A DNA stretch of 64,000 nucleotides. Source: Acidilobaceae archaeon. GTDB taxonomy: Archaea; Thermoproteota; Thermoprotei_A; Sulfolobales; Acidilobaceae. Location: positions 95,358 through 159,357 of the forward strand of contig JAWBBK010000001.1 of NCBI GenBank assembly GCA_038824665.1, given 5' to 3'. The position numbers were made by a program, and so were the translations under genes. The notes under the pieces were generated by a model. The model made no database searches. It was not told where the DNA came from and was given only the letters and a program-made list of their open reading frames with translations. Every line of letters begins with the position of its first letter. The stretch's first letter is position 1. Below, piece after piece: positions 1-64,000 of this stretch.

Positions 1-993
1 AAGCCCATATCCGATGTGCTTCAACTCTTGAGACAGGAGTTTTCGATCACTGACAACATAAAGCTGAAGAGGACCAGACAAGCGGTTAAGAGAGCTCTTA
101 GCGGAGCCATAGAAAGACTTCAAATGATTCCGAAGACTCCTCCCAACGGTTTGGTAGTCTTCTGTGGAGAGAACATGAATACAGGAGACTTCATCTGTCT
201 CATCTTTTCTCCGCCAGAGAAAGTTCCAGTGTTTTATTATAGAACGGAGAAGGAGTTCATACTCTCGTTCTTAGAAGACATGATTGAAGAGAAGGAGGCA
301 GTAGGGATAATCATTGTAGAAAGAGACCAAGCTACTATAGGCTTGTTGAAAGGAGGCAAGATAGAAGTTCTCGAAGAGCTCGAAGGCTTCGTTCCTGGCA
401 AACACGAAAAGGGAGGACAGAGCCAGAGGAGATACGAAAGGATCATAGAGCAAATGGTAGACGACTTCTTTAAGAAGGTTGGAGAAGTAGCGAACAACAA
501 ATTCCTCCCGCTTCTTGAAAAGAACGTACTCAAAGCGGTGATAATAGCGGGTCCAGGTTACGCAAAACAGGACTTCATCAAAGGAGGCTATCTGGACTAT
601 AGGTTAGCTCAGCTAGTCTCTAAAGAGCTAGTAGACGTAGCTTACCAGAGCTACGAAGGACTCAAAGAGGCAGTGATGAAAGCAAAAGATGTGATACAGG
701 CTCAGCTCTACAGAGAGGCTGTGGAGACTCTTGAGGAGTTCAAGCTTCATCTAGTTCAGATGACAGGCATGTCTATTTACGGAGACAAAGAGGTCAAATT
801 AGCTCTTGAGATGGGGTCTGTGAAGACTCTCTTGATTCACGAGCTTAGAGAAGATAAAGACATTTGGAAACAGGAAGGCGAATCTAAAGGAGCTAAAGTG
901 GTGATAGTGCCAGCTGGCGTTCCTGAAGCTCAATGGTTTCTTGAGACTTTTGGAGGTCTAGCTGGCATTTTGAGGTACAAAATCCAATATTAG
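1..993 (+). CDS. prf1: Peptide chain release factor aRF1 (N-terminus cut off by window edge)
   Basis: The frame is open from base 1. GGQ motif present (KGGQSQRRYERI). A NIKS-like motif reads ITDNIKLKRTR near the start. Overall aRF1/eRF1 domain order. Confidence 0.9.
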   Translation, partial: KPISDVLQLLRQEFSITDNIKLKRTRQAVKRALSGAIERLQMIPKTPPNGLVVFCGENMNTGDFICLIFSPPEKVPVFYYRTEKEFILSFLEDMIEEKEAVGIIIVERDQATIGLLKGGKIEVLEELEGFVPGKHEKGGQSQRRYERIIEQMVDDFFKKVGEVANNKFLPLLEKNVLKAVIIAGPGYAKQDFIKGGYLDYRLAQLVSKELVDVAYQSYEGLKEAVMKAKDVIQAQLYREAVETLEEFKLHLVQMTGMSIYGDKEVKLALEMGSVKTLLIHELREDKDIWKQEGESKGAKVVIVPAGVPEAQWFLETFGGLAGILRYKIQY

Positions 994-1523
994 TCGTGAG
1001 ATAAGATCGTCCGGATCCTCTCGATCCCTCCTATCTCCTCTACGAACTCTGCGGTAGAAGGCGTCACAGCTTTCTTCCACGAGTCATCGCCTCTAGCTAT
1101 CTTGAGTCTGATGACTTCACCTCTCCACTCGTCTCTATTGAAGCTAGGAGGTACTATAGTTTTGAGACCAGCGTCTCTAGCCATTTTGGCTATGATCGGG
1201 TTTCTGGTCAAGATGGCTTCGACTTTAGGCACATATGAAAGCACATAGAACATGTTCCCAATGTTTATCTCCATGGTTCTGATAGTTGCTGTGACAGCTT
1301 TTTCTAGAGGGATCCTCTCGTCGTTTAACGAGAGCCTTATCATTTCTATTCTCTCACCGGCTGTAAAAGGATTTCTCGGAGTGTAGTTCTCAGAAGCCAT
1401 CCCAACGAGAAACACTATTTCTTCGAACCCGAGCTCATAAAGAGCCCACTTAGTTAAAGCCACATGGCCTAGATGAAAAGGCTGAAACCTCCCGAAGAGG
1501 AGAACTCTTCTAATCTTTTTCAT
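990..1523 (-). CDS. nadM: Nicotinamide-nucleotide adenylyltransferase (archaeal NMNAT)
   Basis: GRFQPFHLGH nucleotidyltransferase motif at the N-terminus; 177 aa, a typical size. Confidence 0.8.
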   Translation of the reverse strand: MKKIRRVLLFGRFQPFHLGHVALTKWALYELGFEEIVFLVGMASENYTPRNPFTAGERIEMIRLSLNDERIPLEKAVTATIRTMEINIGNMFYVLSYVPKVEAILTRNPIIAKMARDAGLKTIVPPSFNRDEWRGEVIRLKIARGDDSWKKAVTPSTAEFVEEIGGIERIRTILSHD

Positions 1524-1529
1524 AAAAAG

Positions 1530-2111
1530 TCACCACAAGAGCCAGATAAAAACGAGAAGCATTAGGAGCGATAGCCATAATCTTAAGTCTAGCGAAGCTA
1601 GCTTGTAGCCGTCGAGCGGCGGTATAGGTAGCAAGTTGAAAAACGCTAACCATAAGTTAACCTCAGCGACCTCTATAGCGATAACCCTTAGAGGATAGTT
1701 TAAGCTTTGAGAGACCAGTACTCCTAGAAGAGCTATGATTATGTTGCTTAAAGGTCCAGCCGCGATGGAGAACGCGTAACCCTTTCGAGAAGAGTGTCCA
1801 TAAACTCTTACATATCCTGGAGTGAGGATCCTTATGGGCAACAAAGCTGAGACCGCTGTGATCACAAGTCCTGGTATGTGAGCTACGAACTCTGAAGAGA
1901 GTCCATAGAGTCTAGCGACGTTGCGATGCATGAACTCATGGACTATGAAGCCCAACAGAACTCCTATCACAATTCCCAGCTTATGAGGTTCGAGCAAAGA
2001 CCAAGGACTTAACACTGAGGGTCCTAAGAAAGCTATGAGTATAGCCAATATCCCAGCTATCCACGAAGTAGGCTCGCGGATCTCTTGTTCCCATGCGTTC
2101 ACTCCTATCAC
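1530..2111 (-). CDS. Site-2 protease family (M50) integral membrane metalloprotease
   Basis: HEFMH (HExxH) sits inside a hydrophobic segment, NLLPIPPLDG motif is present, and there are multiple TM helices. Confidence 0.75.
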   Translation of the reverse strand: MIGVNAWEQEIREPTSWIAGILAILIAFLGPSVLSPWSLLEPHKLGIVIGVLLGFIVHEFMHRNVARLYGLSSEFVAHIPGLVITAVSALLPIRILTPGYVRVYGHSSRKGYAFSIAAGPLSNIIIALLGVLVSQSLNYPLRVIAIEVAEVNLWLAFFNLLPIPPLDGYKLASLDLRLWLSLLMLLVFIWLLW

Positions 2112-2135
2112 CTAGACATCTAGCGCTTCTATCGG

Positions 2136-2579
2136 TCAGCTTTCTGGAGCTTCGCCACAGAGTTCTAGAACTTCAGCATAAACCTTAACTAAAGCCGCTC
2201 TGACAGGAGCTATCAGGTCTTCTTCGCTCGAGTACTCTCTTAAGAGATTACTGACCTCATCTCTAAGCTTACAGGCATCCATTACAGCCGCTATGTTCTC
2301 GCTTCTGCTTAGATCGTCAATAAAAGCCTTGAGCTTGCTTATGAGCCCGCCTAGAGCGATCTTCCAAATTTTGAGTCGCATAGCTTCTACGTCCGGTTCC
2401 GCTAGTTTAGAGAGCCTTTTCTCTAAGTTCTCTAGCTTCTCGTAGTGTTTGATGAGGTAATCTAGAACTCCTTTGAGTTCCTCTATATCAGCTCCTGTCA
2501 TTTGCCCTCTGTCACGGAAGGGAAGCGAAAGGTAATAGATATCTTCGCGTATTGGATGGTGCGACAGCTGTTTTAACAT
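2136..2579 (-). CDS. Hypothetical helical protein
   Basis: 147-aa ORF in a tight gene array with no recognisable motif. Confidence 0.4.
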   Translation of the reverse strand: MLKQLSHHPIREDIYYLSLPFRDRGQMTGADIEELKGVLDYLIKHYEKLENLEKRLSKLAEPDVEAMRLKIWKIALGGLISKLKAFIDDLSRSENIAAVMDACKLRDEVSNLLREYSSEEDLIAPVRAALVKVYAEVLELCGEAPES

Positions 2580-2716
2580 GTTTCTTGCGTCAACATAAGA
2601 CGCTAGAGAGCGAAACGAGATAGAGGGAATACACTTTGGAACTCGAGGACGGAAACTCCTAGCAAAATCTAAAGACTTAGAGTGAGGAACGAAGCTAGCG
2701 GTAAAGGGCTGTAGGG

Positions 2717-5080
2717 GTGTTTGAGGTCTTGAAAAAACAAAGAGAACTGCTAGACAGACTTTTGACAGTAGCTCGAGAGAAGTGGTACGTGTTCAGCTTC
2801 CTGCTCTTAATCGCCTTAGTAGCTGGAGGAGCTTATTTGAGGTTGCTTCCAGCGATCAACTACGGTCTCGAGCTAGACGAAGCAGATCCCTTCATAATGT
2901 ACTACATAGCTAAACACTTTCACGAAAGAGGCTTGTTCTCTTTTAGCGAACTTGAAAAACAGGACCTCTTTTGGTATCCCATAGGGAGAGACTTACTTAG
3001 AGGAGAGTACATAGGAGTTGGATGGTTGGCAGCAGCCACATATCGTTTAATCTCCTTAACGTTCGATATAACTTTGCGCGAATGGGTAGCTCTTCAGCCA
3101 GTGATAGTGTATGTGCTTACATGCATAATAATGTATGTCCTAGTGTTGAGACTTACTGGATCTCATAGCGGAGCACTTGTAGCCGTGGCTTTTTGTTCGC
3201 TGATCCCTTCAGCGCTTTCTAGAACGACTGTAGGCTTCGTGGAGAAGATGACCATAGCTTTTATGCCCATAGCGTTACACTATCTTTTGCTTTACGAAGC
3301 TCTAATTGCTAAGTCTTTGATCCGTTCTCTCGCTTTCGCTGGACTGGCTGGACTCGTTGGCGGCTCTGTGGCCTTCATATGGGGCGGCTATCACTACGTA
3401 GCTGTCTCGCTAGCGCTCGTTATCCTCTTAGACTTCCTAGTTTATGAATCTCCTAGCGGGAAACGAGCTCTAGCTTATGGGATCGCTTTAGGCTTCATGG
3501 CTTTAGCTATCTCTGTCTCTCCTGCAGTGACGCTAGCGTATTTCGTTAAAGGGTTAGGTCTAGCTCCTCTAGCTTCGTTTGTCATGTACTTGACCGTTCT
3601 AGCGTGGAAGACCTTAGGTCTGGACGAGAAGCTGTTTCCTTACACAAGGCTTCAACATCTATGGCTTATGACTTCAGCAGTTGTACTCGCAGTCCTCATG
3701 ATCTATTTAGGAGTTTTAGAAGTTCCTGGAAGAATTCTCTTAGCTCTAGGGATAAGAGGTTTTAGCCCTTTAGCTGAAAGCGTTAGCGAACATCAGCCTC
3801 TAGGATTTCAAACCGTTTTGTTAGAACTAGGTCTTCCGATGTTTTTCGTTTCAATTGGACTGTTTCATATAGCTAGAGCTTCCTATTTAAGGAGAGGAGG
3901 TCCTTCCGAGCACGTAGAGCTAGTCTTGAACCTAATGGCTTTAATGATGATCTATGCTAGCGCTAACATGTCCTATTTCCTCCAAACAGCGGTCTTCTAC
4001 GCTTCTTTAGCTTCGGGCGCTTCTGTAGGCGTCTTGATAAAGGCCTATTTGTTCCCTGCTGAGGAGGTGTCGACAAGACGTGTGAAAGCTAAGAGTAGCT
4101 CTCCGTATTCCGACTTAAAGCTTACAATAACCATTGCCTTCACGACTCTGCTCATACTTTACTTAGCCTATAGCGCTCACGTTGGATATGGGGTCAACAG
4201 TCTCAGAGCTCCTCAGATACTCACCTCAGGACTTAGCCCTCTCGCTATTGGCGAAAAGACTGTGGTGCCTCTCAATAAGGCTTGGATCTGGACTCTCGAG
4301 TACTTAAAGTACAACACCTCAAGAGATGATGTCATAGTCAGCTGGTGGGACTATGGTTATTGGATCTCTGTTGACGCGAACAGAAGGACTATAGCTGACG
4401 GCTCGACATGGAATGAGACTCACATCAGGTTGTTGGCCAACGTGCTGACAGGCTCTGAAGAAGAGGCAGTAGCGCTCATGAGACTTTTAGGTCTTCAACC
4501 AAACAAAACCTATCTGGTCTTCTACGAGGTCTTCATATTATACTCAGAAGAGTCTGGAGTGCTCCATTACGCTTTCTTGTTACCTAACGTGAGGAGCGAC
4601 AGAACTATGTACTACGTGGTTCACGGTCTTGCAGACTTTCCCAAATCATTTCAGATGTTGAAGATAGCCTATAGAGTAGACCCTGGAGTTCAAAGCTTCG
4701 TTGAGACAAACTATTACTCAATGACTCAAGGACCTAGAGGAACTAGCTATATGTTTCCAGGGCTTGCAGGAAGTCCTGCGAATAACGTAGAGCGGGTCAC
4801 ATCAACACTCCTTTACAAACTGGCTATGCATGGAGTCGCAGAGCTACCTGAAAAGTGTTTCGGGAGATGCGATTTTCTAAACAAAACGAGCTTTACCGTA
4901 CCTGCAGTTCTAGACCCAGCTACTGGCGCTCCTCACTTCATCTTCGTAGACCCTCCTCAAAGATTCGAACTTGAAGCAGTAGTTCTCGACGTGTTTTATG
5001 AAGTAAAGCAGGAAACTCATGTTGAGAGATACGCTGTTCTAGTCTTCATATATAAATGGGTAGAGCGAGGTTCGCGCTAA
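2717..5080 (+). CDS. aglB: Archaeal oligosaccharyltransferase AglB (STT3 family)
   Basis: WWDYGYWI (WWDYG) catalytic motif; an N-terminal domain with about 13 TM helices followed by a soluble C-terminal domain; GTG start. Confidence 0.9.
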   Translation: MFEVLKKQRELLDRLLTVAREKWYVFSFLLLIALVAGGAYLRLLPAINYGLELDEADPFIMYYIAKHFHERGLFSFSELEKQDLFWYPIGRDLLRGEYIGVGWLAAATYRLISLTFDITLREWVALQPVIVYVLTCIIMYVLVLRLTGSHSGALVAVAFCSLIPSALSRTTVGFVEKMTIAFMPIALHYLLLYEALIAKSLIRSLAFAGLAGLVGGSVAFIWGGYHYVAVSLALVILLDFLVYESPSGKRALAYGIALGFMALAISVSPAVTLAYFVKGLGLAPLASFVMYLTVLAWKTLGLDEKLFPYTRLQHLWLMTSAVVLAVLMIYLGVLEVPGRILLALGIRGFSPLAESVSEHQPLGFQTVLLELGLPMFFVSIGLFHIARASYLRRGGPSEHVELVLNLMALMMIYASANMSYFLQTAVFYASLASGASVGVLIKAYLFPAEEVSTRRVKAKSSSPYSDLKLTITIAFTTLLILYLAYSAHVGYGVNSLRAPQILTSGLSPLAIGEKTVVPLNKAWIWTLEYLKYNTSRDDVIVSWWDYGYWISVDANRRTIADGSTWNETHIRLLANVLTGSEEEAVALMRLLGLQPNKTYLVFYEVFILYSEESGVLHYAFLLPNVRSDRTMYYVVHGLADFPKSFQMLKIAYRVDPGVQSFVETNYYSMTQGPRGTSYMFPGLAGSPANNVERVTSTLLYKLAMHGVAELPEKCFGRCDFLNKTSFTVPAVLDPATGAPHFIFVDPPQRFELEAVVLDVFYEVKQETHVERYAVLVFIYKWVERGSR

Positions 5081-5108
5081 AAGGCTTCGCCATTAGGAAG
5101 GACTGTAG

Positions 5109-5585
5109 GTGTTAGACTTGTCAGTAGTTGCCGTAGGATCTGACGACTTGTATCCAGCAGCTAAAGCAGTAGTGGAATATCTCGCACAAAAAGGTTTTCA
5201 GATAAAGAAGTTCGGTTCTCTGGCTACAGGAAGACCTGAATCATGGGTTAAGGTAGCTCTAGAGGTAGCTGAAGCTGTCGCTCGAGGAGAAGCGAAGTGG
5301 GGAGTTCTAGTGTGCTATACAGGCACAGGAGTCTCAATAGCTGCCAATAAAGTCAAGGGCGTTAGAGCGGCTTTATGCAACGATCCGACTACTGCTCGAG
5401 GAGCCAGACTTTGGAACGACGCCAACGTGCTCTCTATGAGCGGAAGGTTGGTTACAGAGATCTTAGCTCGAGAAATCATAGACTCTTGGCTTTCAGTATC
5501 GAGTATAGATGAGTCTGAAAGAGAAAACATAGAGTATCTCAAACGATATGATGAGGAGAGATGCAAAGAGAGAGCTTCAGATTAG
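5109..5585 (+). CDS. RpiB/LacA/LacB-family sugar-phosphate isomerase
   Basis: CYTGTGVSIAANKVKGVRAAL and NDANVLSMSGR resemble RpiB core motifs. It lies between aglB and a flippase gene. Confidence 0.65.
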   Translation: MLDLSVVAVGSDDLYPAAKAVVEYLAQKGFQIKKFGSLATGRPESWVKVALEVAEAVARGEAKWGVLVCYTGTGVSIAANKVKGVRAALCNDPTTARGARLWNDANVLSMSGRLVTEILAREIIDSWLSVSSIDESERENIEYLKRYDEERCKERASD

Positions 5586-7120
5586 CGCAACTGTACTTCA
5601 AAGCAGGAACGTCTATAGCTTTGCTCAATTACGCTTCTATAGCGATAGCGACTTTCGGTAGCGTAGTTGCGGCAAGACTTCTCGGACCCGAGGGTTACGG
5701 TCTTATCGCTGTCTCTCTGTTCATCCCCTCTATAATGGTTTTGTTGGCAGGACTGAGTCTCGAGGGGGTTCTCAGTAGTAGCATAGCCTCTAGCGACGAT
5801 AACTCTCTTAGAAGAAGGCTTTTCTCTTCTGCTCTTCTCCTCGTTCTTATCTCATCGTTTCTTTTAGCGATCGCTCAAGCCTTAGCTTCTTCTTGGTTAG
5901 CGTCTCTACTTGGTAGAGAAGAGCTGTCTAGATACCTCTTGGTTCTTGCTCCCTACGTAGTAGGAGTCTCTTTGCTAAGTCTTTCCCAAGCAGCCTTTAA
6001 CGGACTAGAACTTTTTCATATATCTGCTTTTCTCACGCTGATATCTACAGCGACTCGTGTTCTGCTATCGCTCGTTCTGATTCTTTTAGGCTACGGGGTC
6101 TTCGGGTTTCTACTGGGTCAGTTGCTGTCCTATCTGCTGGTTGGTGTTTTAAGCGTTCTTCTGGTCTACAGAACCGTAAGTGGATTAGAACCTCCTAAAC
6201 TCTCACTTTTGTCGAACCTTCTGTCTAGGTCTTTTCCTCTCCACATTTCTAGCGTCATCTCTACAGCTATAAACAGCACGAAAACAGGGTTTCTCTACAG
6301 GACAGCTCTCGACTTTGAGATAGGCAATCTCGTTCTAGCCTCTAGGTTAACGATCCCGCTTAATCAGGTTGTGAACGCTTTTCAAACGGTAACGCTCGTA
6401 GTCTCTTCTCAGAGCGAGAACTCTCAGGCTTTAGCTCGCTTTACATCAATAGTGAGGTACGCTTCAATACCTTTGACGTTTCTTACAGGCTTTCTTCTGC
6501 TTTCTGTAGACCTCATTGTTTTCCTAATTTTTGGTCAACGTTTCTACACGACCTCTCTATACTTTTACTTCGTTGTAGCGCCTCTCTTCCTCTTCCCTCT
6601 AGGCTATCAGCTTGCTGACTCTTTTCTGATAGCCAAGGGGAGGACCTTAGAACTCTCTAGAGTATCGATGATAGTTGCGACCTTTTCTCTTTTCTTGACT
6701 CTCGGACTTACCTACATAGGCGGGGTCTTTGGGTTTCTAACAGCACAAATGACCTCATCAGTCTTAACGGCCTTACTGCAGGGCGTTATCGTCTGGAAAC
6801 GCGACTTCTCTACAATCTTTAGAGAAAACTTCAGACTCGTTACTCCCGCGCTCTCAGGAGTCATAATAGGCCTAGCAGTAAAGCTGATCCTACCTGGAGC
6901 TATCGGGACCTTGTTGTCTCTCTTGCTATATCTGCTTGTGTTTGCTTTAGCTCTCCCTCTGGTCGTCGAGAACTCAGACCTTTCCGGCTTGAAAGAAGTC
7001 CTAGAGGGATTCGGACCTCTAGGAGGTCTAGCGTCTAGAGCTTTGAGCGTTTATATCGCTCTGATCGAGGTCTTGTGGAGAACTCAACTTGAAGAACAAA
7101 CAAGAGGCCAAGAGAGGTAA
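5561..7120 (+). CDS. Polysaccharide/oligosaccharide flippase (MOP/Wzx-type) membrane protein
   Basis: 519 aa, highly hydrophobic with more than 10 predicted TM segments. Sits in a glycosylation cluster with aglB. Confidence 0.6.
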   Translation: MQRESFRLAQLYFKAGTSIALLNYASIAIATFGSVVAARLLGPEGYGLIAVSLFIPSIMVLLAGLSLEGVLSSSIASSDDNSLRRRLFSSALLLVLISSFLLAIAQALASSWLASLLGREELSRYLLVLAPYVVGVSLLSLSQAAFNGLELFHISAFLTLISTATRVLLSLVLILLGYGVFGFLLGQLLSYLLVGVLSVLLVYRTVSGLEPPKLSLLSNLLSRSFPLHISSVISTAINSTKTGFLYRTALDFEIGNLVLASRLTIPLNQVVNAFQTVTLVVSSQSENSQALARFTSIVRYASIPLTFLTGFLLLSVDLIVFLIFGQRFYTTSLYFYFVVAPLFLFPLGYQLADSFLIAKGRTLELSRVSMIVATFSLFLTLGLTYIGGVFGFLTAQMTSSVLTALLQGVIVWKRDFSTIFRENFRLVTPALSGVIIGLAVKLILPGAIGTLLSLLLYLLVFALALPLVVENSDLSGLKEVLEGFGPLGGLASRALSVYIALIEVLWRTQLEEQTRGQER

Positions 7121-8029
7121 CACTATCGTAGCGTCTCCGTAGACCACTACTTTCTCGCCCTTATCTTTCACTTTTCCCCAGCTCACTGCTTCTCTAGGTC
7201 GAGCTCCGCTTAGGCTTCCATCATACTCGATAGCTGTAGTTATGTAGACTACGTAGTCAAGCCCTCCTCTAAACTGCGCCCACCAGAGCACATGGTGCTT
7301 ACTGATACCTCCTCCTAATATCAAAGCGCAGGTCTTGCCTCTCCTGGTGAAGAATATCTCAGCAAGTCTCTCCATGTCTTTAAAGTAGTTTATAATAAAG
7401 TCTCCTCTTCTTCTGCTCCACTCTACGAAAAGAGCGGTTCCAAAAGCGCCATCGGGCCAGCCGGGAACGAAGACTTCGGTTCCAGCTTCATAAGCGCTTC
7501 TGAGTATGCTGTTCTCATCTTTTATCGTTTCGCCAGCTAGCTTGAGGAGTTCGAAGAGCGCCCACTCTCTCTTAATCTCGACAGCTTTCTCTACGAGTCT
7601 TCTTACGAATTTCTCAACTAGAGGCCCGTAGTCCTCGCTGGGTATGAATATGTTGCCTAGCCTATATAGACCTCTCTTCTTGAGTTCTGCATCATCTACT
7701 TCAAAAAAGCCTTTGAAGTATCTAGCTCCTTCGGACTTAGCTATGTCGTGATCTAGAGCTCCAGTAGTGGTGATCACTACATTGAAGGCTTTAGACGCAA
7801 CGAGTTGAGCTAAGATCCCTCTAAGTCCTGACGCTACCAGGTTTCCTGTGAATGCTAACGCCTTCACGTTGCTTTCTCTTAGTCCTCTCTCTAATACGTT
7901 GAGAGCTCTTGAAAGGTCGGCTGCAGAGAATCCATGTATTGACGAGTAAACTTTGAAGAGTTCACACGAGGTTGCGTTGAGCTCTACCTTTACGTCTTTG
8001 ACTAACTCAAACTCGTTCAACGCAGACAC
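7028..8029 (-). CDS. dys: Deoxyhypusine synthase
   Basis: Long colinear matches to eukaryotic/archaeal DHS: GNLVASGLR, ILGGGISKHH, DGSLSGARPREAVSWGK. Confidence 0.93.
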   Translation of the reverse strand: MSALNEFELVKDVKVELNATSCELFKVYSSIHGFSAADLSRALNVLERGLRESNVKALAFTGNLVASGLRGILAQLVASKAFNVVITTTGALDHDIAKSEGARYFKGFFEVDDAELKKRGLYRLGNIFIPSEDYGPLVEKFVRRLVEKAVEIKREWALFELLKLAGETIKDENSILRSAYEAGTEVFVPGWPDGAFGTALFVEWSRRRGDFIINYFKDMERLAEIFFTRRGKTCALILGGGISKHHVLWWAQFRGGLDYVVYITTAIEYDGSLSGARPREAVSWGKVKDKGEKVVVYGDATIVLPLLASCLFFKLSSPQDLDQSDINAQSSRR

Positions 8030-8107
8030 CCAGAAGATTTCTAACTTCAGGTTGATAGGCTAGACCGTATTTATTAGTGAGACGCCTGTCTAGAAGTAGG
8101 GGAGACC

Positions 8108-9943
8108 TTGAGCACTGGGACTAGGCTGAGACAGCCCATCGTAGTCGTGTTAGGTCATGTAGACCACGGCAAAACGAGTCTCTTAGACAAGATAAGGAAG
8201 ACAGCTATAGTTGCCAAGGAGGCAGGAGGTATAACTCAACACATAGGCGCTAGTATGGTTCCAGCAGACGTCATCGAGAGGATAGCGGAACCCCTTAAGC
8301 ACGTGATCCCCTTCAAGCTGACTATACCTGGGCTTCTCTTTATAGACACTCCTGGTCACGAACTCTTTTCAAACCTTAGGAGAAGAGGAGGTAGCGTAGC
8401 CGACATAGCGGTGCTCGTGATAGACATCATAGAGGGACCTAAGCCTCAAACCTATGAAGCTTTAGACCTTCTCCTCTCTAGAAGGACTCCGTTCGTTATA
8501 GCTTTGAACAAGATAGACCGTATACCCGGTTGGTCTTCTAATCCCGATAAGCCTTTTATTGAGAGCTTCCAAAAACAGTCAGAGAGCGTTAAGAAGGCTC
8601 TCGAAGACAGAGTTTATGATGTGGTCGGCAAGCTTTATGAAAAAGGAGTTCCTTCAGACGTTTTCATAAGAATTAAAGACTTCACAAAGAAGGTCGCCAT
8701 AGTTCCTCTCTCAGCTAGAACAGGCGAAGGGATCCCTGAGCTCTTAGCACTTCTCGCAGGTCTTACACAAACGTATATGCGTAACAGACTCGTGGTCACT
8801 GAAGGTCCGGCCAAAGGGGTAGTGCTTGAAGTGAAAGAGGTCGTAGGTCTAGGTCACGTCGTAGACGCAGTAATTTACGATGGGATCTTGAGGGTTGGCG
8901 ATAAGATCGTGGTCGGAGGTCTCTCAAAGCCTATAATCACTTCTGTGAGAGCTCTGCTGATGCCAAGACCTCTTCACGAGATCCGAAGTCGTGAAGCCAG
9001 ATTTGAGACGGTCAGCGAGGTCTCGGCCGCAGTAGGAGTTAGAATAGCGGCTGAAGGTCTTGAAGAGGCGATAGCCGGATCTCCTCTGCTAGCGGTTTGG
9101 GAAGACGCTCAGCTAGAAGCTACGATTAAAGAGGTAGAAAAGGAAATAGCCTCTATTAGAGTCAGAACTGAAAACGTAGGCGTTGTCGTTAAAGCAGACG
9201 CTCTTGGAAGCTTAGAGGCTATAGTAGAGGCTCTAAGAAGGCTCAACATTCCTGTGAGAATCGCAGACGTAGGTCCTGTAACCAAAAACGATGTTTTTGA
9301 TGCTAGTGTAACGGCTAAGATAGATAAGTACTTGGGTGTCATCATAGCCTTTAATGTCAAAGTTCTGCCAGAAGCAGAAGCTGAGGCACAAAGCCTAGGG
9401 ATCAAGATATTCAAAGGAAACATCATATACCAGGTTCTCGAAGACTTTCAGAAATGGATCGTAGAAGAGAAGAAAGCAGAGAGAGCTAGAGCTCTAGAGT
9501 CTCTAGTGAGACCTGGGAAGATGAGAATAATCCCAGGTTGTGTTTTTCGCAGAAGCGATCCAGCTATAGTCGGCGTAGAGGTGCTTTCAGGTGTGATAAA
9601 GCCTGGGTCTCCTGTAATGGATTCTGAAGGCAGACCTTTAGGAAAGATCATGACAATCAAGGATAGAGATAGAAGTCTTCAAGAGGCTAGAGCAGGAGCT
9701 AGAGTCGCAGTCTCCGTACAAGGCAAGATATTGATTGGAAGACATGTAGACGAAGGAGACGTTATGTATACTGACGTTCCTTTAGACCACGCTAAGAAGC
9801 TCGTTTTGGAGTTCGCCGACATGCTATCGCTAGATGAGCTGATGACTCTAAAAGAGATCGCAGAGGTTAAAACGAAAAGCGGAGACAGATCCTTCGCACT
9901 TATAGAGCTGAAAGTCAAGAGCTTGCTCAAAGGAGAGCCTTGA
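8108..9943 (+). CDS. infB: Translation initiation factor aIF5B (IF-2 homolog)
   Basis: GTPase motifs [13 protein letters not shown] and NKID; 611 aa with the aIF5B domain layout. Confidence 0.93.
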
Positions 9944-10364
9944 GTTCTTCATCACTAAACAAGATCTTTGACTCATGAACGAACATCTCAGGAGAGTCAG
10001 AAGCGTGGATTAAGTTTTCGAGAATAGACAGACCGTAGTCACCTCTTATCGTACCGGGTTCGGCTTTTCTAGCGTCAGTAGAGCCTATCATTAACCTGAC
10101 TACAGATATAGCGGACTCTCCTTCCAGAATAGCCGCTACGACTGGACCGCTGGTTATGAACTCAACTAGCTCGTTGAAGAACGGCTTATATTTGTGTACC
10201 CTATAGAACTCTTCTGCTTGCTCTTTGGTCATTCTCAACATCTTCAGAGCGACTATCTTAAAACCTTTCTTCTCGAATCTAGACAAGATCTCTCCTACAA
10301 GAGATCTTCGGACAGCATCTGGCTTAATTACTATAAGGGTTCTCTCTACAGCCACGAGAAACAC
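9927..10364 (-). CDS. ndk: Nucleoside diphosphate kinase
   Basis: [19 protein letters not shown] and NLIHASD (catalytic His) motifs. Confidence 0.92.
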
Positions 10365-10374
10365 CTCGTCTCTC

Positions 10375-10554
10375 TTAGCTCTTTTGGGCTTTGACGACCC
10401 AAGCTAGTTTAGATGCTTTTCGTCCCATAGAGAAGCTTTTTCTACACTTGCTACTACAGAACCAATAGATATCTCCTTTGTTTGTAACAAACATGAAGCC
10501 TGTGCCTGGCTCTATAGGTCTTTTACAGAAGCTACAGACCCTCTCCCTGGGCAA
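10375..10554 (-). CDS. rpl24e: 50S ribosomal protein L24e (not in the supplied ORF track, 59 aa, TTG start)
   Basis: Hand translation of the minus strand gives (M)[58 protein letters not shown]. This is the L24e zinc-ribbon signature. An in-frame stop lies 5 codons upstream of the TTG. Confidence 0.8.
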
Positions 10555-10652
10555 CCTATTTGTCCCCTAGGCTCTCCGGATCAGAGCGTTATTAAATCTT
10601 AAAATAAGCTTAAATAGAGAGCCTCTAAACCTCCTTTAAGAGGCGAGTCCCA

Positions 10653-10886
10653 GTGAGCTCTAGCGGGAGTACAACGGAAGAGCTAGGCTATCCAGCTGAA
10701 GTTATCCAGATAATAGGAAGAACTGGAGTCACTGGAGAGGTCACTCAAGTAACGGTAAGGATCTTAGAGGGTAAAGACAAAGGCAGGATCTTGACAAGAA
10801 ACGTAATGGGAGCCGTTAGATTAGGAGATATCCTGATATTGAGAGAGACAGAGCGTGAAGCTAGAAAACTTACCGGAAAGAGGTAG
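10653..10886 (+). CDS. rps28e: 30S ribosomal protein S28e
   Basis: [24 protein letters not shown]...[28 protein letters not shown] is the S28e core. Confidence 0.9.
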
Positions 10887-10890
10887 CTCT

Positions 10891-12162
10891 CTAGCTCCTC
10901 AGTTCTTTCAAGAACTTGAGAGCTAGAGGAAGCACTTTGTAACCTCCTTCTATCAAGCCCAGACTTCCGTTTCGGAACGACTTTTCCTCAAATCTTCTCT
11001 TCTCTGGAAGGCTCGGGTGTGAAAACATGAGCGGCACGGGGTCGTCAGTGTGAGTCCTCCTATTCCAAGGTGTGGCGTGGTCTGAGGTAACTACAAACAG
11101 CACCTTTTCTCTATCTATAGCGTCTAAAACCCTTGAGAAAAACAAGCGGTCTATCTCTTCTACAGCTTTCACCTTTTCTTCGAAATCTCCATCATGACCT
11201 GGCTCATCAGGTCCCTTTAGATGTACGTAGATAGCGTCATATCTCTCTAGAGCCTCAAGAACTATTCTAGAACTTTCCTTCAAGAGTTCAGCTCTGTGAG
11301 ACACGAGAGGGAGTTCGAGAACGTCTATTCCAAAAGCCTTGAAGATCCCTATCTCTACAGGCATTTCAGCAACTCCAGCTATATTAATCCCGAACTTCTC
11401 TTTAGCTGAGGGAGCTTTGGGGAGACTGTCTCCAGCGTCTCTCACGAGCACAGCGTTTGCTGGAGGCAACCCTTTAGAGATCCTCTTGAGGTTGATTGGA
11501 TGACTCGAGAGTATCTTAGCGGCTCTTTCTAGAAACTCGTTAGCGAGTTCAGCAGCGAGTTTGGCTTCGGGACTATCGTCTAGCGGCTCTACTTTGGAGA
11601 TACGTAGCGATTGAGGCTTTACGGCTACACTAAGCTTGCCTACTCTCACGTAAGCTGGGTCGTTGTTCGTTACGTTTCCGCTCAGCTTCTTAGAGCTATG
11701 CTCTAAAACCAAGACTGCTCTGTGTCCAACAGTTGCTTTGAATCTAGCTATTGCAGTCTTCCCTCCTAACATCATTCCATCTAGAGCCTCAGCTAACGCT
11801 CTAGCTTCCTCTGTCGAAAGGCTTCTTCCAACCCTTCTGTCTTTGATCTCTCCGGTGTTCTCATCTATGGTGGCGAAGTTTGCTCTAAAAGCAACGGTTC
11901 CCTCTCTTACTTCTAACCCAGCTCCTAGAGCTTCAAGAGGTCCTCGACCTGTGTAATAGATTCTGGGGTCGTAGCCTAGCAGAGACATAACTGCAGCGTC
12001 GCTCTCAGGGGCTACTCCTTTTTCTACAACATACAGAAGCCCGCTGAGACAGCTTTCAGCGAGATAGTCGAGGTTTGGTTTATGAGCTTCTTCTAAAACC
12101 CTTCTTGAACTCTCTAAACCGTCTGGAGCTCCATCTAAGACTACATATAGAATCTTGACCAT
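10891..12162 (-). CDS. apgM: 2,3-bisphosphoglycerate-independent phosphoglycerate mutase (archaeal ApgM type)
   Basis: MVKILYVVLDGAPDG N-terminus and the GHDGD and TSDHATP motifs. The start was moved to the ATG at 12162 because the longer ORF runs into the tRNA-iMet gene. Confidence 0.85.
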   Translation of the reverse strand: MVKILYVVLDGAPDGLESSRRVLEEAHKPNLDYLAESCLSGLLYVVEKGVAPESDAAVMSLLGYDPRIYYTGRGPLEALGAGLEVREGTVAFRANFATIDENTGEIKDRRVGRSLSTEEARALAEALDGMMLGGKTAIARFKATVGHRAVLVLEHSSKKLSGNVTNNDPAYVRVGKLSVAVKPQSLRISKVEPLDDSPEAKLAAELANEFLERAAKILSSHPINLKRISKGLPPANAVLVRDAGDSLPKAPSAKEKFGINIAGVAEMPVEIGIFKAFGIDVLELPLVSHRAELLKESSRIVLEALERYDAIYVHLKGPDEPGHDGDFEEKVKAVEEIDRLFFSRVLDAIDREKVLFVVTSDHATPWNRRTHTDDPVPLMFSHPSLPEKRRFEEKSFRNGSLGLIEGGYKVLPLALKFLKELRS

Positions 12163-12223
12163 AGCGAACGTCCTCTGAGAAGAAGAAAGGCAACTCCTAA
12201 ATTGCTTGAGGTGTGGTAGCGGG

Positions 12224-12300
12224 GGGTGGATTTGAACCACCGACCTCGGGGTTATGAGCCCCGCGGGCTACCAGGCTGCCCTACCCCGCTGTTTCGCCCC
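12224..12300 (-). tRNA. Initiator tRNA-Met (CAU), CCA encoded
   Basis: The minus strand reads AGCGGGG-UA-GGGC-AGCCUGGUA-GCCC-G-CGGGG-CUCAUAA-CCCCG-AGGUC-GGUGG-UUCAAAU-CCACC-CCCCGCU-A-CCA. It folds as a full cloverleaf, with an A1:U72 pair and G:C pairs closing the anticodon stem, as expected for an archaeal initiator. Confidence 0.9.
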
Positions 12301-12499
12301 GCCAACACCGTTAGGATCTTAGAGGGATAGCTTTAAGCTTTGTTTATTTAATGAGGCGAAGCTTAAATTGAACGCTTGAATGACTAGGGGGATCAACCGC
12401 GTTCACGGGCTCCTCTACGGGAGTCTCGCGCGGCCGGAGGTTCTGTTAGCTATAATTTTTCTTAACGGTTATAGAGCTTTCCAAGAACTCAGCAGAACC

Positions 12500-12545
12500 C
12501 AAGCTGTTTGAATATACTTAAACAAGCTGTTTGAATATACTTAAA
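12500..12545 (+). repeat. Perfect tandem duplication, 2 x 23 bp (CAAGCTGTTTGAATATACTTAAA)
   Basis: Copies at 12500-12522 and 12523-12545 are identical. Each carries an A/T-rich TATA-like stretch. The second copy ends 29 nt before the subtilase start codon. Confidence 0.95.
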
Positions 12546-12574
12546 GATAAAAACTTACGAGCTAGACCGCGAGC

Positions 12575-15500
12575 TTGAGCGTAGAGGTGTCACTGTTGAG
12601 ACATCTATTTACAGTGTTTCTCATATTAGTGATCATTCTGTCTGTCTCTAGCCCCGCTACTGGAGCCTCTTTCTCTACTTCAGCGACTTCGAGATCCGAG
12701 ATAGTCTTTTCACAACCTCTCGTTAGAGCGTTTGGAGCGTTTGTGAGCCCTGTTCTTCTCGAAGAGAGCTATTGGACTCATGGAGCTTTGGTAGAAGAGG
12801 AAGAACTCCTTAGCGTGAACTTAAGAGACCTTCTAGAAGATGGAGTTTTCAATATAATCAACGAGAGAGAAGCGCTCGGGAGAGTTCTGATACTTCTAGA
12901 CAAGAACGCTCGAGTTGAGGTACTGAAAGGAAAAGTGAAAGGGCTCTTTGGAGTCTATCCTACTCACATAGGCTATCTTGCATATGCTCTAATAACTAAA
13001 AACGATATCGATGTGCTTTCAAGGACTCCAGGAATTCTAGCCATACTGCCTGACGTGAGGATAGACGCAGCGATAAACGCACAGCTCAGAGCTTTGACTA
13101 CGTTCAACGAAGAGCTTCAGGTTGAGCTTCAACAAACATCGATAGGAAGCAGTGGAGCTTACCATTATACTGTAGAGATCACAGGAGCTCAGAGAGTTTG
13201 GGAAGAGCTAGGTATTAGAGGTGAAGAGGTCACAATAGCTATCATCGATACTGGTGTGGACTACGGCTCTCCTGCTCTCGGCTTAAAGGCTATAGCTAGA
13301 GCTGAGACAGGTCTACCGTTGATCTTTGATAGTAGTAGCCTAGGACTAGTTTTAACCCCGGCATCTGCAACTCCAACCCAAGCGGGAGCGGTCTCAATAG
13401 ACTTCAGCAATCTCTATGTATTCATACCTCCTTACTACGTAGTCAACTGGAACGAGTCCAAACTCTTCGTAGGGATAAGTGGTTGTGCTTCAAGAAACCT
13501 ATTCATCGTGGCTCCAACAATCTGGACCACAGGAACCATAGAGATAGCCTCCGCTAAGTTCGGGCTTCTGTTTCAGGTGATTTCAGCTACAGTAGGAGGA
13601 AGGTCTTCGACAATACGATACACGGTTCCAGTGCTCGTCGTAGATAGCGATGGAGATAGCCTTTATGATTCTATCTACGTAGACACCACTACAGCTCTCT
13701 TCTTGCTCCGTTCAGTTCTCGGGTTCTGTGGAGTCACCATACCCGGAGCTCCAGCATCTCCTGACTTTTCGTTTGCCGACGAGGTTAAGATAACCTATGG
13801 AAACGAGGTAATAGCTAGAGACCTCAATGGAGACGGTTTGAACGACTACTCTGTAGGAACTCTAGCCGGGTTCGTTTATGATGCAGCTTTCGCTATAATC
13901 CTAGAAAAGATCGGGGTCTGGAAAGAACTGATACCATCGCGATCCTTTGGAGAGGGATATAGGACTGTGGGACAGCTTGAGCTATGGAGCGGAGAGCCCG
14001 TCGCTCTAGTTTGGCCCGGTCTCGATCCTTATGGAGATTACGTTGTGATAGCTTACGACTATCACAGTCACGGTACGTTCTGCGCTACTACGGCTGCAGG
14101 TAGGGACTACTATGCTCAGACGGGCTATGGTGTAAGGAGCATAGTTGGCCAGGCTCCTGCGGCTAGAGTAGCTGCTGCTCCAGCTCTCTACATGGGTACA
14201 GTGTTGACATCGATCTACTTCTTCTCGGGCTTCGACCTAGAGACCCCCTATGGAACAGGGTCTAGGTATCTGTGGCCGATCCTATCAACTAATCCTTGGA
14301 TAGCCTTTGATGGTTTCACGTGGAGATGGAGCTATACGGGAAGACCTCTAGTAGACATCACTAGCAACTCTTACGGTATAAGTGGATGGGCTCTTTGGGG
14401 ATGGGCTTCAGGAATGGATCCCGTCAGCTTAGTCTTCGACTATACCACCTTAACTTCGAAAGTGGCGCATTTCGTTGCTGTAGGCAACGGAGGACCTGGT
14501 TGGGGCACTATAGCGTCTCCAGCGGCTTCCTCTTTCTCTATAGGAGTAGGAGCAGCGACAGAGTTCACATACAGACCTCTATATGGCTATGCGTGGCCAG
14601 GCTCTAGCAGACAAGTGGTGAGCTGGAGCAACAGAGGGCCTACAGAACTCGGAGTAGTGAAACCCGATGTCATAGCTGTTGGCTCTTTTGCTTGGGCTGT
14701 CGGCAGGACTTGGGATGCTCTAGCAAGCATGACGCTAGACGGCAGGAGAGTACATAATCTCTTTAGCGGAACGAGTCAAGCTACTCCTATGGCTGCCGGT
14801 GTTGGAGCTCTCGTAGTATCAGCATATAAAGCCGCTACTGGAAAGACGTTACCCGCTCACATACTGAAAACCGTTTTGATGAACACAGCTAGAGACGTTG
14901 GCTTCAACGAACTCTCTCAAGGAGCAGGTTTCGTGAATGCATACGATGCGGTAAAGGCCGTTAGGAACCCTGTCTATCCGAAAGTGTACTCTACAAGCTT
15001 TGTTGAAGACGTTCTGAAAGAGGTCGGAACTTCTCTTGAAGTCTTCGCGTATACCGAGAGGTCTAGAACTCTCTGGTTTGAACCCAAGATATTCATACCT
15101 GAGATCAGATCTGGAGGCACGGCTTTGAGATATCTCATAATAGAGGGTAGAGGCACTTTCACTATAACTCCTCTGAGACTCGTAGAGAAAGGGTCTTTCG
15201 GTCTTTGCGATATCGTGAAGAACGTCATTGAACCTGGAGTTATAACTAGGTGTTCTGGCGAAGACCTCATGTTGAGAGTTACAGCAGCTACAACGTCAGG
15301 ACATCTAGTCATAGACCTCGAGAAGCTTAAGGGCTTTGACTACTTCGAGATCCAGCTCGTCTATCCGTATCAACTCTTCGAAAGAGGCGGTAGGACTGGA
15401 GGCTTCTCACAACAGATCGGTAGCTCGACCATCGAACTTGCTTACTGGATAGACGTAGGTGCTGACGGAGTCTTTTCCTGGCTCGAAACGGCTAGGATCA

Positions 15501-16780
15501 TGTACGACATAAGAGGAGCTAACGCTTTAAGAATACAGATCGGAGACCTTGAAGCTCAGCTGAGAGAGATCGAAGAACTTGTAACCAAGTATATGGGAGT
15601 AGACGTTAGCAAACTACCTAAACATCTCGTAGTAAGGATAGGAGTCTCCGGCGCAACTTATAGAGGAGACCTCCCCATGAAGGTCAGAGTAGTGGGCTAT
15701 TCTTACGAGAGATGGAGTAACGTTCAGACTCCTGCTAAAGTTATCTCACAAACGAGAACACCTGTAGCCATAGTAGTGAGAGGGCCAGAGGTACCTGGCT
15801 TCTACAGCGGTTACCTCTTAGTTGAGGACTCCAGACAGAACTTCAAAGCTCTCATACCCATTTCGTTCTTTGTTCCCATAGAGCTCAGAGAAGCTGCTTC
15901 TCTCATAACAGTATCGCCAGCAAAAGAGACCACGCTCTACAAGAACTACGCTTTGAGAGGAGCGTTCGACTACGGTTGGAGATACGAGTCAGGAGATTGG
16001 AGAGTGTTCAAAGTTAGAGTCAGTAGCGTTCTGAGAGACGCTTGGGCTATGGTGACGAGCGTCAGATGGCCTACTCACGGAAACCTTGCGTTTGCTAGCA
16101 ACGTAGACGTTCATGTCTACGGTCCTTACACTTACTACATGGTCGACAACGGAACTCGAACAGTCACCACCGTATCGGTGAACGGCGTTCAGCTAGCGGC
16201 TGAACTCACAATAGATCCCTCTTTGAGTGCAGGCCAGAATCCCAGAAGGTTCTGGGATAGCGTAGAACCTGGACGTTCTGTAGTGATAGCTCCTATCTCA
16301 AGAGGAGAGATTTATAGAGTGGTGCTCAGGAACATTCAGTTCTCAGGGCTAAGCTATGAGGAGGAGATATCATTAGAATTTTCGGTCTTGACGGCTAGAG
16401 CTTTGGTTAGAAGCATAGGTTCAAACGTGTTTGAAGCCATTATAACTATAAGGGGTATCCCAGAGGGTCTTCCGCTCTCTATCACATGGTCTAAAGAGGC
16501 TATGATTAGACCTACAGGATCGACAGCGATCCTTTATGACGACGGCTCTATCGTTAAGACATCAGTGATCAGCTTCAACATATCGGGAAGCACTGCAAGA
16601 GCTGTGGTGAGGACGCTCTTAACTGAGAGCGCTCCCAAAGGAGTCTACATGGTTCCCATGCTTTTCAGAACGCCATTCCCAGTGACCACAGTAGGTTACT
16701 ATCTAGAGACCAGAGCCGAGCCAGTAGAGCACTTTGGCTGGAAGTACGTACCCTACACCATAGTCTTTGAGTTCAAGTAA
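12575..16780 (+). CDS. Secreted subtilisin-family (S8) serine protease, 1401 aa
   Basis: N-terminal signal peptide. Catalytic residues are D225 (IIDTGVDYG), H499 (HSHGTFCATTAAG), N598 (SNSYG) and S734 (SGTSQATPMAAG), followed by a C-terminal extension of about 665 aa. Confidence 0.9.
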   Translation: MSVEVSLLRHLFTVFLILVIILSVSSPATGASFSTSATSRSEIVFSQPLVRAFGAFVSPVLLEESYWTHGALVEEEELLSVNLRDLLEDGVFNIINEREALGRVLILLDKNARVEVLKGKVKGLFGVYPTHIGYLAYALITKNDIDVLSRTPGILAILPDVRIDAAINAQLRALTTFNEELQVELQQTSIGSSGAYHYTVEITGAQRVWEELGIRGEEVTIAIIDTGVDYGSPALGLKAIARAETGLPLIFDSSSLGLVLTPASATPTQAGAVSIDFSNLYVFIPPYYVVNWNESKLFVGISGCASRNLFIVAPTIWTTGTIEIASAKFGLLFQVISATVGGRSSTIRYTVPVLVVDSDGDSLYDSIYVDTTTALFLLRSVLGFCGVTIPGAPASPDFSFADEVKITYGNEVIARDLNGDGLNDYSVGTLAGFVYDAAFAIILEKIGVWKELIPSRSFGEGYRTVGQLELWSGEPVALVWPGLDPYGDYVVIAYDYHSHGTFCATTAAGRDYYAQTGYGVRSIVGQAPAARVAAAPALYMGTVLTSIYFFSGFDLETPYGTGSRYLWPILSTNPWIAFDGFTWRWSYTGRPLVDITSNSYGISGWALWGWASGMDPVSLVFDYTTLTSKVAHFVAVGNGGPGWGTIASPAASSFSIGVGAATEFTYRPLYGYAWPGSSRQVVSWSNRGPTELGVVKPDVIAVGSFAWAVGRTWDALASMTLDGRRVHNLFSGTSQATPMAAGVGALVVSAYKAATGKTLPAHILKTVLMNTARDVGFNELSQGAGFVNAYDAVKAVRNPVYPKVYSTSFVEDVLKEVGTSLEVFAYTERSRTLWFEPKIFIPEIRSGGTALRYLIIEGRGTFTITPLRLVEKGSFGLCDIVKNVIEPGVITRCSGEDLMLRVTAATTSGHLVIDLEKLKGFDYFEIQLVYPYQLFERGGRTGGFSQQIGSSTIELAYWIDVGADGVFSWLETARIMYDIRGANALRIQIGDLEAQLREIEELVTKYMGVDVSKLPKHLVVRIGVSGATYRGDLPMKVRVVGYSYERWSNVQTPAKVISQTRTPVAIVVRGPEVPGFYSGYLLVEDSRQNFKALIPISFFVPIELREAASLITVSPAKETTLYKNYALRGAFDYGWRYESGDWRVFKVRVSSVLRDAWAMVTSVRWPTHGNLAFASNVDVHVYGPYTYYMVDNGTRTVTTVSVNGVQLAAELTIDPSLSAGQNPRRFWDSVEPGRSVVIAPISRGEIYRVVLRNIQFSGLSYEEEISLEFSVLTARALVRSIGSNVFEAIITIRGIPEGLPLSITWSKEAMIRPTGSTAILYDDGSIVKTSVISFNISGSTARAVVRTLLTESAPKGVYMVPMLFRTPFPVTTVGYYLETRAEPVEHFGWKYVPYTIVFEFK

Positions 16781-17096
16781 CGTCCTCAGACGTTCTCTTT
16801 TTTCTCTTTAAACACTTTCTTTCTCTCCTCTTCATTTTTCTACTAGCTTCAAGAGACTCTATCGAGATTTCCTCTTCCTCAAGCTCGTTCGAGTCGCTCT
16901 CAAGAGAAGAACTCATATTCTTTTTGACCTCAAGGACTTCAAGCTCTTTGAAGACCATGAACTTCACTCTCTATGAGTCCTCTAGACTATGCGCTCTAAG
17001 AGTTACAGGCTTTGAACGGTTTTATCTCGTAGACACTGAGTTCAATGAACTCGCTAGTCTTTTAGGCCGTCTCTCTTACTCTCTTCCGGTGTCTAC

Positions 17097-19919
17097 TTGT
17101 CTAGCAGAAGACTGGAGGATGGTTCAGTGAGAAGAGGGAAGCATACTTTAGACTCATATCTTCAAGCAGGCGATAACGATAAGCTGAAGCTTCAAACAGG
17201 TTTAAGAGGAGAAACAGAAGAAGCCAAAAAGTCAGAGGACCCCCACAGCGTAGCTGGTCTCTTGGAGTCGATCAGAGAAGAACTTTCAGGTTCGGGAAGG
17301 AAGCTCGAGATTAAAAAGCCTCAGCGACAAGATGTGAGCACAAAAGAGAAGAAGACTTTAAGAGAGCCCTACAACTTAGTTAAAGAGGCTTCAGGTTACG
17401 TTCTCGATATTAGGTACGATGGGAGACTTGGAAAGGCGATCTTGCTAATACTAACTGACAGCGGAGAACTCGTGAGATGGGTGGATAGAACAGACCATAA
17501 ACCATACTTTCTCACGGATGCCTCTCCTGAAGAGCTGGCCTCTATAGGCTTAGACTCAGAGACCAACTCTTTAGTCTCACAGTTCGACTTAGTTTCCAAG
17601 TTCCACCCTATAAGAAGAGAGACTGTGAAGCTGACCAAAGTCATAGTTAGAGACCCTTTGGCTGTGAGAAAGCTAAGAGAGAAGGTGAAAAACAAAAGGT
17701 TTCAGGTATGGGAGGCAGATATAAGGTATCACAACAACTACGTTTTTGACAATCTCATCGTACCTGGAGCCAGACATAATGCTGGAAAGACTGTAGCTCG
17801 AGTTCAGGCTTTCAGAGAGCTAGCGTCTAGAGCCACAGTCTTGGAGAAGGCAAAGAGATACCTCAGCAACGCTAGAATAAGTGCAGACCCTCAGCTCGTT
17901 GAAGAGTGGATTTCCATGTTTCTCGAAGAGCCTCCTAACGTCCTTAGAGTAGCTTTAGACGTTGAAGTTTACGCTCCTGCAGAAGGGAGAGTCCCTGATC
18001 CTAACCGAGCGCTCTACCCTGTGATCAGCGTAGCTCTTGCCGATAGCGAAGGGAGGAGAAAAGTGCTCCTTCTTTACAGAGAGGGAGCTACTTTTGAAGG
18101 AGCGCTACCGAAAGACGCTATAGTTGAGGTCTACGATAGCGAAAAAGCTCTCATACTTGCGTTGTTCGAAGAACTTGAGAGATATCCGGTGATATTAACT
18201 TATAATGGGGATAACTTCGATCTCGTGTATCTCTACAACAGACTCTTGATGCTTGGAATAGAGCCCAACTCTATCCCCTTAGAGTTTCACGAAGATAAAG
18301 TGACATTCAGACACGCAATTCACATCGACCTCCACAAACTCTTCAACATAAAGGCTCTCAAGAGCTATGCTTTCGGCAACAGGTACAGAGAGCAGACGCT
18401 TGACGCTATAGCTGAAGCTCTTCTAGGCGAGTCTAAAGTCAAACTGGAAGACCTGATCTCTAAAGTGTCTTTAGACAAGTTGGTCGAGTACAACCTCAGA
18501 GACGCAGAGCTGACTCTAAAGCTGACCACATATAGTTCGAACCTCGTTTGGAACTTAATCATACTTTTAGCTCGTATCACTAAGCTTGGATTAGAAGACC
18601 TTACGAGACATCAGGTGTCTACTTGGATAAGAAGTCTGATGAACTGGGAGCACAGAAAGAGAGGGTGGTTGATCCCAGAGAAAAGCGAGATAGCGGGCTT
18701 CAGTGAGGCTCGAAGCAAAGCTATAATAAAAGAGAAGAAATACAGAGGAGCGATAGTCTTAGAGCCTCCTGCAGGAGCCTTCTTCAACGTTTTGGTCTTA
18801 GACTTCGCAAGCCTATATCCCTCGATCATCAGGAACTGGAACCTGAGCTACGAGACCGTCAATAACCCTTACTGTAAAAAGTACAGAGAGGTCCCCGAGG
18901 TAGAACATAAAGTCTGTATAGACTTCACAGGGATCACGAGCGAACTTGTTGGCTTAATGAGAGACCTAAGAGTTCATTTGTTCAAGAAGTTAAGCAAAGA
19001 CTCAGAACTCTCGCCAGAGCAAAGAGCATGGTATGACGTAGTTCAAGCTGCTCTAAAAGTTCTGATCAACGCCAGCTATGGAGTCTTTGGTAATGAGCAG
19101 TTCCCGTTCTTCAGTTTGAGCTTAGCTGAAAGCGTTACGGCCATTGGTAGAACAGTGATGCTCGATACGCTCAGAAAAGCTGAGGAACTTGGACTAATAA
19201 TCCTTTACGGAGACACAGACAGCCTCTTTCTGTGGACTTCAGACATGAACTCTCTAAAGAAGCTTGTCTCTTACGTTGAAGAGAAATACGGATTAGACCT
19301 AGAGGTGGATAAGTTCTTCAAGCTAGTTCTTTTCAGCGGCTTGAAGAAGAACTATATTGGAGTAGCGGAAAATAGAGAGGTCGTGATAAAAGGAATGGTC
19401 GTTAAGAAGAGCAACACTCCTGAGTTCATAAAGAAAGAGTTTGCTGAAGTTGTAGAGATCTTGAAGAGCGTAGACAATACAGAGTCTTTAGTTAAAGCTG
19501 TAGATTTGATATCTGAAAAGGTCAAAGAAATATATAAGAGAATAAAGAACAAAGGTTACACTTTAGATGAGTTAGCTATAAAGGTGATGCTTACAAAAGA
19601 CCTAGACGAGTACAAGAAGACTACACCTCAACACGTCAAAGCTGCAAAGTTGTTGTTGCTTGAGAACTTGAACGTTTCGAGAGGAGACATAATCTCCTTC
19701 GTGAAGACTAGAGACTCTATTGGTGTAAAGCCTGTTCAGCTAGCTAAACTTAGCGATATAGATCCCAGCAAGTATATAGAACACGCCAAGACAGCTTTGG
19801 AGCAGGTGCTCTTATCGCTAGGGCTGACGTGGGAGGAGATCATAGGGTATAAGAGCTTAAGTAAACTCCTAGCAGAGAATAAAATGGATGAAGACCGACT
19901 CCGGAATGAGGCCTCTTAG
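17097..19919 (+). CDS. polB: Family B DNA polymerase
   Basis: Exo motifs DVEVY, NGDNFDLVYL and YNLRDAELT; polymerase motifs DFASLYPSII, KVLINASYG and YGDTDS. The start codon is uncertain, with no ATG in the first ~275 codons. Confidence 0.9.
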   Translation: MSSRRLEDGSVRRGKHTLDSYLQAGDNDKLKLQTGLRGETEEAKKSEDPHSVAGLLESIREELSGSGRKLEIKKPQRQDVSTKEKKTLREPYNLVKEASGYVLDIRYDGRLGKAILLILTDSGELVRWVDRTDHKPYFLTDASPEELASIGLDSETNSLVSQFDLVSKFHPIRRETVKLTKVIVRDPLAVRKLREKVKNKRFQVWEADIRYHNNYVFDNLIVPGARHNAGKTVARVQAFRELASRATVLEKAKRYLSNARISADPQLVEEWISMFLEEPPNVLRVALDVEVYAPAEGRVPDPNRALYPVISVALADSEGRRKVLLLYREGATFEGALPKDAIVEVYDSEKALILALFEELERYPVILTYNGDNFDLVYLYNRLLMLGIEPNSIPLEFHEDKVTFRHAIHIDLHKLFNIKALKSYAFGNRYREQTLDAIAEALLGESKVKLEDLISKVSLDKLVEYNLRDAELTLKLTTYSSNLVWNLIILLARITKLGLEDLTRHQVSTWIRSLMNWEHRKRGWLIPEKSEIAGFSEARSKAIIKEKKYRGAIVLEPPAGAFFNVLVLDFASLYPSIIRNWNLSYETVNNPYCKKYREVPEVEHKVCIDFTGITSELVGLMRDLRVHLFKKLSKDSELSPEQRAWYDVVQAALKVLINASYGVFGNEQFPFFSLSLAESVTAIGRTVMLDTLRKAEELGLIILYGDTDSLFLWTSDMNSLKKLVSYVEEKYGLDLEVDKFFKLVLFSGLKKNYIGVAENREVVIKGMVVKKSNTPEFIKKEFAEVVEILKSVDNTESLVKAVDLISEKVKEIYKRIKNKGYTLDELAIKVMLTKDLDEYKKTTPQHVKAAKLLLLENLNVSRGDIISFVKTRDSIGVKPVQLAKLSDIDPSKYIEHAKTALEQVLLSLGLTWEEIIGYKSLSKLLAENKMDEDRLRNEAS

Positions 19920-19921
19920 GC

Positions 19922-20536
19922 CTATGAAGAACCGTGTGAGGGCTGACGTAGCGTCCAGAGGCTTTTGAGCTTTCTCGCTAGAGCTCTGAAAGCTTTTCCT
20001 CTATGTGAGATCGCGTTCTTTTCTTCAAGACTCATCTCAGCAAAGGTCTTGGAGTGGTTTTCTGGAACGAATATAGGATCGAAGCCAAAACCTCCAACAC
20101 CTCTTGGTTCTTTAGTTATCTCTCCACACACTTCTCCATGCACAATTATTTCAAGCGGCGGAACTACAGCGGCTACCACGGTTTTAAAACAGGCTTTCCT
20201 CATAACTTCCCCTTCAAGGAGCTTCAGAATACCGCTTATCCCTATGGTTTTGTAAATATAGTTGCTGTAGACGCCTGGAAATCCATTAAGAGCTTCTATG
20301 AAGAGTCCTGAGTCGTCTACCGCTAGAGGCACTCTATGCTTGATATAGGCTATTCTGACAGCTTTGAGCGCTATCTCTTCTAGAGAAGAGCTTTGAACTT
20401 CAAGCTTGTTGTCTATGATCAAATCAGCTTCAACTCCTTCCTCTTTTAAGACAGTCACGGCTTCTGTTCCTTTATGGAGGTTTGAGGTTACTATGTAGAT
20501 TTTGGGATTTCTAGACAAGACGAAGACCTCCTTCAA
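19922..20536 (-). CDS. Non-canonical purine NTP pyrophosphatase (HAM1/RdgB/ITPase)
   Basis: IYIVTSNLHKGTE, GFPGVYS, FGFDPIF and SHRGKA motifs. Confidence 0.88.
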   Translation of the reverse strand: MKEVFVLSRNPKIYIVTSNLHKGTEAVTVLKEEGVEADLIIDNKLEVQSSSLEEIALKAVRIAYIKHRVPLAVDDSGLFIEALNGFPGVYSNYIYKTIGISGILKLLEGEVMRKACFKTVVAAVVPPLEIIVHGEVCGEITKEPRGVGGFGFDPIFVPENHSKTFAEMSLEEKNAISHRGKAFRALARKLKSLWTLRQPSHGSS

Positions 20537-20545
20537 ATAAAGCCT

Positions 20546-21238
20546 CTACTTAGGGACCTTCCAGACCGATCTTTTTCTCTCCTCTACGTATCTCCCTCTT
20601 CTTCTTATCTCGTCAGCTCTGGTCAAGACTTTATCGGCGCTAGCTCCCACAGCGCTTCTGTAGCCTCTTTCGAATTCAGCTATGAGTTCTTTTGCGTAAA
20701 GAGCGTGTGTGCTCTCTAGCGCTCTTCTGAAGAGATGAACGTCTACAGCTAGGTCTTCAATGTCTTCTGTGAACTCTGAGAGCCCGAAGTCTATTATTTT
20801 GAGAGACTTGTCTTTCGAAGAGACAATGAGGTTTGACGTTGTAGGATCACCGTGAGCTACTCCTATGGAGTGAATTCTCCCAAGCACTACTCCAGCTTCA
20901 AACATATAGTGTTTAGACTCTTCAAGATCTATGTCGAGAAGGTCTTTCAGCTTGATCCCCTCTATGTATTCAAGAACCAAAAGCCCTAAGGTTGGGAAGA
21001 CTGCTAAAAGTGCTGGAGCTGGAACCTCTCTCTTTCTTACGTAAGCTATCACTTTAGCCTCTTTTTTTGTTCTCTTCTCTATCAATTCTGTAGCCAGAGC
21101 CTCATCCATATAGGTTTTTCTAATTCTTGCTTTGAAAACAGCTTCGATACCGGCAAATCTTCCTAATCTGATCTCAGACTCTGCTCCACGTTTGAGTAGA
21201 GGAAGACTCTTAACCCAGCTGTAAAAAGACTCTTGCAT
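20546..21238 (-). CDS. bud32: Kae1-associated kinase Bud32 (KEOPS subunit)
   Basis: Small RIO-like kinase with the HGDPTTSNLIV catalytic loop and IIDFGLS. It lies immediately downstream of kae1. The start is set at ATG 21238 (MQESFY). Confidence 0.85.
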   Translation of the reverse strand: MQESFYSWVKSLPLLKRGAESEIRLGRFAGIEAVFKARIRKTYMDEALATELIEKRTKKEAKVIAYVRKREVPAPALLAVFPTLGLLVLEYIEGIKLKDLLDIDLEESKHYMFEAGVVLGRIHSIGVAHGDPTTSNLIVSSKDKSLKIIDFGLSEFTEDIEDLAVDVHLFRRALESTHALYAKELIAEFERGYRSAVGASADKVLTRADEIRRRGRYVEERKRSVWKVPK

Positions 21239-21240
21239 CG

Positions 21241-22275
21241 TTATGACCTCGATAACAGCGAAGCAGGGAGTTCGTGATACCATAACACCTCGACTTCGTC
21301 AAGCCTCCATCTCTGTCTTATGAACGCCTTTGAGACATCTTCTATTTTAACTCCGCTCTTGAAAGCAAAAAGACCTGTTAGAGCGATCATCACAGCATTG
21401 TCTCCAGCATAGCGAGTCTCGACGGGCTTAAACACAGCTCCATGTAGTTCGGCCATAGCTTTTACCTTATCTCTTAAGACTTTGCTTGCCGCTACTCCTC
21501 CCGTTATCGTGATCTCTCTCTTTTCTGTGTGAGCTAAACCTCTTTCCAACACTTCTACCACAGATGAATAAGCAACCTCTCTTAGAGTATAACACACATC
21601 TTCAAGTCTGTAACCGCTCTTTACAGCTTTGAGGGCGGCCGTTAAGAGTCCCGAGAAGGAGACGTCCTGTCCTTTTACCACATAGGGTAGCAAGTCTCTC
21701 AGATACCTTCCTTCTCTAGCACATACATCGATAACATGCTCTCCGTTTACGACATAAGGCGGAGCTACCCCTGTCTCTCTAGCGAACGTATCGAGCAAGT
21801 TGCCTAACGCTATATCTAGAGTCTCTCCGAACACTCTATACTTTCCAGCGACGTATGAGACTACAGCGGTGTTGCCTCCAGCAACGTAAAGGATTATTGG
21901 ATCTAAGAGGCCTGTGGTAAACCTGGCTATTTCTAAATGAGCTACAGCGTGATTGACTGGAACTAGGGGTTTAGAGAAATGAGAAGCTATTGCTCTAGCT
22001 ACGCTAGCTCCCACTCGGAGCTGAGGACCCATACCGGGCCCTAGAGCAATAGCGATGGCGTCCAGCTCTCTCACGCTTACGCCAGCTCTCTCTAGAGCTT
22101 CTTTTAAGAGTTCTCCCGCTATCTTAGAGAAAAACGATGAAGCTTCTCTCGGTAGGATACCGCCTGACTTAGCTACATATGTTCTACGAACATCAGATAA
22201 GACGAAAGGAGGGTCTTCAGAGACAACGCTGGCTCCGAAGGTATGAGCGGTAGACTCGATACCAAGTACTATCAC
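21241..22275 (-). CDS. kae1: tRNA N6-threonylcarbamoyl-adenosine transferase Kae1 (KEOPS)
   Basis: MIVLGIESTAHTFG N-terminus, NHAVAH metal-binding His pair, ASKHA fold layout. Confidence 0.92.
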   Translation of the reverse strand: MIVLGIESTAHTFGASVVSEDPPFVLSDVRRTYVAKSGGILPREASSFFSKIAGELLKEALERAGVSVRELDAIAIALGPGMGPQLRVGASVARAIASHFSKPLVPVNHAVAHLEIARFTTGLLDPIILYVAGGNTAVVSYVAGKYRVFGETLDIALGNLLDTFARETGVAPPYVVNGEHVIDVCAREGRYLRDLLPYVVKGQDVSFSGLLTAALKAVKSGYRLEDVCYTLREVAYSSVVEVLERGLAHTEKREITITGGVAASKVLRDKVKAMAELHGAVFKPVETRYAGDNAVMIALTGLFAFKSGVKIEDVSKAFIRQRWRLDEVEVLWYHELPASLLSRS

Positions 22276-22517
22276 TTCTTCCTTCCCTTAGTGGGAGCAG
22301 GCCTTGCAGCAGGTCTCGATACCACGAACTCGGTGTAGTTACACTTACCACAGTGCCATCTCTCTAAAGGTTGTACGTGATGGGCCATTATGCTACCGCA
22401 ACGAGGACACTTCTTGTTCTTAAGCTTCACTGTTCCTGTCGACGAGTCTACTATGTAGAGCTTGTGAATGTATGTCTTCAGCTCTTTCTTTTCCTTAGAA
22501 CTCAAAACGTACACCAC
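22272..22517 (-). CDS. rps27ae: 30S ribosomal protein S27ae
   Basis: Zinc ribbon CPRCGSIMAHH...WHCGKCNYTEF. Located in the conserved S24e-S27ae-Kae1 neighbourhood. Confidence 0.85.
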   Translation of the reverse strand: MVYVLSSKEKKELKTYIHKLYIVDSSTGTVKLKNKKCPRCGSIMAHHVQPLERWHCGKCNYTEFVVSRPAARPAPTKGRKK

Positions 22518-22519
22518 CT

Positions 22520-22852
22520 CTAGCCGCTAGACCTCTCGTTCCTCTTAATAATATGCTTAGGTTCTATGGCTCGAGCTCGTTCAGCGTTGTCGTATACATG
22601 TACTACTGCTTTCGTAATACCTGCTCCATACTCTGTTTGTAGACTTTGTACGTAGACTCTCTCAATGCTTACACCGTAAGCGTTCGTTACAGCCTCTCTA
22701 ACCTCTTGGCGAGAAGGCGTAGGCTTGAGAAGATGGTTTATTTCTAGCTCTATTTCGAAACGTCCTATCAGAGGGTTATATCTCTCTTTAACAACTCTAG
22801 CTTCGATGTTTCCAACTCTAATAGTCTTGGAGGTATTCGAGCGAAGACTCAA
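22520..22852 (-). CDS. rps24e: 30S ribosomal protein S24e
   Basis: NPLIGRFEIELEINH...PTPSRQEVREAV is the S24e core; conserved neighbourhood. Confidence 0.88.
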   Translation of the reverse strand: MSLRSNTSKTIRVGNIEARVVKERYNPLIGRFEIELEINHLLKPTPSRQEVREAVTNAYGVSIERVYVQSLQTEYGAGITKAVVHVYDNAERARAIEPKHIIKRNERSSG

Positions 22853-22907
22853 ACTGACCCCTCCTCCCGTCCTAAGCTCCTCCTCCTTAATAAGCCTTTA
22901 GAAGCTC

Positions 22908-23447
22908 TCAGCACGAAGTCAGCTCAGGCGTTAACTGAAGAATGCGGTTATGAGCTACGCTCTTGGTCAAAGGCGAAATAGGAACCACACTTACACCCAC
23001 GTTTGGCATTCCGTAAGCAACGTACCATCCTGGAGGACCATAGGCGAGAGCGACTAGAGCTATAAGGTCCTCCTCTCCTTCGATCTTTACAGCTATCTTG
23101 GCTTCGTATGTATAGCTAGCTTCTCTGAGGGCCGCTACGACGATTTCTATAGCGTTAACGGTTAAGAGACCTGAAGGGTTTATTGCTCTCAAGACCTTAA
23201 TATTCAATTCGTTAAAGCTCTTAGGCTTTATATGTTTTCTCATAGTTTTTTCATCATAAACTAAAACCATGTTCTTTACTTCTTTGTGAAATTTGAGACA
23301 CTCATTCATCACTACATCTCCTACGCATATCAGACCTCGAGCTTCGAGGACAGAGAGAGCTTCTTCAAGAGACGAAAAAACGGGGCCTATGCTGATAGCA
23401 TAGTCTCTTCTGAGCTTGTCAGGTAGCTTCAAAGAAGAGACAAACAT
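22908..23447 (-). CDS. DUF359 / GTP-dependent dephospho-CoA kinase family protein
   Basis: CVGDVV, NPSG, GEEDL and YG.P motifs typical of COG1909. Conserved position between spt4 and rps24e. Confidence 0.65.
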   Translation of the reverse strand: MFVSSLKLPDKLRRDYAISIGPVFSSLEEALSVLEARGLICVGDVVMNECLKFHKEVKNMVLVYDEKTMRKHIKPKSFNELNIKVLRAINPSGLLTVNAIEIVVAALREASYTYEAKIAVKIEGEEDLIALVALAYGPPGWYVAYGMPNVGVSVVPISPLTKSVAHNRILQLTPELTSC

Positions 23448-23453
23448 AGAGAT

Positions 23454-23702
23454 TTACTCCTTCATTTTTACCATGATCTTCCCAGCTACACGAATAGCTT
23501 TCACTACGGGTTCTGATATCTCGGCGCTCTTGGCCAACAGACTGTTTTGTGAATCAAAGACTATTATTAGTCCGCTCCACTCGTCAGAGAACTGAGTTGA
23601 GCCACAGGAAGAACAAGCTGTCGATTCTCTAGGGTTTAGAGTTCCACATTCTTTGCAGGCTTTGAGAGCAGGCTTTTTCGTAGGAGCTCTTCTAGGCTTC
23701 AA
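23454..23702 (-). CDS. spt4: Transcription elongation factor Spt4 (RpoE'')
   Basis: Zinc ribbon CKECGTLNPREST-ACSSCGS followed by WSGLIIVFD. Adjacent to the Rpo7 gene. Confidence 0.85.
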   Translation of the reverse strand: MKPRRAPTKKPALKACKECGTLNPRESTACSSCGSTQFSDEWSGLIIVFDSQNSLLAKSAEISEPVVKAIRVAGKIMVKMKE

Positions 23703-23718
23703 TCTAAGCTCACCAGCT

Positions 23719-24279
23719 CTATTTCTTGATGTATTCTTCTTTACCTAAATAAGGCTGTCTCATGGTCAGTCCCACTTTGAGCATTAGAGTTCTCCGTGTA
23801 GGCTTAGCGATCTGACTTATTCTAGCTCTAACTATATCTCCTATCTCTATGATCTTTCCAGAATCGCTTCTAAAGCCTCGCTTATCCGGTAGAAGTTCAA
23901 GACCCTCATCCGTTATCTGGCTTCTATGAACAAAACCGTCGATAGGCCCTAAGTCTACTATTAATCCCTGTTCTCTTACATCTCTCACAACGCTTCTAAC
24001 TACTTCGTTTAAAATAGGTTCATATGCAAGGACCGTATATTTAACTTTGAAGTAAAAATCGGGATCTCCCGGTAAAGGTAGAGTCAGACCTTCGCTGGAG
24101 ACCTCGGCTGAGACAACAGCAACTATGATCCCTAACTGAGGATCTGCGATCCCTTCAAGCTTGTTCCTCAACACTTCAAGAGCTACTCTATTCAAATCTT
24201 CGCCTGAGTAGACGTGTTGAGGGTCTATTCCTAACCATTCTTCGATCTCGTAAAGCACAAACAACTCTAGACACCACAC
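23719..24279 (-). CDS. rpoE: DNA-directed RNA polymerase subunit Rpo7 (RpoE')
   Basis: Rpo7 N-domain plus a C-terminal S1 fold (GFVHRSQI, GDIVRARI). The exact start (GTG/TTG) is uncertain. Confidence 0.85.
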   Translation of the reverse strand: MWCLELFVLYEIEEWLGIDPQHVYSGEDLNRVALEVLRNKLEGIADPQLGIIVAVVSAEVSSEGLTLPLPGDPDFYFKVKYTVLAYEPILNEVVRSVVRDVREQGLIVDLGPIDGFVHRSQITDEGLELLPDKRGFRSDSGKIIEIGDIVRARISQIAKPTRRTLMLKVGLTMRQPYLGKEEYIKK

Positions 24280-24595
24280 AAAAGCCTAATTCTACGAGAT
24301 CTCGAACCTAAAGTGCTTTTATTTGGTTTAACAGCTACAGCTGTTCATGTCCGTTAACTAGGATCGAGACAGGTTTCTCCTTTAGCGCTTACTCACATAT
24401 CGTAGGACCATTGTGAGTTACATCGGCAAACACTGCTGAACTGTCTCGAGAGTTATATGTATCCTTTCGTTTCTGAAGACTATTTTACTATCATTGAGGC
24501 GAGAGAAAATTTACTTTTGGACATCGCTTAATACCTTCTTGATTCAAGCAAATATGGTAGCTGAAACAGCTTGAAAAATTTTACAGAGAAAACGT

Positions 24596-25033
24596 CTAAG
24601 CTAAGGGCTCCCATTCAAGCTCAAGTCCTCCTCTGCTTTCTCTATAGTACAAAGTGGGGATCCCTACTTCTCTGAGTCTCGATCTCAGTTCCTTGTCTGC
24701 AGTGGCTACCACGACTTTAGATACGTTTTTGAATCTTAAAGCCAGCTCTATCACAGCGTCGTCAGCTTTGTGAACTGACGTAGGCTCAATGATAGCAATC
24801 TCTTGAACTACCTCAAGAGCTCTTTTAGCTAATCTTGATTTGAAGCCTTTGTTTGAAGACATCAAGATCTTAAGCTCTTCAACTACCTTGTCTGGAACAA
24901 CTACTTTATAAGAGGCTCCGAGAACGTCCATCAGGCTAGACAAGGGTATAAGCCCTTTAGCTATATACAAAAGCACGTTTGTATCGACCACTAATCTTAT
25001 GACTCCACGATCCCCCAGCCTATCAGTCTCCAC
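24596..25033 (-). CDS. PIN-domain protein (Fcf1/Utp24-like, conserved neighbour of aIF2-gamma)
   Basis: VVDTNVLLY acidic PIN motif and a later VATADKELR motif. About 145 aa. Confidence 0.75.
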   Translation of the reverse strand: METDRLGDRGVIRLVVDTNVLLYIAKGLIPLSSLMDVLGASYKVVVPDKVVEELKILMSSNKGFKSRLAKRALEVVQEIAIIEPTSVHKADDAVIELALRFKNVSKVVVATADKELRSRLREVGIPTLYYRESRGGLELEWEPLA

Positions 25034-26235
25034 CTACCTGCAACCCTTCTGCTTATGGCTACTCTAAAGCCTTTCTCAGCTACTACAGGCCTTTTCACGT
25101 TTAGCTCTATGTACTCTTTTCTAGCGGTAGTGACTGTTCCAACAGTTATGGCGGGACCCACGGATAAGACGAGAGTTTCATTTTTCCTGATGTCGTCTAC
25201 CTTTATATTTTCTTTAGCTCCAGGTAACGTCTCGAAGAGTTCATATCTAATTACTAGTTGGCTGAGGACGGGCGGCAGTTTGTCAGGCTTTCCTAAAACG
25301 CTTCCAGCCATCCTATCAGACTTTGTCACTACAGGGTCGAGCTTTGTTCCTACAGCCACAAGTCCTCCTGGCTTGGCCTCCTCTACCTCTATGTCACCAA
25401 ATCGTAAGCTTGTTACTGTAGTGTAGATAGGCATATATTCTACTTTGTCTTTCTTTTCTATAAGGATTCCAGGCCTTATTTCTACCTCATCACCAACTCT
25501 GAGAACCCCTTTGACTAAAGAACCTCCGACCACTCCACCGACTAGACTCTCAGGACCCGTTCCAGGCTTGTTTACATCGAAACTTCTGACTATGTACATA
25601 AGTGGATAACTACTCAGGTCTCTCTCAGGAGGCTTGACGACTTCGTCTATAGCGGCTAGAACTACATCTATGTTGGCTTTCTTGAGTGCAGATACGGGGA
25701 TTATTGGTGAGGATTCAGCTATAGTTCCTTCTACGAACTCGAGGATCTCGTTGTAGTTCTTTTTAGCCTGTTCAGGCGTAACGGCATCGACTTTGTTCTG
25801 GACTATAATGATGTTTTTGATCCCGAGTATAGTAAGAGCAGCTAGATGTTCTCTAGTCTGAGGTTGTGGACAGGGCTCGTTAGCCGCTATGACCAAAATG
25901 GCTCCATCCATTAAGGTAGCTCCTGAAAGCATAGTAGCCATAAGAGTTTCGTGTCCGGGAGCATCAATGAAGGAGACTCTTCTCTTTAATCTAGCTCGAA
26001 CTCCTGGTTTACATTCGCACACAGGCTCGGGAGAGTAGTTAGCTGGGTAGTCGCAGTTATCACATATCCATATTTCTCCATCAGCATAGCCTAACCTTAT
26101 AGTCATTCCCTTCTTGATCTCTTCGCTAAACCTCATAGTCCATATTCCGGTAAGCGCTTGGACTAGAGTAGTCTTTCCGTGGTCTACGTGTCCTACCACT
26201 CCTATATTGACGTCAGGTTGTCGGGGCTCGCTCAA
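24997..26235 (-). CDS. eif2g: Translation initiation factor aIF2 gamma subunit
   Basis: [14 protein letters not shown] and NKVD GTPase motifs, with a Cys cluster (CDNCDY...CEC) in the G domain. Confidence 0.93.
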   Translation of the reverse strand: MSEPRQPDVNIGVVGHVDHGKTTLVQALTGIWTMRFSEEIKKGMTIRLGYADGEIWICDNCDYPANYSPEPVCECKPGVRARLKRRVSFIDAPGHETLMATMLSGATLMDGAILVIAANEPCPQPQTREHLAALTILGIKNIIIVQNKVDAVTPEQAKKNYNEILEFVEGTIAESSPIIPVSALKKANIDVVLAAIDEVVKPPERDLSSYPLMYIVRSFDVNKPGTGPESLVGGVVGGSLVKGVLRVGDEVEIRPGILIEKKDKVEYMPIYTTVTSLRFGDIEVEEAKPGGLVAVGTKLDPVVTKSDRMAGSVLGKPDKLPPVLSQLVIRYELFETLPGAKENIKVDDIRKNETLVLSVGPAITVGTVTTARKEYIELNVKRPVVAEKGFRVAISRRVAGRWRLIGWGIVES

Positions 26236-26320
26236 CCCTTACTCCTCTTTTTGTGAGGGATCCAGAACGTTTAAGACTAATACGCTTAGCGTGTTTGAGT
26301 CTTAGGCTACTTATGTCACT

Positions 26321-27016
26321 TTACTCATAGACTATCGTTAGATTTAGCTGAGCTAGAGCTGTTTTTCTTCTCTCAGCTGAAGGGTCTGGGATCATTCTTC
26401 CTCTAACGCTCTTCCTTCTCTTCTCTCCAGACCTCTTCGGCTTAAAGCCTGGAGGTCCAGAGAGAAGCACTTCTCTTCTACTCGTTCCCGGAACTCCTGG
26501 ATGCATGGGTATTCCTGATGCGTCTGTGCCTCCAGTTATCTTCAATTTAATGTTCGGCAGTGAAAAGAGGGAGCCGTCTATCACATCACCAATCTCGAAA
26601 CCGACAAGTCTTCTCACTACCTGATCTCCCACAGCTAGTTGCCATGATTGAGCTCGGAAGGCTTCTGCTTCAGTTTCTGAAACACTCGCTACTTCACTCA
26701 AAAGACCGTTGCTGACCCAAACCTCGCCGTCGGGAACGGTGTCATCTACTTCAACTTTGAAGGGTATTTTGAGCTTTTTATTATCTATTCTGAGTCTCAA
26801 CGTCATCACTTTCGTAGGCTCGAGATTCAACTGTTTAAAGAGCTTTTCATTGATTTTAGCTATGGGGAGCTCTGTTCTCTCCTTCTCTTTGGTCTTCATC
26901 ATACTATCTCTGAAAGGTATGTTGTCTACTCCTTTTACCTTTACTTTAACTACAGTTTTGCCTCCAGCAGGGTCCGATATGACTACTCTTAGTGGAGGCC
27001 TTTCTTTTGAAGCCAC
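26321..27016 (-). CDS. rps6e: 30S ribosomal protein S6e (long crenarchaeal form)
   Basis: VVISDPAGGKT, ITGGTDASGIPM and GEKRRKSVRG motifs. About 100 aa are inserted between the first two motifs. Confidence 0.85.
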   Translation of the reverse strand: MASKERPPLRVVISDPAGGKTVVKVKVKGVDNIPFRDSMMKTKEKERTELPIAKINEKLFKQLNLEPTKVMTLRLRIDNKKLKIPFKVEVDDTVPDGEVWVSNGLLSEVASVSETEAEAFRAQSWQLAVGDQVVRRLVGFEIGDVIDGSLFSLPNIKLKITGGTDASGIPMHPGVPGTSRREVLLSGPPGFKPKRSGEKRRKSVRGRMIPDPSAERRKTALAQLNLTIVYE

Positions 27017-27185
27017 CCTATATCCCCCATGCGAACCTAAAGTGAGAGAGTCTCTATTCGACCTTAATAACGCTACTCTATTGATGAGAACTCTAGAACT
27101 ATAAGGTCACAAGTGGGGGCTCGTGGTTATTTGTTTTTCTTCATCAAATCTTCACGACCTCCAGCTGAGTCTATGAGATCTCGAG

Positions 27186-27620
27186 GTGAAAGCAGTGAAA
27201 AAGACCTTTAGAGGGCTTTCTCCTCTATTGGCTAGTCTCTTGCTTCTAGTTTTCACCCTAGTCGGAGCCTTCTTCGTTTATGAGTATTTCAACAAAACCG
27301 TTGACCTGGCTACCAAGCAGAGCGAATCGTTGATGGTAGTTGCTCGAGAACATAAGGTCTCCGGCTCTACAAAGCTGATTACTCTTGAGATCGTGAATGC
27401 TCACAGCTCAGATGCAGTGATCAAAGAGGTGAGAGAATATTTAGAGACAGGTGAAGTCAGGAAGGTAAAGCTTTTAAGTGAAGATCAGAGCACACTAAGC
27501 GTTTCTCCAGGATCGAAGACAAGCTTTGTAGTCATCGCGTCAGTTAACGCTAGAGCTCTCGTAATTGTGTACGAGGTTGGAGGAACAGTTCTAGAGAGGT
27601 CTGTAGCTCTCACAGGCTAG
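27186..27620 (+). CDS. Type IV pilin-like protein with class III signal peptide
   Basis: The N-terminus MKAVKKTFRG/LSPLLASLLLLVFTLVGAFFVYEYF has a basic stretch, then a Gly cleavage site, then a hydrophobic helix. Immediately upstream of the secretion ATPase. Confidence 0.7.
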   Translation: MKAVKKTFRGLSPLLASLLLLVFTLVGAFFVYEYFNKTVDLATKQSESLMVVAREHKVSGSTKLITLEIVNAHSSDAVIKEVREYLETGEVRKVKLLSEDQSTLSVSPGSKTSFVVIASVNARALVIVYEVGGTVLERSVALTG

Positions 27621-27656
27621 TTTAAGGAATTCCTCTAGTGAGGTGTTTTTCAAACC

Positions 27657-29111
27657 ATGCTTTATCTATTACTCTCTAAAGCTAGGAAAGTTGCTTTTGA
27701 TCTCAGAAGCAGAAGACCTAGTATGATTGAACCTATTCCCAAAGACGTTATGAAAGAGACAGTTTTAGACAGAGCTCCTAAGATTGACCCCTCGAGACTT
27801 TTGGCTAAGTACTCGATAGGAGTCGTTGAGTATTACGTGTACAGAGGAGACAGCGGGTTCCCTAAAATGAAAGTCTGGGAGCCGCCTCCTCCTCCTGACA
27901 CTCTGATGATAGAGATGGTGTCAGGTCTCGTGGAGCCTTCTAGTCCTATCGATAAGTATCACGTAGATAAGGCACTTAGCGGCTATGACAAACTTTACCC
28001 ACTGATAATAGATGACTCCATCGAAGAGATCGCAGTAGAAGGACCATATAAGAACGTCCTGGTAGTGAGCAAACTCTTTCCAGCTGTTTGGATAGAGGTC
28101 GATATGGCTTTCAGTGAGGACGAGTTGGACTCTCTTGTGTTAAAGTTAAGTAGAAAAATTGGAAGACAGGTTAGCTTAGCTCTTCCTTACGCAGAGGGCC
28201 TCACTCCCGAAGGGTATAGAATCGCCATAACTTTCAAAAGGGAGGTTAGCAGAGCCGGTAGCAGTTTGGTCTTAAGGAAATATCCTAAAAAGCCGCTAAC
28301 GGTAGCTGACTTAATAGCTAGCAGAATCCTGTCTCCTCTAATGGCCTCTTATCTTTGGATACTTCTTGAAGCTCAGAGCTTCATAATAATAGTCGGAGGT
28401 ATGGGGGCGGGGAAGACAACTCTACTTCAAGCTCTGTTGACGCTCATCCCTCCATTCGCTAGGGTTGTGACTATAGAGGACACTCCTGAACTTAGTCTGC
28501 TTCGACGACATTGGGACGCCTTAGTGGTGAGACCTGGAGCTCCTAAGGAAGGCCTTCCTGAGATAGACTTAGAGGCGCTCTTAAAGTTCGCTTTAAGGAG
28601 GAGAGCCGAATATCTAGTCGTAGGAGAGGTCAGAGGCAGAGAGGCGAGGCTTTTAGCTCAAGCGGCGGCGTTAGGTCACGGTTGCGTGACGACCTTCCAT
28701 GCAGATGGGGCGGAGAGCGCTATAGCTCGTCTTCAAATGGAGCCGATAAGTCTGCCTACGCTCTTCATTAAATCAATATCTTCCATAGTTGTCTTGAAGA
28801 AGGTTGCTGGGCTGAGCTGGAGAGTCAAGAGACGGGTTTGGGAGATAGCGGAGATTCAGGGAGACGAAGTGGTTTTCGTGTTCTCCTGGAACCCGACTAA
28901 TGACGAATTCAAGCCTAACTCTGAAAGAGAGGTGATAGAACTTAGCGACAGATTGTATGAAGCTTGGAAAAAGCTTGGAGTGACTGAGGACTCTCCTGAA
29001 GCAGAGCTAGCTTACAGGGCAGAATATCTAGAGAGGCTTGTTGGAACGTCTCCCGAAGAGTTTTCAAAAGCTATAGAGAGGTTTTATGTGATGAGGTATG
29101 GAACTCCTTAG
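27657..29111 (+). CDS. Type II/IV secretion ATPase (FlaI/TadA/VirB11 family) of a type IV pilus-like system
   Basis: Walker A GGMGAGKTT, Walker B/Asp box YLVVGEVRG, His box TTFHA. Confidence 0.85.
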   Translation: MLYLLLSKARKVAFDLRSRRPSMIEPIPKDVMKETVLDRAPKIDPSRLLAKYSIGVVEYYVYRGDSGFPKMKVWEPPPPPDTLMIEMVSGLVEPSSPIDKYHVDKALSGYDKLYPLIIDDSIEEIAVEGPYKNVLVVSKLFPAVWIEVDMAFSEDELDSLVLKLSRKIGRQVSLALPYAEGLTPEGYRIAITFKREVSRAGSSLVLRKYPKKPLTVADLIASRILSPLMASYLWILLEAQSFIIIVGGMGAGKTTLLQALLTLIPPFARVVTIEDTPELSLLRRHWDALVVRPGAPKEGLPEIDLEALLKFALRRRAEYLVVGEVRGREARLLAQAAALGHGCVTTFHADGAESAIARLQMEPISLPTLFIKSISSIVVLKKVAGLSWRVKRRVWEIAEIQGDEVVFVFSWNPTNDEFKPNSEREVIELSDRLYEAWKKLGVTEDSPEAELAYRAEYLERLVGTSPEEFSKAIERFYVMRYGTP

Positions 29112-30513
29112 ACTCTACGTCAGAGGTGTTTTAGAAGCTTTCGAGAAGACAGAGAAGACTTTATGGAGTCCTAAAACATATGGAAGTTATGCTCTGGTCT
29201 TTCGAACAGTTTTCAGAATCTCTTTGTTCGCTTCGGTTGTAGCGGCTTTCTTGATGGCAATCATCACGAAGTCTCTGTTGTTCTCTCTATTGGTCCTAGC
29301 CTTCGTTATCTCGTTTCCTTATCTAGCTTCTCAGCTTTTCAGAGTATACTTAGGCTTTGCTTTAGAGAAAGACATGCCTATAATAATGTCTCTTCTGCTT
29401 CCTTTAGCTCGATTTTCTTCTAACGTAGCCGACGCTGTTCTCTACTTAGACTTCCAGAAGCTTCCTTTTAGCTTGAGGTTTGAGGTTTACCGATTGAGGA
29501 TATTCATGAATTTAGGTCTAGATCCTGTCTCAGCTCTACGAGCTTTGGCTTCTGCAACTCCTTCCAAGTCTTTTGGAGACTTCTTAAGAGAGTATCTCAA
29601 TTCTGTAATAATAGGAGGCCCCAAGACAGACGTTACAGCTATGTTTTTAAAAGAGGCGATACAGAAAACGAGAGACCAGTGGAGACTTTTCTTTTCAGTC
29701 TCGAAAACCGCTTCAGAGATCATAGCTACAGCCGTAGTCTCGATGCCGGTTTTAGTGCCTTTAATGATATTGAGCAGAACAGATTGGCATATAGCTATTA
29801 TTGCAATGGCTCTGTTCTCTGTAGCCTCGAGCTTTGCTCTTTTGACGTTAAGACCGAGAGTAGGAAGCGTTGAGAGGAGAGAGGCTTTAGGATACATTTG
29901 TATAATCTGTCTAGCGATTTCAAGTGTTGTCAGTATCTCGATCAGCTTAGAACTGGGGTTAGCGCTACTAGCTTTTTTCACATTGGTGACAGAAACTTAT
30001 GCGGTAAAGATGAACCTTTCAGTGAGCAGGGCGACGACACTCCTTAGAGAAGCTCTAGAAGAATCAAGAATAGGCTTCTTGAATTGGAGTAAGTTAAGAG
30101 AAGTTCAGAAGTCGATTCTGTCGAGTGTAATAGACGCTATCCTGACGTCTTCAACTATAGCTGGCACTACGCGCATTCACGAGACTCTGGTTTACATCTA
30201 TGAGCTTCACGAAGAAGTCAGGAGGAACTCCGCTCAGGCTAAAAGACATGGTCTAGCTCTCGCTACGCTCAAAACCGTTGCTCTCGTAATTACAATCTAT
30301 TTTCTCATCTCTTTGGCTAACATGTCGGCAGGATTGAGATCTTCTATCGAAGTGAATCCTCTCATAGTTAAAGAGATAGCCAAGACTTTAGTTGCGCTAA
30401 CTCCGATACTGCTATTACCGTCTGCGATAGTCTATAGGGAATGGCTTCCTTCTCTTTCAATACCCTTAGCTTCATTTGTTTTTCTCTACTTAGTGATGGC
30501 TTTCGTAGTATGA
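29098..30513 (+). CDS. FlaJ/TadC-like polytopic membrane platform protein
   Basis: 471 aa with many TM segments separated by soluble helical domains. Its start overlaps the ATPase stop by 14 nt. Confidence 0.65.
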   Translation: MELLRLYVRGVLEAFEKTEKTLWSPKTYGSYALVFRTVFRISLFASVVAAFLMAIITKSLLFSLLVLAFVISFPYLASQLFRVYLGFALEKDMPIIMSLLLPLARFSSNVADAVLYLDFQKLPFSLRFEVYRLRIFMNLGLDPVSALRALASATPSKSFGDFLREYLNSVIIGGPKTDVTAMFLKEAIQKTRDQWRLFFSVSKTASEIIATAVVSMPVLVPLMILSRTDWHIAIIAMALFSVASSFALLTLRPRVGSVERREALGYICIICLAISSVVSISISLELGLALLAFFTLVTETYAVKMNLSVSRATTLLREALEESRIGFLNWSKLREVQKSILSSVIDAILTSSTIAGTTRIHETLVYIYELHEEVRRNSAQAKRHGLALATLKTVALVITIYFLISLANMSAGLRSSIEVNPLIVKEIAKTLVALTPILLLPSAIVYREWLPSLSIPLASFVFLYLVMAFVV

Positions 30514-30913
30514 TGCGTCAGAACGCGGTAATGTCTTCATCTATCATGTGGGGCAAGTTTCTTCATCCGCTCTTAGAGTCGGAGTCCGAACTCTCAATAA
30601 AAGCTCAACTTCTTCGCCGCTATATAAGTCTTCTCTCTTCCCAACTGAGTCAATAGGACTAATTCAAGGAACGTATGAGTAACTGATTCCCTTCCTTCTT
30701 GAAGCTTTTTAAAATGGTTTATAAGCCTCATGTTCTTCCTCGAGTCTAGAGGTCTTTGGCGACAATGAGAGTAGTGCTCTAAGCAGTTAGGGTGGAGCTG
30801 GATGAGAGTTCTCTCTCGAACTCAACAACAGTTCCTGATCCCATGTGGATATCCAAGTCGACACAAACGAACAGAAGCTTCGTTAACTAAACAGAAGTCT
30901 GGAGGCGAAGCAC

Positions 30914-32137
30914 TTGAGAAATAGAGAGTGGCTGAAAGACCCTCTCTTAGCGGGTTGGCTTAGACTGTTTGAACGAGCTCTCACTGATGGGAGGGTTTTG
31001 GAGATCCCCAGTGCTCCTTTTCTTTTTAATCTTAAGGGTCTGAAGTCTGTAGATCTGCAAGGCGCTCCTTCAATTACGTGGATGTGGAGGCGATTCAGAG
31101 TTGACGTCAATGGCGGAGGTCTGTTAGCTGAAGGAGCTTTATCTCCTTCAGATGGTTTGGTCACAGAGTTTGAACATCTAGACACAGCTGAATTAGGTTT
31201 GGGCCTAGCTAAACAACTAGGACTTGAAGACAGTGAAGAAACATATTTTAATCCACTAGCCTGGAGACCTCGAGCTCCTATCCTATTACCTGAAGGGGCT
31301 CCAGCTCTGGGCGTTTGTTTAGAGACATCCTGGGGATCTGTCTCTTTGGGGGTCAACGCCGATCCTATATCTTTCGTCTCCACATCTAGTTGCATTAAGG
31401 CGCATGGGTTCCGAGAAGACGTTGAGGTCTCAATAGCGGGATTTAAGACTGTCTTAAAGGGAGAATCTCTCCAGACCTCTGGTTTGAAAGTCGTTAACAG
31501 TAGCGATTTCGTAGCTGGGATCTCAGGTTCAGTGTTAAGACTGTTTTCAAAACAAGGAACTGTGGAGTTCTCGAGCCAGTACTTCAACCCTAGGTTGAGT
31601 GTGCTTTACCCCTTCATATACTATCCTATGACGAACAGCAAAAGCGTTAGGGCTAACTCCGTTGTAGTTGAGGCTTTCAACTCCTCTTTGGCAATAGCTT
31701 CTTCTAAGCCGGTCGAGGTAGAGTTGAGACCAGGGGGGCTGATAGTACACTTCAGATCAGACCTCTTAATAGCTAGAGCTAGAGAGCATCAAGCTCTAAG
31801 TCTGCTTGTAGAGTCCATGGTCTCATGGAAACCCATCTCAGCTCTAGGTGGAGGAACTCTTTTCCATCCTAGAACATCTAAAGCCTTAGCGTATTTGATC
31901 GCTACAGACGCTCCTCACGTGATGCTTGTTGCTTACTGCATGTCTGACGAAGGCGGAGTCTTGGAGCTAAGGCTTCACAAAAAGTTAGAAAACGCACATC
32001 TCATAGACCCCTTAGCGTCAGAGGTCATACCCCTTAAGACTTTTGACAGTTTGCTGAGAATTCCTCTGCTTATGCCCTATACACATGTCTCTCTAAAGCT
32101 CGACGTTTCTAATAGATCTCTACGTAAGGGCAGATGA
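30914..32137 (+). CDS. Hypothetical protein (orphan, 407 aa)
   Basis: Longest ORF in this interval, with a TTG start and no recognisable motif. The 234-aa antisense ORF is Ser/Pro/Arg-rich and looks like a shadow. Confidence 0.45.
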   Translation: MRNREWLKDPLLAGWLRLFERALTDGRVLEIPSAPFLFNLKGLKSVDLQGAPSITWMWRRFRVDVNGGGLLAEGALSPSDGLVTEFEHLDTAELGLGLAKQLGLEDSEETYFNPLAWRPRAPILLPEGAPALGVCLETSWGSVSLGVNADPISFVSTSSCIKAHGFREDVEVSIAGFKTVLKGESLQTSGLKVVNSSDFVAGISGSVLRLFSKQGTVEFSSQYFNPRLSVLYPFIYYPMTNSKSVRANSVVVEAFNSSLAIASSKPVEVELRPGGLIVHFRSDLLIARAREHQALSLLVESMVSWKPISALGGGTLFHPRTSKALAYLIATDAPHVMLVAYCMSDEGGVLELRLHKKLENAHLIDPLASEVIPLKTFDSLLRIPLLMPYTHVSLKLDVSNRSLRKGR

Positions 32138-32632
32138 GGATAAGACTTCGTAATAAGTTATTACTCCGAGCTCGTCTACGACAGCCAAGACGGGCGTGTG
32201 ATTTGAGGCTTGAACGAGTCTAGCCCATTCCACTAGGTCTCCAAGTCTCACCTTACTGCCGGCTTCTAACACCAAGATCTCGATCTTCTTGCCCGACCTC
32301 TCTAACATCAAATTGGACCTAGGGTAGGGACTCGTCCTAACTGGTCTGCCCTTTCTTCTCAAGTCGTGATAAACTAAAAAGACAGAGAGCTTCACATTTA
32401 TCTTGTTGAGCAGTTTCGTAACAGCGTTCCAACCGATTTCGTTTTCATAGACAGAGTTTCCTAAAGCCAGCTGATAGAGAGCCTCTAGTTTGTCTAGAGT
32501 GTAGTCTGGACCCATTAGGTTGCTCTCTCTGAGACTTGAACAAATGTTCGCGGCCTCTTCACAGTTCACGGCTCTGAGCGTTCCTTCGCTTAAGACTATG
32601 ACTAGAGGTCTCTCTCTGGTCTTTTTACTCAT
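32120..32632 (-). CDS. endA: tRNA-splicing endonuclease family subunit (EndA-like; probably the non-catalytic structural subunit)
   Basis: LVYHDLRRKGRPVR and C-terminal VLAVVDELGVITYYEV match the EndA fold. The catalytic Tyr/His/Lys positions seen in homotetrameric EndA are not recognisable. Confidence 0.6.
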   Translation of the reverse strand: MSKKTRERPLVIVLSEGTLRAVNCEEAANICSSLRESNLMGPDYTLDKLEALYQLALGNSVYENEIGWNAVTKLLNKINVKLSVFLVYHDLRRKGRPVRTSPYPRSNLMLERSGKKIEILVLEAGSKVRLGDLVEWARLVQASNHTPVLAVVDELGVITYYEVLSSSALT

Positions 32633-32696
32633 AGGTCTTCACGCAGAGATAAAAAGGAAGGCTTGAAGTCTTTAGCTTTAGCTAGCTTCTGAGGCT

Positions 32697-33800
32697 TTGG
32701 TGAGCTTAGTGAAGCATCTGCTCTCTGAGCTCAAATCTCTTGAGAAGTTCTTGAAGATCAAGCCTCTGTACTTCGATGTTGAGTCTATGGAATTCGTTTG
32801 GCTCGATACTACTCTTATCCCCTTTAAGGAGGTCTATAGGAGAACAAGAGACTACAGGAGAGTAGCTGAGGCTATTAAATCTATGGAGATAAGAGGAGCT
32901 CCTGCAATAGGCGTTGCAGCGGCTTTCGGAATGGCTCTTGCAGCTCATGAGTTCAGAAATATTAAGGACCTTCTTCCCTTTCTTGAAAACTTAGACAGAG
33001 CTAGGAAACACTTAGAGTCAACGAGACCTACTGCTGTTAATCTCTTTTGGGCTCTTTCAAGAGTTTGGGAAACAGTTAAAAAGAGAGATAACGAGAGTCC
33101 AGATAAAATAGCCGATATAGTCTTAGAAGAGGCGATCAAGATCTACATCGAAGATATAAAAACTAACATAGAGATCGGAAGAATAGGTTCTAGTCTAATT
33201 GAGAACAACCAAACAGTGCTAACGCATTGCAATACTGGAGCTCTAGCTACTGCAGGCTTTGGTACAGCGCTTGGCGTCATTAGATACGCCTGGTATGAAG
33301 GAAAGAACATTAAGGTTATAACTACAGAGACAAGACCCCTTCTTCAAGGAGCCAGACTTAATGCATGGGAACTCAAAAAAGAAGGAATACCGTTTAAGCT
33401 AATAGTAGACGGAGCAGTAGCGTACATGATGTCTAAAAAGATGGTCGACTTGGTTTTAGTAGGGGCAGACAGGATAGTGCTCACAGGGCATACCGCTAAC
33501 AAGATCGGGACCTTTCAAGTAGCGCTGGCAGCTTCTTATCACAAAGTGCCTTTCTACGTTGTGGCTCCTACGACCACAATAGATAAAGATCTAAACCCAG
33601 ACGAGATAGTGATAGAAGAAAGAAGCTCTGAGGAGGTTAAAAAAATCATGGGAACAACGTATATAACTTTAGAAGACGTTGAAGCTCTTAACCCCTCTTT
33701 TGATGTAACGCCTCCTGACCTGATAACAGGGTTTGTTACAGAAAGGGGGATCGTGAACAGACCGTTTGAGAAGAACCTACTTAAGGTTCTAAAGACTTAA
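32697..33800 (+). CDS. eIF-2B alpha/beta/delta-like isomerase (MtnA / ribose-1,5-bisphosphate isomerase family)
   Basis: IRGAPAIGVAAA, RPTAVNL, HCNTGALAT, ETRPLLQGARL and GADRI motifs. Confidence 0.85.
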   Translation: MVSLVKHLLSELKSLEKFLKIKPLYFDVESMEFVWLDTTLIPFKEVYRRTRDYRRVAEAIKSMEIRGAPAIGVAAAFGMALAAHEFRNIKDLLPFLENLDRARKHLESTRPTAVNLFWALSRVWETVKKRDNESPDKIADIVLEEAIKIYIEDIKTNIEIGRIGSSLIENNQTVLTHCNTGALATAGFGTALGVIRYAWYEGKNIKVITTETRPLLQGARLNAWELKKEGIPFKLIVDGAVAYMMSKKMVDLVLVGADRIVLTGHTANKIGTFQVALAASYHKVPFYVVAPTTTIDKDLNPDEIVIEERSSEEVKKIMGTTYITLEDVEALNPSFDVTPPDLITGFVTERGIVNRPFEKNLLKVLKT

Positions 33801-34783
33801 AGAGCGATCAGAACTACCATATCATCTATCAAAAACCTGTACAGCTTCCTCATCGAAGATTCTCTTATCTTTAGCACCTTAGCGATCTCGGCTTGGCTGA
33901 GGTCGAATCCGAAGAGTCTAGCTATTAAATAGATAGTAGCGGCAGCTACAGCTTCAGGTTTCTTTCCATAAAGACTCTTTCCGCTTTTCGTTACGGCTTT
34001 GAGGAAGTCCAAAGAGTAGCTCCTTATTTCCATAGGTAAACCGAATTCTTGGACAGCTTTAGTTATATATGTGTCTATCCTGTTGAGCATTCTCTCAGTT
34101 CCGGAAGTTGTAGAGTCGTTTCGAGACAGAGCTGAGAGAACTCCTGATTGGCTAAGCTTCATCTTCGCATTCCACATATCGAAGGCTTCTACTTCAAGTT
34201 TCTCAAGTATTTCTTGTTGAGAGACTCCCAGATTGTACTTCTCCACTATCTTGTGGATTATAGCAGCCATTATCGCTCTACCCTCTTTTGCGCTTGGAAC
34301 ACCTACTCTATTTGTGAACTCGTGGAGGAGATGGCCGGCTTCTTGGAGTTGAGCTGCGCTAAGTCCTAGCAGACTAGCGGCTTCTCGTAGCGTTTGAAAG
34401 AGTTGACTCTCCTGTCTTTCTCTTCTGCTCATAGCTAGTGCTCTGTGCTTTTTGACCAGTTGTCTCATAGCGACCATTTTCTCTTTCTTTAAAACGTTTC
34501 TCGTGCGTTTAGCGTAGATGTCGACGACTATTCCATAGGCGTGGTGAGAGTAGTCTACAGGACCACCGTGCCTCTTCGAGAACTTCCCGTCGTCTCTATA
34601 TATCCTCTCTGGGGCGCTACTGATAGTATTTTCTCCAAGGACCTCGCCCGTATCTGTACAGACCTCGTAGCCTTCGGGAGTCACGACTACGTTTTCACAA
34701 TGCTTTACTTCGTGAAGAGAACTCTCGTAGTAGTCTGAAGGTTCCTCTATGTATTCGTAGTCGAAGAGATATTCATCTTTCAC
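33797..34783 (-). CDS. tfb: Transcription factor B (TFIIB) paralog with a degenerate N-terminal zinc ribbon
   Basis: Two cyclin-fold repeats (GRAIMAAIIH..., AVAAATIYLIARL...SQAEIAKVL). The start is proposed at GTG 34783 because the longer ORF overlaps gar1. Confidence 0.75.
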   Translation of the reverse strand: MKDEYLFDYEYIEEPSDYYESSLHEVKHCENVVVTPEGYEVCTDTGEVLGENTISSAPERIYRDDGKFSKRHGGPVDYSHHAYGIVVDIYAKRTRNVLKKEKMVAMRQLVKKHRALAMSRRERQESQLFQTLREAASLLGLSAAQLQEAGHLLHEFTNRVGVPSAKEGRAIMAAIIHKIVEKYNLGVSQQEILEKLEVEAFDMWNAKMKLSQSGVLSALSRNDSTTSGTERMLNRIDTYITKAVQEFGLPMEIRSYSLDFLKAVTKSGKSLYGKKPEAVAAATIYLIARLFGFDLSQAEIAKVLKIRESSMRKLYRFLIDDMVVLIAL

Positions 34784-35024
34784 TGCTTCTCGACCTCCTC
34801 GATCTCTGTGCCTTTCGCTTTCTCTCCAACTCGTAATATAGCAGAGTTTGAGCGGAGATCTCGACGTCTTCTTCAAGTTTGACCACAGCATAAGGTCTCT
34901 CAACACTCCCTATCACATCGATCAGCTTACCCACATATTTGACTCTATCGTCATCTTTTATATAAACGCTTAAACCTAAAGGCAGAGGCTTCTTTCTAAA
35001 CATTGAGACTAACGTTAAGCCCAT
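34773..35024 (-). CDS. gar1: H/ACA RNP component Gar1
   Basis: KPLPLGLSVYIKDD-RVKYVGKLIDVIGSVERPYAVVK is the Gar1 beta-barrel signature. The start is ATG 35024 or 35003; the upstream part of the ORF is discounted. Confidence 0.75.
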   Translation of the reverse strand: MGLTLVSMFRKKPLPLGLSVYIKDDDRVKYVGKLIDVIGSVERPYAVVKLEEDVEISAQTLLYYELERKRKAQRSRRSRSSER

Positions 35025-35164
35025 TTTGGTAGTTTTCTCAAGACGTCCTAGGGGTTTGAGACGTTGTGAACTGAAGGAGAAGACCAAGAACAGCACCATA
35101 GAGCGTGAGTGTCTATCGCTAATAAGGTGTCCGAGTTCTAAGTAGATAAAAACATATTTAAGCA

Positions 35165-35881
35165 CTAGAGGTGCCAGTGGTTTCTATGTCTTTTGGCTTT
35201 GCCTTCTGCAACGCTTCTCACAAACTCTAACAGGTCCTCTTCGTAAGGGACTCCCACGAAGGCGAGCTGTCCGTTTATTGCCGTAGCCGGCACGGTCATT
35301 ACTCCATATTTATCGGCTATATCGGGGTTTTCAAAAGCCTCTATAGCTTCGGAGACGAACACTGGGTTGTTCTGTTTGTAGGCCTCGAAGGCGAACATAT
35401 GAGCTAAGAGCACAGAGTATGGACAATAGGGGCAGGGAGGAGTCACTATCGTTTCTATATGGATCGGCTTGTCTATAGCCTTTAGCTCTTTCTTAGTTCT
35501 AGGCGTTAACCCAGACTCGTTTTCGCTAATTCTCAAAATGGTCTCTACGAGAGCTCTGATCTCTTCTCCAGCTGGGATGCCTATCCACTTGATCCTGCCG
35601 CCGAGCAGAGAGACTGTAGGGACCCTCTGTACATTTTCAGCTATGAACTCTTCTCTGTTATCTTTATTGTCATAGTTTAAGATCTTCACCTTTAGAAGAG
35701 GACTGTCTCCGTGTTTGGGACTCGCTTCTTCGAAAAGCTTAAGTAATCTCACAGTGTCTCTACAGGTCTCACACGCTGAAGCAATAAATACCTTTACTTC
35801 TACGGGATTCCGCATGTCCGTTAGAGTTTCGGCTAGCTCTCTCTTGAACCTTTCAGAGAAGTCAATGCTGTAAAATTCCAT
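35165..35881 (-). CDS. Protein disulfide oxidoreductase (two thioredoxin-fold units)
   Basis: Two CxxC active sites (CETC and CPYC) in tandem glutaredoxin-like units. The start is set at ATG 35881 (MEFYSIDF). Confidence 0.8.
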   Translation of the reverse strand: MEFYSIDFSERFKRELAETLTDMRNPVEVKVFIASACETCRDTVRLLKLFEEASPKHGDSPLLKVKILNYDNKDNREEFIAENVQRVPTVSLLGGRIKWIGIPAGEEIRALVETILRISENESGLTPRTKKELKAIDKPIHIETIVTPPCPYCPYSVLLAHMFAFEAYKQNNPVFVSEAIEAFENPDIADKYGVMTVPATAINGQLAFVGVPYEEDLLEFVRSVAEGKAKRHRNHWHL

Positions 35882-36011
35882 CGGTAGCACCTCGGAGTGA
35901 GGTAGTATTAGAAGCTTAAAACTGACACTCTTTATAATTGTATGAGACAGGAAGATCGCTGTAGTCTTAGCTCTCAAGGGTTTTTTAAGAAGTGTTGCTA
36001 AAGAGAATGTC

Positions 36012-36902
36012 TTAGTAGATCTTTTCGATATGTAGTGAGAAATCAGCTTTGCTACAGACCTCACAAATCTCCTTGTCGCTTGGAGCTCCACAGAACGAGC
36101 AAAAGTGGTTGTAGCCTAGTCTGGAGACGCATATCTTTGCGATCTTCGTGTAGACGTTGTTGTAGCTGAATTCGAGATCGGGACCTCCTCTTAGTGCTTC
36201 GGCTAAAGTCTTGGATAGGACGAGATGCCCAAAGCCTGGTATGTCGAATTCTTCAAGTAGACCCAAAAGGTAAGCATAAGAGACTACAGCCTCTTCTTCA
36301 AGCGGGTACAACGCGTTTACTATGGTGATTTCGTTGGCTCTGTGTTCTGACATGACCTCGAGCAAGTTATCACACGACCGCCTTATCAAGGCCTCTCCTA
36401 CAAGCAGAAGGACTAGAGTTCTCGTTAGCGGAAACAAGACGAAGCTAGCCTTTAGTTCTCTAGAAACTCTTACGGCTGCATGTCTGCTCAACCTTAAGGT
36501 TTCGAATAAGTCCGTCGACAAGCTTTTTAGAGGTGGCGATAGACGGATCGAGAGAAGGCTCCACCTTTCATATCTAGCTAGGAGAGTGGTCAATCGTTCT
36601 ACGATCTTAGACGATATCTCTTCGTCCTCAGGATTGTCAAAGAGAGCTACATAAACGTGTGAATCATGCCCTCTCTTCGACTTAACGATAAGAGTAGCTA
36701 GTACTGTCGAGTGTATCGCTAGGTGAGCATAAATAGGGATTAGCACTCGAGAGGAGGGTCTGAGAACTTTCCATTGCCTAAGATGTTTTCTTATAGCCTT
36801 CTCTAGAGAAGACTCAAGGCAGGACTCACAAAGTCTCTCTCCGCTTGTTCTTCTATAATATCTAGCTGTCTTCACATTACATACATTACATACAGTCACC
36901 AT
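36012..36902 (-). CDS. TtuA/NcsA-like PP-loop-fold protein with degenerate ATP-binding motif
   Basis: An N-terminal CxxC...CxxC and a C-terminal CSFCG...CEVC zinc ribbon flank a ~220-aa core, which is the TtuA/NcsA architecture. No SGGxDS motif can be found. Confidence 0.35.
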   Translation of the reverse strand: MVTVCNVCNVKTARYYRRTSGERLCESCLESSLEKAIRKHLRQWKVLRPSSRVLIPIYAHLAIHSTVLATLIVKSKRGHDSHVYVALFDNPEDEEISSKIVERLTTLLARYERWSLLSIRLSPPLKSLSTDLFETLRLSRHAAVRVSRELKASFVLFPLTRTLVLLLVGEALIRRSCDNLLEVMSEHRANEITIVNALYPLEEEAVVSYAYLLGLLEEFDIPGFGHLVLSKTLAEALRGGPDLEFSYNNVYTKIAKICVSRLGYNHFCSFCGAPSDKEICEVCSKADFSLHIEKIY

Positions 36903-37071
36903 GACTTTAGCCTCCTCGTTAACAGTGAGCTTTCTTTAGTTAAGACTAAATAAAGGACTCTTGAAGCTACTGATAGTGGCAAACAGATATGCCATAAAAC
37001 TTTTTAGGCACTTCCGACTCTACTAACTTATATTAATCTTTCTAGGGATTAAAGAAGAGGCTAAGCAGGAG

Positions 37072-38745
37072 GTGGTCAGGATGGCTACTATTCCCGTACT
37101 GATACTAAAGGAAGGGGCTTCTAGAACTTACGGTAGAGAGGCTCTTAGAGCAAACATCTTGGCAGCTAAAGTAATGGCTGAGATCCTGAAAACTAGTCTT
37201 GGTCCTAGAGGACTCGATAAGATGTTGATAGACTCTTTCGGAGATATAACGGTTACTAACGATGGTGCCACAATAGTAAAGGAAATGGAGGTTCAACATC
37301 CTGCAGCCAAACTCCTAGTAGAAGTAGCTAAAGCTCAAGATGCAGAAGTGGGAGACGGAACGACATCCGTAGTAGTTCTTGCAGGAACTCTTCTCGAGAG
37401 AGCTGAGAGGTTGCTTGATGAGAACATTCATCCAGTAACCATTATTACTGGATACACTAAAGCTTTAAACGAAGCTTTAAAGATTTTAGACTCGATAGCT
37501 ATACCTATAAACCTCGATGACAAGACTACGTTGCATAACGTAGCTGATACTACTTTAGCCAGCAAGTATGTAGGTCATGGTCCAGAAAAGTCTAAGCTAA
37601 TCGATATAGTAATTGAGACGATCAAGATAATAGCTGAAAAGAGGTCTGATGGCGGTTACAACGTGGACTTAGACAATGTAAAAATAGAGAAAAAGAAAGG
37701 AGGAAGTCTCTTCGATTCTAAGATCGTACAAGGTATCGTTCTAGACAAAGAGGTAGTACATCCCGGCATGCCCAAGAGGGTAGAGAACGCTAAAATACTA
37801 GTGCTCGACGCTCCCTTAGAGATCCAGAAGCCAGATCTCACAACGAAGATAAGAGTGACAGATGTAGACCAACTAGAGAGATTCCTCGAAGAAGAGACCA
37901 AGATCCTTAGAGAGATGGTTGAGAAGATCGCTGAAACCGGAGCCAATGTGGTCATAACTCAGAAAGGTATTGATGAAGTAGCTCAGCACTTCCTGGCTAA
38001 GAAAGGAATACTAGCGGTCAGAAGAGTGAAGAGAAGCGATATAGAGAAGCTCGCTAGAGCTACGGGAGCTAGGATAGTGACGAGCTTAAGAGAGCTAAAG
38101 CCAGATCATCTAGGCTATGCTGCCCTTGTAGAAGAGAGGATGGTAGGAGAGGACAAGATGGTGTTCGTAGAAGGATGCAAGAATCCGAGAAGTGTGACTA
38201 TATTGCTTAGAGGGGCCAACGATATGATCCTTGACGAGGCTGAAAGAAACATTAAAGACGCTCTTCATGCTTTGAGGAACGTGATGAGAGAGCCTAAGAT
38301 CTTGCCTGGTGGCGGAGCAACAGAGATAGAACTCGCTCTAAGACTCAGAAGCTACGCTAGAACTGTAGGAGGGAAGGAGCAACTAGCAATTGAGGCTTTT
38401 GCTGACGCCCTTGAAGTGATACCTACAGTCTTAGCTGAAAGCGCTGGCTTAGATCCTCTTGATTCCCTTCTACAGCTAAGAAGCTTACATACTCAAGGTA
38501 ACCTCAAGGCAGGTGTGAACGTTCTCGGGGGCAAGATAGTTGAAGACATACTGACTCTTGGCGTCTTCGAACCTCTCCTAGTTAAGAAGCAAGTTGTGAA
38601 GAGCGCAGCAGAGGTAGCTATAAGCGTTCTTAAGATCGATGACATAATTGCAGCTGCTCCACCCAAGAAGGAAAAGGAGAAAGAGAAAGGAGAAAAAGAA
38701 GAAGAGGAAGAGAAGCCGTCTCCAGGTAAGCTAGACCTAGATTAA
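37072..38745 (+). CDS. ths: Thermosome subunit (group II chaperonin)
   Basis: [22 protein letters not shown] and VPGGGA motifs, with a Lys/Glu-rich C-terminal tail. Confidence 0.95.
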
Positions 38746-38853
38746 AGAACAGCTATCTCATTTAATATTTTGGCTTACATATTTCAGTGCGTTCTTTTTA
38801 GACCACATTTTTCGATAAAGTCTAGACAACATCTAGACTTTCAGGGAGAGACT

Positions 38854-39990
38854 ATGAGGATCGGTCTAGTGATGGATTGGCACCCTTCAAGCACCGGTGG
38901 CGTACAAAGTCATGTCAGATACCTTGCTCAGTGGCTCAGTAGAAGAGGTCATGAGGTCGTTTTGGTGTCGCGTCGTATCGGTGCTAGACATGACGATAGC
39001 ATTTCGACTCTCGAAAGCCTTGAAGTAGATTCTGTTTTGCCCATAGAGTCCTTATTCGTTCCTCCTAATCCTATCAGTCTCAGAGAGGTTTTGTCCAATC
39101 AGCGATTCGATGTTATACACTCCCATCACATTTTCACTCTTCTCCCTCTGATGAGCTTGAAAGTGGCTTGGAGTCTAGGAGTTCCAAGAGTTATAACGAA
39201 TCACACTCTCTTCTTCTTTCACGACTCAAGTATTTGGAACATGATATCCTATCTTACACCAACAAAATACTACTTAAGATATGCTCAAACCGTTATTTCA
39301 GTTAGTCAAGAGGGTCGGAAGTTTGTTGAGAATATCATTGGTGATAGAACGAATGTCAAGCACGTAGTAATTCCTAACGGTGTTGATTCAGAAAAATACA
39401 GCCCTCCAGAGAGAGAGCCAGAAGAAAACAGGATAGTTTTCGTTGGTAGACTCGTCCACAGGAAGGGGGTTCATGTTCTCATAAGTGCTATACCTCAGAT
39501 TCTGAACGAAGTGAGAGACCTAGAGGTGGTGATTGTAGGTGAAGGGTATATGAAAACTGTAGCAAACCTTCTTTCCAAACTCATCGGGGTCTCCAAAAGA
39601 GTCAAACTATTGGGATGGCTTCCTGAAAGTGAGAAGATTAAGGTCTTGAAGAATTCTAAGGTGGCAGTAGCTCCAAGCATATATAACGAGTGTTTCGGTA
39701 TAACAGCTATAGAAGCTATGGCTGTTGGGAGGCCGGTAGTTGCATCGAGAGTCGGAGGACTCAAAGAAGTTGTAGAGCACGGAGTTACAGGACTTCTAGT
39801 TTCACCCGGCTCTAAAAAGGAGCTAGTAGAGGCTGTAACTCTTTTGCTTCAGGACGAGAAGCTTAGAAGAGAGATGGGAAGAAGGGCTAGAGAGACTGTA
39901 GAGAAGAAATACTCGTGGAACGTAGTAGTTGAGGACATAATTAAGGTTTATGATGAAGTTATGAGTGAGACGAGAAGTAGAGGGTTTTAA
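38854..39990 (+). CDS. GT4-family (GT-B fold) glycosyltransferase
   Basis: MRIGLV...GGVQSHV N-domain and an EGFGITAIEAMA-like E-x7-E region (ECFGITAIEAMAVGRPVV). The start is set at ATG 38854. Confidence 0.8.
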   Translation: MRIGLVMDWHPSSTGGVQSHVRYLAQWLSRRGHEVVLVSRRIGARHDDSISTLESLEVDSVLPIESLFVPPNPISLREVLSNQRFDVIHSHHIFTLLPLMSLKVAWSLGVPRVITNHTLFFFHDSSIWNMISYLTPTKYYLRYAQTVISVSQEGRKFVENIIGDRTNVKHVVIPNGVDSEKYSPPEREPEENRIVFVGRLVHRKGVHVLISAIPQILNEVRDLEVVIVGEGYMKTVANLLSKLIGVSKRVKLLGWLPESEKIKVLKNSKVAVAPSIYNECFGITAIEAMAVGRPVVASRVGGLKEVVEHGVTGLLVSPGSKKELVEAVTLLLQDEKLRREMGRRARETVEKKYSWNVVVEDIIKVYDEVMSETRSRGF

Positions 39991-40223
39991 AAGAAGCACA
40001 GATAAGGTATGTCAGGACAGAAATCAAATCTTCAGAATGTTTGTATTTGTCTAAACATGTTCAAATTGAACTGTCTATCGCTATATTAATTTGTTTCTTC
40101 ATACCATAAACAGTTCGATAAGAAGTAGAACAAGAGAAACTGGCTACAGACGCTATGATTACTAACATCAACGTTTTAGCATTTAGGGAATAATATAGGC
40201 AAGTTAAGTAAATAGAAACTTCG

Positions 40224-40970
40224 TCAGTCAGTTAGTTCATATATTTTACTCGGATTGAGCATGAGTTCTGTTCCTATTAGAAAAGCCTTTGCTCCTGCCC
40301 TCTTTAGGTATTCTATATCTTTTCTATTCTTTATACCGCTTTCTGCCACCTTAGTTGCGGTATTGGGTATTTTTTCAAGAACTTTATACGCTTTTGAGAG
40401 GTCTATTTCTAATGTCGCTAGATTTCTTGAGTTTACACCGACCATTGGAAAGCCCATACTAATCACGTGTTCAGCTTCATCTTCATCGTGGACCTCTATG
40501 AGAGCTTCTAGTTTAAAGCTTCTTGCCGTTTCATATAACATATCTAGTTCTCTATCAGTAAGTATCGACGCTATTAATAAGATGGCGTCGGCACCTATAT
40601 TGTATGCTGTTTCCACTTGGTTATAAGATACAACTATATCTTTCATCAATATAGGCAAATCAGTTATGGATGCTATAGATATGAGATTGTTATAAGAACC
40701 TCCGAAGTAAAGCTCTTCAGTAAGCACACTGATCCCTACGGCGCGTTTTTCTACAAGCTTCACATAATCTATAGGGTCTCTGATTACGTTCAGTCCTGAG
40801 GGCGACTTAGTTTTGAACTCAGCTATTATCGCTATGCGACCTCTGCTATATATCTCTTCTATTTTGTCTCTAAGGCTATGAAAACCACGAGACCTACTCA
40901 TTCTGATAGCTGGTCTTATACTATTATACTTAATAACCTCTTCGAGCCATCCTTTAACGTTTTTTGGCAT
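40224..40970 (-). CDS. trpC: Indole-3-glycerol phosphate synthase
   Basis: IAEFKTKSPSG motif, TIM-barrel size, operon context. Confidence 0.88.
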   Translation of the reverse strand: MPKNVKGWLEEVIKYNSIRPAIRMSRSRGFHSLRDKIEEIYSRGRIAIIAEFKTKSPSGLNVIRDPIDYVKLVEKRAVGISVLTEELYFGGSYNNLISIASITDLPILMKDIVVSYNQVETAYNIGADAILLIASILTDRELDMLYETARSFKLEALIEVHDEDEAEHVISMGFPMVGVNSRNLATLEIDLSKAYKVLEKIPNTATKVAESGIKNRKDIEYLKRAGAKAFLIGTELMLNPSKIYELTD

Positions 40971-40974
40971 AGAG

Positions 40975-41559
40975 CTACACCATATCTACGAAGTTCTTCA
41001 GCATTTGCTTACCGTACTCTGTACCCACACTTTCTGGATGAAATTGAAGACCATATATTGGGTATTTTATATGATGTACAGCCATGATCTCACCGTCACT
41101 TAAAGAGATAGCGTCTATAGCGAGCTCTTCAGGTACGTTATCTATAACTAAGCTATGGTATCTGGTTGCTCTAATTATCTTTGGTATATCTTTGAATAGA
41201 GCATTTTCGTTTAGTATCTTTATAGTGTCTATTTTTCCATGCATAATCGTCCTAGCTCTTCTTATCCTCGCTCCAAATGCGTAACCTATTACTTGATGTC
41301 CGAGACATATACCAAGAATAGGTATAGATTTGCCGTATCTCTTTACAACGTCTAGAGATATACCTATATCTTCTTTCTTCTCAGGAGTTCCAGGACCTGA
41401 TGAGATTATTATTTTATCTGGATCTATCCTATCTATAGCTGACAGAGATATTTCATCGTTTCTCACAACAACAGCTGTAGCGCCTAGCTCGCTGACTATT
41501 TGAACTACATTGTACACGAAGCTATCGTAATTGTCTATTATGAGAATAAGCTCTGACAT
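40975..41559 (-). CDS. trpG: Anthranilate synthase component II (glutamine amidotransferase)
   Basis: IDNYDSF, GICLGHQ catalytic Cys, HPES. Confidence 0.9.
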   Translation of the reverse strand: MSELILIIDNYDSFVYNVVQIVSELGATAVVVRNDEISLSAIDRIDPDKIIISSGPGTPEKKEDIGISLDVVKRYGKSIPILGICLGHQVIGYAFGARIRRARTIMHGKIDTIKILNENALFKDIPKIIRATRYHSLVIDNVPEELAIDAISLSDGEIMAVHHIKYPIYGLQFHPESVGTEYGKQMLKNFVDMV

Positions 41560-42836
41560 TATCGTCCCCCGATAATGCCTAGAGCTGCCTTTAACGCAGC
41601 AAGTTTATGTTCAGTTTCTTCATATTCCATTCTAGGCTTGGAGTCGTAGACTATACCTGCTCCAGCTTGTATTCTTATAAGGTCTTCGTATATGAAGGCA
41701 GACCTAATGGCTATAGCCATTATTGCTTCACCAGAGGATGTAAAGAACCCCGTAGCTCCAGCATAAGGTCCTCTTTTGTATTCTTCTAACTCTTCTATTA
41801 ACCTCATTGCAAAAGGCTTTGGAGCACCGCTTACAGTTCCTGCGGGTAACAATGCTTTCACTAAATCTATAACGTCATATTTCCTCTTCACAACGCCTAT
41901 AACTTTCGATACCAGGTGTTGTACATGACTGTACTTCTCTATATACATAAGCTTCTCGACCTTTATTGTACCAGGTACACATACTTTCCCGAGATCGTTT
42001 CTAGCGAGGTCTACAAGCATTAGGTGTTCAGCTCTATCCTTTTCAGATTTAAGAAGCTCTTCTTCAAGAACTCTATCTTCTTCAACAGTTCTTCCTCTAG
42101 GTCTTGTTCCAGCTATTGGATAGGTCTCAACAATCCCATTTCTATATGAGTAGAGAAGTTCAGGACTCGCACCCAATATGATTCTGTTACCGAATTTTAA
42201 GAAGTATGTGTAGGGTGACGGATTTATCTCTCTAAGATTTAGGTAAAGGTCAGCGACGTCACCTGTATACGTGAATCTCTGAAACCTCGATAAAACAGCT
42301 TGAAAAACATAACCGCTTTTGATGTACTCGAGAGTCTCTTCAACGACTTCTTCAAACCTTTTGCCGTCTAGAGAAGAATCATAAAACTCAGCTCTCACAT
42401 TTTCTCTTCTACTATGTCTATCTTTACACTTTTCTAGCTGTTGACCTTCTCCATCGATATAGATAAACCCTCTGTTGTAATCGTATACAGCTACGTTCGC
42501 AGGCTCAAAAAACTCTACATAATTCCACTTCTCTGGGTAAGGGCGAAGGTCCGGTATCTTCTCCCACAACCTTACAGCATCGTATCCAATGTACCCTATA
42601 AGAGTTACATCTAGAGGATACATATAGTTACGTATTTCAGCTTTCTTTAAACTTGCTCTGAGTTCGTCGAGAACGCCCTCATGACTTCCTTTCACAAGGT
42701 TTTTAGCTCCCCATGCAACAACGCTATAGCTTCTTCGAGCTAAGTCTTCGTATACAGCAAAAACCTCTTCCTCTTCATTAATACATTTTATAACGTCTTC
42801 AATCTTGGGCATATGCTTTATGTTTATTTTCTCCAT
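41559..42836 (-). CDS. trpE: Anthranilate synthase component I
   Basis: [16 protein letters not shown] and GAGIVYDS motifs. Confidence 0.9.
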
Positions 42837-43423
42837 GTGTATACAACCTCCTTGAGCTTTCTAATCTTTTGTATGTCTTTCTTCCTGGGGTGGATCTCGA
42901 CACCACTGGAGACATCTATCCATCTAGGTTCTAGCTCTAGGAATTCATGTACATTTTCTAAAGTGATGCCTCCAGCTACTCCAGCATCCTTATGGTAATC
43001 TAGAAGAACTTTAAGCACCTTAGGATCACTAGGCACGCCTCTTATTGGTGAATCAAATAACACTAGACTGAAGTATTTTTGCACTTTCTTCAGATAATCT
43101 AGATAATGTAGCGATGCAGGCACATACACTATGAACTTCTTTGTATAGTACGTTGACAAAGTCTCAATCTCCTCGTCTTTCAAGACTCTATGGATCTGCA
43201 CATAATCTGCAGAACTGTTGACTAACGTTTCAATAGCTCCATGTACCTTAACGCTAACTAGAGGCGTTGAGACTATACTCTTCAGCTTAGTTACAAACTC
43301 TTCAGGAGCATATCTAGGGCTTACAGGATCCGTTACGATGCCTATGAAGTCTACACCTATTTTGTCTATTTCTAAAGCGTCGTCTAGATTAGCTACACCA
43401 CATATTTTCAACATTATTCTCAT
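42824..43423 (-). CDS. trpF: Phosphoribosylanthranilate isomerase
   Basis: MLKICGV N-terminus, ~200-aa TIM barrel, operon context. Confidence 0.85.
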   Translation of the reverse strand: MRIMLKICGVANLDDALEIDKIGVDFIGIVTDPVSPRYAPEEFVTKLKSIVSTPLVSVKVHGAIETLVNSSADYVQIHRVLKDEEIETLSTYYTKKFIVYVPASLHYLDYLKKVQKYFSLVLFDSPIRGVPSDPKVLKVLLDYHKDAGVAGGITLENVHEFLELEPRWIDVSSGVEIHPRKKDIQKIRKLKEVVYTWRK

Positions 43424-44454
43424 AGAATTCTCACCAACAAGGATCTGAACTTATCGATATCGCCATTAGTTTGAACTAACATTTCCATTCTGTCTATCAG
43501 CTTCGGCAGAAGACTCTCGGCATACTCAAATCCGTCCTTAAAGCTCTTAACGATATCGGCTACATATAGCGCTAAAGCTGTATTCATTCCTATAAATGTT
43601 TTAGCATCTCTATCTAGTCCTCTAGCGGCTCTCAAGATTCTGATCGCAGAATCTTCAACGCTAGATGCCGTGAGTTGCGTTATAGGTATTCTCTTTACTC
43701 CAAAGTCCTCCGGCTGTAATGTATAGTATTCAATTTTGGATCTCTTGACTTCATATACATGCGTTAGACCTGAGGGGCTCGCCTCATCAATACCAGGCTC
43801 ACCATGTACAACGAGTACTTTCTCGAAATCTAGGCGAGCGGCAGCTTCAGCTATAATAGGAGCAAAAGATTTTGAAAAAACGCCGACAACCTGTCTTTTT
43901 GTTCCTGCAGGGTTCGTTAAAGGACCTAATATATTGAATATTGTTCTTATTCCTAACGTCTTCCGTATTGGTGCGACTCTCTTCATGGCTGGATGATATA
44001 GAGGCGCAAATAGGAATACAAAACCAGTTTTACTTATTAGTTCAATAGCTTTATCAGGCTCTATTTCTATCCTATAACCAAGAAATTCTAAGACGTCTGC
44101 TGAACCGCTTTTACCGCTTACAGCTCTGTTTCCGTGCTTAGCGACTGGATAGACAATTGATGTGAGTACTGCCGAAGCTGTACTGACATTTAGTGTTCCG
44201 ATACCATCTCCACCCGTTCCAACAATATCTATAGCGTAGCTACAAGGTATTTTCAGAGACTTCATCCTCATAGCTTTAGCGAAACCGACTATTTCATCAA
44301 CAGATTCTCCTCGAATCCTTAAAGCTACGAGAATAGCTGAGATAACGACTTCCGGTATCTCTCCGTCCATAATGCTTAGCGCTATAGACATAGAATCTTC
44401 TTCGCTAAGTCTTTCTCCATTAACTAATTTGTTCAGTATTGCTCTATAGTCCAT
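43420..44454 (-). CDS. trpD: Anthranilate phosphoribosyltransferase
   Basis: VGTGGDG, KHGNRA and NILGPLTNP motifs. Confidence 0.92.
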   Translation of the reverse strand: MDYRAILNKLVNGERLSEEDSMSIALSIMDGEIPEVVISAILVALRIRGESVDEIVGFAKAMRMKSLKIPCSYAIDIVGTGGDGIGTLNVSTASAVLTSIVYPVAKHGNRAVSGKSGSADVLEFLGYRIEIEPDKAIELISKTGFVFLFAPLYHPAMKRVAPIRKTLGIRTIFNILGPLTNPAGTKRQVVGVFSKSFAPIIAEAAARLDFEKVLVVHGEPGIDEASPSGLTHVYEVKRSKIEYYTLQPEDFGVKRIPITQLTASSVEDSAIRILRAARGLDRDAKTFIGMNTALALYVADIVKSFKDGFEYAESLLPKLIDRMEMLVQTNGDIDKFRSLLVRIL

Positions 44455-45175
44455 CTAACGCACCCCTAGCGATTTTGACGATTCTTAACGCCTGATCTAA
44501 TCTACCGCTTTCTAGAGCTTCGACGATAGCTGTACCGATAGCGATACCGTCAGCGCCGGCTTCCATGACCTTAGCTATATCGTTTATCGATAAACCGAAC
44601 CCAACAACAAGGGTATTACTGACGAGCTTTCTAACTCTTTTCACTAAGACGACAGGGTCTATAGGTATCGGTATGCCTGTAGCCGGTCTTAAGCCATAAT
44701 ATAGGAACGGCTGACTCAGTGGAGACACTTCAGCTATGAGTTTATCAGGCATAGAAGGGGATACGAACAAAGTTGCTTTCAGTCCACAGTTCTCAATCTC
44801 TTTGATTATGTCTCGATATCTCTCGAAGTAATCTATGAGCAGATCTGGAAAGAGGACGTAATCTATGTCAAGCATGTGTAGGTTTTCAATAAACGCTCTT
44901 AGATTCTTTATGTGGTCATCGAGATATGTCAAAACCGCTAGAGGGGCATCTATGCTTTTTCGAGTAGCTTTGAGCACTTCCCATATATCTACACCAGAAC
45001 TCTTAACGTAGTCATAACTTCTCCGTATTACCGGACCATCGTATTTAGCGAATCTAGGTGGGACTCCTAACTCAAAGAAATCGGTTCCCATGTCTCTTGC
45101 TTCTTTTAAGAATGATAAGAACTTATCTACAGATGGAAATCCCAAGGTGTTATAGACTACGAGATATTTACCCAT
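44444..45175 (-). CDS. trpA: Tryptophan synthase alpha chain
   Basis: FELGVP and VGFGLS motifs, operon context. Confidence 0.85.
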   Translation of the reverse strand: MGKYLVVYNTLGFPSVDKFLSFLKEARDMGTDFFELGVPPRFAKYDGPVIRRSYDYVKSSGVDIWEVLKATRKSIDAPLAVLTYLDDHIKNLRAFIENLHMLDIDYVLFPDLLIDYFERYRDIIKEIENCGLKATLFVSPSMPDKLIAEVSPLSQPFLYYGLRPATGIPIPIDPVVLVKRVRKLVSNTLVVGFGLSINDIAKVMEAGADGIAIGTAIVEALESGRLDQALRIVKIARGALDGL

Positions 45176-45197
45176 GTGCCCACCTCTAGGCGTTTTA

Positions 45198-46493
45198 TTA
45201 AGTCAACTCCTTTCCATATCTGATCATCATAGATCTGTAATTCTCTATGTCTAGCAGTCCGTGACCGCTCATATTGAATAATATAACTGATTTCTCATTT
45301 CTCTTCTTTGCCTCTAAGGCAATATCTATAACTATCTTGACGGCATGAGCAGATTCCGGTGCGGGCACTATTCCTTGTGTTTCTGCAAAAACCCTGGCTG
45401 CTCTATAGACATCTTTTTCGCTGACTTCAGCATATTCGACGATTCCTTCTTTAGCTAGCAGGCTTAAGCTTGGCGCCAACCCGTGATATCTTAATCCACC
45501 AGAATAGATAGGTGGCGGTATGAAATCTTTGCCTAACGTGATCATTTTAAGGAGAGGCAGGGTTCCTGCAGCGTCTGGATAATCGTAAGTGTATATACCT
45601 TTGCTAAACTTAGGTACTTCTGCTGAAGCTACGGCAATAAATTTCTTGTTTTTGTTTCTAAGCCCTATATACGGATAAGCTAGCCCACCAAAATTGCTTC
45701 CGCCACCCACACAAGCTACAATTATGTCAGGCTCTTCACCTATAATCTCCATTTGCTTAATGCTCTCCAAACCTATAACGGTTTGGTGAAGTAGAACTAC
45801 ATCTAGAACGCTACCTATAACATATTTGTATTCATGACTAAGCGCATACTCTATAGCTTCGCTTATAGCTATTCCAAGAGACCCAGGATTCTCGGGATCT
45901 TTGCTAAGTATCTCTCTACCGAAGTTCGTTAATTTTGATGGACTGGGAACCACTTCTGCTCCATAGAACTCCATGAGAGCTCTTCTAGCAGGCTTATGAT
46001 CATAACTAACTCTAACCATAAATATAGTCGATCCAATTCTATACAGAGATGCAGCTAATGCAACAGCAGAACCCCATTGACCTGCACCAGTTTCTGTCAC
46101 GACTCTTTCAATACCTTCAATGTAAGCATAATACACCTGCGGTATGGCCGTATTGATCTTGTGGGAACCTGTAGGCAGAACTCCCTCATATTTAAAGTAT
46201 ATTTTGGCTGGAGTATTTAGATATCGCTCTAACCCTATAGCTCTATAAAGAGGTGTAGGTCTACCGACAACTCTATATTTCTCTAAAACGTCTTCAGGGA
46301 TCTTCACATATCGCTCGATTGTAAACTGTTGCTTTAAAACCTCTTTGGGCACGATTTTTTGAAGTAGCTCTATTCGAGAAGAACCATCTTCTGGATCCAT
46401 TGGCGGTGGTAACGGTTTAGACAGATCCGGTATAATGTTATACCAGTAGCTAGGTAGGATTTCATCTAGATGCTTTTTAGGTATATCTACCAT
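45198..46493 (-). CDS. trpB: Tryptophan synthase beta chain, long TrpB2-type
   Basis: TGSHKINTA (PLP Lys) and VGGGSN motifs. 431 aa, with the N-terminal extension [11 protein letters not shown] typical of the TrpB2 subgroup. Confidence 0.88.
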
Positions 46494-47047
46494 TGGCTCA
46501 TATCAATCCCCGGCCACAGTTTCCCATATTTTTCCCACCTATTAAACTTTGCGCACAATTTGATATGGATAATTGGGTATTTAGTCTAAGAGGTTACTGT
46601 TTAGCGCCTTTTGTTAGTGTTTCTCTACAGATATAATGTAGCCTAATAGGTCCAAGTCTAACGCTTAACTATGAGGAGTCTCCATATCTACATGGATTTC
46701 AGAGGTGTGCGAAGAGTTCAACAGTGCTACCTCTATCGGTCTTTCTACATTTCAAAGGTCATATCGCTCTGCTAGATCATATATCGATAAGGAGAAGATT
46801 TCGGTTCTGGACGTTTCTCCTAACGGAACTTTGTGGAAGCACGCTTTCTTAGAAAACTTCCCATAATACACAGCTGTGGGTTGAGTTCCTAGCTGAGGGG
46901 TTGTTTCAAACTCTGTGGAGCCATCACGATGGCTCTAGACAGGAACTTGTCGGTTTAGCAGTCTTAATAGGTTTCTCACGGTCCATAGACCCGAAAAACG
47001 TCGAAAGCGTCTAAAGAGACTAGGAGTACAGAAGAGGTAGTTATTAA

Positions 47048-47278
47048 ATGAAGCAAAAACAGAAGAAGCCAAAGGACCAGCTGTTCATTATTCTTATAAT
47101 GTTAAAGGTAGCTTTGACGCTGGTTTTAGCGGTTGCAGGAACTCTCCTAGCTGTACTCGGCAGTGAGGTAAGGTCCTCAGTTTTGATCGTAGTTGGCTTT
47201 ATCATCATCGCTTTTTCTCCTGTTCTATCATACGTGCTTATTCACATGATTTTGGTCAAGAGGCTTTATGGTTTGTGA
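47048..47278 (+). CDS. Small membrane protein (2 TM)
   Basis: 76-aa ORF with a Lys-rich N-terminus followed by two hydrophobic helices. Confidence 0.4.
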   Translation: MKQKQKKPKDQLFIILIMLKVALTLVLAVAGTLLAVLGSEVRSSVLIVVGFIIIAFSPVLSYVLIHMILVKRLYGL

Positions 47279-47292
47279 GGAGAGAATAGACG

Positions 47293-47349
47293 GGACGCGG
47301 GGAGCGCGGCTCCAAAGCCCCGCATCCTGGGCCGCTAGACGACCCGGCT
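47293..47349 (-). tRNA. Split tRNA-Gln(UUG), 5' half (positions 1-37) plus 3' trailer
   Basis: The minus strand from 47349 reads AGCCGGG-UC-GUCU-AGCGGCCCA-GGAU-G-CGGGG-CUUUGG, then the trailer A-GCCGC-GCU-CCCCGCGUCC. No T arm or 3' acceptor strand follows. The trailer is complementary to the leader at 52176-52192. Confidence 0.85.
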
Positions 47350-47375
47350 ACCGATTCTAGACCGCTTCTAGGACG

Positions 47376-47383
47376 CTTAAAAG
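47376..47383 (-). promoter_or_regulatory. TATA-like box upstream of the tRNA-Gln 5' half
   Basis: The minus strand reads CTTTTAAG, located 27-34 nt upstream of tRNA position 1. The region is shared with the divergent 47440 gene. Confidence 0.35.
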
Positions 47384-47439
47384 CTTGAAGTTTAAAAGAC
47401 GATCTAGAACACGAGAGCTGAAAAAGAGGTACATAGGTC

Positions 47440-48405
47440 TTGAAGAAAGTAGAGTTCGTGAGAAGAGTACAGCTTTTGGGTAAGTCTACCTATGCTGTGA
47501 CCCTACCTAAAGAATGGGCTAGACTTCACGGACTTACGAGAGGCTCAAAGGTATTTATGGAGGTCATGTCTGACGGGAGTCTGAGGATTAAGCTCGCTCC
47601 GTTATTGCATGAGTATAGAGCCAGCAGATACATAAAGTTCTCTTCGAACGAAGAAGCAGACCAGGTATTCTTTGAGGTCGCTTCTGCTCTAATATCGGGT
47701 TACGACTTTGTGATCGTATCATTCAATGAACTAACGTCTAGCTATATCAAAGCCTTTTGTGACAAACTGTCTCGTCTAGTTCCAGGACTTCAGGTCGAAC
47801 AGGAAGGTTTTGAGGTTAAGATCTCAACTTTAGGAGAGAGGAGTTCAAGAACTCTCGAAACACGTGTATCGTTAGTTGTAAAGCTCTTAGCTGAGGCTTT
47901 GAAGTCTCCAGACAAGCTGTCCTTAGCTGTGCTGGCTTTTAGTGACTTCAGGAAGACAGTAATAGAGTATGAGCTTCACAAAAGGTCTAGCCTTATATCA
48001 GGCGTTCATGAACTTCCGCTCGTGAGTCTACGTAGCCTCTCCGTTATTCTTCATCAAATCAAAGACTTGACAGTTGCGTATAGAACTCTCAGGCTTGTTG
48101 CCGAAAGTCCCAAAACAGAAAGAAAGGCTTTGGATTCGATAGAAGTGGTTGGAAGTCTGCTAGCAGATCTCTTTTGGTCAATAATAAAGGTCTTCAATAA
48201 CCCTTCTGAAGAAACGTACAGAGGAGTTCTGAGAGCGTACTCAAAATTGGTCAAAGAGATTGAGAAGTCGCGAGAGTTCTGTAGCGAAGAGATCAAAGCT
48301 CATCTCGAGAACATTCTCGTAGGTTTAGAGGATTTAATGCTAGAACTAGGAATTTATGTCTCAGTTTTAAAGATTGCGAGCGCTAGTTTTGAAGACACTT
48401 CTTAA
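47440..48405 (+). CDS. AbrB/SpoVT-domain DNA-binding protein with PhoU-like helical C-terminal domain
   Basis: The N-terminus VQLLGKSTYAVTLPKEWARLHGLTRGSKVFMEV is a swapped-hairpin AbrB-type motif, followed by a long helical region. TTG start. Confidence 0.6.
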   Translation: MKKVEFVRRVQLLGKSTYAVTLPKEWARLHGLTRGSKVFMEVMSDGSLRIKLAPLLHEYRASRYIKFSSNEEADQVFFEVASALISGYDFVIVSFNELTSSYIKAFCDKLSRLVPGLQVEQEGFEVKISTLGERSSRTLETRVSLVVKLLAEALKSPDKLSLAVLAFSDFRKTVIEYELHKRSSLISGVHELPLVSLRSLSVILHQIKDLTVAYRTLRLVAESPKTERKALDSIEVVGSLLADLFWSIIKVFNNPSEETYRGVLRAYSKLVKEIEKSREFCSEEIKAHLENILVGLEDLMLELGIYVSVLKIASASFEDTS

Positions 48406-48452
48406 TTTAATCACTTCTTAACTCAATGTTGGGGTCTTCAGACTAACGATTT

Positions 48453-49844
48453 TCAATGAAAATCTACCACCTTTATTATGTCGGAATTCTCTAACCTTTC
48501 CGCCTTCAAGTATCTATACGATACCTCTCTGAGGTCTTGGTTATTTCCATGGATCATTACGGTGTGGAGCCTTGCGTTCGCTTTAGAGAGAGCGCTTTTT
48601 ACGACGTTTACATTGATTTTATCCTCTCCATCTGAGATCAAAATGATATCGCTAACTCCTTTAGTTTCTCTACCTTTAACTATATCGTTGCAGGCGATAA
48701 GTACGGCTCTCATTATATCGGTACCGCCTCCGGCAGTTACTTTGGCCAAGCTGAGAAGAGCTCTGACCACCTCAGAGGCGTAAGGGTTGCTTTTCACTTT
48801 AGTCAGTTCGTAAGGAACGGAGTCAAAATATCTTGCGTAAAAAGCTCTAGACTCTCCAATAGCTCTTTTAAGTAGAGCTACAGCTACAGCTCGAGCCCAG
48901 TCTATCTTCTCTCCCACCATGCTTCCACTTTTATCTAACAGGACATAGATGGGACCTCTCGATACCTCTTCATGTTTTGAGTACAAAAGCAGTCTCGATT
49001 CAGCAAACGCGATCATAAAGTACGTTGAAGGTAACGCTAGTTGAGAGTAGTGCAGTCTCTCGAGGTCGCTACCTATTTCTATTCCTTCAGCCCAACCTTT
49101 CCTAAATCTGATTTTCTTTCCCTTAACGCCGGGGATGTCCAGACCTTCTATTCTCTCTAATATCTTAGCTATGTCCGTTAGTCTCGCTAATTTAAGCACC
49201 TCTTCTGCTGAATCTTCAAAGCTAAGAACGGATCCCGTACCGGCCAGTTTGGAGAGAAGTTCTGATTTAATCTTCTTGGCGGTTTCGGTATCTCTTAGAG
49301 CCTGGTCTAAAGCTTCGTTTAATACATCCTCCAGACTATCTAGAGCGTCTCCTTCTCCGTCGCTTTTCAAACCAGAGCGGTCTTTTGACGAATTTTTTTC
49401 GTCACTCTCATTTTCGCTTGAGTCTTTTCTTCCAAATCCTTTCTCGCTTAGAAAGTGAACGAGTTTATCAAGTATTGAGGCAGCGGCTACAGTACTGACT
49501 AGGCTGTCAGCAACAGTATAGACTCTTATACGGTGTAGTTTGGGATTTTTCAGCAATTGGGCAATTATGTTATATCTTTCTATATATTCATCATCATGTT
49601 CCTCATTCTCTTCACTTTCCTCTAACATTGGAATCGGTAGGTTAAGAACGTAAAAGAGGTCTGTAGCTAGCTCAGGTCTGAGGAGACCGCGTCCTTCAAT
49701 AGCGTTCTCTTTGGGTGAGAGATCTCCACGAAGAGTGTTCCTGAGTTCAATAACTGTACGAATTACTCTCTCTCCTCTATACATCTTCAGCTCGTCTAGA
49801 ACTCCTACACCCATTACAGTGCTTTTCTTAAACCTCAATGACAA
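48453..49844 (-). CDS. von Willebrand factor A (VWA) domain protein
   Basis: C-terminal VWA domain with the MIDAS motif LLDKSGSM and GGGTD, plus an acidic linker. Immediately downstream of the MoxR-like ATPase. Confidence 0.75.
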   Translation of the reverse strand: MSLRFKKSTVMGVGVLDELKMYRGERVIRTVIELRNTLRGDLSPKENAIEGRGLLRPELATDLFYVLNLPIPMLEESEENEEHDDEYIERYNIIAQLLKNPKLHRIRVYTVADSLVSTVAAASILDKLVHFLSEKGFGRKDSSENESDEKNSSKDRSGLKSDGEGDALDSLEDVLNEALDQALRDTETAKKIKSELLSKLAGTGSVLSFEDSAEEVLKLARLTDIAKILERIEGLDIPGVKGKKIRFRKGWAEGIEIGSDLERLHYSQLALPSTYFMIAFAESRLLLYSKHEEVSRGPIYVLLDKSGSMVGEKIDWARAVAVALLKRAIGESRAFYARYFDSVPYELTKVKSNPYASEVVRALLSLAKVTAGGGTDIMRAVLIACNDIVKGRETKGVSDIILISDGEDKINVNVVKSALSKANARLHTVMIHGNNQDLREVSYRYLKAERLENSDIIKVVDFH

Positions 49845-49848
49845 CCCC

Positions 49849-51084
49849 TTAGCTAAGTTTAGAGTTTATTACATCAAGCAATTCGTCTATGCTGTCTAAA
49901 ATCTCGGAGTAAATCCTTCTAACCTCTTCATCCTCTTCGAAGTCTTTAACTAAGCTTACGACTCTGTTCCTTGCACTTCTCAGACTTCTGCTATAGTCTA
50001 TGAGGCGAGGATCGAAGGGAGGTAGACTTCTGATCTTATTAGTAGCCAGCTTGACGTTAGCTTTGATCTCACTGAGTTCTCTTAAAACTCTATCCTTAGT
50101 CTTCAGTTCGTCCATGAGTATTACGGTTATCTTTTCGAAGTCTTCAATAGTTTTTGGCGCAACATATTTTATAACGATCAGGTCGTCAACAGAAGCGGAG
50201 ATCCTTCCATTGATTACTGCGTGAGCGGCTATGACCTTCATGAGCTTTCCCTTTCTTCTATCCGTTAGATGTATGCTCTTTGATTCCAAGGCTAAGAGTA
50301 ACTTGAGGATGTGATTTTTCACGTTCTCTAGATTTACTGAAAGCACAATCTTGTTGATGTTCTTTAAGTCCTCCATAGTCATGAGTGGTTTTGAGGTAGG
50401 TATGTCTCCACGCTCTATCTTCCAGCTGGCATCTAGAAGTCTAGACCAGAGTTCTTGGCTGAGAGGTTTTACATAAGTTCTTAATAAGAACCTATCGTAG
50501 AGCGCTTCTGTTTCAGGGTCTTCAGGCACTTTATTGGAGGCTCCAAAGAGACTCCAAAGCTTTGTCCTTATCTCCACATATCCATCGTATATTACACGTT
50601 CCATCATTAAACTCAACAAACAGTTCAGAACCGCGCTACTAGCGTTGAAGATCTCGTCGAGAAACGCTATCTCGGCTTCTGGTAGTTTGTCTTTAGTGAT
50701 TCTAACATAAGAACCTTTTAGTAAAGCGTTTACATCAAGAGGTCCGAAGAGTTCGCTGGGCTCAGTATATTTGGTTAACAGGTACTTGAAGAACTTAGCG
50801 TTAAGAAGGTCTGAAGCTCTTCTAACCAAAGCGCTCTTAGCAGTGCCTGGTTCTCCTATCAAGACAGCGTGCTCTCCTGTGAGAAGCGCTAGAGTTATTA
50901 GCAGTACCTCTTCCTGTCTTCCTACAAAGGGAGCTTCGAGTTCGTTCATAAACTTCCGAATTTTAGCCAAAGCCGAATCAAGAGAACGGCTCATACCTTC
51001 AGAGTTCTGTTCCTCCTTAAGATGAGTGGGTTTCAGAGAGCGCTCTAGACTTTTGTAGGTTTCTGGCTGAAAAACAGACACCAA
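49849..51084 (-). CDS. MoxR/RavA-like AAA+ ATPase
   Basis: Walker A GEPGTAKS and Walker B IAFLDEIF. The start may be the ATG at 50994 (MSRSLD) rather than the TTG at 51084. Confidence 0.8.
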   Translation of the reverse strand: MVSVFQPETYKSLERSLKPTHLKEEQNSEGMSRSLDSALAKIRKFMNELEAPFVGRQEEVLLITLALLTGEHAVLIGEPGTAKSALVRRASDLLNAKFFKYLLTKYTEPSELFGPLDVNALLKGSYVRITKDKLPEAEIAFLDEIFNASSAVLNCLLSLMMERVIYDGYVEIRTKLWSLFGASNKVPEDPETEALYDRFLLRTYVKPLSQELWSRLLDASWKIERGDIPTSKPLMTMEDLKNINKIVLSVNLENVKNHILKLLLALESKSIHLTDRRKGKLMKVIAAHAVINGRISASVDDLIVIKYVAPKTIEDFEKITVILMDELKTKDRVLRELSEIKANVKLATNKIRSLPPFDPRLIDYSRSLRSARNRVVSLVKDFEEDEEVRRIYSEILDSIDELLDVINSKLS

Positions 51085-51143
51085 CTCACCCCGAACTCTG
51101 CTGACTTAATTAAGGATAAACCCAAAGTAATTTAATTTAACTC

Positions 51144-52115
51144 TCAACTAGTCGTGGCGCGTTCTACAAAAGTCTCTACGATAAGAGCTGTCGTTAAAAG
51201 AAGCAGGGCCGACCTAGAGAAGTGTGCGTTCTCGCTTAGGATTTTCATGATTTCTTCGTTTCCTTCTTTTAAAGACTTAAGAATTCTTAGAGCATAGGGA
51301 ATAGGAAGGAGGGTCAGTAGAGCTACAAGTGGACTCACTATCTCTTTTATCGTAGATAGCAACAAGGACAACACAAAAATCATCAGTACGAGAAAGTAGC
51401 CTATCCACACCTTTTCTTTGAGGAGAATTGGAAGAGTCCTTCTTCCATACTTGATGTCAACTTTGACATCAGCTAAATGGTTTATATAAAGCGTGATTGT
51501 TGAGAGAGCCCCATATGTTGCTCCTAAAAAGATTGCTGATGTGTGGAGTTCCTTAGTAGCTACGTAGGCACAACCGAGAAACACTAGAACACTCCTCATA
51601 AAGGCTCCGAACTCTCCTAGTCCAAGTCTAAGCAGATAGGGATCATAGAGCAATATTATCAAGGCTCCAGCGATTACAAACAACAAGAGCACAAGACCGT
51701 AGAGAGCGCTAAGATATAGCCCTATAGAAAGGGCAACTATGAAGGTGAGTGTAGCTAAGACAAAGGCTTCAGTCAAAGAGATCTTCCCTTCAACTAAGAT
51801 CTTTGTCCCTCCGCTAAAAGGAGTCTTTAAAGTCTCTCTGTCTAGTCCGCTTTTATAGTCCTGTATTTCGTTGAGAGCGTTTACGCTGAGGTGAGCGAGC
51901 GTGACTCCAATAACGGCCAAGATTGATTCAAAAATAATACACTCTTCTGTTGTTTTACAACCATAGAAAATACCTCCTAAGCCTGCCAGTATAGTGCTAA
52001 GAGAGGTCTCAGGTCGCAAAAATCTCCAGTAAACACCGAACTTTTCTTTCCAGATCGGAATCTTCAGAAAAGATAGAACGATATTGTTTAAACTCTTCTT
52101 AATAAGTGATGTCAT
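51144..52115 (-). CDS. UbiA-family (MenA-like) aromatic prenyltransferase
   Basis: NEIQDYKSGLD (NxxxDxxxD-type) motif and about 9 TM helices. Confidence 0.75.
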   Translation of the reverse strand: MTSLIKKSLNNIVLSFLKIPIWKEKFGVYWRFLRPETSLSTILAGLGGIFYGCKTTEECIIFESILAVIGVTLAHLSVNALNEIQDYKSGLDRETLKTPFSGGTKILVEGKISLTEAFVLATLTFIVALSIGLYLSALYGLVLLLFVIAGALIILLYDPYLLRLGLGEFGAFMRSVLVFLGCAYVATKELHTSAIFLGATYGALSTITLYINHLADVKVDIKYGRRTLPILLKEKVWIGYFLVLMIFVLSLLLSTIKEIVSPLVALLTLLPIPYALRILKSLKEGNEEIMKILSENAHFSRSALLLLTTALIVETFVERATTS

Positions 52116-52145
52116 TTGAGTCCCTTAAAGAACAAATAGTTCAAG

Positions 52146-52153
52146 CTTTTTAG
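52146..52153 (+). promoter_or_regulatory. TATA-like box upstream of the tRNA-Gln 3' half
   Basis: CTTTTTAG lies 23-30 nt upstream of the first leader nucleotide (52176). It is in the 60-bp divergent spacer shared with the UbiA-family gene. Confidence 0.3.
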
Positions 52154-52171
52154 TTTGGAGATTTATACACT

Positions 52172-53068
52172 CTAAGGACGCGGGGTAGCGGCGGAGAGCC
52201 CCCGTGACCGGGGTTCGAATCCCCGCCCGGCTACCAATACTTTACAATAGCTTTCTTTCTCGAGATCACTCTCTCTAAGACCTCCACGAAAGTTTTTTGA
52301 CAGATCCTTTTTTCCTATTACTATAAAACGCGAAGGCTCAGGATATGTCCTTTCGAGAGCTTGTTCGATCACGTCTTCTCTAATGACCTCAACTAGCTGG
52401 TGTCTTGAAATTATGTGACCAAAACATATATCACTTTCCAACATGGCTTTTGTATATCTCTTCGGATAGTGAGGTCCTCCGAAAGCCGTTGCAGACATGC
52501 AGTTAGGAAGACCTTCTTCTAATTTGTTTACGACGTTGCTTACAGTAAGAGCCAGAGCGAGGATTGCTTTCATATCTCTCCATTGTTCCTCACAGCTACC
52601 TACCTCGATGAAGACTAGAGGCTTCTTTGATCCTGTGGGTCCGTGGTGAGTAGCTTCAAGAGTAACCTCATAAGTACTATCTAATTTGAGCTCTTGAGAA
52701 AGCTTGAAGTAGTAGAAAATAAGAGCTTTAGCTAGAGCAGGATAAGAAACGCCTAGTTCGAACGGCTTTCCCCCATTTGTTAGACTTGTAGGGTTTCCAA
52801 CGTGATGAACACTAAGCGTGCCTCTACACTCGCGAGAAGCGTGGCGAGAGAGCGCTATAAGAGGTCTTACTTCACTTCTAGGACTTACGTCAAGAATCTC
52901 TAAATCTAAGAGTTCTTGTTCGTAGCCGGCTATTAGTCCTCCCTCATAGCGATAACACTCTTTGGCTCCAGGACAGGTCGAAGGACTAGCTCTGAGATGT
53001 TCTACGAGCAGTTTTGAAGCTGAGACTCCTACAGGATCTTTTACCGAATATACTATGTCTATCTCCAT
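52172..53068 (-). CDS. dtdA: D-aminoacyl-tRNA deacylase, archaeal DTD2 type
   Basis: MEIDIVYSVKDPVG N-terminus and the LSRHASR, HHVGN and ATHHGPT motifs. The last ~21 codons are antisense to the tRNA-Gln 3' half. Confidence 0.7.
   Translation of the reverse strand: MEIDIVYSVKDPVGVSASKLLVEHLRASPSTCPGAKECYRYEGGLIAGYEQELLDLEILDVSPRSEVRPLIALSRHASRECRGTLSVHHVGNPTSLTNGGKPFELGVSYPALAKALIFYYFKLSQELKLDSTYEVTLEATHHGPTGSKKPLVFIEVGSCEEQWRDMKAILALALTVSNVVNKLEEGLPNCMSATAFGGPHYPKRYTKAMLESDICFGHIISRHQLVEVIREDVIEQALERTYPEPSRFIVIGKKDLSKNFRGGLRESDLEKESYCKVLVAGRGFEPRSRGLSAATPRP
52176..52236 (+). tRNA. Split tRNA-Gln(UUG), 5' leader plus 3' half (positions 38-76, CCA encoded)
   Basis: Leader GGACGCGGGG-UA-GCGGC-GGAG-AG, then C-CCCCG-UGAC-CGGGG-UUCGAAU-CCCCG-CCCGGCU-A-CCA. 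The acceptor 3' strand is the exact complement of AGCCGGG at 47343-47349. Confidence 0.85.
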
Positions 53069-53595
53069 GTCTCTTCATCCAGCCGACGCCTGGCTATCAT
53101 TAACAACAACATAGTCTTCAAATCTCTTATCTTTCCTTTGCGCAGGAGTTCGAACGCTTCATCAAGACTGACGACTAAGCGTTCTAAAACTTCGTGAGGC
53201 TCGGGAACACCATCGCTCGGTTCAGGGTCCCAAGCTATGAATAAAGTCATATATTCTGTAGAGTATCCAGGAGATACAAAGCCTTCGTTAACTCGTTCTA
53301 GCTCTTTGGTTGTAAGCCCTGCTTCTTCTTTCAGCTCTCTCAGAGCAGCCTCTTCGGGGCTTTCACCCTCTTTCTGTGTACCCGCAGGAGCTTCTAGAAG
53401 CCACTCTCTAACTGCAGGTCTGTACTGTCTTACTAGTACAGTTGTTCTCTCCTTTCTCCATATGGGGAGCACGGCTACGCTTTTGGGAAAAACGACTCTG
53501 TCTACAAACATCTTAATCCCGTTGGGCAAAACCTCTTCACGACACTCTAAAGAGACCCTTCTACATTTGATGCTGTTTGGATCTTTTGTTTTCAA
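53059..53595 (-). CDS. Nudix hydrolase (ADP-ribose pyrophosphatase-like)
   Basis: Nudix box GTQKEGESPEEAALRELKEEAGL. Confidence 0.85.
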   Translation of the reverse strand: MKTKDPNSIKCRRVSLECREEVLPNGIKMFVDRVVFPKSVAVLPIWRKERTTVLVRQYRPAVREWLLEAPAGTQKEGESPEEAALRELKEEAGLTTKELERVNEGFVSPGYSTEYMTLFIAWDPEPSDGVPEPHEVLERLVVSLDEAFELLRKGKIRDLKTMLLLMIARRRLDEETWR

Positions 53596-53742
53596 AAAGC
53601 TTCACCTCGATGATACAAATCTTTTTTCTATACTCTTTAGCGACGGAGGGCGCTTTTGTTCTTTAGAAGGATATAGAACCACTTGTTTCCTCATCTCCTT
53701 ATTTTAGCTTTGGAAGGAACTAGTTTTGTGAGCGTGTAGTAA

Positions 53743-54195
53743 ATGAGTAGAACTAGCGGCTTCATTAAGGTAAGTGATTTAAAAGAGGGGTTAGAAGGTC
53801 TGACCTTGAGGGTTCGTGTTCTCGAGGTTTACGATAAAAAAGTCGTCGAGACCAAGAGAGGTCCCAGGACGCTTAGCGAAGCTTTAGTGGGCGATGAAAC
53901 CGGGAGAGTTAAGCTTACCTTGTGGGGTAAGCTTGCTGGAAGCTTAAAGGCTGGAGAAGTTATCGAGATCTCCAACTGTTGGACTACTAGCTACAAAGGT
54001 GAAGTTCAAGTCAATGCAGGTAGCTTGAGTTCAATAAAGAGAATAGAGGAGAAAGAGCTTCCTAACGTTGAGGAGATTCCGGAAGACCGTCCTAGGACTT
54101 CAACTAAAGGGTCTGAGTTTAGAGCCGAGAGAAAGAGCAATCCCAAGAATAGAGAAGGCCGAAGAGCTGGAAGAGGACGGATTCAGAGATTCTAA
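53743..54195 (+). CDS. ssb: Crenarchaeal single-stranded DNA-binding protein (single OB fold plus basic/Gly tail)
   Basis: EALVGDETGRVKLTLWGKLAGSLKAGEVIEISNCWTTSYKGEVQVNAGS is nearly colinear with the Sulfolobus SSB OB-fold core. Arg/Gly-rich C-terminal tail. Confidence 0.88.
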   Translation: MSRTSGFIKVSDLKEGLEGLTLRVRVLEVYDKKVVETKRGPRTLSEALVGDETGRVKLTLWGKLAGSLKAGEVIEISNCWTTSYKGEVQVNAGSLSSIKRIEEKELPNVEEIPEDRPRTSTKGSEFRAERKSNPKNREGRRAGRGRIQRF

Positions 54196-54287
54196 GCCGG
54201 AATCGAAGTCTCAGTAGATAAACTTAATAAAGCACAGATCTACGCAAACTATAATTAACTTTGGATAATAAGATTCCATAGGAGCTG

Positions 54288-54905
54288 GTGCTAAACCCAA
54301 TGAGTATACTACATTCAGGCAAGTACGTTAGCGTCGTTGTCGATAACACTAAAGTAAAAATTGGAGGGAGAATTTATGAAACAGGTCACGTTTTTATAGT
54401 GGGAGCGCATTCAATTGTTGTCGAAGCGACTTCGCTGAAGTTCAGGATGGAAACTCTTGTCCCGATAGAGTCGCGTATAGACTCCACTATGGAAGATGTA
54501 TTAAAGGTCTATGTACCAGAATACAAATTTGAAGTAGACTCTTATGGTTCTAAGATGAATGTCAAGCAGAACGGCGTTATCGAGATGGTAGGAGAGATTG
54601 TAACTCTCAAGCTTGAGTCAGATATAGAGACAGAGTCGGTTATAGTAAAGATACCGAGGTTCAAGAAGGTTAAGGCCCAGAAAGTTAAGATCACAGCCGA
54701 GAACGAAGTTTCAGCGAACTTCATTCTGAATCCTCTCGTAGGAGTTATCTCAATATCTAAAGCTCGTTGTGTTCTTAAAGAATCAGAAAGCGAGCTAGAG
54801 ATCTCTTGTACTTTCAACGAAAACGCTTTCATCGAGAAAGAAGAGATCAGAGAGCCTATAGAGGCGAAGAGACCAGTTGCTGAAAGCCACAGATTCGAGC
54901 AATAA
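54288..54905 (+). CDS. Hypothetical protein (beta-rich, 205 aa)
   Basis: ORF in a co-directional array with the next two orphan ORFs and uppS. No recognisable motif. Confidence 0.45.
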   Translation: MLNPMSILHSGKYVSVVVDNTKVKIGGRIYETGHVFIVGAHSIVVEATSLKFRMETLVPIESRIDSTMEDVLKVYVPEYKFEVDSYGSKMNVKQNGVIEMVGEIVTLKLESDIETESVIVKIPRFKKVKAQKVKITAENEVSANFILNPLVGVISISKARCVLKESESELEISCTFNENAFIEKEEIREPIEAKRPVAESHRFEQ

Positions 54906-55251
54906 GTTCAGAACCTCATGCTATTTTTGTAGTTCCTTAGCAACATCTTCCTGTTCATCATGTGGAAGACCTGTATGTGATAAGCACTTAATCGATTTAA
55001 GAATATGTAGCGTTTGCTTAGAAGCTTTGTGCAGACTCTGCAGAGAGCGCCTCTCAACATCTTCCTGTTCATCATGTGGAAGACCTGTATGCTTTCAGTG
55101 TTCAAAACAAATCGATAATGTGCGCAGAGTTTGTAGAGACTGTTTGAAGGCTTCTAGAAGGGGAGCGGAGATCATTCATGTTGAAAGAGTCAAGAAGACT
55201 TATGAGATCTTAAGGCTTTCTGAAAAGGGAAGCCAGGATCAGCAAAAATAA
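54877..55251 (+). CDS. Cys-rich zinc-finger protein with an internally duplicated CSSCGRPVC module
   Basis: 16 Cys in 124 aa arranged as repeated CxxC pairs, with the module (S)TSSCSSCGRPVC duplicated. The TTG start is uncertain. Confidence 0.5.
   Translation: MLKATDSSNKFRTSCYFCSSLATSSCSSCGRPVCDKHLIDLRICSVCLEALCRLCRERLSTSSCSSCGRPVCFQCSKQIDNVRRVCRDCLKASRRGAEIIHVERVKKTYEILRLSEKGSQDQQK
54941..55091 (+). repeat. 37-bp perfect direct repeat (two copies, 54941-54977 and 55055-55091), in frame inside the zinc-finger ORF
   Basis: CAACATCTTCCTGTTCATCATGTGGAAGACCTGTATG occurs twice, 114 bp (38 codons) apart. The flanking bases differ. Confidence 0.95.
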
Positions 55252-55284
55252 GCCTTCAGTTTAAGGAGAGAGTGGGCATAGGCT

Positions 55285-55827
55285 ATGAGACATGATGTAA
55301 TAGCTAGAGAGCAAAGCGTTTTAGAGAACCTAATCTCTAAAGCTCCAAAACAGGGCTATCGGTCTCTTGTTTCGCTTTCACTGATTTCAGAACTTCTTAG
55401 ATTAGTAAAGCTTGCTGGAGAAGTTCTAGCTAAGACTGAGTGTTCAGTTAGAGGTAAGGGCTCTTGTATCAGCGGAGGTTCAGGAGAAAAGTACTGTCAT
55501 ACCGGTTGCTACGGTTATAGAGTGGTAGAGAAATCCGGTATATCAACGCTATTTCGTTATACCGATAGACCTTTGGCTATAAGTGCTGGAGAGAACTTTC
55601 TTAAAATCTCGACAAAGCTTTACTCCATAGAGTTAATGGGCAGTAGGGTTAGGGCTGTTCTTCGCGACGTGCCTAAAGAGTTAGAAGTAGATTTAGCTGA
55701 TAGTGATTCGTTGGCTACTAGCGCTCATCTCTTTAAAATAACGTTACCAGAACTCATCAGGGAGTTGGAAGTAGCAAACGTTAACTTATCTACCTGTTTG
55801 AGGATGTCAGCGATAGCATGCTCTTGA
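55285..55827 (+). CDS. Hypothetical protein (180 aa, central Cys cluster)
   Basis: ATG-initiated ORF with a C-x8-C-x9-C-x3-C cluster. No recognisable family. Confidence 0.45.
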   Translation: MRHDVIAREQSVLENLISKAPKQGYRSLVSLSLISELLRLVKLAGEVLAKTECSVRGKGSCISGGSGEKYCHTGCYGYRVVEKSGISTLFRYTDRPLAISAGENFLKISTKLYSIELMGSRVRAVLRDVPKELEVDLADSDSLATSAHLFKITLPELIRELEVANVNLSTCLRMSAIACS

Positions 55828-55851
55828 CTACAAACGATTCAGGTTTCAATC

Positions 55852-56463
55852 TTGATCGTTAGACACATAGGCATAATTCCTGACGGCAATAGACGCTGGG
55901 CTAAACTTCATAGAACGAGCTTGCGCGAAGCATATGAGAGAGGTCTAAGAGTCCTCGAGAGAACGGTTCTAAACCTCTTTGAGTTGCCTGTAAGTTCCGT
56001 TACTATCTATGCTCTTAGCTATGAGAACTGCACTGCTAGAAGTAGAGAAGAGCTGGAAGTTCTAGAAGAAGTGATCAGATTAGGGCTCGAGTCTCTCCAG
56101 AAGTTCGTAGAAAGAAACGTGGTCGCTGTTAGAGTCTACGGGGATGAAAGTAGGCTCTCAGAGGAGATTAGGAACAAAATAAAAGAGTTAGAAGAAGAGT
56201 CTCCATTATCTTCTTTCATGTTGAACATAGGTCTGTGCTATAGATGTGAACCAAAAACAGGATACAAAAGGGGAGAGCTTCAACAACCTGTCGATTTAGT
56301 TATAAGAACTGGAGGTAGGTCTCGTTTAAGCGGCTTCTTCCCTATAGATTCAAGTTATGCTGAGATATATGTAACGGAAAAGCTATGGCCGGACTTTACG
56401 GAGAACGATTTGGAGGAGGCAATTATGTGGTTTATGAAGCAAAAAAGGAACTTCGGTAGATGA
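55852..56463 (+). CDS. uppS: Undecaprenyl/di-trans,poly-cis-prenyl diphosphate synthase (cis-prenyltransferase)
   Basis: IGIIPDGNRRWA and RTGGRSRLSGFFP motifs. Short form of 203 aa. Confidence 0.85.
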   Translation: MIVRHIGIIPDGNRRWAKLHRTSLREAYERGLRVLERTVLNLFELPVSSVTIYALSYENCTARSREELEVLEEVIRLGLESLQKFVERNVVAVRVYGDESRLSEEIRNKIKELEEESPLSSFMLNIGLCYRCEPKTGYKRGELQQPVDLVIRTGGRSRLSGFFPIDSSYAEIYVTEKLWPDFTENDLEEAIMWFMKQKRNFGR

Positions 56464-56540
56464 GAGATGACTAACTTAAAGACCGTTTAGGTTTTGAAAA
56501 GGAGTCCTTTAGATTTCTAAGATGTAAAATTGCGAGATCT

Positions 56541-57659
56541 TCACATTATTTTTTTCAATACCACTTCTAGAATGCCGGCAGTAATTCCTCCCAAAGCTAA
56601 AAACAATATGAAGTTGCTTTCCAATATGGCTCTTATTAAGACTTCTGAAGTTAAGCCTTCAGTGGTAGTCACAAGAGCTTCGAGAGTTGAGCCTAAGCTG
56701 TAGAATCCTCCGGATAATAGGAGAAAAGCTACAGAGAGGACTAAAGAATCCACAGATTTGAACTCTCCGAGCAGAAGGTCTCTCAATACGTTTCCTATTA
56801 GCAAAGCTAGAGAGAATCCGATTAAAGCTAGGGGGGCAGAGAACCCTAGGAAGGCTACGAGACCTTCTGTCATACCTTCTCTCATTGAGGCTTCGATCGT
56901 TATGTAGGCGCTGGCAGACGTAAGGGCTAAAAGTATGGTTAAAGCGACTAATCTGATATAAAGAGGTTCTTTTATGTAGTTCAGAGTCCTCACAGCTAAG
57001 GACATAGCGTAGTCTTCAAGACCAAATCCCCGTATAAACATTACTGTTCCCAATATTATCAGAGAGATCTTGACAGCAAGACTCAACATATTGAAGACAG
57101 CTAATATCCCCAATAGAGTTAAAATCAGACCTGGAATACCTAAAAAGTATCTGACAAACCTAGGGTCTTCTAAAGCCTTTCTTAAGTATCTGGAAAACAA
57201 TACATAGCTCGTCTCTATACCTGCATGTTGTTCTACAACGATCCTTTTGACCACAGCTATGGGAGCAACATCGCTCAAGATCTCTCCTATCATGACTTCG
57301 TCTAACCCGTCTCCGACTATGTAGAGTTCTACATTTCCTTCCAAACTATCAACTATTTTTCTGATCCTTTCTTTAATTTTGAGCTGGGCTTCTACTTCAT
57401 CACCTTTATGTCCTCCTACTATAGCTATTTCTGGTTTTGCATCTCTTTCTTGAAGTCTCCAATAAAGACTGAGTCCATAAAATATAGCATTGAGATCTGC
57501 GTCTTCAGATCTGGTTTTAGCATAAGATAAGGCAGCAGAGAGAACGCTTTCAGCTCCTATGATCACGCTAGATCCCGTTACCTCGAATATGTCGTTATCG
57601 ATATCAACTATGACCACAAACGGCCTTCTAGACACAGTGAACTCCCTAGTCTCTTCCAT
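56541..57659 (-). CDS. DUF373-like archaeal membrane protein
   Basis: An N-terminal soluble domain (VVIVDIDNDI) followed by about 6 TM helices. Confidence 0.5.
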   Translation of the reverse strand: MEETREFTVSRRPFVVIVDIDNDIFEVTGSSVIIGAESVLSAALSYAKTRSEDADLNAIFYGLSLYWRLQERDAKPEIAIVGGHKGDEVEAQLKIKERIRKIVDSLEGNVELYIVGDGLDEVMIGEILSDVAPIAVVKRIVVEQHAGIETSYVLFSRYLRKALEDPRFVRYFLGIPGLILTLLGILAVFNMLSLAVKISLIILGTVMFIRGFGLEDYAMSLAVRTLNYIKEPLYIRLVALTILLALTSASAYITIEASMREGMTEGLVAFLGFSAPLALIGFSLALLIGNVLRDLLLGEFKSVDSLVLSVAFLLLSGGFYSLGSTLEALVTTTEGLTSEVLIRAILESNFILFLALGGITAGILEVVLKKIM

Positions 57660-57844
57660 ATCTGGCTATATTCAAGGACGTATTTTAGTCTAACTCTAAC
57701 TCTTTGTAATAAACGTTTAACATAAGCATAGCGGGTTGAGGATAACGCTTAGACCAAATCCATAAACTCTTGTTCTCGAGCCTGGAGAGTTCTGACAAAT
57801 ACAAGCATAGGACGGTAGTGAGGCCAGGTTTTTCTGTTTTTTCG

Positions 57845-58441
57845 TCATCTAGAGCTGAGGGCTATCCTCTCTATCTCTTCTTTCTGTCTTATAGCATAAC
57901 TTTCTGGAGAGTTTCTCGACGCCTTTATGATCTCTTCCGCTAGACACTCCTCTATAGATTTAGGACTTCTGAATGCACAGAGCCTAGCTCCTTCAACTAT
58001 AAATCGAAGAGCCAGATCCACTCTCCTCTGAGGGGATACGTCTACAGAAACATGATATGTTATGCCTCCATACATTATCCTTGTTGTCTCCTCTCTTGGG
58101 GCTGAGTTCTCTATGGCTTTTACCAGAACTTGAATAGGATTTTCTTTTGTTTCGTAATATATGATCTCGAAAGCCGTTTTGGTTATATTGTAGGCTAAAT
58201 GCTTTTTGCCTCCGTTCTTACCTGGAAACATGAGTTTGTTGATTAAGCGCTCTACTATGTTGACCTCAGCTTTGCTGAACCTTCTGTGTTCATGTCTTCC
58301 TCCGCTATGGGGAAGATAGACAGGCTTTAGACAGATGTACTTTTTGAGACCAGGATCTCTGACCTCTATTCCTGCGAAGCTCCACTTACCGAAAAGCAGA
58401 GGCTCGCTAAGCTCTACTCTCAGCGTTTTCTCCTCGCTCAT
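57845..58441 (-). CDS. rps7: 30S ribosomal protein S7 (uS7)
   Basis: [14 protein letters not shown] and PREETTRI motifs; 198 aa. Confidence 0.9.
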
Positions 58442-58579
58442 CTATTCCAGCCCTTCTTATCCAGGCAAACGGTTCAACTTTTTATATTGTTTACTTCTCC
58501 AAAGTAGACAAGAGAAACGCCACTTCTCGTGGGCTATCATGAAAATATATATTCCGAGAGTTTAGCGTGCTTCTGGCGA

Positions 58580-58861
58580 ATGAAGTTGAGCGAATACCTA
58601 GCTCAAGCGTTCGATATAATTAAACTCGAGCTAGAGAAATATGAAATAAAGATCGTAAGAAAAGATAAGGACACCTTCGAGCTTCAAAGAAAAGGAGAGA
58701 CGTTCATGAGCGTTCGAGATGCTAGAGACTACGTAGAGATTAGCTTTAAAGGTAAGAAATACTCTTATGACAAGTGGTATACGAAACCTCAACATTTAGC
58801 CAACACGATACTAAATGTATTGAAGTATCACATAGAAGGGCGTACTACAGAGACTACGTAG
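58580..58861 (+). CDS. Hypothetical small protein (93 aa from the ATG at 58580)
   Basis: ORF only, Lys/Glu/Tyr-rich, no motif. Confidence 0.3.
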   Translation: MKLSEYLAQAFDIIKLELEKYEIKIVRKDKDTFELQRKGETFMSVRDARDYVEISFKGKKYSYDKWYTKPQHLANTILNVLKYHIEGRTTETT

Positions 58862-59036
58862 AGAATAGTTTTCACTTACTTTCTTCGTCATGTCGGACTC
58901 TACTATCTTGTAAGCGCTTTTTATATAATACAAGCTCATGTTCTTTATATTTCGTGCCCTCAGGACTTTATAAGATAAGACCGGTAACTTATAAATACTG
59001 GGCGCTAGTCCTTTTGGAGGCGGGGTGATAGAGAGT

Positions 59037-60356
59037 ATGACGACTCCCTCTAAGCCTCACTTAAACCTAGTCATAATAGGACATGTAGATCACGGAAAGA
59101 GCACGATGACAGGTCACCTGCTCTATAGATTAGGCTATGTAGATGAGAAAAAACTAAAAGAAATAGAAGAGCTGGCTAAACAGAAAGGCAAAGAGAGCTT
59201 CAAGTTCGCTTGGATTCTAGACAAGATGAAGGAGGAAAGAGAAAGAGGCATTACGATTGATCCTGCTTTCGTAAAGTTCGAAACTAAAAAGTACTACTTC
59301 ACGATCATCGACGCTCCTGGTCACAGAGACTTCGTTAAAAACATGATCACAGGAGCTAGCCAGGCCGATGCCGCCATTTTAGTCGTCTCCGCTAGAAAAG
59401 GAGAGTTTGAAGCAGGTATGAGTCCAGAAGGTCAAACTAGAGAGCACTTGCTTTTAGCTAAGACTCTAGGCATAGAACAACTAGTCGTTGCTGTTAACAA
59501 GATGGACGCTACCGAACCTCCTTACAGCAAACAGAGATATGAAGAAGTAGTGGGGATAATGAAGAAGTACATGAAGAGCATCGGTTATGATCCAGAGAAG
59601 ACGCTCTTCATTCCGATCAGTGCGTGGACTGGTGAGAACCTCATAGAGAGATCTCCTAACATGCCTTGGTATGACGGACCGGTGCTTGTCGAAGTCTTAG
59701 ATAGCTTCAAGCCGCCTGCTAAACCTGTGGACAAGCCTCTTAGAATTCCCATTGCTGGAGTCTACTCTATACCCGGAGCCGGCACTGTACCTGTCGGTAG
59801 GGTTGAGTCAGGAGTTCTCAAAGTTGGAGACAAGGTAGTGATTATGCCTACAGGAGTGCTGACTGAAGTCAGAAGCATTCAGATGCATTATCAGGACTTA
59901 CCCAAAGCCGAGCCTGGAGACAATATAGGCTTCGCTCTCAGAGGCGTCTCAAAGGACGACGTAAAACGTGGCGATGTTGTAGGACATCCCGATACAGCCC
60001 CAACGGTGGTCGAAGAGTTTACTGCAAGACTTTTCGTCGTCTGGCATCCCAGCGCTATAGCTCCAGGTTATACGCCAGTTATACACGTACACACAGCTAG
60101 CGTAAGCGCTAGGATGACTGAAATAGTGGCCAAGCTAGACCCTAGGACAGGTAAAGTTCTTGAAGAAAAGCCGCAGTTCCTTAAGCCTGGAGATGTAGCT
60201 ATAGTTAAGTTCAAACCCATCAAGCCTTTAGTGATAGAGAAGTTCAGCGACTTCCCTGCTCTCGGAAGGTTCGCTATGAGAGACATGAACAGAACTATAG
60301 GGATAGGGATAGTAACCGATGTTAAGCCCATGAAGGTCGACATAAAGGCTAAGTAA
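59037..60356 (+). CDS. tuf: Translation elongation factor EF-1alpha
   Basis: GHVDHGKST, DAPGHRDF and NKMD motifs. Several TATA-like boxes lie upstream. The start is set at ATG 59037. Confidence 0.96.
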   Translation: MTTPSKPHLNLVIIGHVDHGKSTMTGHLLYRLGYVDEKKLKEIEELAKQKGKESFKFAWILDKMKEERERGITIDPAFVKFETKKYYFTIIDAPGHRDFVKNMITGASQADAAILVVSARKGEFEAGMSPEGQTREHLLLAKTLGIEQLVVAVNKMDATEPPYSKQRYEEVVGIMKKYMKSIGYDPEKTLFIPISAWTGENLIERSPNMPWYDGPVLVEVLDSFKPPAKPVDKPLRIPIAGVYSIPGAGTVPVGRVESGVLKVGDKVVIMPTGVLTEVRSIQMHYQDLPKAEPGDNIGFALRGVSKDDVKRGDVVGHPDTAPTVVEEFTARLFVVWHPSAIAPGYTPVIHVHTASVSARMTEIVAKLDPRTGKVLEEKPQFLKPGDVAIVKFKPIKPLVIEKFSDFPALGRFAMRDMNRTIGIGIVTDVKPMKVDIKAK

Positions 60357-60390
60357 GATAGCTTCTTTACAACCTTAGGGGTTTTTAGCG

Positions 60391-60705
60391 ATGATTTTTA
60401 AGCTAAGGATTTGGTTGTGGAGCAATAACGTAGAGAGTTTGGAGAACGTAGCTCATCAGATAAAAGATATTGCTGAGAAATCTGGAGTAAGGATAAGAGG
60501 ACCCGTACCTCTTCCGACGAAAAAGCTAAGGATAGCTGTACCTCGGCTACCTCATGGAGAGGGATCGAAGTATTGGGAGCGCTGGGAGCTGAGGGTCCAC
60601 AAGAGACTGATAGATATAGAAGCCGATGAGAGAGTGCTTAGAAAGATAATGAGGATCCAGGTCCCTTCAGACGTGTATATAGAGATAAAACAGCTATCTA
60701 GATAA
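60391..60705 (+). CDS. rps10: 30S ribosomal protein S10 (uS10)
   Basis: [11 protein letters not shown] motif; conserved position downstream of tuf. Confidence 0.92.
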
Positions 60706-60858
60706 TTTGATACCTTCTGTTACTTATGAAGACCCTTTTATAGTGGACTTTATGTATTTAACTAATATTTTGAGATAGTGAAGTAGTCATTTTATCAGAA
60801 CTCCACCAACTTATGGAAGCCAGATAACCGCGGCTTTCGAGAGATCTCGTAGAGTTGC

Positions 60859-60947
60859 GCCGGGGTGCCCGAGCGGACCAAGGGGACGGGCTGGAGACCC
60901 GTTGCCCCTTCGGGGGCGCGCGGGTTCGAATCCCGCCCCCGGCGCCA
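60859..60947 (+). tRNA. tRNA-Ser (GGA), CCA encoded
   Basis: GCCGGGG acceptor, anticodon arm ACGGG-CUGGAGA-CCCGU, long variable arm UGCCCCUUCGGGGGCG, T arm GCGGG-UUCGAAU-CCCGC, then CCCCGGC-G-CCA. Confidence 0.92.
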
Positions 60948-60952
60948 ACTTT

Positions 60953-61633
60953 TCAGTTTCCATCATCTAACCTGCGCTTGAGAGGCTGAGGTATTATCAG
61001 AGCGGTCTTCTCAAGCCCTTCTTTAAAGGGTAGTTCGAACTTGTTTGAACTCATTCTCAGCCTCTGAGCTTTAGCTATATTTAAGAAGCTATCGAGAGGA
61101 TCGAGAGGAAGCATAGAACCCGGTAGCCAATAGTGGAGAGGCATAACCATTTTAGGTTCTAAAATTCTAACGAGATGCCAAGCTTCTCCTCCATCTATAG
61201 TGTAAACTCCTCCTATGGGGAGCATCAAAAGGTCTACCTCTTTAAATTCGTGAAGCTGGTCTTCTTGAGGCACGTGTCCTATGTCTCCTAAGTGACAGAT
61301 TCTAATTTTCTCGATCTCCAAACAATATGCTGCGACAAGTCCTCTCAGCTTGCCTCTGTTCTTGTCATGATAGAACTCTCGTCCTACTATTTTAACGTCA
61401 TGAAAAGTCCTCTCTCCTTTGGCTGACTCTAAAACTATAGAGTTAGGTCCTTTAGCTACCGATATAGCGTTGTGATCGTAATGGTTATGAGTAATGAGGA
61501 CTAAGTCAGCATTCAGTGAGCACGTCGGTAGCCCTACGCTCAAACCATCGTGTGGGTCTATAGCTATAGTGAGTCCCTTTTCTATTAACCTTAAAACCAC
61601 ATAAGAGTGATTACACCACATGATTTCGATCAC
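60953..61633 (-). CDS. Metallo-beta-lactamase-fold hydrolase (UPF0173-like)
   Basis: ITHNHYDH (HxHxDH) motif and later His/Asp ligands. Confidence 0.75.
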   Translation of the reverse strand: MIEIMWCNHSYVVLRLIEKGLTIAIDPHDGLSVGLPTCSLNADLVLITHNHYDHNAISVAKGPNSIVLESAKGERTFHDVKIVGREFYHDKNRGKLRGLVAAYCLEIEKIRICHLGDIGHVPQEDQLHEFKEVDLLMLPIGGVYTIDGGEAWHLVRILEPKMVMPLHYWLPGSMLPLDPLDSFLNIAKAQRLRMSSNKFELPFKEGLEKTALIIPQPLKRRLDDGN

Positions 61634-61718
61634 TAGACGCTCCCTAGGCGGATGGTTATTCTCGACTTAATTTATTAATTTAATTAGGGTAGCTGTTCTA
61701 TCAGCTGGTGACCTCTGG

Positions 61719-62963
61719 TTGTTGAATTTCAACGACCTTAGAATAGCTACTTTAGACGATGTCGATGTGAGAGGTCGACGTGTGCTCTTGAGGGTCGACT
61801 TTAACTCCCCAGTTAACCCAGAAACAGGCGAACTAATTGACGACACGAGAATTAAGTCACATAGAGAAACGATGTTAGAACTTATTGAAAAGGAAGCTAT
61901 GGTGGTGGTTGTAAGCCATCAGGGTAGACCTTTCGATAAAGACTTCATCAGCTTAAGACAACACTCCTACGTTTTGAGTAAAGTTTTGAATCATGAGGTA
62001 AAGTTCGTAGAGGACATATGTTTCGACTCGGCGATTAAAGCAATAAAGAATATGAAGTCAGGAGAGGTCTTGGTCCTTGAAAACGTCAGATTGCTCGCTG
62101 AAGAAAACATTGAGGGAACTCCCGAACAACATGCTAAAAGCTATTTGGTCGCTAAATTAGCTCCTCTCTTCTCGCTCTATATAAATGACGCGTTTTCAGC
62201 TTGTCATAGAAGTCAGGCTAGTCTCGTAGGCTTTCCTTTGAGACTTCTAGGAGTAGCCGGAAGGCTACTAGAGAAGGAGGTAAGAGCTTTAGCGAGAGCT
62301 CTCGAGACAGGAGCTCGCCCACGAGCTTTAGTGGTCGGTGGCTCTAAGGTCGACGACGTCCTCAAATCTGTAGATAAAGCTCTAGTCAGAGGGGTCGTGG
62401 ATTTGGTGCTGACTACGGGCGTTATTGCTCTAACGTTCTTAGCTAGCAAGGGTCAAATCCCTCCAGACATCGTTCCTAAACAAGCCAGAGATGAGAAGTT
62501 GCTCGTCTTGGCTAAAAAGATCCTAAGCGAACATAAAGACAAGATCCTTACGCCTATAGATTTCGTAGTTGAAGAGAGTAGTCAAGTTTCGGCTAAACAT
62601 ATTGAGAAACTAACCACTCCCCCTAAAGACATAGGTCCCGAAACTGTAGAAAGCTATGGTAGAGCGCTAGAAAGAGCTGGGCTCATAGTAATGAAGGGAC
62701 CAGCTGGGGTGATAGAGGATCCGAGATTCAGACGGGGCACAGAGGAGTTAGTCATACGGGCTCTTAAGTCTAACGCGTTTACGATATTTGGTGGAGGACA
62801 TCTGATTTCTATCGTAGAACAAATGCCTGAAGACTTACGAAAGCGTGTAGGTCATCTCAGCGTTGCTGGAGGAGCTCTTTTGTATGGGCTAGCAGGAGAG
62901 AGACTACCCTGTCTTGAAGCTCTCTCTCGTTCTGCAAGTCTATTCGGTCTGAACTCAACTTAG
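61719..62963 (+). CDS. pgk: Phosphoglycerate kinase
   Basis: RVDFNSP, SHQGRP and GGSKVDD motifs; adjacent to gap. Confidence 0.92.
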   Translation: MLNFNDLRIATLDDVDVRGRRVLLRVDFNSPVNPETGELIDDTRIKSHRETMLELIEKEAMVVVVSHQGRPFDKDFISLRQHSYVLSKVLNHEVKFVEDICFDSAIKAIKNMKSGEVLVLENVRLLAEENIEGTPEQHAKSYLVAKLAPLFSLYINDAFSACHRSQASLVGFPLRLLGVAGRLLEKEVRALARALETGARPRALVVGGSKVDDVLKSVDKALVRGVVDLVLTTGVIALTFLASKGQIPPDIVPKQARDEKLLVLAKKILSEHKDKILTPIDFVVEESSQVSAKHIEKLTTPPKDIGPETVESYGRALERAGLIVMKGPAGVIEDPRFRRGTEELVIRALKSNAFTIFGGGHLISIVEQMPEDLRKRVGHLSVAGGALLYGLAGERLPCLEALSRSASLFGLNST

Positions 62964-63072
62964 AGCGTACATAGGGAAGACCGGAGAGCCTTAAGCTATG
63001 ATCTAATCTAACAAATTTTTTACAAAAACACTTAAAGGACAGTTCGCCTTCTTCTCGATACGGCTGGTCGAG

Positions 63073-64000
63073 GTGAGGCCAATCAGAGTAGGCGTTATAG
63101 GTTACGGAACCATAGGCAAAAGGGTTGCTCAAGCTGTTCTTAAACAAGACGATATGGTTTTAGAAGGTGTTTGTGAAGTCGCTCCCAGCTACGCTACTCT
63201 TCAGGCTTTCAAAAGTGGGGTTAAGATCTACGTGAGCAAACAGGAGAACGTGAAGTTGTTCGAAGAGTTAGGAATCAAAGTTTCGGGGCTTCTAGAAGAC
63301 TTGCTCAACAAAATAGATGTGGTAGTTGATGCTACACCAGCTGGAGTGGGAGAGAAAAATAAACCCATATACGAGAAGTTCGGAATCAAACAGGTTTATG
63401 AGGGAGGCGAGAAAGCTCACGTAGCTCAGCTATCTTTCAGCTCTCTCTGTAACTACGAAGAAGCCGTAGGCAAGAGTAGCGCTAGAGTGGTCTCATGTAA
63501 CACCACAGCTCTTCTAAGACTCATCTGTACTCTACATAAAAGCTTTGGGGTGGAGAAAGTTCAAGCTGTCATAATCAGAAGAGGAGCCGACCCTAAGGAG
63601 GTTGAAAGAGGTCCAATAAATTCAGTAGAGCTTGACCCTCCTAAAACACCTAGTCATCACGCGTATGATGTAAAGACAGTTCTTCCATGGCTAGACATAT
63701 ACACAGCTGCGGTCGTGGTTCCGACAACGCTCATGCATGTACACCACGTTACTCTCAGGCTCACACGCGATGTAGAGAAGAAAGACGTGATTAATGTGCT
63801 AAGCGAGGCTCCACGGATCATGTTGATTCCAGCAACACGTTTGAAGATCTCGGGGACAGCAGGCATAGTTGAAGCGGCTCGAGAGGTCAGACAAAGATAT
63901 GATGTTCCAGAACTCATGATATTTGAGGACTCCATTTCGGTTTCAGGTAGAGAGGTCCATCTATTTCAGGCAGTTCATCAGGAGTCAATAGTGATCCCTG
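63073..64000 (+). CDS. gap: Glyceraldehyde-3-phosphate dehydrogenase, archaeal type (C-terminus beyond the window)
   Basis: Hand translation from GTG 63073 gives RVGVIGYGTIGKRVA (Rossmann fold), VVSCNTT (catalytic Cys) and VPTTLMHVHH. The frame is open to the window end. Confidence 0.88.
   Translation, partial: MRPIRVGVIGYGTIGKRVAQAVLKQDDMVLEGVCEVAPSYATLQAFKSGVKIYVSKQENVKLFEELGIKVSGLLEDLLNKIDVVVDATPAGVGEKNKPIYEKFGIKQVYEGGEKAHVAQLSFSSLCNYEEAVGKSSARVVSCNTTALLRLICTLHKSFGVEKVQAVIIRRGADPKEVERGPINSVELDPPKTPSHHAYDVKTVLPWLDIYTAAVVVPTTLMHVHHVTLRLTRDVEKKDVINVLSEAPRIMLIPATRLKISGTAGIVEAAREVRQRYDVPELMIFEDSISVSGREVHLFQAVHQESIVIP

Follow-up and report, generated by a model that had tools for sequence, protein, structure and literature searches.

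The tRNA-Gln(UUG) of this Acidilobaceae archaeon is encoded as two divergent half-genes, 4.9 kb apart on opposite strands, which raises the question of whether it is an ancient gene in pieces or a contiguous gene that was later broken and, if broken, by what route. Split tRNA genes lie at the heart of the debate between a 'split-early' view, in which tRNA genes were assembled from halves, and a 'split-late' view, in which they were secondarily broken. Only seven archaeal genomes were known to carry them according to a 2014 review. We analysed a 64-kb stretch of this genome (hereafter the window) together with 20-kb loci of relatives.

Both halves were recovered as exact pattern matches, in the positions reported by the first-pass annotation. 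The 5' exon (tRNA positions 1-37; 47312..47349, minus strand; AGCCGGGTCGTCTAGCGGCCCAGGATGCGGGGCTTTGG, last base G37) contains the 5' strand of the acceptor stem, the D arm, the 5' strand of the anticodon stem, C32, U33, the anticodon UUG and G37. The 3' exon (52199..52236, plus strand; CCCCCGTGACCGGGGTTCGAATCCCCGCCCGGCTACCA) continues with C38, the 3' strand of the anticodon stem, a 4-nt variable loop, the T arm, the 3' strand of the acceptor stem, A73 and an encoded CCA. When joined, they are recognised as a 76-nt tRNA-Gln(ttg) with a complete canonical cloverleaf. Neither half was called by ARAGORN or by Rfam at gathering thresholds, a relaxed Rfam search returned weak T-arm matches only, and no intact tRNA-Gln(UUG) was found within the 64-kb window with ARAGORN or Rfam. 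Both halves escape standard tRNA finders, so annotations of genomes in this clade would report tRNA-Gln(UUG) as absent.

The trailer of the 5' half (47291..47311, minus strand; AGCCGCGCTCCCCGCGTCCCG) is complementary to the leader of the 3' half (52176..52198, plus strand; GGACGCGGGGTAGCGGCGGAGAG), and neither has a second copy elsewhere in the window. Their GC-rich duplex has an energy of -35.8 kcal/mol, matched or beaten by 4 of 1,000 shuffles; in the sister species L001, which carries the same two halves, the corresponding duplex reaches -44.7 kcal/mol (1 of 1,000 shuffles). Trailer and leader sequences differ between the two species, yet complementarity is kept, which amounts to co-variation, and cross-species pairs are not significant, being no better than shuffles. 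Cofolding predicted a bulge-helix-bulge (BHB) motif at splice position 37/38 in both species, composed of the anticodon stem and three predicted central-helix pairs, a 3-nt bulge and a helix. By inspection, the central helix pairs C32-U35 with GGAG and the bulges are G36 G37/A and AG/C38, so that the last six nucleotides of the leader (GGAG plus AG) supply the central helix and the 3' bulge. Given the sequence and what is established about split tRNAs in archaea, we infer that the two RNAs would anneal through a 15-17-bp GC-rich trailer/leader helix together with the acceptor and anticodon stems, giving an hBHBh' substrate for the splicing endonuclease; cuts 3' of G37 and 5' of C38, followed by joining of the exons by an RNA ligase, would yield the 76-nt tRNA.

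Each half would be transcribed from its own TATA-like box. The putative promoter of the 5' half is a TATA/BRE-like box (AAGCTTTTAA; 47377..47386, minus strand) 28-37 nt upstream of the exon, and that of the 3' half is a similar box (AAGCTTTTTA; 52143..52152, plus strand) 24 nt upstream of the leader. The latter also lies 28 nt upstream of the start codon of a divergent UbiA-family gene and is possibly bidirectional, serving both; the earlier claim that the 3' half adjoins the A/T-rich divergent promoter spacer of that gene agrees with this shared A/T-rich box. The 10-mer of the 5'-half box occurs five times in the window against 0.9 expected, two of the five being upstream of the two halves. 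L001 has the same 5'-half box at the same spacing, and an AAGCTTTTWA-type box is located ~24-34 nt upstream of all four half-genes of the two species. The two upstream boxes of the window are nearly identical to each other (TTCAAGCTTTTWAG).

Pfam assignments confirmed the identity of the four genes reported between the halves: an AbrB/SpoVT-PhoU-like regulator with a MazE/AbrB domain (47440..48405, plus strand), divergent from the 5' half; a VWA-domain protein (48453..49844, minus strand); a MoxR-type AAA+ ATPase (49849..51084, minus strand); and a UbiA-family prenyltransferase (51144..52115, minus strand), divergent from the 3' half. Outgroup genomes also keep the MoxR-VWA pair, but at another location and with neither UbiA nor AbrB. 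A mobile element integrated in a tRNA gene was rejected, given the nature of these intervening genes and the fact that no tRNA segment is duplicated. Outside the halves, a small membrane-protein ORF, TM76 (47048..47278, plus strand), abuts the trailer with its 3' end; the trailer is followed by a pyrimidine-rich stretch and then by the TM76 stop codon. On the other side, dtdA (52172..53068, minus strand), encoding an archaeal D-aminoacyl-tRNA deacylase, is convergent with the 3' half, and its ORF, which has a frameshift close to its end, extends antisense across the 3' exon. The tRNA-Gln locus is ancestrally anchored by dtdA.

As the first-pass annotation had anticipated, relatives have a contiguous gene beside dtdA. 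At least ten other Acidilobaceae/Desulfurococcales species carry tRNA-Gln(UUG) in the same place and on the same strand, convergent with dtdA, either without an intron (L004-L010, L022, L027) or with a 13-24-nt intron at exactly 37/38 (L018, L020, L024, L026, L033). At the orthologous locus of L011 the tRNA has a 169-nt hairpin insert at 37/38, with GC-rich arms of roughly 24 bp and an A/T-rich core containing TTTTAAAA, and its cis fold has a BHB architecture matching that of the split species. A 19-nt intron in L094 (AGCC...GCGGCGGAGAA) matches the start of the window trailer and the end of the window leader, and a further lone 5' half occurs in L095/L096. The 5' exon of the window differs from contiguous orthologs by 1-2 nt and the 3' exon is identical to them. 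The 3' half alone remains at dtdA in both the window and L001, synteny breaking inside the tRNA, and a single-gene neighbour-joining tree of DtdA groups the split species into one clade, nested within species whose gene is contiguous. The syntenic intact orthologs in many relatives support a derived split, made from a contiguous gene, over an ancient gene in pieces. The closest outgroups, a sister clade of L004, L006, L008 and L009, have tRNA-Gln without an intron; if the immediate ancestor had one, it must have been lost there or gained here.

The split had also been described as recent, with close relatives still intact, and this did not hold, because the sister species is already split and its flanks have diverged and co-varied. 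In L001 the two halves lie 8.1 kb from each other on one strand, in permuted order and with nine genes between them; a permuted tRNA gene was ruled out, as the halves in the window lie on opposite strands and those of L001 are 8.1 kb apart. The 5' half of L001 is not adjacent to AbrB, and its two outer junctions, TM gene convergent with the 5' half and 3' half divergent from the UbiA gene, are exactly those of the window. Identity between the two species is 95% for EF-1alpha, 65% for DtdA and 42% for AbrB, and both exons are 100% identical despite this protein divergence. The split therefore predates this genome and is common to both species. Could the pieces nevertheless be dead fragments, a rearrangement scar or the product of complementary decay of a duplicated gene, with a functional tRNA-Gln(UUG) elsewhere? 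Coverage of this genome was 64 kb, partial tRNA fragments are known in Aeropyrum pernix (PMC3218864) and the near-identity of the two upstream boxes would fit, but the exons are perfectly kept while intergenic DNA and proteins have strongly diverged, trailer and leader co-vary, both species keep the BHB motif and promoter boxes, and no remnant of the missing half adjoins either piece. We consider dead fragments highly improbable, and the halves have the sequence hallmarks of a genuine trans-spliced (split) tRNA-Gln(UUG).

The history that we favour starts from a contiguous tRNA-Gln(UUG) convergent with dtdA, which was probably broken at an intron by rearrangement in the common ancestor of the window species and L001 to give the derived, trans-spliced tRNA. 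Trailer and leader would most likely descend from a 37/38 intron with a lengthened hairpin, as in L011. The shared junctions (trailer against the 3' end of the TM gene, leader against the UbiA promoter) are those expected if one reciprocal inversion had joined the intron with the TM-UbiA spacer. The segment between the breakpoints would be either the 4.9-kb four-gene block or a 2.4-kb dtdA-NUDIX-MoCF-TM segment, and several later inversions would have reshuffled the region. The common ancestor of the split species probably had an arrangement similar to the divergent 4.9-kb geometry of the window.

The first-pass annotation had proposed the larger segment and a single event. In its ancestor, the TM, UbiA, MoxR and VWA genes run in the direction of an intron-containing tRNA-Gln and AbrB and dtdA run against it; a 4.9-kb inversion then turned the block together with the 5' exon, and the 3' half acquired the promoter spacer of UbiA. 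Inverting 47290..52177 would indeed rebuild one gene from the two halves, and the geometry is exact, but this is weak evidence alone because it is true of any halves on opposite strands; the notable part is their closeness (4.9 kb). The two junctions that the model predicts are present and also kept in L001, and the spacer between UbiA and the leader contains a TATA-like box. Measured on shared markers, three inversions separate the window from the outgroup order, against four for L001, and the arrangement in which dtdA and NUDIX are divergent from SSB is common to the window and outgroups, so that the window may have kept the geometry that the ancestor had after the split. The sister clade likewise has an AbrB/PhoU homolog 5' of its intact tRNA, the L006 gene being 26% identical to the window regulator over its full length. 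However, this homolog is co-directional with the tRNA where the model predicts a divergent gene. The four-gene block, expected in the opposite orientation at an intact tRNA-Gln, was absent in either orientation from all 80 dtdA-anchored loci of other species. Where tRNA-Gln is intact, none of UbiA, MoxR and VWA adjoins it in either direction (0 of 80 outgroup loci on the tRNA side of dtdA), and MoxR-VWA of L006 lies about 210 kb from dtdA with neither UbiA nor AbrB as neighbours. The outgroup MoCF-TM pair adjoins NUDIX instead of lying upstream of a UbiA gene, and the L001 halves are on the same strand with the 5' half away from AbrB. The window and L001 are themselves at least 2-4 inversions apart around the halves. 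The same two junctions would also arise from a 2.4-kb inversion on the dtdA side, given that the sister clade has MoCF-TM next to NUDIX-dtdA. Thus the geometry and junctions of the earlier model stood, whereas its ancestral order was found in no relative; with at least three inversions separating the window from the outgroup order and no intact-gene genome carrying the block, several histories do equally well. The single 4.9-kb inversion is one of them and cannot be confirmed, and as an account of the split we rate it unlikely.

The dtdA-side inversion would begin with tRNA-Gln convergent with dtdA and NUDIX, followed by MoCF, TM and UbiA genes in the direction of the tRNA. Inversion of ~2.4 kb, between the intron and a point just beyond the TM gene, would leave the 5' half facing TM and MoCF, with NUDIX and dtdA now running towards a reversed 3' half that is divergent from UbiA, and later inversions would produce the L001 and window orders. 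The adjacency of NUDIX with MoCF-TM is observed in at least four outgroup genomes; the outgroup TM76 ortholog follows the MoCF gene, beside NUDIX-dtdA, and its 3' end is only 2.4 kb from the anticodon. Such an inversion creates both conserved junctions, and block analysis indicates that one further inversion gives the L001 order exactly. We nonetheless find it doubtful, as it requires an ancestral UbiA gene downstream of the TM gene, an adjacency seen in no outgroup (the TM gene there is followed by SOD), and places the window about four more inversions away; the divergent NUDIX/SSB arrangement common to the window and outgroups also makes the L001 order likelier to be derived. Rearrangement may instead have been the consequence of the split and not its cause, if a long hairpin intron gained an internal terminator and promoter, leaving the halves as independent adjacent genes that were later separated at no cost. 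The L011 insert, with its GC-rich arms and A/T-rich core at the orthologous locus, points in this direction, as do the halves of A. pernix tRNA-Asp, which are adjacent, ~160 nt apart and listed as split (PMC3218864), and an essential 3' half would not have lost its promoter at the moment of inversion. This route is possible but not our expectation: L011 is not the closest relative, its insert may be merely a long cis-spliced intron, and the 3'-half promoter now lies in the UbiA spacer and not in a remnant of the intron loop.

Breakage of a contiguous gene by rearrangement is the reading that we carry forward. The locus adds both a new isoacceptor and position combination, tRNA-Gln(UUG) at 37/38, and a new family, Acidilobaceae; the contiguous ancestor at the syntenic locus is unusually clear for this split. 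Two diverged split species with co-varying arms and different gene orders, together with a possible long-hairpin intermediate, strengthen the split-late, rearrangement-driven view and provide material for testing how a tRNA survives breakage. We tentatively suggest that the dtdA-linked locus of Acidilobaceae might keep a stepwise path from contiguous to split in living lineages: no intron, a short 37/38 intron, a long GC-clamped hairpin with an A/T-rich, promoter-like core (L011), and trans-split halves that are variously arranged (the window, L001 and the lone 5' half of L095/L096). Hairpin growth might then pre-adapt the gene to a breakpoint, and split tRNAs would be predictable by-products of inversions in the intron-rich tRNA genes of crenarchaea, not rare accidents or relics.

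Chan, Cozen & Lowe (2011; PMC3218864) described tRNA-Asp and tRNA-Lys of Desulfurococcales as 'recently split' on the same kind of evidence, and tRNA-Gln(UUG) has, as in their definition, a syntenic contiguous ortholog and a synteny break inside the tRNA. The nearest parallel is tRNA-Asp(GUC) of Thermosphaera aggregans and A. pernix, from the same major branch of Crenarchaeota (Desulfurococcales/Acidilobales), which is likewise split at 37/38 with a syntenic contiguous ortholog in relatives and, in T. aggregans, has halves on opposite strands, 'split and inverted' (PMC3218864). The present case differs in isoacceptor (Gln UUG), in having 4.9 kb and four genes between the halves instead of about 160 nt, in being common to two diverged species with different geometries, and in the graded series of no intron, short intron, 169-nt hairpin and trans-split gene at one locus. 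The tRNA-Lys(CUU) of Staphylothermus marinus and S. hellenicus is similar in spacing (about 4.8 kb, with a handful of genes between the halves) and in being split in two related species with leader/trailer complementarity kept (PMC3218864), but it is split at 30/31 and its region is fully syntenic, whereas at least 2-4 inversions separate the two species here. Nanoarchaeum equitans has the same isoacceptor in two half-genes (Randau et al. 2005; coordinates in PMC3218864), also with GC-rich complementary flanks and joining by splicing endonuclease and ligase; its split is at 32/33, with halves about 63 kb apart, and is independent, since N. equitans belongs to an unrelated lineage. The split and tri-split tRNAs of Caldivirga maquilingensis (Fujishima et al. 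2009; reviewed in PMC4033280) are similarly trans-spliced in a free-living crenarchaeon, at positions that coincide, as here, with intron positions of related species (PMC4033280); there, many split genes share pieces, whereas here a single tRNA in two parts has a clear syntenic contiguous ancestor.

In the window, tRNA-Gln(UUG) is encoded by two half-genes. The 5′ exon (47349..47312, minus strand; AGCCGGGTCGTCTAGCGGCCCAGGATGCGGGGCTTTGG) comprises the acceptor 5′ strand, the D arm, the 5′ strand of the anticodon stem and C32 U33 UUG G37, and is followed by a GC-rich 21-nt trailer (47311..47291, minus; AGCCGCGCTCCCCGCGTCCCG) and then a pyrimidine-rich stretch. The 3′ exon (52199-52236, plus; CCCCCGTGACCGGGGTTCGAATCCCCGCCCGGCTACCA), preceded by a GC-rich leader (52176-52198, plus; GGACGCGGGGTAGCGGCGGAGAG), supplies C38, the 3′ strand of the anticodon stem, a 4-nt variable loop, the T arm, the acceptor 3′ strand, A73 and CCA. 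Neither half was called in the window by ARAGORN or by Rfam at gathering thresholds, and relaxed Rfam thresholds gave only weak T-arm matches for them; the joined exons were called as a canonical 76-nt tRNA-Gln(ttg). Between the halves lie an AbrB/MazE-fold regulator (47440-48405, plus) and, on the minus strand, a VWA protein (48453-49844), a MoxR ATPase (49849-51084) and a UbiA-family protein (51144-52115), with dtdA (52172-53068, minus) convergent with the 3′ half.

Co-folding of the two precursors formed the acceptor stem in trans, lengthened the anticodon stem by the pairs of a C32-U35:GGAG helix, and placed a 3-nt bulge with the cut site G37/A opposite a bulge AG/C38, beyond which trailer and leader paired over 5 bp + 10 bp. 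This predicted co-fold is an hBHBh′ motif (BHB, bulge-helix-bulge). The trailer/leader duplex (−35.8 kcal/mol) was equalled by 4/1000 shuffles, and neither sequence has a second copy within the window. The coordinates that the first-pass annotation gave for both halves hold in the joined tRNA, the predicted BHB and the trailer/leader pairing, and the four intervening genes are what it took them to be.

The window DtdA is 100% identical to a protein from an "Acidilobaceae archaeon" MAG. A sister species (L001; GCA_038897215.1, 1.16-Mb contig JAWAWX010000001.1), the next relative with a long contig, also carries the split tRNA-Gln. Its identity to the window species is 95% for EF-1alpha, 88% for S7, 82% for MoxR, 65% for DtdA and 42% for AbrB. 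The exons are identical in the two species. In both, dtdA and UbiA flank the 3′ half, which is encoded on the other strand from dtdA, and the 5′ half directly follows TM76, a small membrane-protein ORF (TM; 47048..47278, plus, in the window). The L001 trailer (AGCCGGCCCCGCGCCCCGCTCTC) and leader (GATCGCGGGGCGCGGGGCGGCAGGGAG) are unlike those of the window yet mutually complementary (−44.7 kcal/mol; equalled by 1/1000 shuffles), and cross-species pairs of trailer and leader were not better than shuffles. An AAGCTTTTWA-type box stands 24-34 nt upstream of all four half-genes; the 10-mer occurs five times in the window versus 0.9 expected, two of the five being upstream of the halves. The trailer/leader co-variation, the conserved BHB motif and the conserved upstream box are our arguments for functional halves in both species. 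The first-pass annotation had pointed out that the 3′ half would need a new promoter and adjoins the A/T-rich divergent promoter spacer of the UbiA-family gene. A box (AAGCTTTTTA) does lie between UbiA and the leader, which begins 24 nt past it, with the divergent UbiA start codon 28 nt away and the same layout in L001; from this layout, capture or sharing of the UbiA promoter by the 3′ half is plausible.

Outgroups were the dtdA-anchored loci of other Acidilobaceae and Desulfurococcales species. Many of them have a contiguous tRNA-Gln(UUG) directly downstream of dtdA and convergent with it, in the place and on the strand of the 3′ half, as the first-pass annotation had expected of an ancestor. 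The gene beside dtdA is intron-less in L004-L010, L022 and L027, and carries a canonical 13-24-nt intron at 37/38 in L018, L020 (Acidilobus sp.), L024, L026 and L033. In L011 (JALVJB010000116.1, 9929-10173, minus), also beside dtdA, the same position holds a 169-nt insert whose GC-rich, mutually complementary arms of ~24 bp surround an A/T-rich core with TTTTAAAA; its cis fold has the same architecture of BHB and long helix (−111.3 kcal/mol, z = −6.5). Two readings fit the insert: a single hairpin intron of unusual length, or a pair of half-genes side by side, like those of A. pernix tRNA-Asp. The contiguous tRNA-Gln(UUG) of a JGI metagenome contig (Ga0190313_1035684; L094, ~1225-1333) has a 19-nt intron (AGCCTCACGCGGCGGAGAA) whose ends match the start of the window trailer and the end of the window leader. 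These comparisons show the split to be a derived state: its ancestor was a contiguous gene at the dtdA locus, broken at a position where relatives carry introns. To that extent the proposed rearrangement at an intron site is borne out.

Several features of these loci are recorded separately. The L094 gene does not encode CCA and does not adjoin dtdA. The intron-bearing genes of the Acidilobus-like clade (L018, L020, L024, L026, L033) read GGGGCCTTGG; position 33, nearly always U, would accordingly be C, and in the precursors this C33 pairs with a G of the BHB central helix. In L004, the spacer that separates the intact tRNA-Gln from its neighbouring gene is A/T-rich apart from a ~240-nt GC-rich, structured-looking stretch (~11080-11320), possibly a non-coding RNA.

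In a neighbour-joining tree of DtdA, the window species groups with L003, L001 and L088 in a single clade (the split clade). Its sister is the intron-less clade (L004, L006, L008, L009), with the intron-bearing Acidilobus-like group at the base. L003 (DtdA 74%) and L088 (DtdA 56%) are further ingroup species, with reads SRR17794515 and SRR32459161 for the two, represented by 1-1.6-kb Logan contigs, which stop within the 3′ exon and are compatible with a split or an intact gene. A contig profile search with the DtdA alignment returned only outgroups and no new split-clade member among the matches listed, which did not include the window and L001 species themselves. The split had been proposed as recent; the sister species is already split, with trailer and leader diverged and co-varied, so the split is not recent.

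The geometry differs between the two split species. In L001 one strand carries both halves, the 3′ half lying upstream and 8.1 kb from the 5′ half, and the genes enclosed are UPPS, DUF373, S7, a 91-aa ORF, SSB, two unnamed ORFs, NUDIX and dtdA. Relative to dtdA and the 3′ half, the UbiA-MoxR-VWA-AbrB block is oriented as in the window; it is followed by EF-1alpha, where the window has the 5′ half. Counting all shared blocks, the two regions are four inversions apart. On the four markers common to the three arrangements, minimum inversion distances are 3 (outgroup-window), 4 (outgroup-L001) and 2 (window-L001). Given the smaller distance, and the divergent NUDIX/SSB arrangement of outgroups that the window retains, the window order is probably nearer to the ancestor of the split clade than the L001 order. 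Between GT4 and TM76 (window 40224-47048 vs L001 1734-2600), the window differs from L001 in having a tryptophan-operon block (trpA, trpB and upstream genes, minus strand) and ~550 nt of non-coding DNA. Missing there is the MoCF-biosynthesis gene, which in L001 and the outgroups stands ahead of TM76; no remnants of it were detected between trpB and TM76.

The first-pass annotation explained the split by a single 4.9-kb inversion of the four-gene block with one breakpoint in a tRNA-Gln intron. Such an inversion gives both conserved junctions, trailer against the TM 3′ end and leader against UbiA, but the ancestral order it predicts (TM> UbiA> MoxR> VWA> <AbrB tRNA-Gln> <dtdA) has nothing similar among 80 outgroup loci. 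None of UbiA, MoxR and VWA was on the tRNA side of dtdA in any of the 80, and no outgroup locus had the four-gene block beside dtdA. MoxR-VWA lies 7 kb from dtdA in L023, only on the NUDIX side, ~210 kb away on the same contig with unrelated neighbours in the L006 genome, and likewise isolated in L092; since the block is unseen at the outgroup loci and MoxR-VWA lies elsewhere in L006 and L092, the block is a novelty that arose within the ingroup. The sister clade has the order Cpn60> GT4> pst operon> PhoU> AbrB/PhoU> tRNA-Gln> <dtdA <NUDIX MoCF> TM> <SOD SSB>, in which the AbrB/PhoU homolog (26% identical to that of the window, full length) is co-directional with the intact tRNA-Gln instead of divergent from it as predicted.

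No single-step history exists from any observed arrangement, and the 4.9-kb inversion, which we consider unlikely, is one of several equally parsimonious histories. In the sister clade the TM ortholog is on the dtdA side, at a distance of 2.4 kb. If this 2.4-kb stretch had inverted with a breakpoint inside the tRNA, the same trailer junction would result and the leader would abut whatever came after TM; like the larger inversion, this second possible history requires a TM-UbiA adjacency that is unseen in outgroups. A further possibility is that an L011-like gene first became two adjacent transcription units, a state reported for A. pernix tRNA-Asp, and that rearrangements merely separated them later. 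All three histories are compatible with the available genomes. An integrated element was ruled out, there being no integrase and no duplicated tRNA segment. Duplication and decay, prompted by 13/14 identical positions between two upstream boxes in the window, was set aside, as the missing half leaves no remnant beside either of the two pieces and the box resembles a promoter consensus of general use. A mobile repeat was rejected because the arms and core of the L011 insert and the window trailer and leader do not recur in the fetched DNA.

The 3′ end of dtdA in the window (52172-52330) is frameshifted (+2 and −1 nt around an A run) ~45 codons short of the end of the gene, so that the annotated ORF continues in antisense across the 3′ exon of the tRNA. 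Another frame preserves the conserved C-terminus (...KKAIVKYW*), whose TGG-TAG end overlaps the tRNA ACCA there, likewise in L003. A second assembly of the window species (L090/P0001; GCA_039001355.1, JAWBFB010000035.1) encodes the same shifted DtdA protein; the frameshift could be real or a homopolymer error. That contig ends inside the tRNA 3′ exon or the dtdA end, and the locus may be hard to assemble or heterogeneous in the population. Elsewhere, two JGI contigs of 55% GC (Ga0326760_1007916, L095, ~211-270, plus; Ga0080008_164392, L096, ~4180-4256, minus) carry, beside a FEN-1 gene, a lone 5′ half of tRNA-Gln(UUG) that has the trailer AGCCTCGGCCGCTGCCCGC and a T-rich tail, with no 3′ half within 2.7-4 kb. 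Apparently tRNA-Gln is split here too, in a different organism and gene context. L017 (~2340-2520, minus) has a tRNA-Gln 3′ exon behind a long GC-rich leader and, farther upstream, a TATA-like box and a fragment resembling an anticodon arm only, with CTG; 5′ acceptor or D-arm sequence was not found there, and the locus is possibly a gene with several introns, or a tRNA-Gln(CUG) with a different split position. A 669-aa MoxR homolog of a Thermoprotei MAG (P0223) has LAGLIDADG/intein-type domains (PF14528, PF14890), which suggests an intein inserted in the MoxR ATPase family.

At the sequence level, the window tRNA-Gln agrees with archaeal split tRNAs on every criterion. Trans-spliced tRNAs were known from seven archaeal genomes as of a 2014 review (PMC4033280), and the literature searched contained no report of a split tRNA-Gln in Acidilobaceae. 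The tRNA-Gln(UUG) of N. equitans is split likewise, but at 32/33 rather than 37/38. "Recently split" tRNAs have been described in Desulfurococcales (Chan, Cozen and Lowe 2011, PMC3218864), where D. kamchatkensis has a contiguous syntenic ortholog of a split tRNA-Asp and the tRNA-Lys(CUU) of two Staphylothermus species is split at 30/31, with halves 4.8 kb apart and the 3′ half upstream. The evolutionary message of our case, late splitting through rearrangement at the site of an intron, is already established; what the case contributes is a fuller series of states at a single orthologous tRNA-Gln locus, and a species pair with a common split yet different geometry.

Follow-up and report, generated by a model that had tools for sequence, protein, structure and literature searches.

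The locus and its neighbourhood

The window analysed here, a stretch of 64,000 nt (64 kb) of DNA, comes from an uncultured hot-spring Acidilobaceae archaeon. The only visible gene for tRNA-Gln(UUG), the tRNA that reads CAA codons, consists of two pieces, 4.85 kb apart and on opposite strands. The 5' exon lies on the minus strand (47349->47312) and has 38 nt, which correspond to standard positions 1-37 with one extra D-loop base; it contains the 5' strand of the acceptor stem, the D arm, the 5' strand of the anticodon stem and the loop C32-G37 with the anticodon UUG. It is followed by a 3' trailer of 19 nt (47311->47293, minus strand, A-GCCGC-GCU-CCCCGCGUCC), which begins with an A, the third base of the 5' bulge, and otherwise pairs with the leader of the other half. 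That leader has 23 nt (52176-52198, plus strand, GGACGCGGGG-UA-GCGGC-GGAG-AG) and comprises one strand of a 10-bp helix, one strand of helix H3, the 4-nt strand of the central helix of the bulge-helix-bulge (BHB) and bases 1 and 2 of the 3' bulge. The 3' exon (52199-52236, plus strand) covers positions 38-76, that is C38, the 3' strand of the anticodon stem, a 4-nt variable loop, the T arm, the 3' strand of the acceptor stem, A73 and a genome-encoded CCA. All coordinates and sequence elements given in the initial annotation of this DNA were found to be correct to the base, including the placement of the 5' half on the minus and the 3' half on the plus strand and the A1:U72 pair. The two halves are divergently oriented with four genes between them, and since they lie on opposite strands they cannot belong to one transcript; a cis-spliced, intron-containing tRNA gene is ruled out by the same arrangement of the exons.

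The intervening 4.7 kb (47440-52115) hold four ordinary cellular genes which are not part of the tRNA: an AbrB/SpoVT-domain protein (47440-48405, plus strand), a VWA protein (48453-49844, minus), a MoxR-type AAA+ ATPase (49849-51084, minus) and a UbiA prenyltransferase (51144-52115, minus). No integrase, transposase or homing endonuclease was found among the genes between the halves. The 3' exon is overlapped by a convergent gene for D-aminoacyl-tRNA deacylase (DtdA; 52172-53068, minus strand). In the authentic DtdA frame the last codons, TGG-TAG, are the antisense of the CUACCA end of the tRNA (a 6-nt overlap), and in the window a 1-nt insertion near position 52314 makes the open reading frame (ORF) read through the whole 3' half. 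On the other side, a small membrane-like ORF of 76 aa (47048-47278, plus strand) converges on the 5' half, with its stop 15 nt from the trailer end.

Upstream of each half we found a promoter-like BRE/TATA element, TTCAAGCTTTTAAG for the 5' half (47376-47389, minus strand, ending 26 nt upstream of position 1) and TTCAAGCTTTTTAG for the 3' half (52140-52153, plus strand, ending 22 nt upstream of the first leader base). The 11-mer TTCAAGCTTTT occurs twice in the 64-kb window, with 0.12 occurrences expected, and each copy precedes one of the halves, in the correct orientation and at a distance of 30-40 nt. A sister lineage (L127, see below) has a similar element, AACCTTTTAAG, at the same spacing from its 5' half and TTAAGCTTTTAAACG at the equivalent spacing from its 3' half. 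We infer from these matching motifs that they are promoters, one per half. No oligo-T terminator (at least 5 T) follows either half in the window; several other split loci, unlike the window, have an oligo-T terminator of 5 or more T.

The joined tRNA and the predicted pairing of its halves

When the two exons are joined, ARAGORN calls the resulting 76-mer tRNA-Gln(ttg), so that the complete 76-nt cloverleaf described initially is recovered with no nucleotide missing or duplicated. Without the CCA, the joined 73-mer is identical to intact tRNA-Gln(UUG) genes of other archaea (L067, L084 and L111), which score 56.6 bits on the Rfam tRNA model RF00005 (threshold 29). In the raw window neither half is detected as a tRNA by ARAGORN or by Rfam at its gathering threshold, and a permissive Rfam threshold yields only weak partial matches to tmRNA and mascRNA, on the T arm. 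The T arm and acceptor strand of the 3' exon recur unchanged in more than 120 tRNA-Gln genes. In genomes with this split gene, standard annotation will report tRNA-Gln(UUG) as missing. CAA makes up 118 of the 228 Gln codons (52%) in the long ORFs of the window, and therefore a UUG anticodon is required.

The complementarity of trailer and leader noted initially was borne out by computed pairing. The duplex has 15 bp in two GC-rich helices with an energy of -35.2 kcal/mol, against a background of -8.2 +/- 3.9 kcal/mol, and of 42,648 windows on the two strands none, the trailer's own antisense aside, pairs better with the trailer than the real leader does, a match far beyond what chance would give. 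The pairing has a z of -3.6 in comparison to shuffled leaders, and in all six split loci compared (6/6) the cognate trailer/leader pair was the best of both its row and its column.

By explicit base pairing the junction consists of H1 (5 bp), a central helix of 4 bp (C32-U35:GGAG) flanked by the 3-nt bulges G36-G37-A and A-G-C38, and H3 (5 bp); this hBHBh' as drawn puts both cuts exactly at the exon ends, at 37/38. The strict structure of cloverleaf plus hBHBh' has a computed energy of -65.9 kcal/mol at 37 °C and -17.3 kcal/mol at 80 °C, while the minimum free energy (MFE) of the paired halves is -77.7 and -29.5 kcal/mol, respectively. The canonical hBHBh' at 37/38 claimed in the initial annotation can thus be drawn and is stable, but its register is not that of the MFE structure. 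The pairing of the halves itself persists in the MFE structure through the acceptor stem, the 10-bp helix and H3, and it is the central helix that slips one register along the C38-C42 run. The same slip is seen in ordinary cis-intron tRNA-Gln genes of relatives (L068 and L093), and for this reason it does not count against splicing.

Relatives of the locus

An identical locus is present in six independent metagenome-assembled genomes (MAGs), on contigs of up to 391 kb; both halves are identical in these same-species loci, which hence contain no covariation. The sister lineage L127/L128, whose DtdA is 67% identical, has the same split with its 5' half located elsewhere. The L127 halves, found on a contig of 1.16 Mb, carry a related trailer and leader and form a canonical hBHBh'; both are on one strand, where the 3' half precedes the 5' half at a distance of 8.1 kb and with about ten genes between. 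The exons of the window and L127 are identical at 38/38 and 38/38 positions although their flanks are only 52-60% identical, and by our own arithmetic the probability of 76 unchanged positions at a neutral identity of about 60% is ~1e-17. Between the two lineages the trailer:leader helix has been preserved across at least one double change (U-A to C-G) and a lengthening of the helix. A homologue of the small ORF (44% identical, L127 2491-2706) adjoins the 5' half of L127 (2778-2741), and so this ORF accompanies the 5' half in the sister lineage too.

In the outgroups L129/L130, L131 and L118, the same site next to DtdA is occupied by an intact tRNA-Gln(UUG) gene without an intron, and the split gene is therefore the ortholog of these genes. 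Intermediate DtdA lineages (74%, 56%, 50% and 49% identity) are represented by short Logan contigs only; these end inside the 3' end of the tRNA and for that reason give no date for the split. The clade-specific junction GGATGCGGGGCTTTGGAGCCG had no match in a metagenome scan. With intact genes at this site in the outgroups, a split common to both sister lineages, a 3' half fixed in place and a 5' half that has changed its location, the comparison gives clear evidence, at the sequence level, for a late, derived split maintained by selection. The split would have arisen in the common ancestor of the window and L127 lineages from an intact DtdA-adjacent gene. The 3' half would have stayed at DtdA, presumably fixed there by the stop codon of DtdA, which it overlaps by 6 nt, and the 5' half would have relocated. 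A single inversion between the 37/38 site and the small ORF's end was considered as a hypothetical route. It fits the conserved junction at which the small ORF and the 5' half converge and leaves the UbiA-side junction and the orientation of AbrB unexplained, so that at least one further rearrangement would be needed.

We also surveyed the tRNA-Gln genes of a genome collection, which gave at least 120 matches; the window's own species is not among the 120 listed. A short intron at 37/38 is present in 57 of these 120 related genes, gaps of 0.1-1.9 kb in 8, and about 11 are orphan 3' halves. Among the matches listed, split tRNA-Gln genes recur in at least ~17 other Desulfurococcales/Acidilobaceae genomes, and one locus (L030) looks like a fragment of the 32/33 type known from Nanoarchaeum equitans. 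An antisense LAGLIDADG gene sits inside the gap in five loci (L015, L107, L109, L137 and L142); L138 has only a LAGLIDADG remnant, and L068 and L140 have mini-introns of 34-37 nt whose boundary stem is the same. Splitting may thus be driven by a homing endonuclease gene located between the halves. For the window's own split, however, an endonuclease origin is unsupported, as tblastn found no remnant of such a gene in the window, L001-L006 or L127-L131. The trailer and leader of the window locus show no visible relationship to those of the endonuclease type, and no convincing homologue of either was found among the cis-introns of the 120 listed loci, where the best shared boundaries have only 4-7 nt (L093, L054 and L024). 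In other MAGs with a split tRNA-Gln, the second match per MAG among those listed is always the other isoacceptor (L017/L019, L059/L083, L015/L123 and L107/L095).

These data suggest that in uncultured Desulfurococcales/Acidilobaceae split tRNA-Gln is much more common than the seven described species with split tRNA genes would imply. A wider reading, which we hold only tentatively and consider rather doubtful, is that position 37/38 of tRNA-Gln is a recurrent breaking point across these groups, because the site hosts a mobile BHB intron able to carry a LAGLIDADG gene. Invasion, double-strand breaks and decay of the element might then repeatedly turn an intact gene into an intron-containing and finally a split one, and the window locus would be a late, rearranged product.

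Interpretation and comparison with known systems

Taken at the level of its sequence, the locus is very probably a functional, trans-spliced split tRNA-Gln(UUG) gene. Each half would be transcribed separately from its own BRE/TATA-type promoter, and the two RNAs are predicted to pair in three regions, the acceptor stem (7 bp), the anticodon stem (5 bp) and the GC-rich trailer:leader duplex (15 bp). The resulting hBHBh' has the geometry of a substrate of the archaeal splicing endonuclease EndA, whose predicted cuts fall behind G37 and ahead of C38. The exons would then be ligated by RtcB, and the 76-nt tRNA with its genome-encoded CCA would be finished by RNase P and by trimming of the 3' end. 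Cleavage by EndA and ligation by RtcB form the established archaeal pathway, and as both enzymes are universal in Archaea, their presence in this host is assumed. The split, trans-spliced reading proposed in the initial annotation is supported: its sequence-level predictions hold, and it is strengthened by the conserved exons and diverged flanks of the sister lineage, the intact outgroup genes at the same site, the matching promoter-like motifs and the heavy use of CAA.

The two pieces could instead be the non-functional debris left when a genome rearrangement broke a tRNA-Gln gene within a former intron, with an intact copy elsewhere supplying the tRNA. If an intron hairpin broke within its loop, the two sides of its stem would necessarily remain as a complementary trailer and leader, and the halves are without strong oligo-T terminators. 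However, debris would hardly keep 76/76 exon positions while the flanks fall to 52-60% and DtdA to 67% identity between lineages, nor a trailer:leader helix retained through a double change and an extension; promoter-like elements stand upstream of both halves in both lineages, and the split gene occupies the site of the outgroups' intact tRNA-Gln(UUG). We therefore regard this explanation as unlikely. It is likewise quite improbable that the 3' half is a shared module which also, or instead, joins a second 5' half elsewhere, e.g., one with a CUG anticodon. Shared halves are known in described systems (tRNA-Glu of N. equitans, tRNA-Ala/Gly of Caldivirga maquilingensis), and the UUG and CUG tRNA-Gln genes of related archaea have identical 3' parts, but both the 64-kb window and the 21-kb L127 locus contain one 5' half and one trailer-like sequence, and in other MAGs the second isoacceptor, among the matches listed, is an ordinary intact or cis-intron gene. 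Such sharing would add to, and not contradict, the explanation by a functional split gene.

An artefact of assembly or binning, or the attL/attR remains of an element integrated in a tRNA gene, might be considered as well, since elements commonly integrate into tRNA genes, tRNAs are frequent break points of metagenome assemblies, and short Logan contigs do end inside this one. This possibility is effectively refuted: the same arrangement occurs in six independent assemblies (contigs to 391 kb) and in the 1.16-Mb contig of L127, the halves neither overlap nor duplicate any tRNA segment, share no sequence and abut exactly at 37/38, and the intervening AbrB-domain, VWA, MoxR and UbiA genes come without an integrase. 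A circularly permuted tRNA gene, as in Thermofilum pendens and Cyanidioschyzon, has its 3' part directly upstream of its 5' part on one strand and passes through a circular intermediate. The window halves lie on opposite strands, and the L127 halves, which do share a strand with the 3' half first, are separated by 8.1 kb, so this class was rejected.

Split tRNA genes stand in a debate between tRNAs that began as two half-molecules and late fragmentation. In the searchable literature they are described in only seven species; split tRNA-Gln is found there only for N. equitans (a genome of low G+C, ~32%), joined at 32/33, and split tRNA in Acidilobaceae not at all. The initial caution about a prior description was thus reasonable, and the locus apparently represents an undescribed case of a rare, known phenomenon, which adds a new lineage, Acidilobaceae, and a new combination of tRNA and junction, Gln at 37/38.

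The split tRNA-Asp(GUC) of Thermosphaera aggregans and Aeropyrum pernix (Chan, Cozen & Lowe 2011, PMC3218864) belongs to the same crenarchaeal group, Desulfurococcales sensu lato, and has the same 37/38 junction, a canonical hBHBh' and GC-rich leader and trailer sequences complementary to each other; the T. aggregans halves, too, lie on opposite strands. As here, relatives carry an uninterrupted gene, which argues for a late split (PMC3218864). The differences are the tRNA (Asp versus Gln) and the distance, with the tRNA-Asp halves adjacent (~120-160 bp) and those of the window 4.85 kb apart with four genes between. Moreover, the present split is common to two diverged lineages, with the 5' half relocated and a gap of 8.1 kb in the sister.

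The split tRNA-Gln(UUG) of N. equitans (Randau et al. 2005; Table 1 of PMC3218864) agrees with the window locus in isoacceptor and anticodon, in the placement of its halves on opposite strands and in the complementarity of a GC-rich leader and trailer, whereas its junction is at 32/33 instead of 37/38, its halves are ~63 kb apart and it occurs in the reduced genome of a symbiont (PMC3218864). Since that lineage is unrelated, its split is of independent origin. The halves of the split tRNA-Lys(CUU) of Staphylothermus marinus and S. hellenicus lie ~4.8 kb apart in one neighbourhood of a free-living crenarchaeon, as here, but on the same strand, with the junction at 30/31 and in another tRNA (PMC3218864). 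C. maquilingensis, with split and tri-split tRNAs, is also a free-living hot-spring crenarchaeon (Fujishima et al. 2009; PMC4390854), and its leader sequences resemble introns of related species; it differs in belonging to the Thermoproteales and in having several such tRNAs, shared halves, three-piece genes and no split tRNA-Gln (PMC4390854). The cis-spliced 37/38 BHB introns in tRNA-Gln genes of related archaea share with the window the insertion point, the C32-U35 central helix, the 3' boundary ('...GAGAG|C38' or '...GAGAA|C38') and presumably the enzymes, and differ in that a single transcript contains both of their exons, which are encoded on the same strand at a distance of 10-60 nt.

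Gene halves and their joining

The 5' half lies on the minus strand, where 47349->47312 encodes tRNA positions 1–37 as AGCCGGG-UC-GUCU-AGCGGCCCA-GGAU-G-CGGGG-CUUUGG, with one supernumerary base in the D-loop, and 47311->47293 the trailer A-GCCGC-GCU-CCCCGCGUCC. The 3' half, on the plus strand, consists of the leader GGACGCGGGG-UA-GCGGC-GGAG-AG (52176–52198) and the exon C38-CCCCG-UGAC-CGGGG-UUCGAAU-CCCCG-CCCGGCU-A-CCA (52199–52236). These sequence elements and coordinates agree exactly with those of the initial annotation, which had proposed a trans-spliced split tRNA-Gln(UUG). Its claim of a 76-nt cloverleaf was borne out: joined, the two exons form a 76-mer in which ARAGORN recognised tRNA-Gln(ttg) and a normal cloverleaf. 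Where there is no intron, the tRNA-Gln DNA site reads GGGGCTTTGG/CCCCCGTGA. The joined 73-mer (minus CCA) is identical to the intact tRNA-Gln(UUG) genes of at least three other archaeal genomes (L067, L084 and L111), which score 56.6 bits against the Rfam tRNA family (threshold 29). When the raw 64-kb window was scanned with ARAGORN and Rfam, tRNA-Met (12214–12290, minus strand) and tRNA-Ser (60859–60947, plus strand) were the only tRNAs found, and in a permissive Rfam scan the T arm yielded weak partial matches and nothing more. In the 28 longest ORFs of the window, 118 of 228 glutamine codons are CAA, which calls for a UUG anticodon.

Among 42,648 30-nt windows of both strands, the best partner of the trailer, excepting its own antisense DNA, was the true leader (-35.2 kcal/mol vs a background of -8.2 ± 3.9). 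Co-folding of the precursors recovered the acceptor stem, the 10-bp CCCCGCGUCC:GGACGCGGGG helix, the 5-bp GCCGC:GCGGC helix and the junction. The strict structure combines the cloverleaf with a 4-bp helix (C32-U35:GGAG) between two 3-nt bulges, G36-G37-A and A-G-C38; its energy is -65.9 kcal/mol at 37 °C, rising to -17.3 at 80 °C. The trailer/leader and junction pairing anticipated by the initial annotation was thus found, but its canonical register is not the minimum free energy fold (-77.7 and -29.5 kcal/mol, respectively), in which the central helix is slipped by one register, as permitted by the run C38-C42. The same slip is seen in the cis-intron tRNA-Gln genes L068 and L093 (intron end GAGAG before C). 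As these must splice to function, we ascribe the slip to the limits of the energy model and do not count it against the bulge-helix-bulge. The canonical register puts the cuts after G37 and before C38, in agreement with the initial annotation. By analogy with the established archaeal pathway, the halves would be cut by the splicing endonuclease EndA and ligated by RtcB.

With a G+C content of 44%, the window does not come from Nanoarchaeum. The 11-mer TTCAAGCTTTT occurs in the window exactly twice (0.12 copies expected), each copy correctly oriented relative to its tRNA half. Upstream of the 5' half, 29 nt separate the end of the 11-mer from tRNA position 1 (26 nt for the 14-nt element TTCAAGCTTTTAAG); upstream of the 3' half, the distance to the first leader base is 25 nt (22 nt for the 14-nt element). 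Because this spacing fits an archaeal BRE/TATA promoter, the two halves appear to be served by separate promoters.

Conservation and origin of the split

Six MAG assemblies at NCBI, GCA_038832635.1 among them, encode an identical neighbouring protein, on contigs of up to 391 kb. Both halves were found at 100% identity in all six of these same-species MAGs, thus an assembly artefact is excluded. The D-aminoacyl-tRNA deacylase, DtdA, has a 100%-identical NCBI entry, which bears the label 'Acidilobaceae archaeon', and the isolate names of the MAGs point to sampling of hot springs. Of the relatives with long contigs, the closest is the sister lineage L127/L128 (GCA_038897215.1, with a 1.16-Mb contig, and GCA_038888015.1), whose DtdA is 67% identical to the window's and which shares with the window the gene order NUDIX-DtdA-UbiA-MoxR-VWA-AbrB. 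Its tRNA-Gln(UUG) is likewise split, with the 3' half at the same DtdA-adjacent site; in L127 the 5' half lies 8.1 kb off, on the other side, between MoCF-biosynthesis and prenyltransferase genes. The exons of the window and L127 are identical (38/38 and 38/38), and the 100 nt flanking each exon per side show 52–60% identity. In L127, trailer AGCCGGCCCCGCGCCCCGC and leader GCGGGGCGCGGGGCGGCAGGGAG resemble those of the window without being identical: a double change has turned U-A into C-G, the helix is longer, and folding gives the same hBHBh' junction. In three more distant lineages of Acidilobaceae (L129/L130, L131 and L118; DtdA 46–49% identical) tRNA-Gln(UUG) is intact, intron-less and exactly DtdA-adjacent, which indicates that the split gene is an ortholog of a normal tRNA-Gln(UUG) gene. 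Since the split is common to the window and L127 lineages, it is judged to have arisen before their divergence. Sequence comparison points to strong purifying selection on both halves from that time on.

DtdA (52172–53068, minus strand) and the 3' half are convergent. In the authentic frame DtdA closes with TGG-TAG, antisense to the tRNA end CUACCA, which gives a 6-nt overlap of the two genes; the encoded CCA also serves as the final Trp codon of the 277–278-aa form. This form, ending in (K/E)YW and the stop codon, was found in four same-species MAGs and L127. A 1-nt insertion near 52314, in the run CCTTTTTTCC, shifts the frame of the window ORF, which therefore has 298 aa and runs antisense through the entire tRNA 3' half.

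Between the halves lie genes for an AbrB-domain protein, a VWA protein, a MoxR AAA+ ATPase and a UbiA prenyltransferase, and no integrase, transposase or homing endonuclease. A hydrophobic 76-aa small ORF (47048–47278, plus strand), with its stop 15 nt from the trailer, is kept across Acidilobaceae, usually immediately downstream of the MoCF-biosynthesis gene. Its L127 homologue (44% identical) adjoins the 5' half in the same convergent orientation; in the outgroups some 2.3 kb, with DtdA, NUDIX and MoCF, separate it from the intact tRNA-Gln. As this ORF adjoins the 5' half in both split lineages, its boundary is likely a rearrangement breakpoint. Hypothetically, a single inversion bounded by the 37/38 site and the far end of the ORF would produce the ORF/5'-half junction. 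This model leaves the UbiA-side junction and the AbrB orientation unexplained, thus further rearrangements would be required. Moreover, since the outgroup genes are intron-less, an intron with a long stem would have to be gained before the split, or the complementary segments would be of other origin.

Related tRNA-Gln genes

The T arm and acceptor strand were used as a query, with one genome per species, which returned at least 120 loci. Intact genes make up 37 of the 120 matches listed, and genes with a short cis-intron at 37/38 another 57 (a second intron near 32/33 in some). Gaps of 97–175 nt occur in 3 loci, and in 5 the two halves share a strand at a distance of 0.67–1.9 kb. About 11 loci consist of a genuine orphan 3' half, with an AT-rich stretch upstream and a GC-rich leader. 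The orphans were judged within 8-kb loci, their partner 5' halves lying outside. For six same-locus pairs, duplex energies were -36 to -56 kcal/mol for cognate trailer and leader and -14 to -32 for the non-cognate combinations, all of them weaker; five of the six folded the same bulge-helix-bulge junction. Where a MAG had two matches among those listed, one was the split gene and the second the other isoacceptor.

Many uncultured Desulfurococcales and 'Sulfolobales' MAGs among the matches listed carry orphan 3' halves (L009/L038, L026, L031, L037, L058, L113, L122, L126), whose GC-rich leaders end in GAGAG, GAGAA or GAGAU before C38, with a TATA-like sequence about 25–30 nt upstream of the leader. 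A similar orphan 3' part occurs in cultured Ignicoccus pacificus DSM 13166 (L053, position 4942; CP006868.1, ~708,942), about 50 nt downstream of tRNA-Arg(CCU). Split tRNA-Gln(CUG) was seen in the Acidilobaceae MAG M2_maxbin2.140 (L098, 2194–4215), with halves 1.9 kb apart on one strand and two ordinary antisense genes in the gap (sugar-kinase-like and aldolase-like ORFs, named by eye), and in an Ignisphaera MAG (L017, 2270–3116), with 0.76 kb between the halves and no long ORF. In these forms the central-helix leader strand AGAG is a perfect complement of CUCU, so the leader strand covaries with the anticodon. The anticodon loop GGGGC-CUUGG, in which C33 replaces the near-universal U33, was found in L023, L028, L039, L116 and L124 (four Acidilobaceae-type MAGs, UBA158, UBA162, Acidilobus sp. 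and Candidatus Hestiella, and one labelled Thermoproteota alone); intron-containing C33 genes were mis-called Pro or Leu by ARAGORN. Five short Logan contigs with DtdA homologues (L132–L136) all end inside the tRNA-Gln T arm, likely because tRNA sequence common to co-occurring species interrupts the assembly graph. In short-read assemblies, interruptions of this kind would systematically conceal tRNA gene architecture.

In several Desulfurococcales MAGs and JGI metagenome contigs, the 0.67–0.75 kb gap of tRNA-Gln(UUG) encodes an antisense double-motif LAGLIDADG homing endonuclease; the halves are on the same strand, with the junction at 37/38 and a canonical hBHBh', and the gap proteins match Pfam LAGLIDADG_3 and Hom_end above threshold. 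The genes lie at L015 4706–5287 and L109 3217–3771 (both minus strand), L137 1098–1628, L142 799–1380 and, frameshifted, L107 2276–2826 (plus in locus coordinates, antisense to the halves). A 37-aa remnant occupies L138 4681–4790 within a 271-nt gap, and L068 and L140 have mini-introns of 34–37 nt with the same boundary stem AUAGCGG...CCGCUAGAAGA. Taken together, these loci look like a series of invasion, decay and loss. We found no published description of a homing endonuclease gene inside an archaeal tRNA BHB intron.

Relation to known split tRNAs

The window gene shows every sequence-level feature of the archaeal split tRNA class, to which the searchable later papers add no further cases. 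In the searchable literature we came across neither a tRNA-Gln split at 37/38 nor a split tRNA of any kind from Acidilobaceae; the gene thus joins a known class with an apparently undescribed combination of tRNA and split site and an apparently undescribed host. An intron at 32/33 was seen in tRNA-Gln(UUG) of L010, L011, L027, L080 and L085, sometimes together with a 37/38 intron, and an orphan 3' fragment at L030 (position 1578) begins at U33. The junction of the split tRNA-Gln of N. equitans is this same 32/33 site. Closest in design to the split tRNA-Gln of the window is the tRNA-Asp of T. aggregans.
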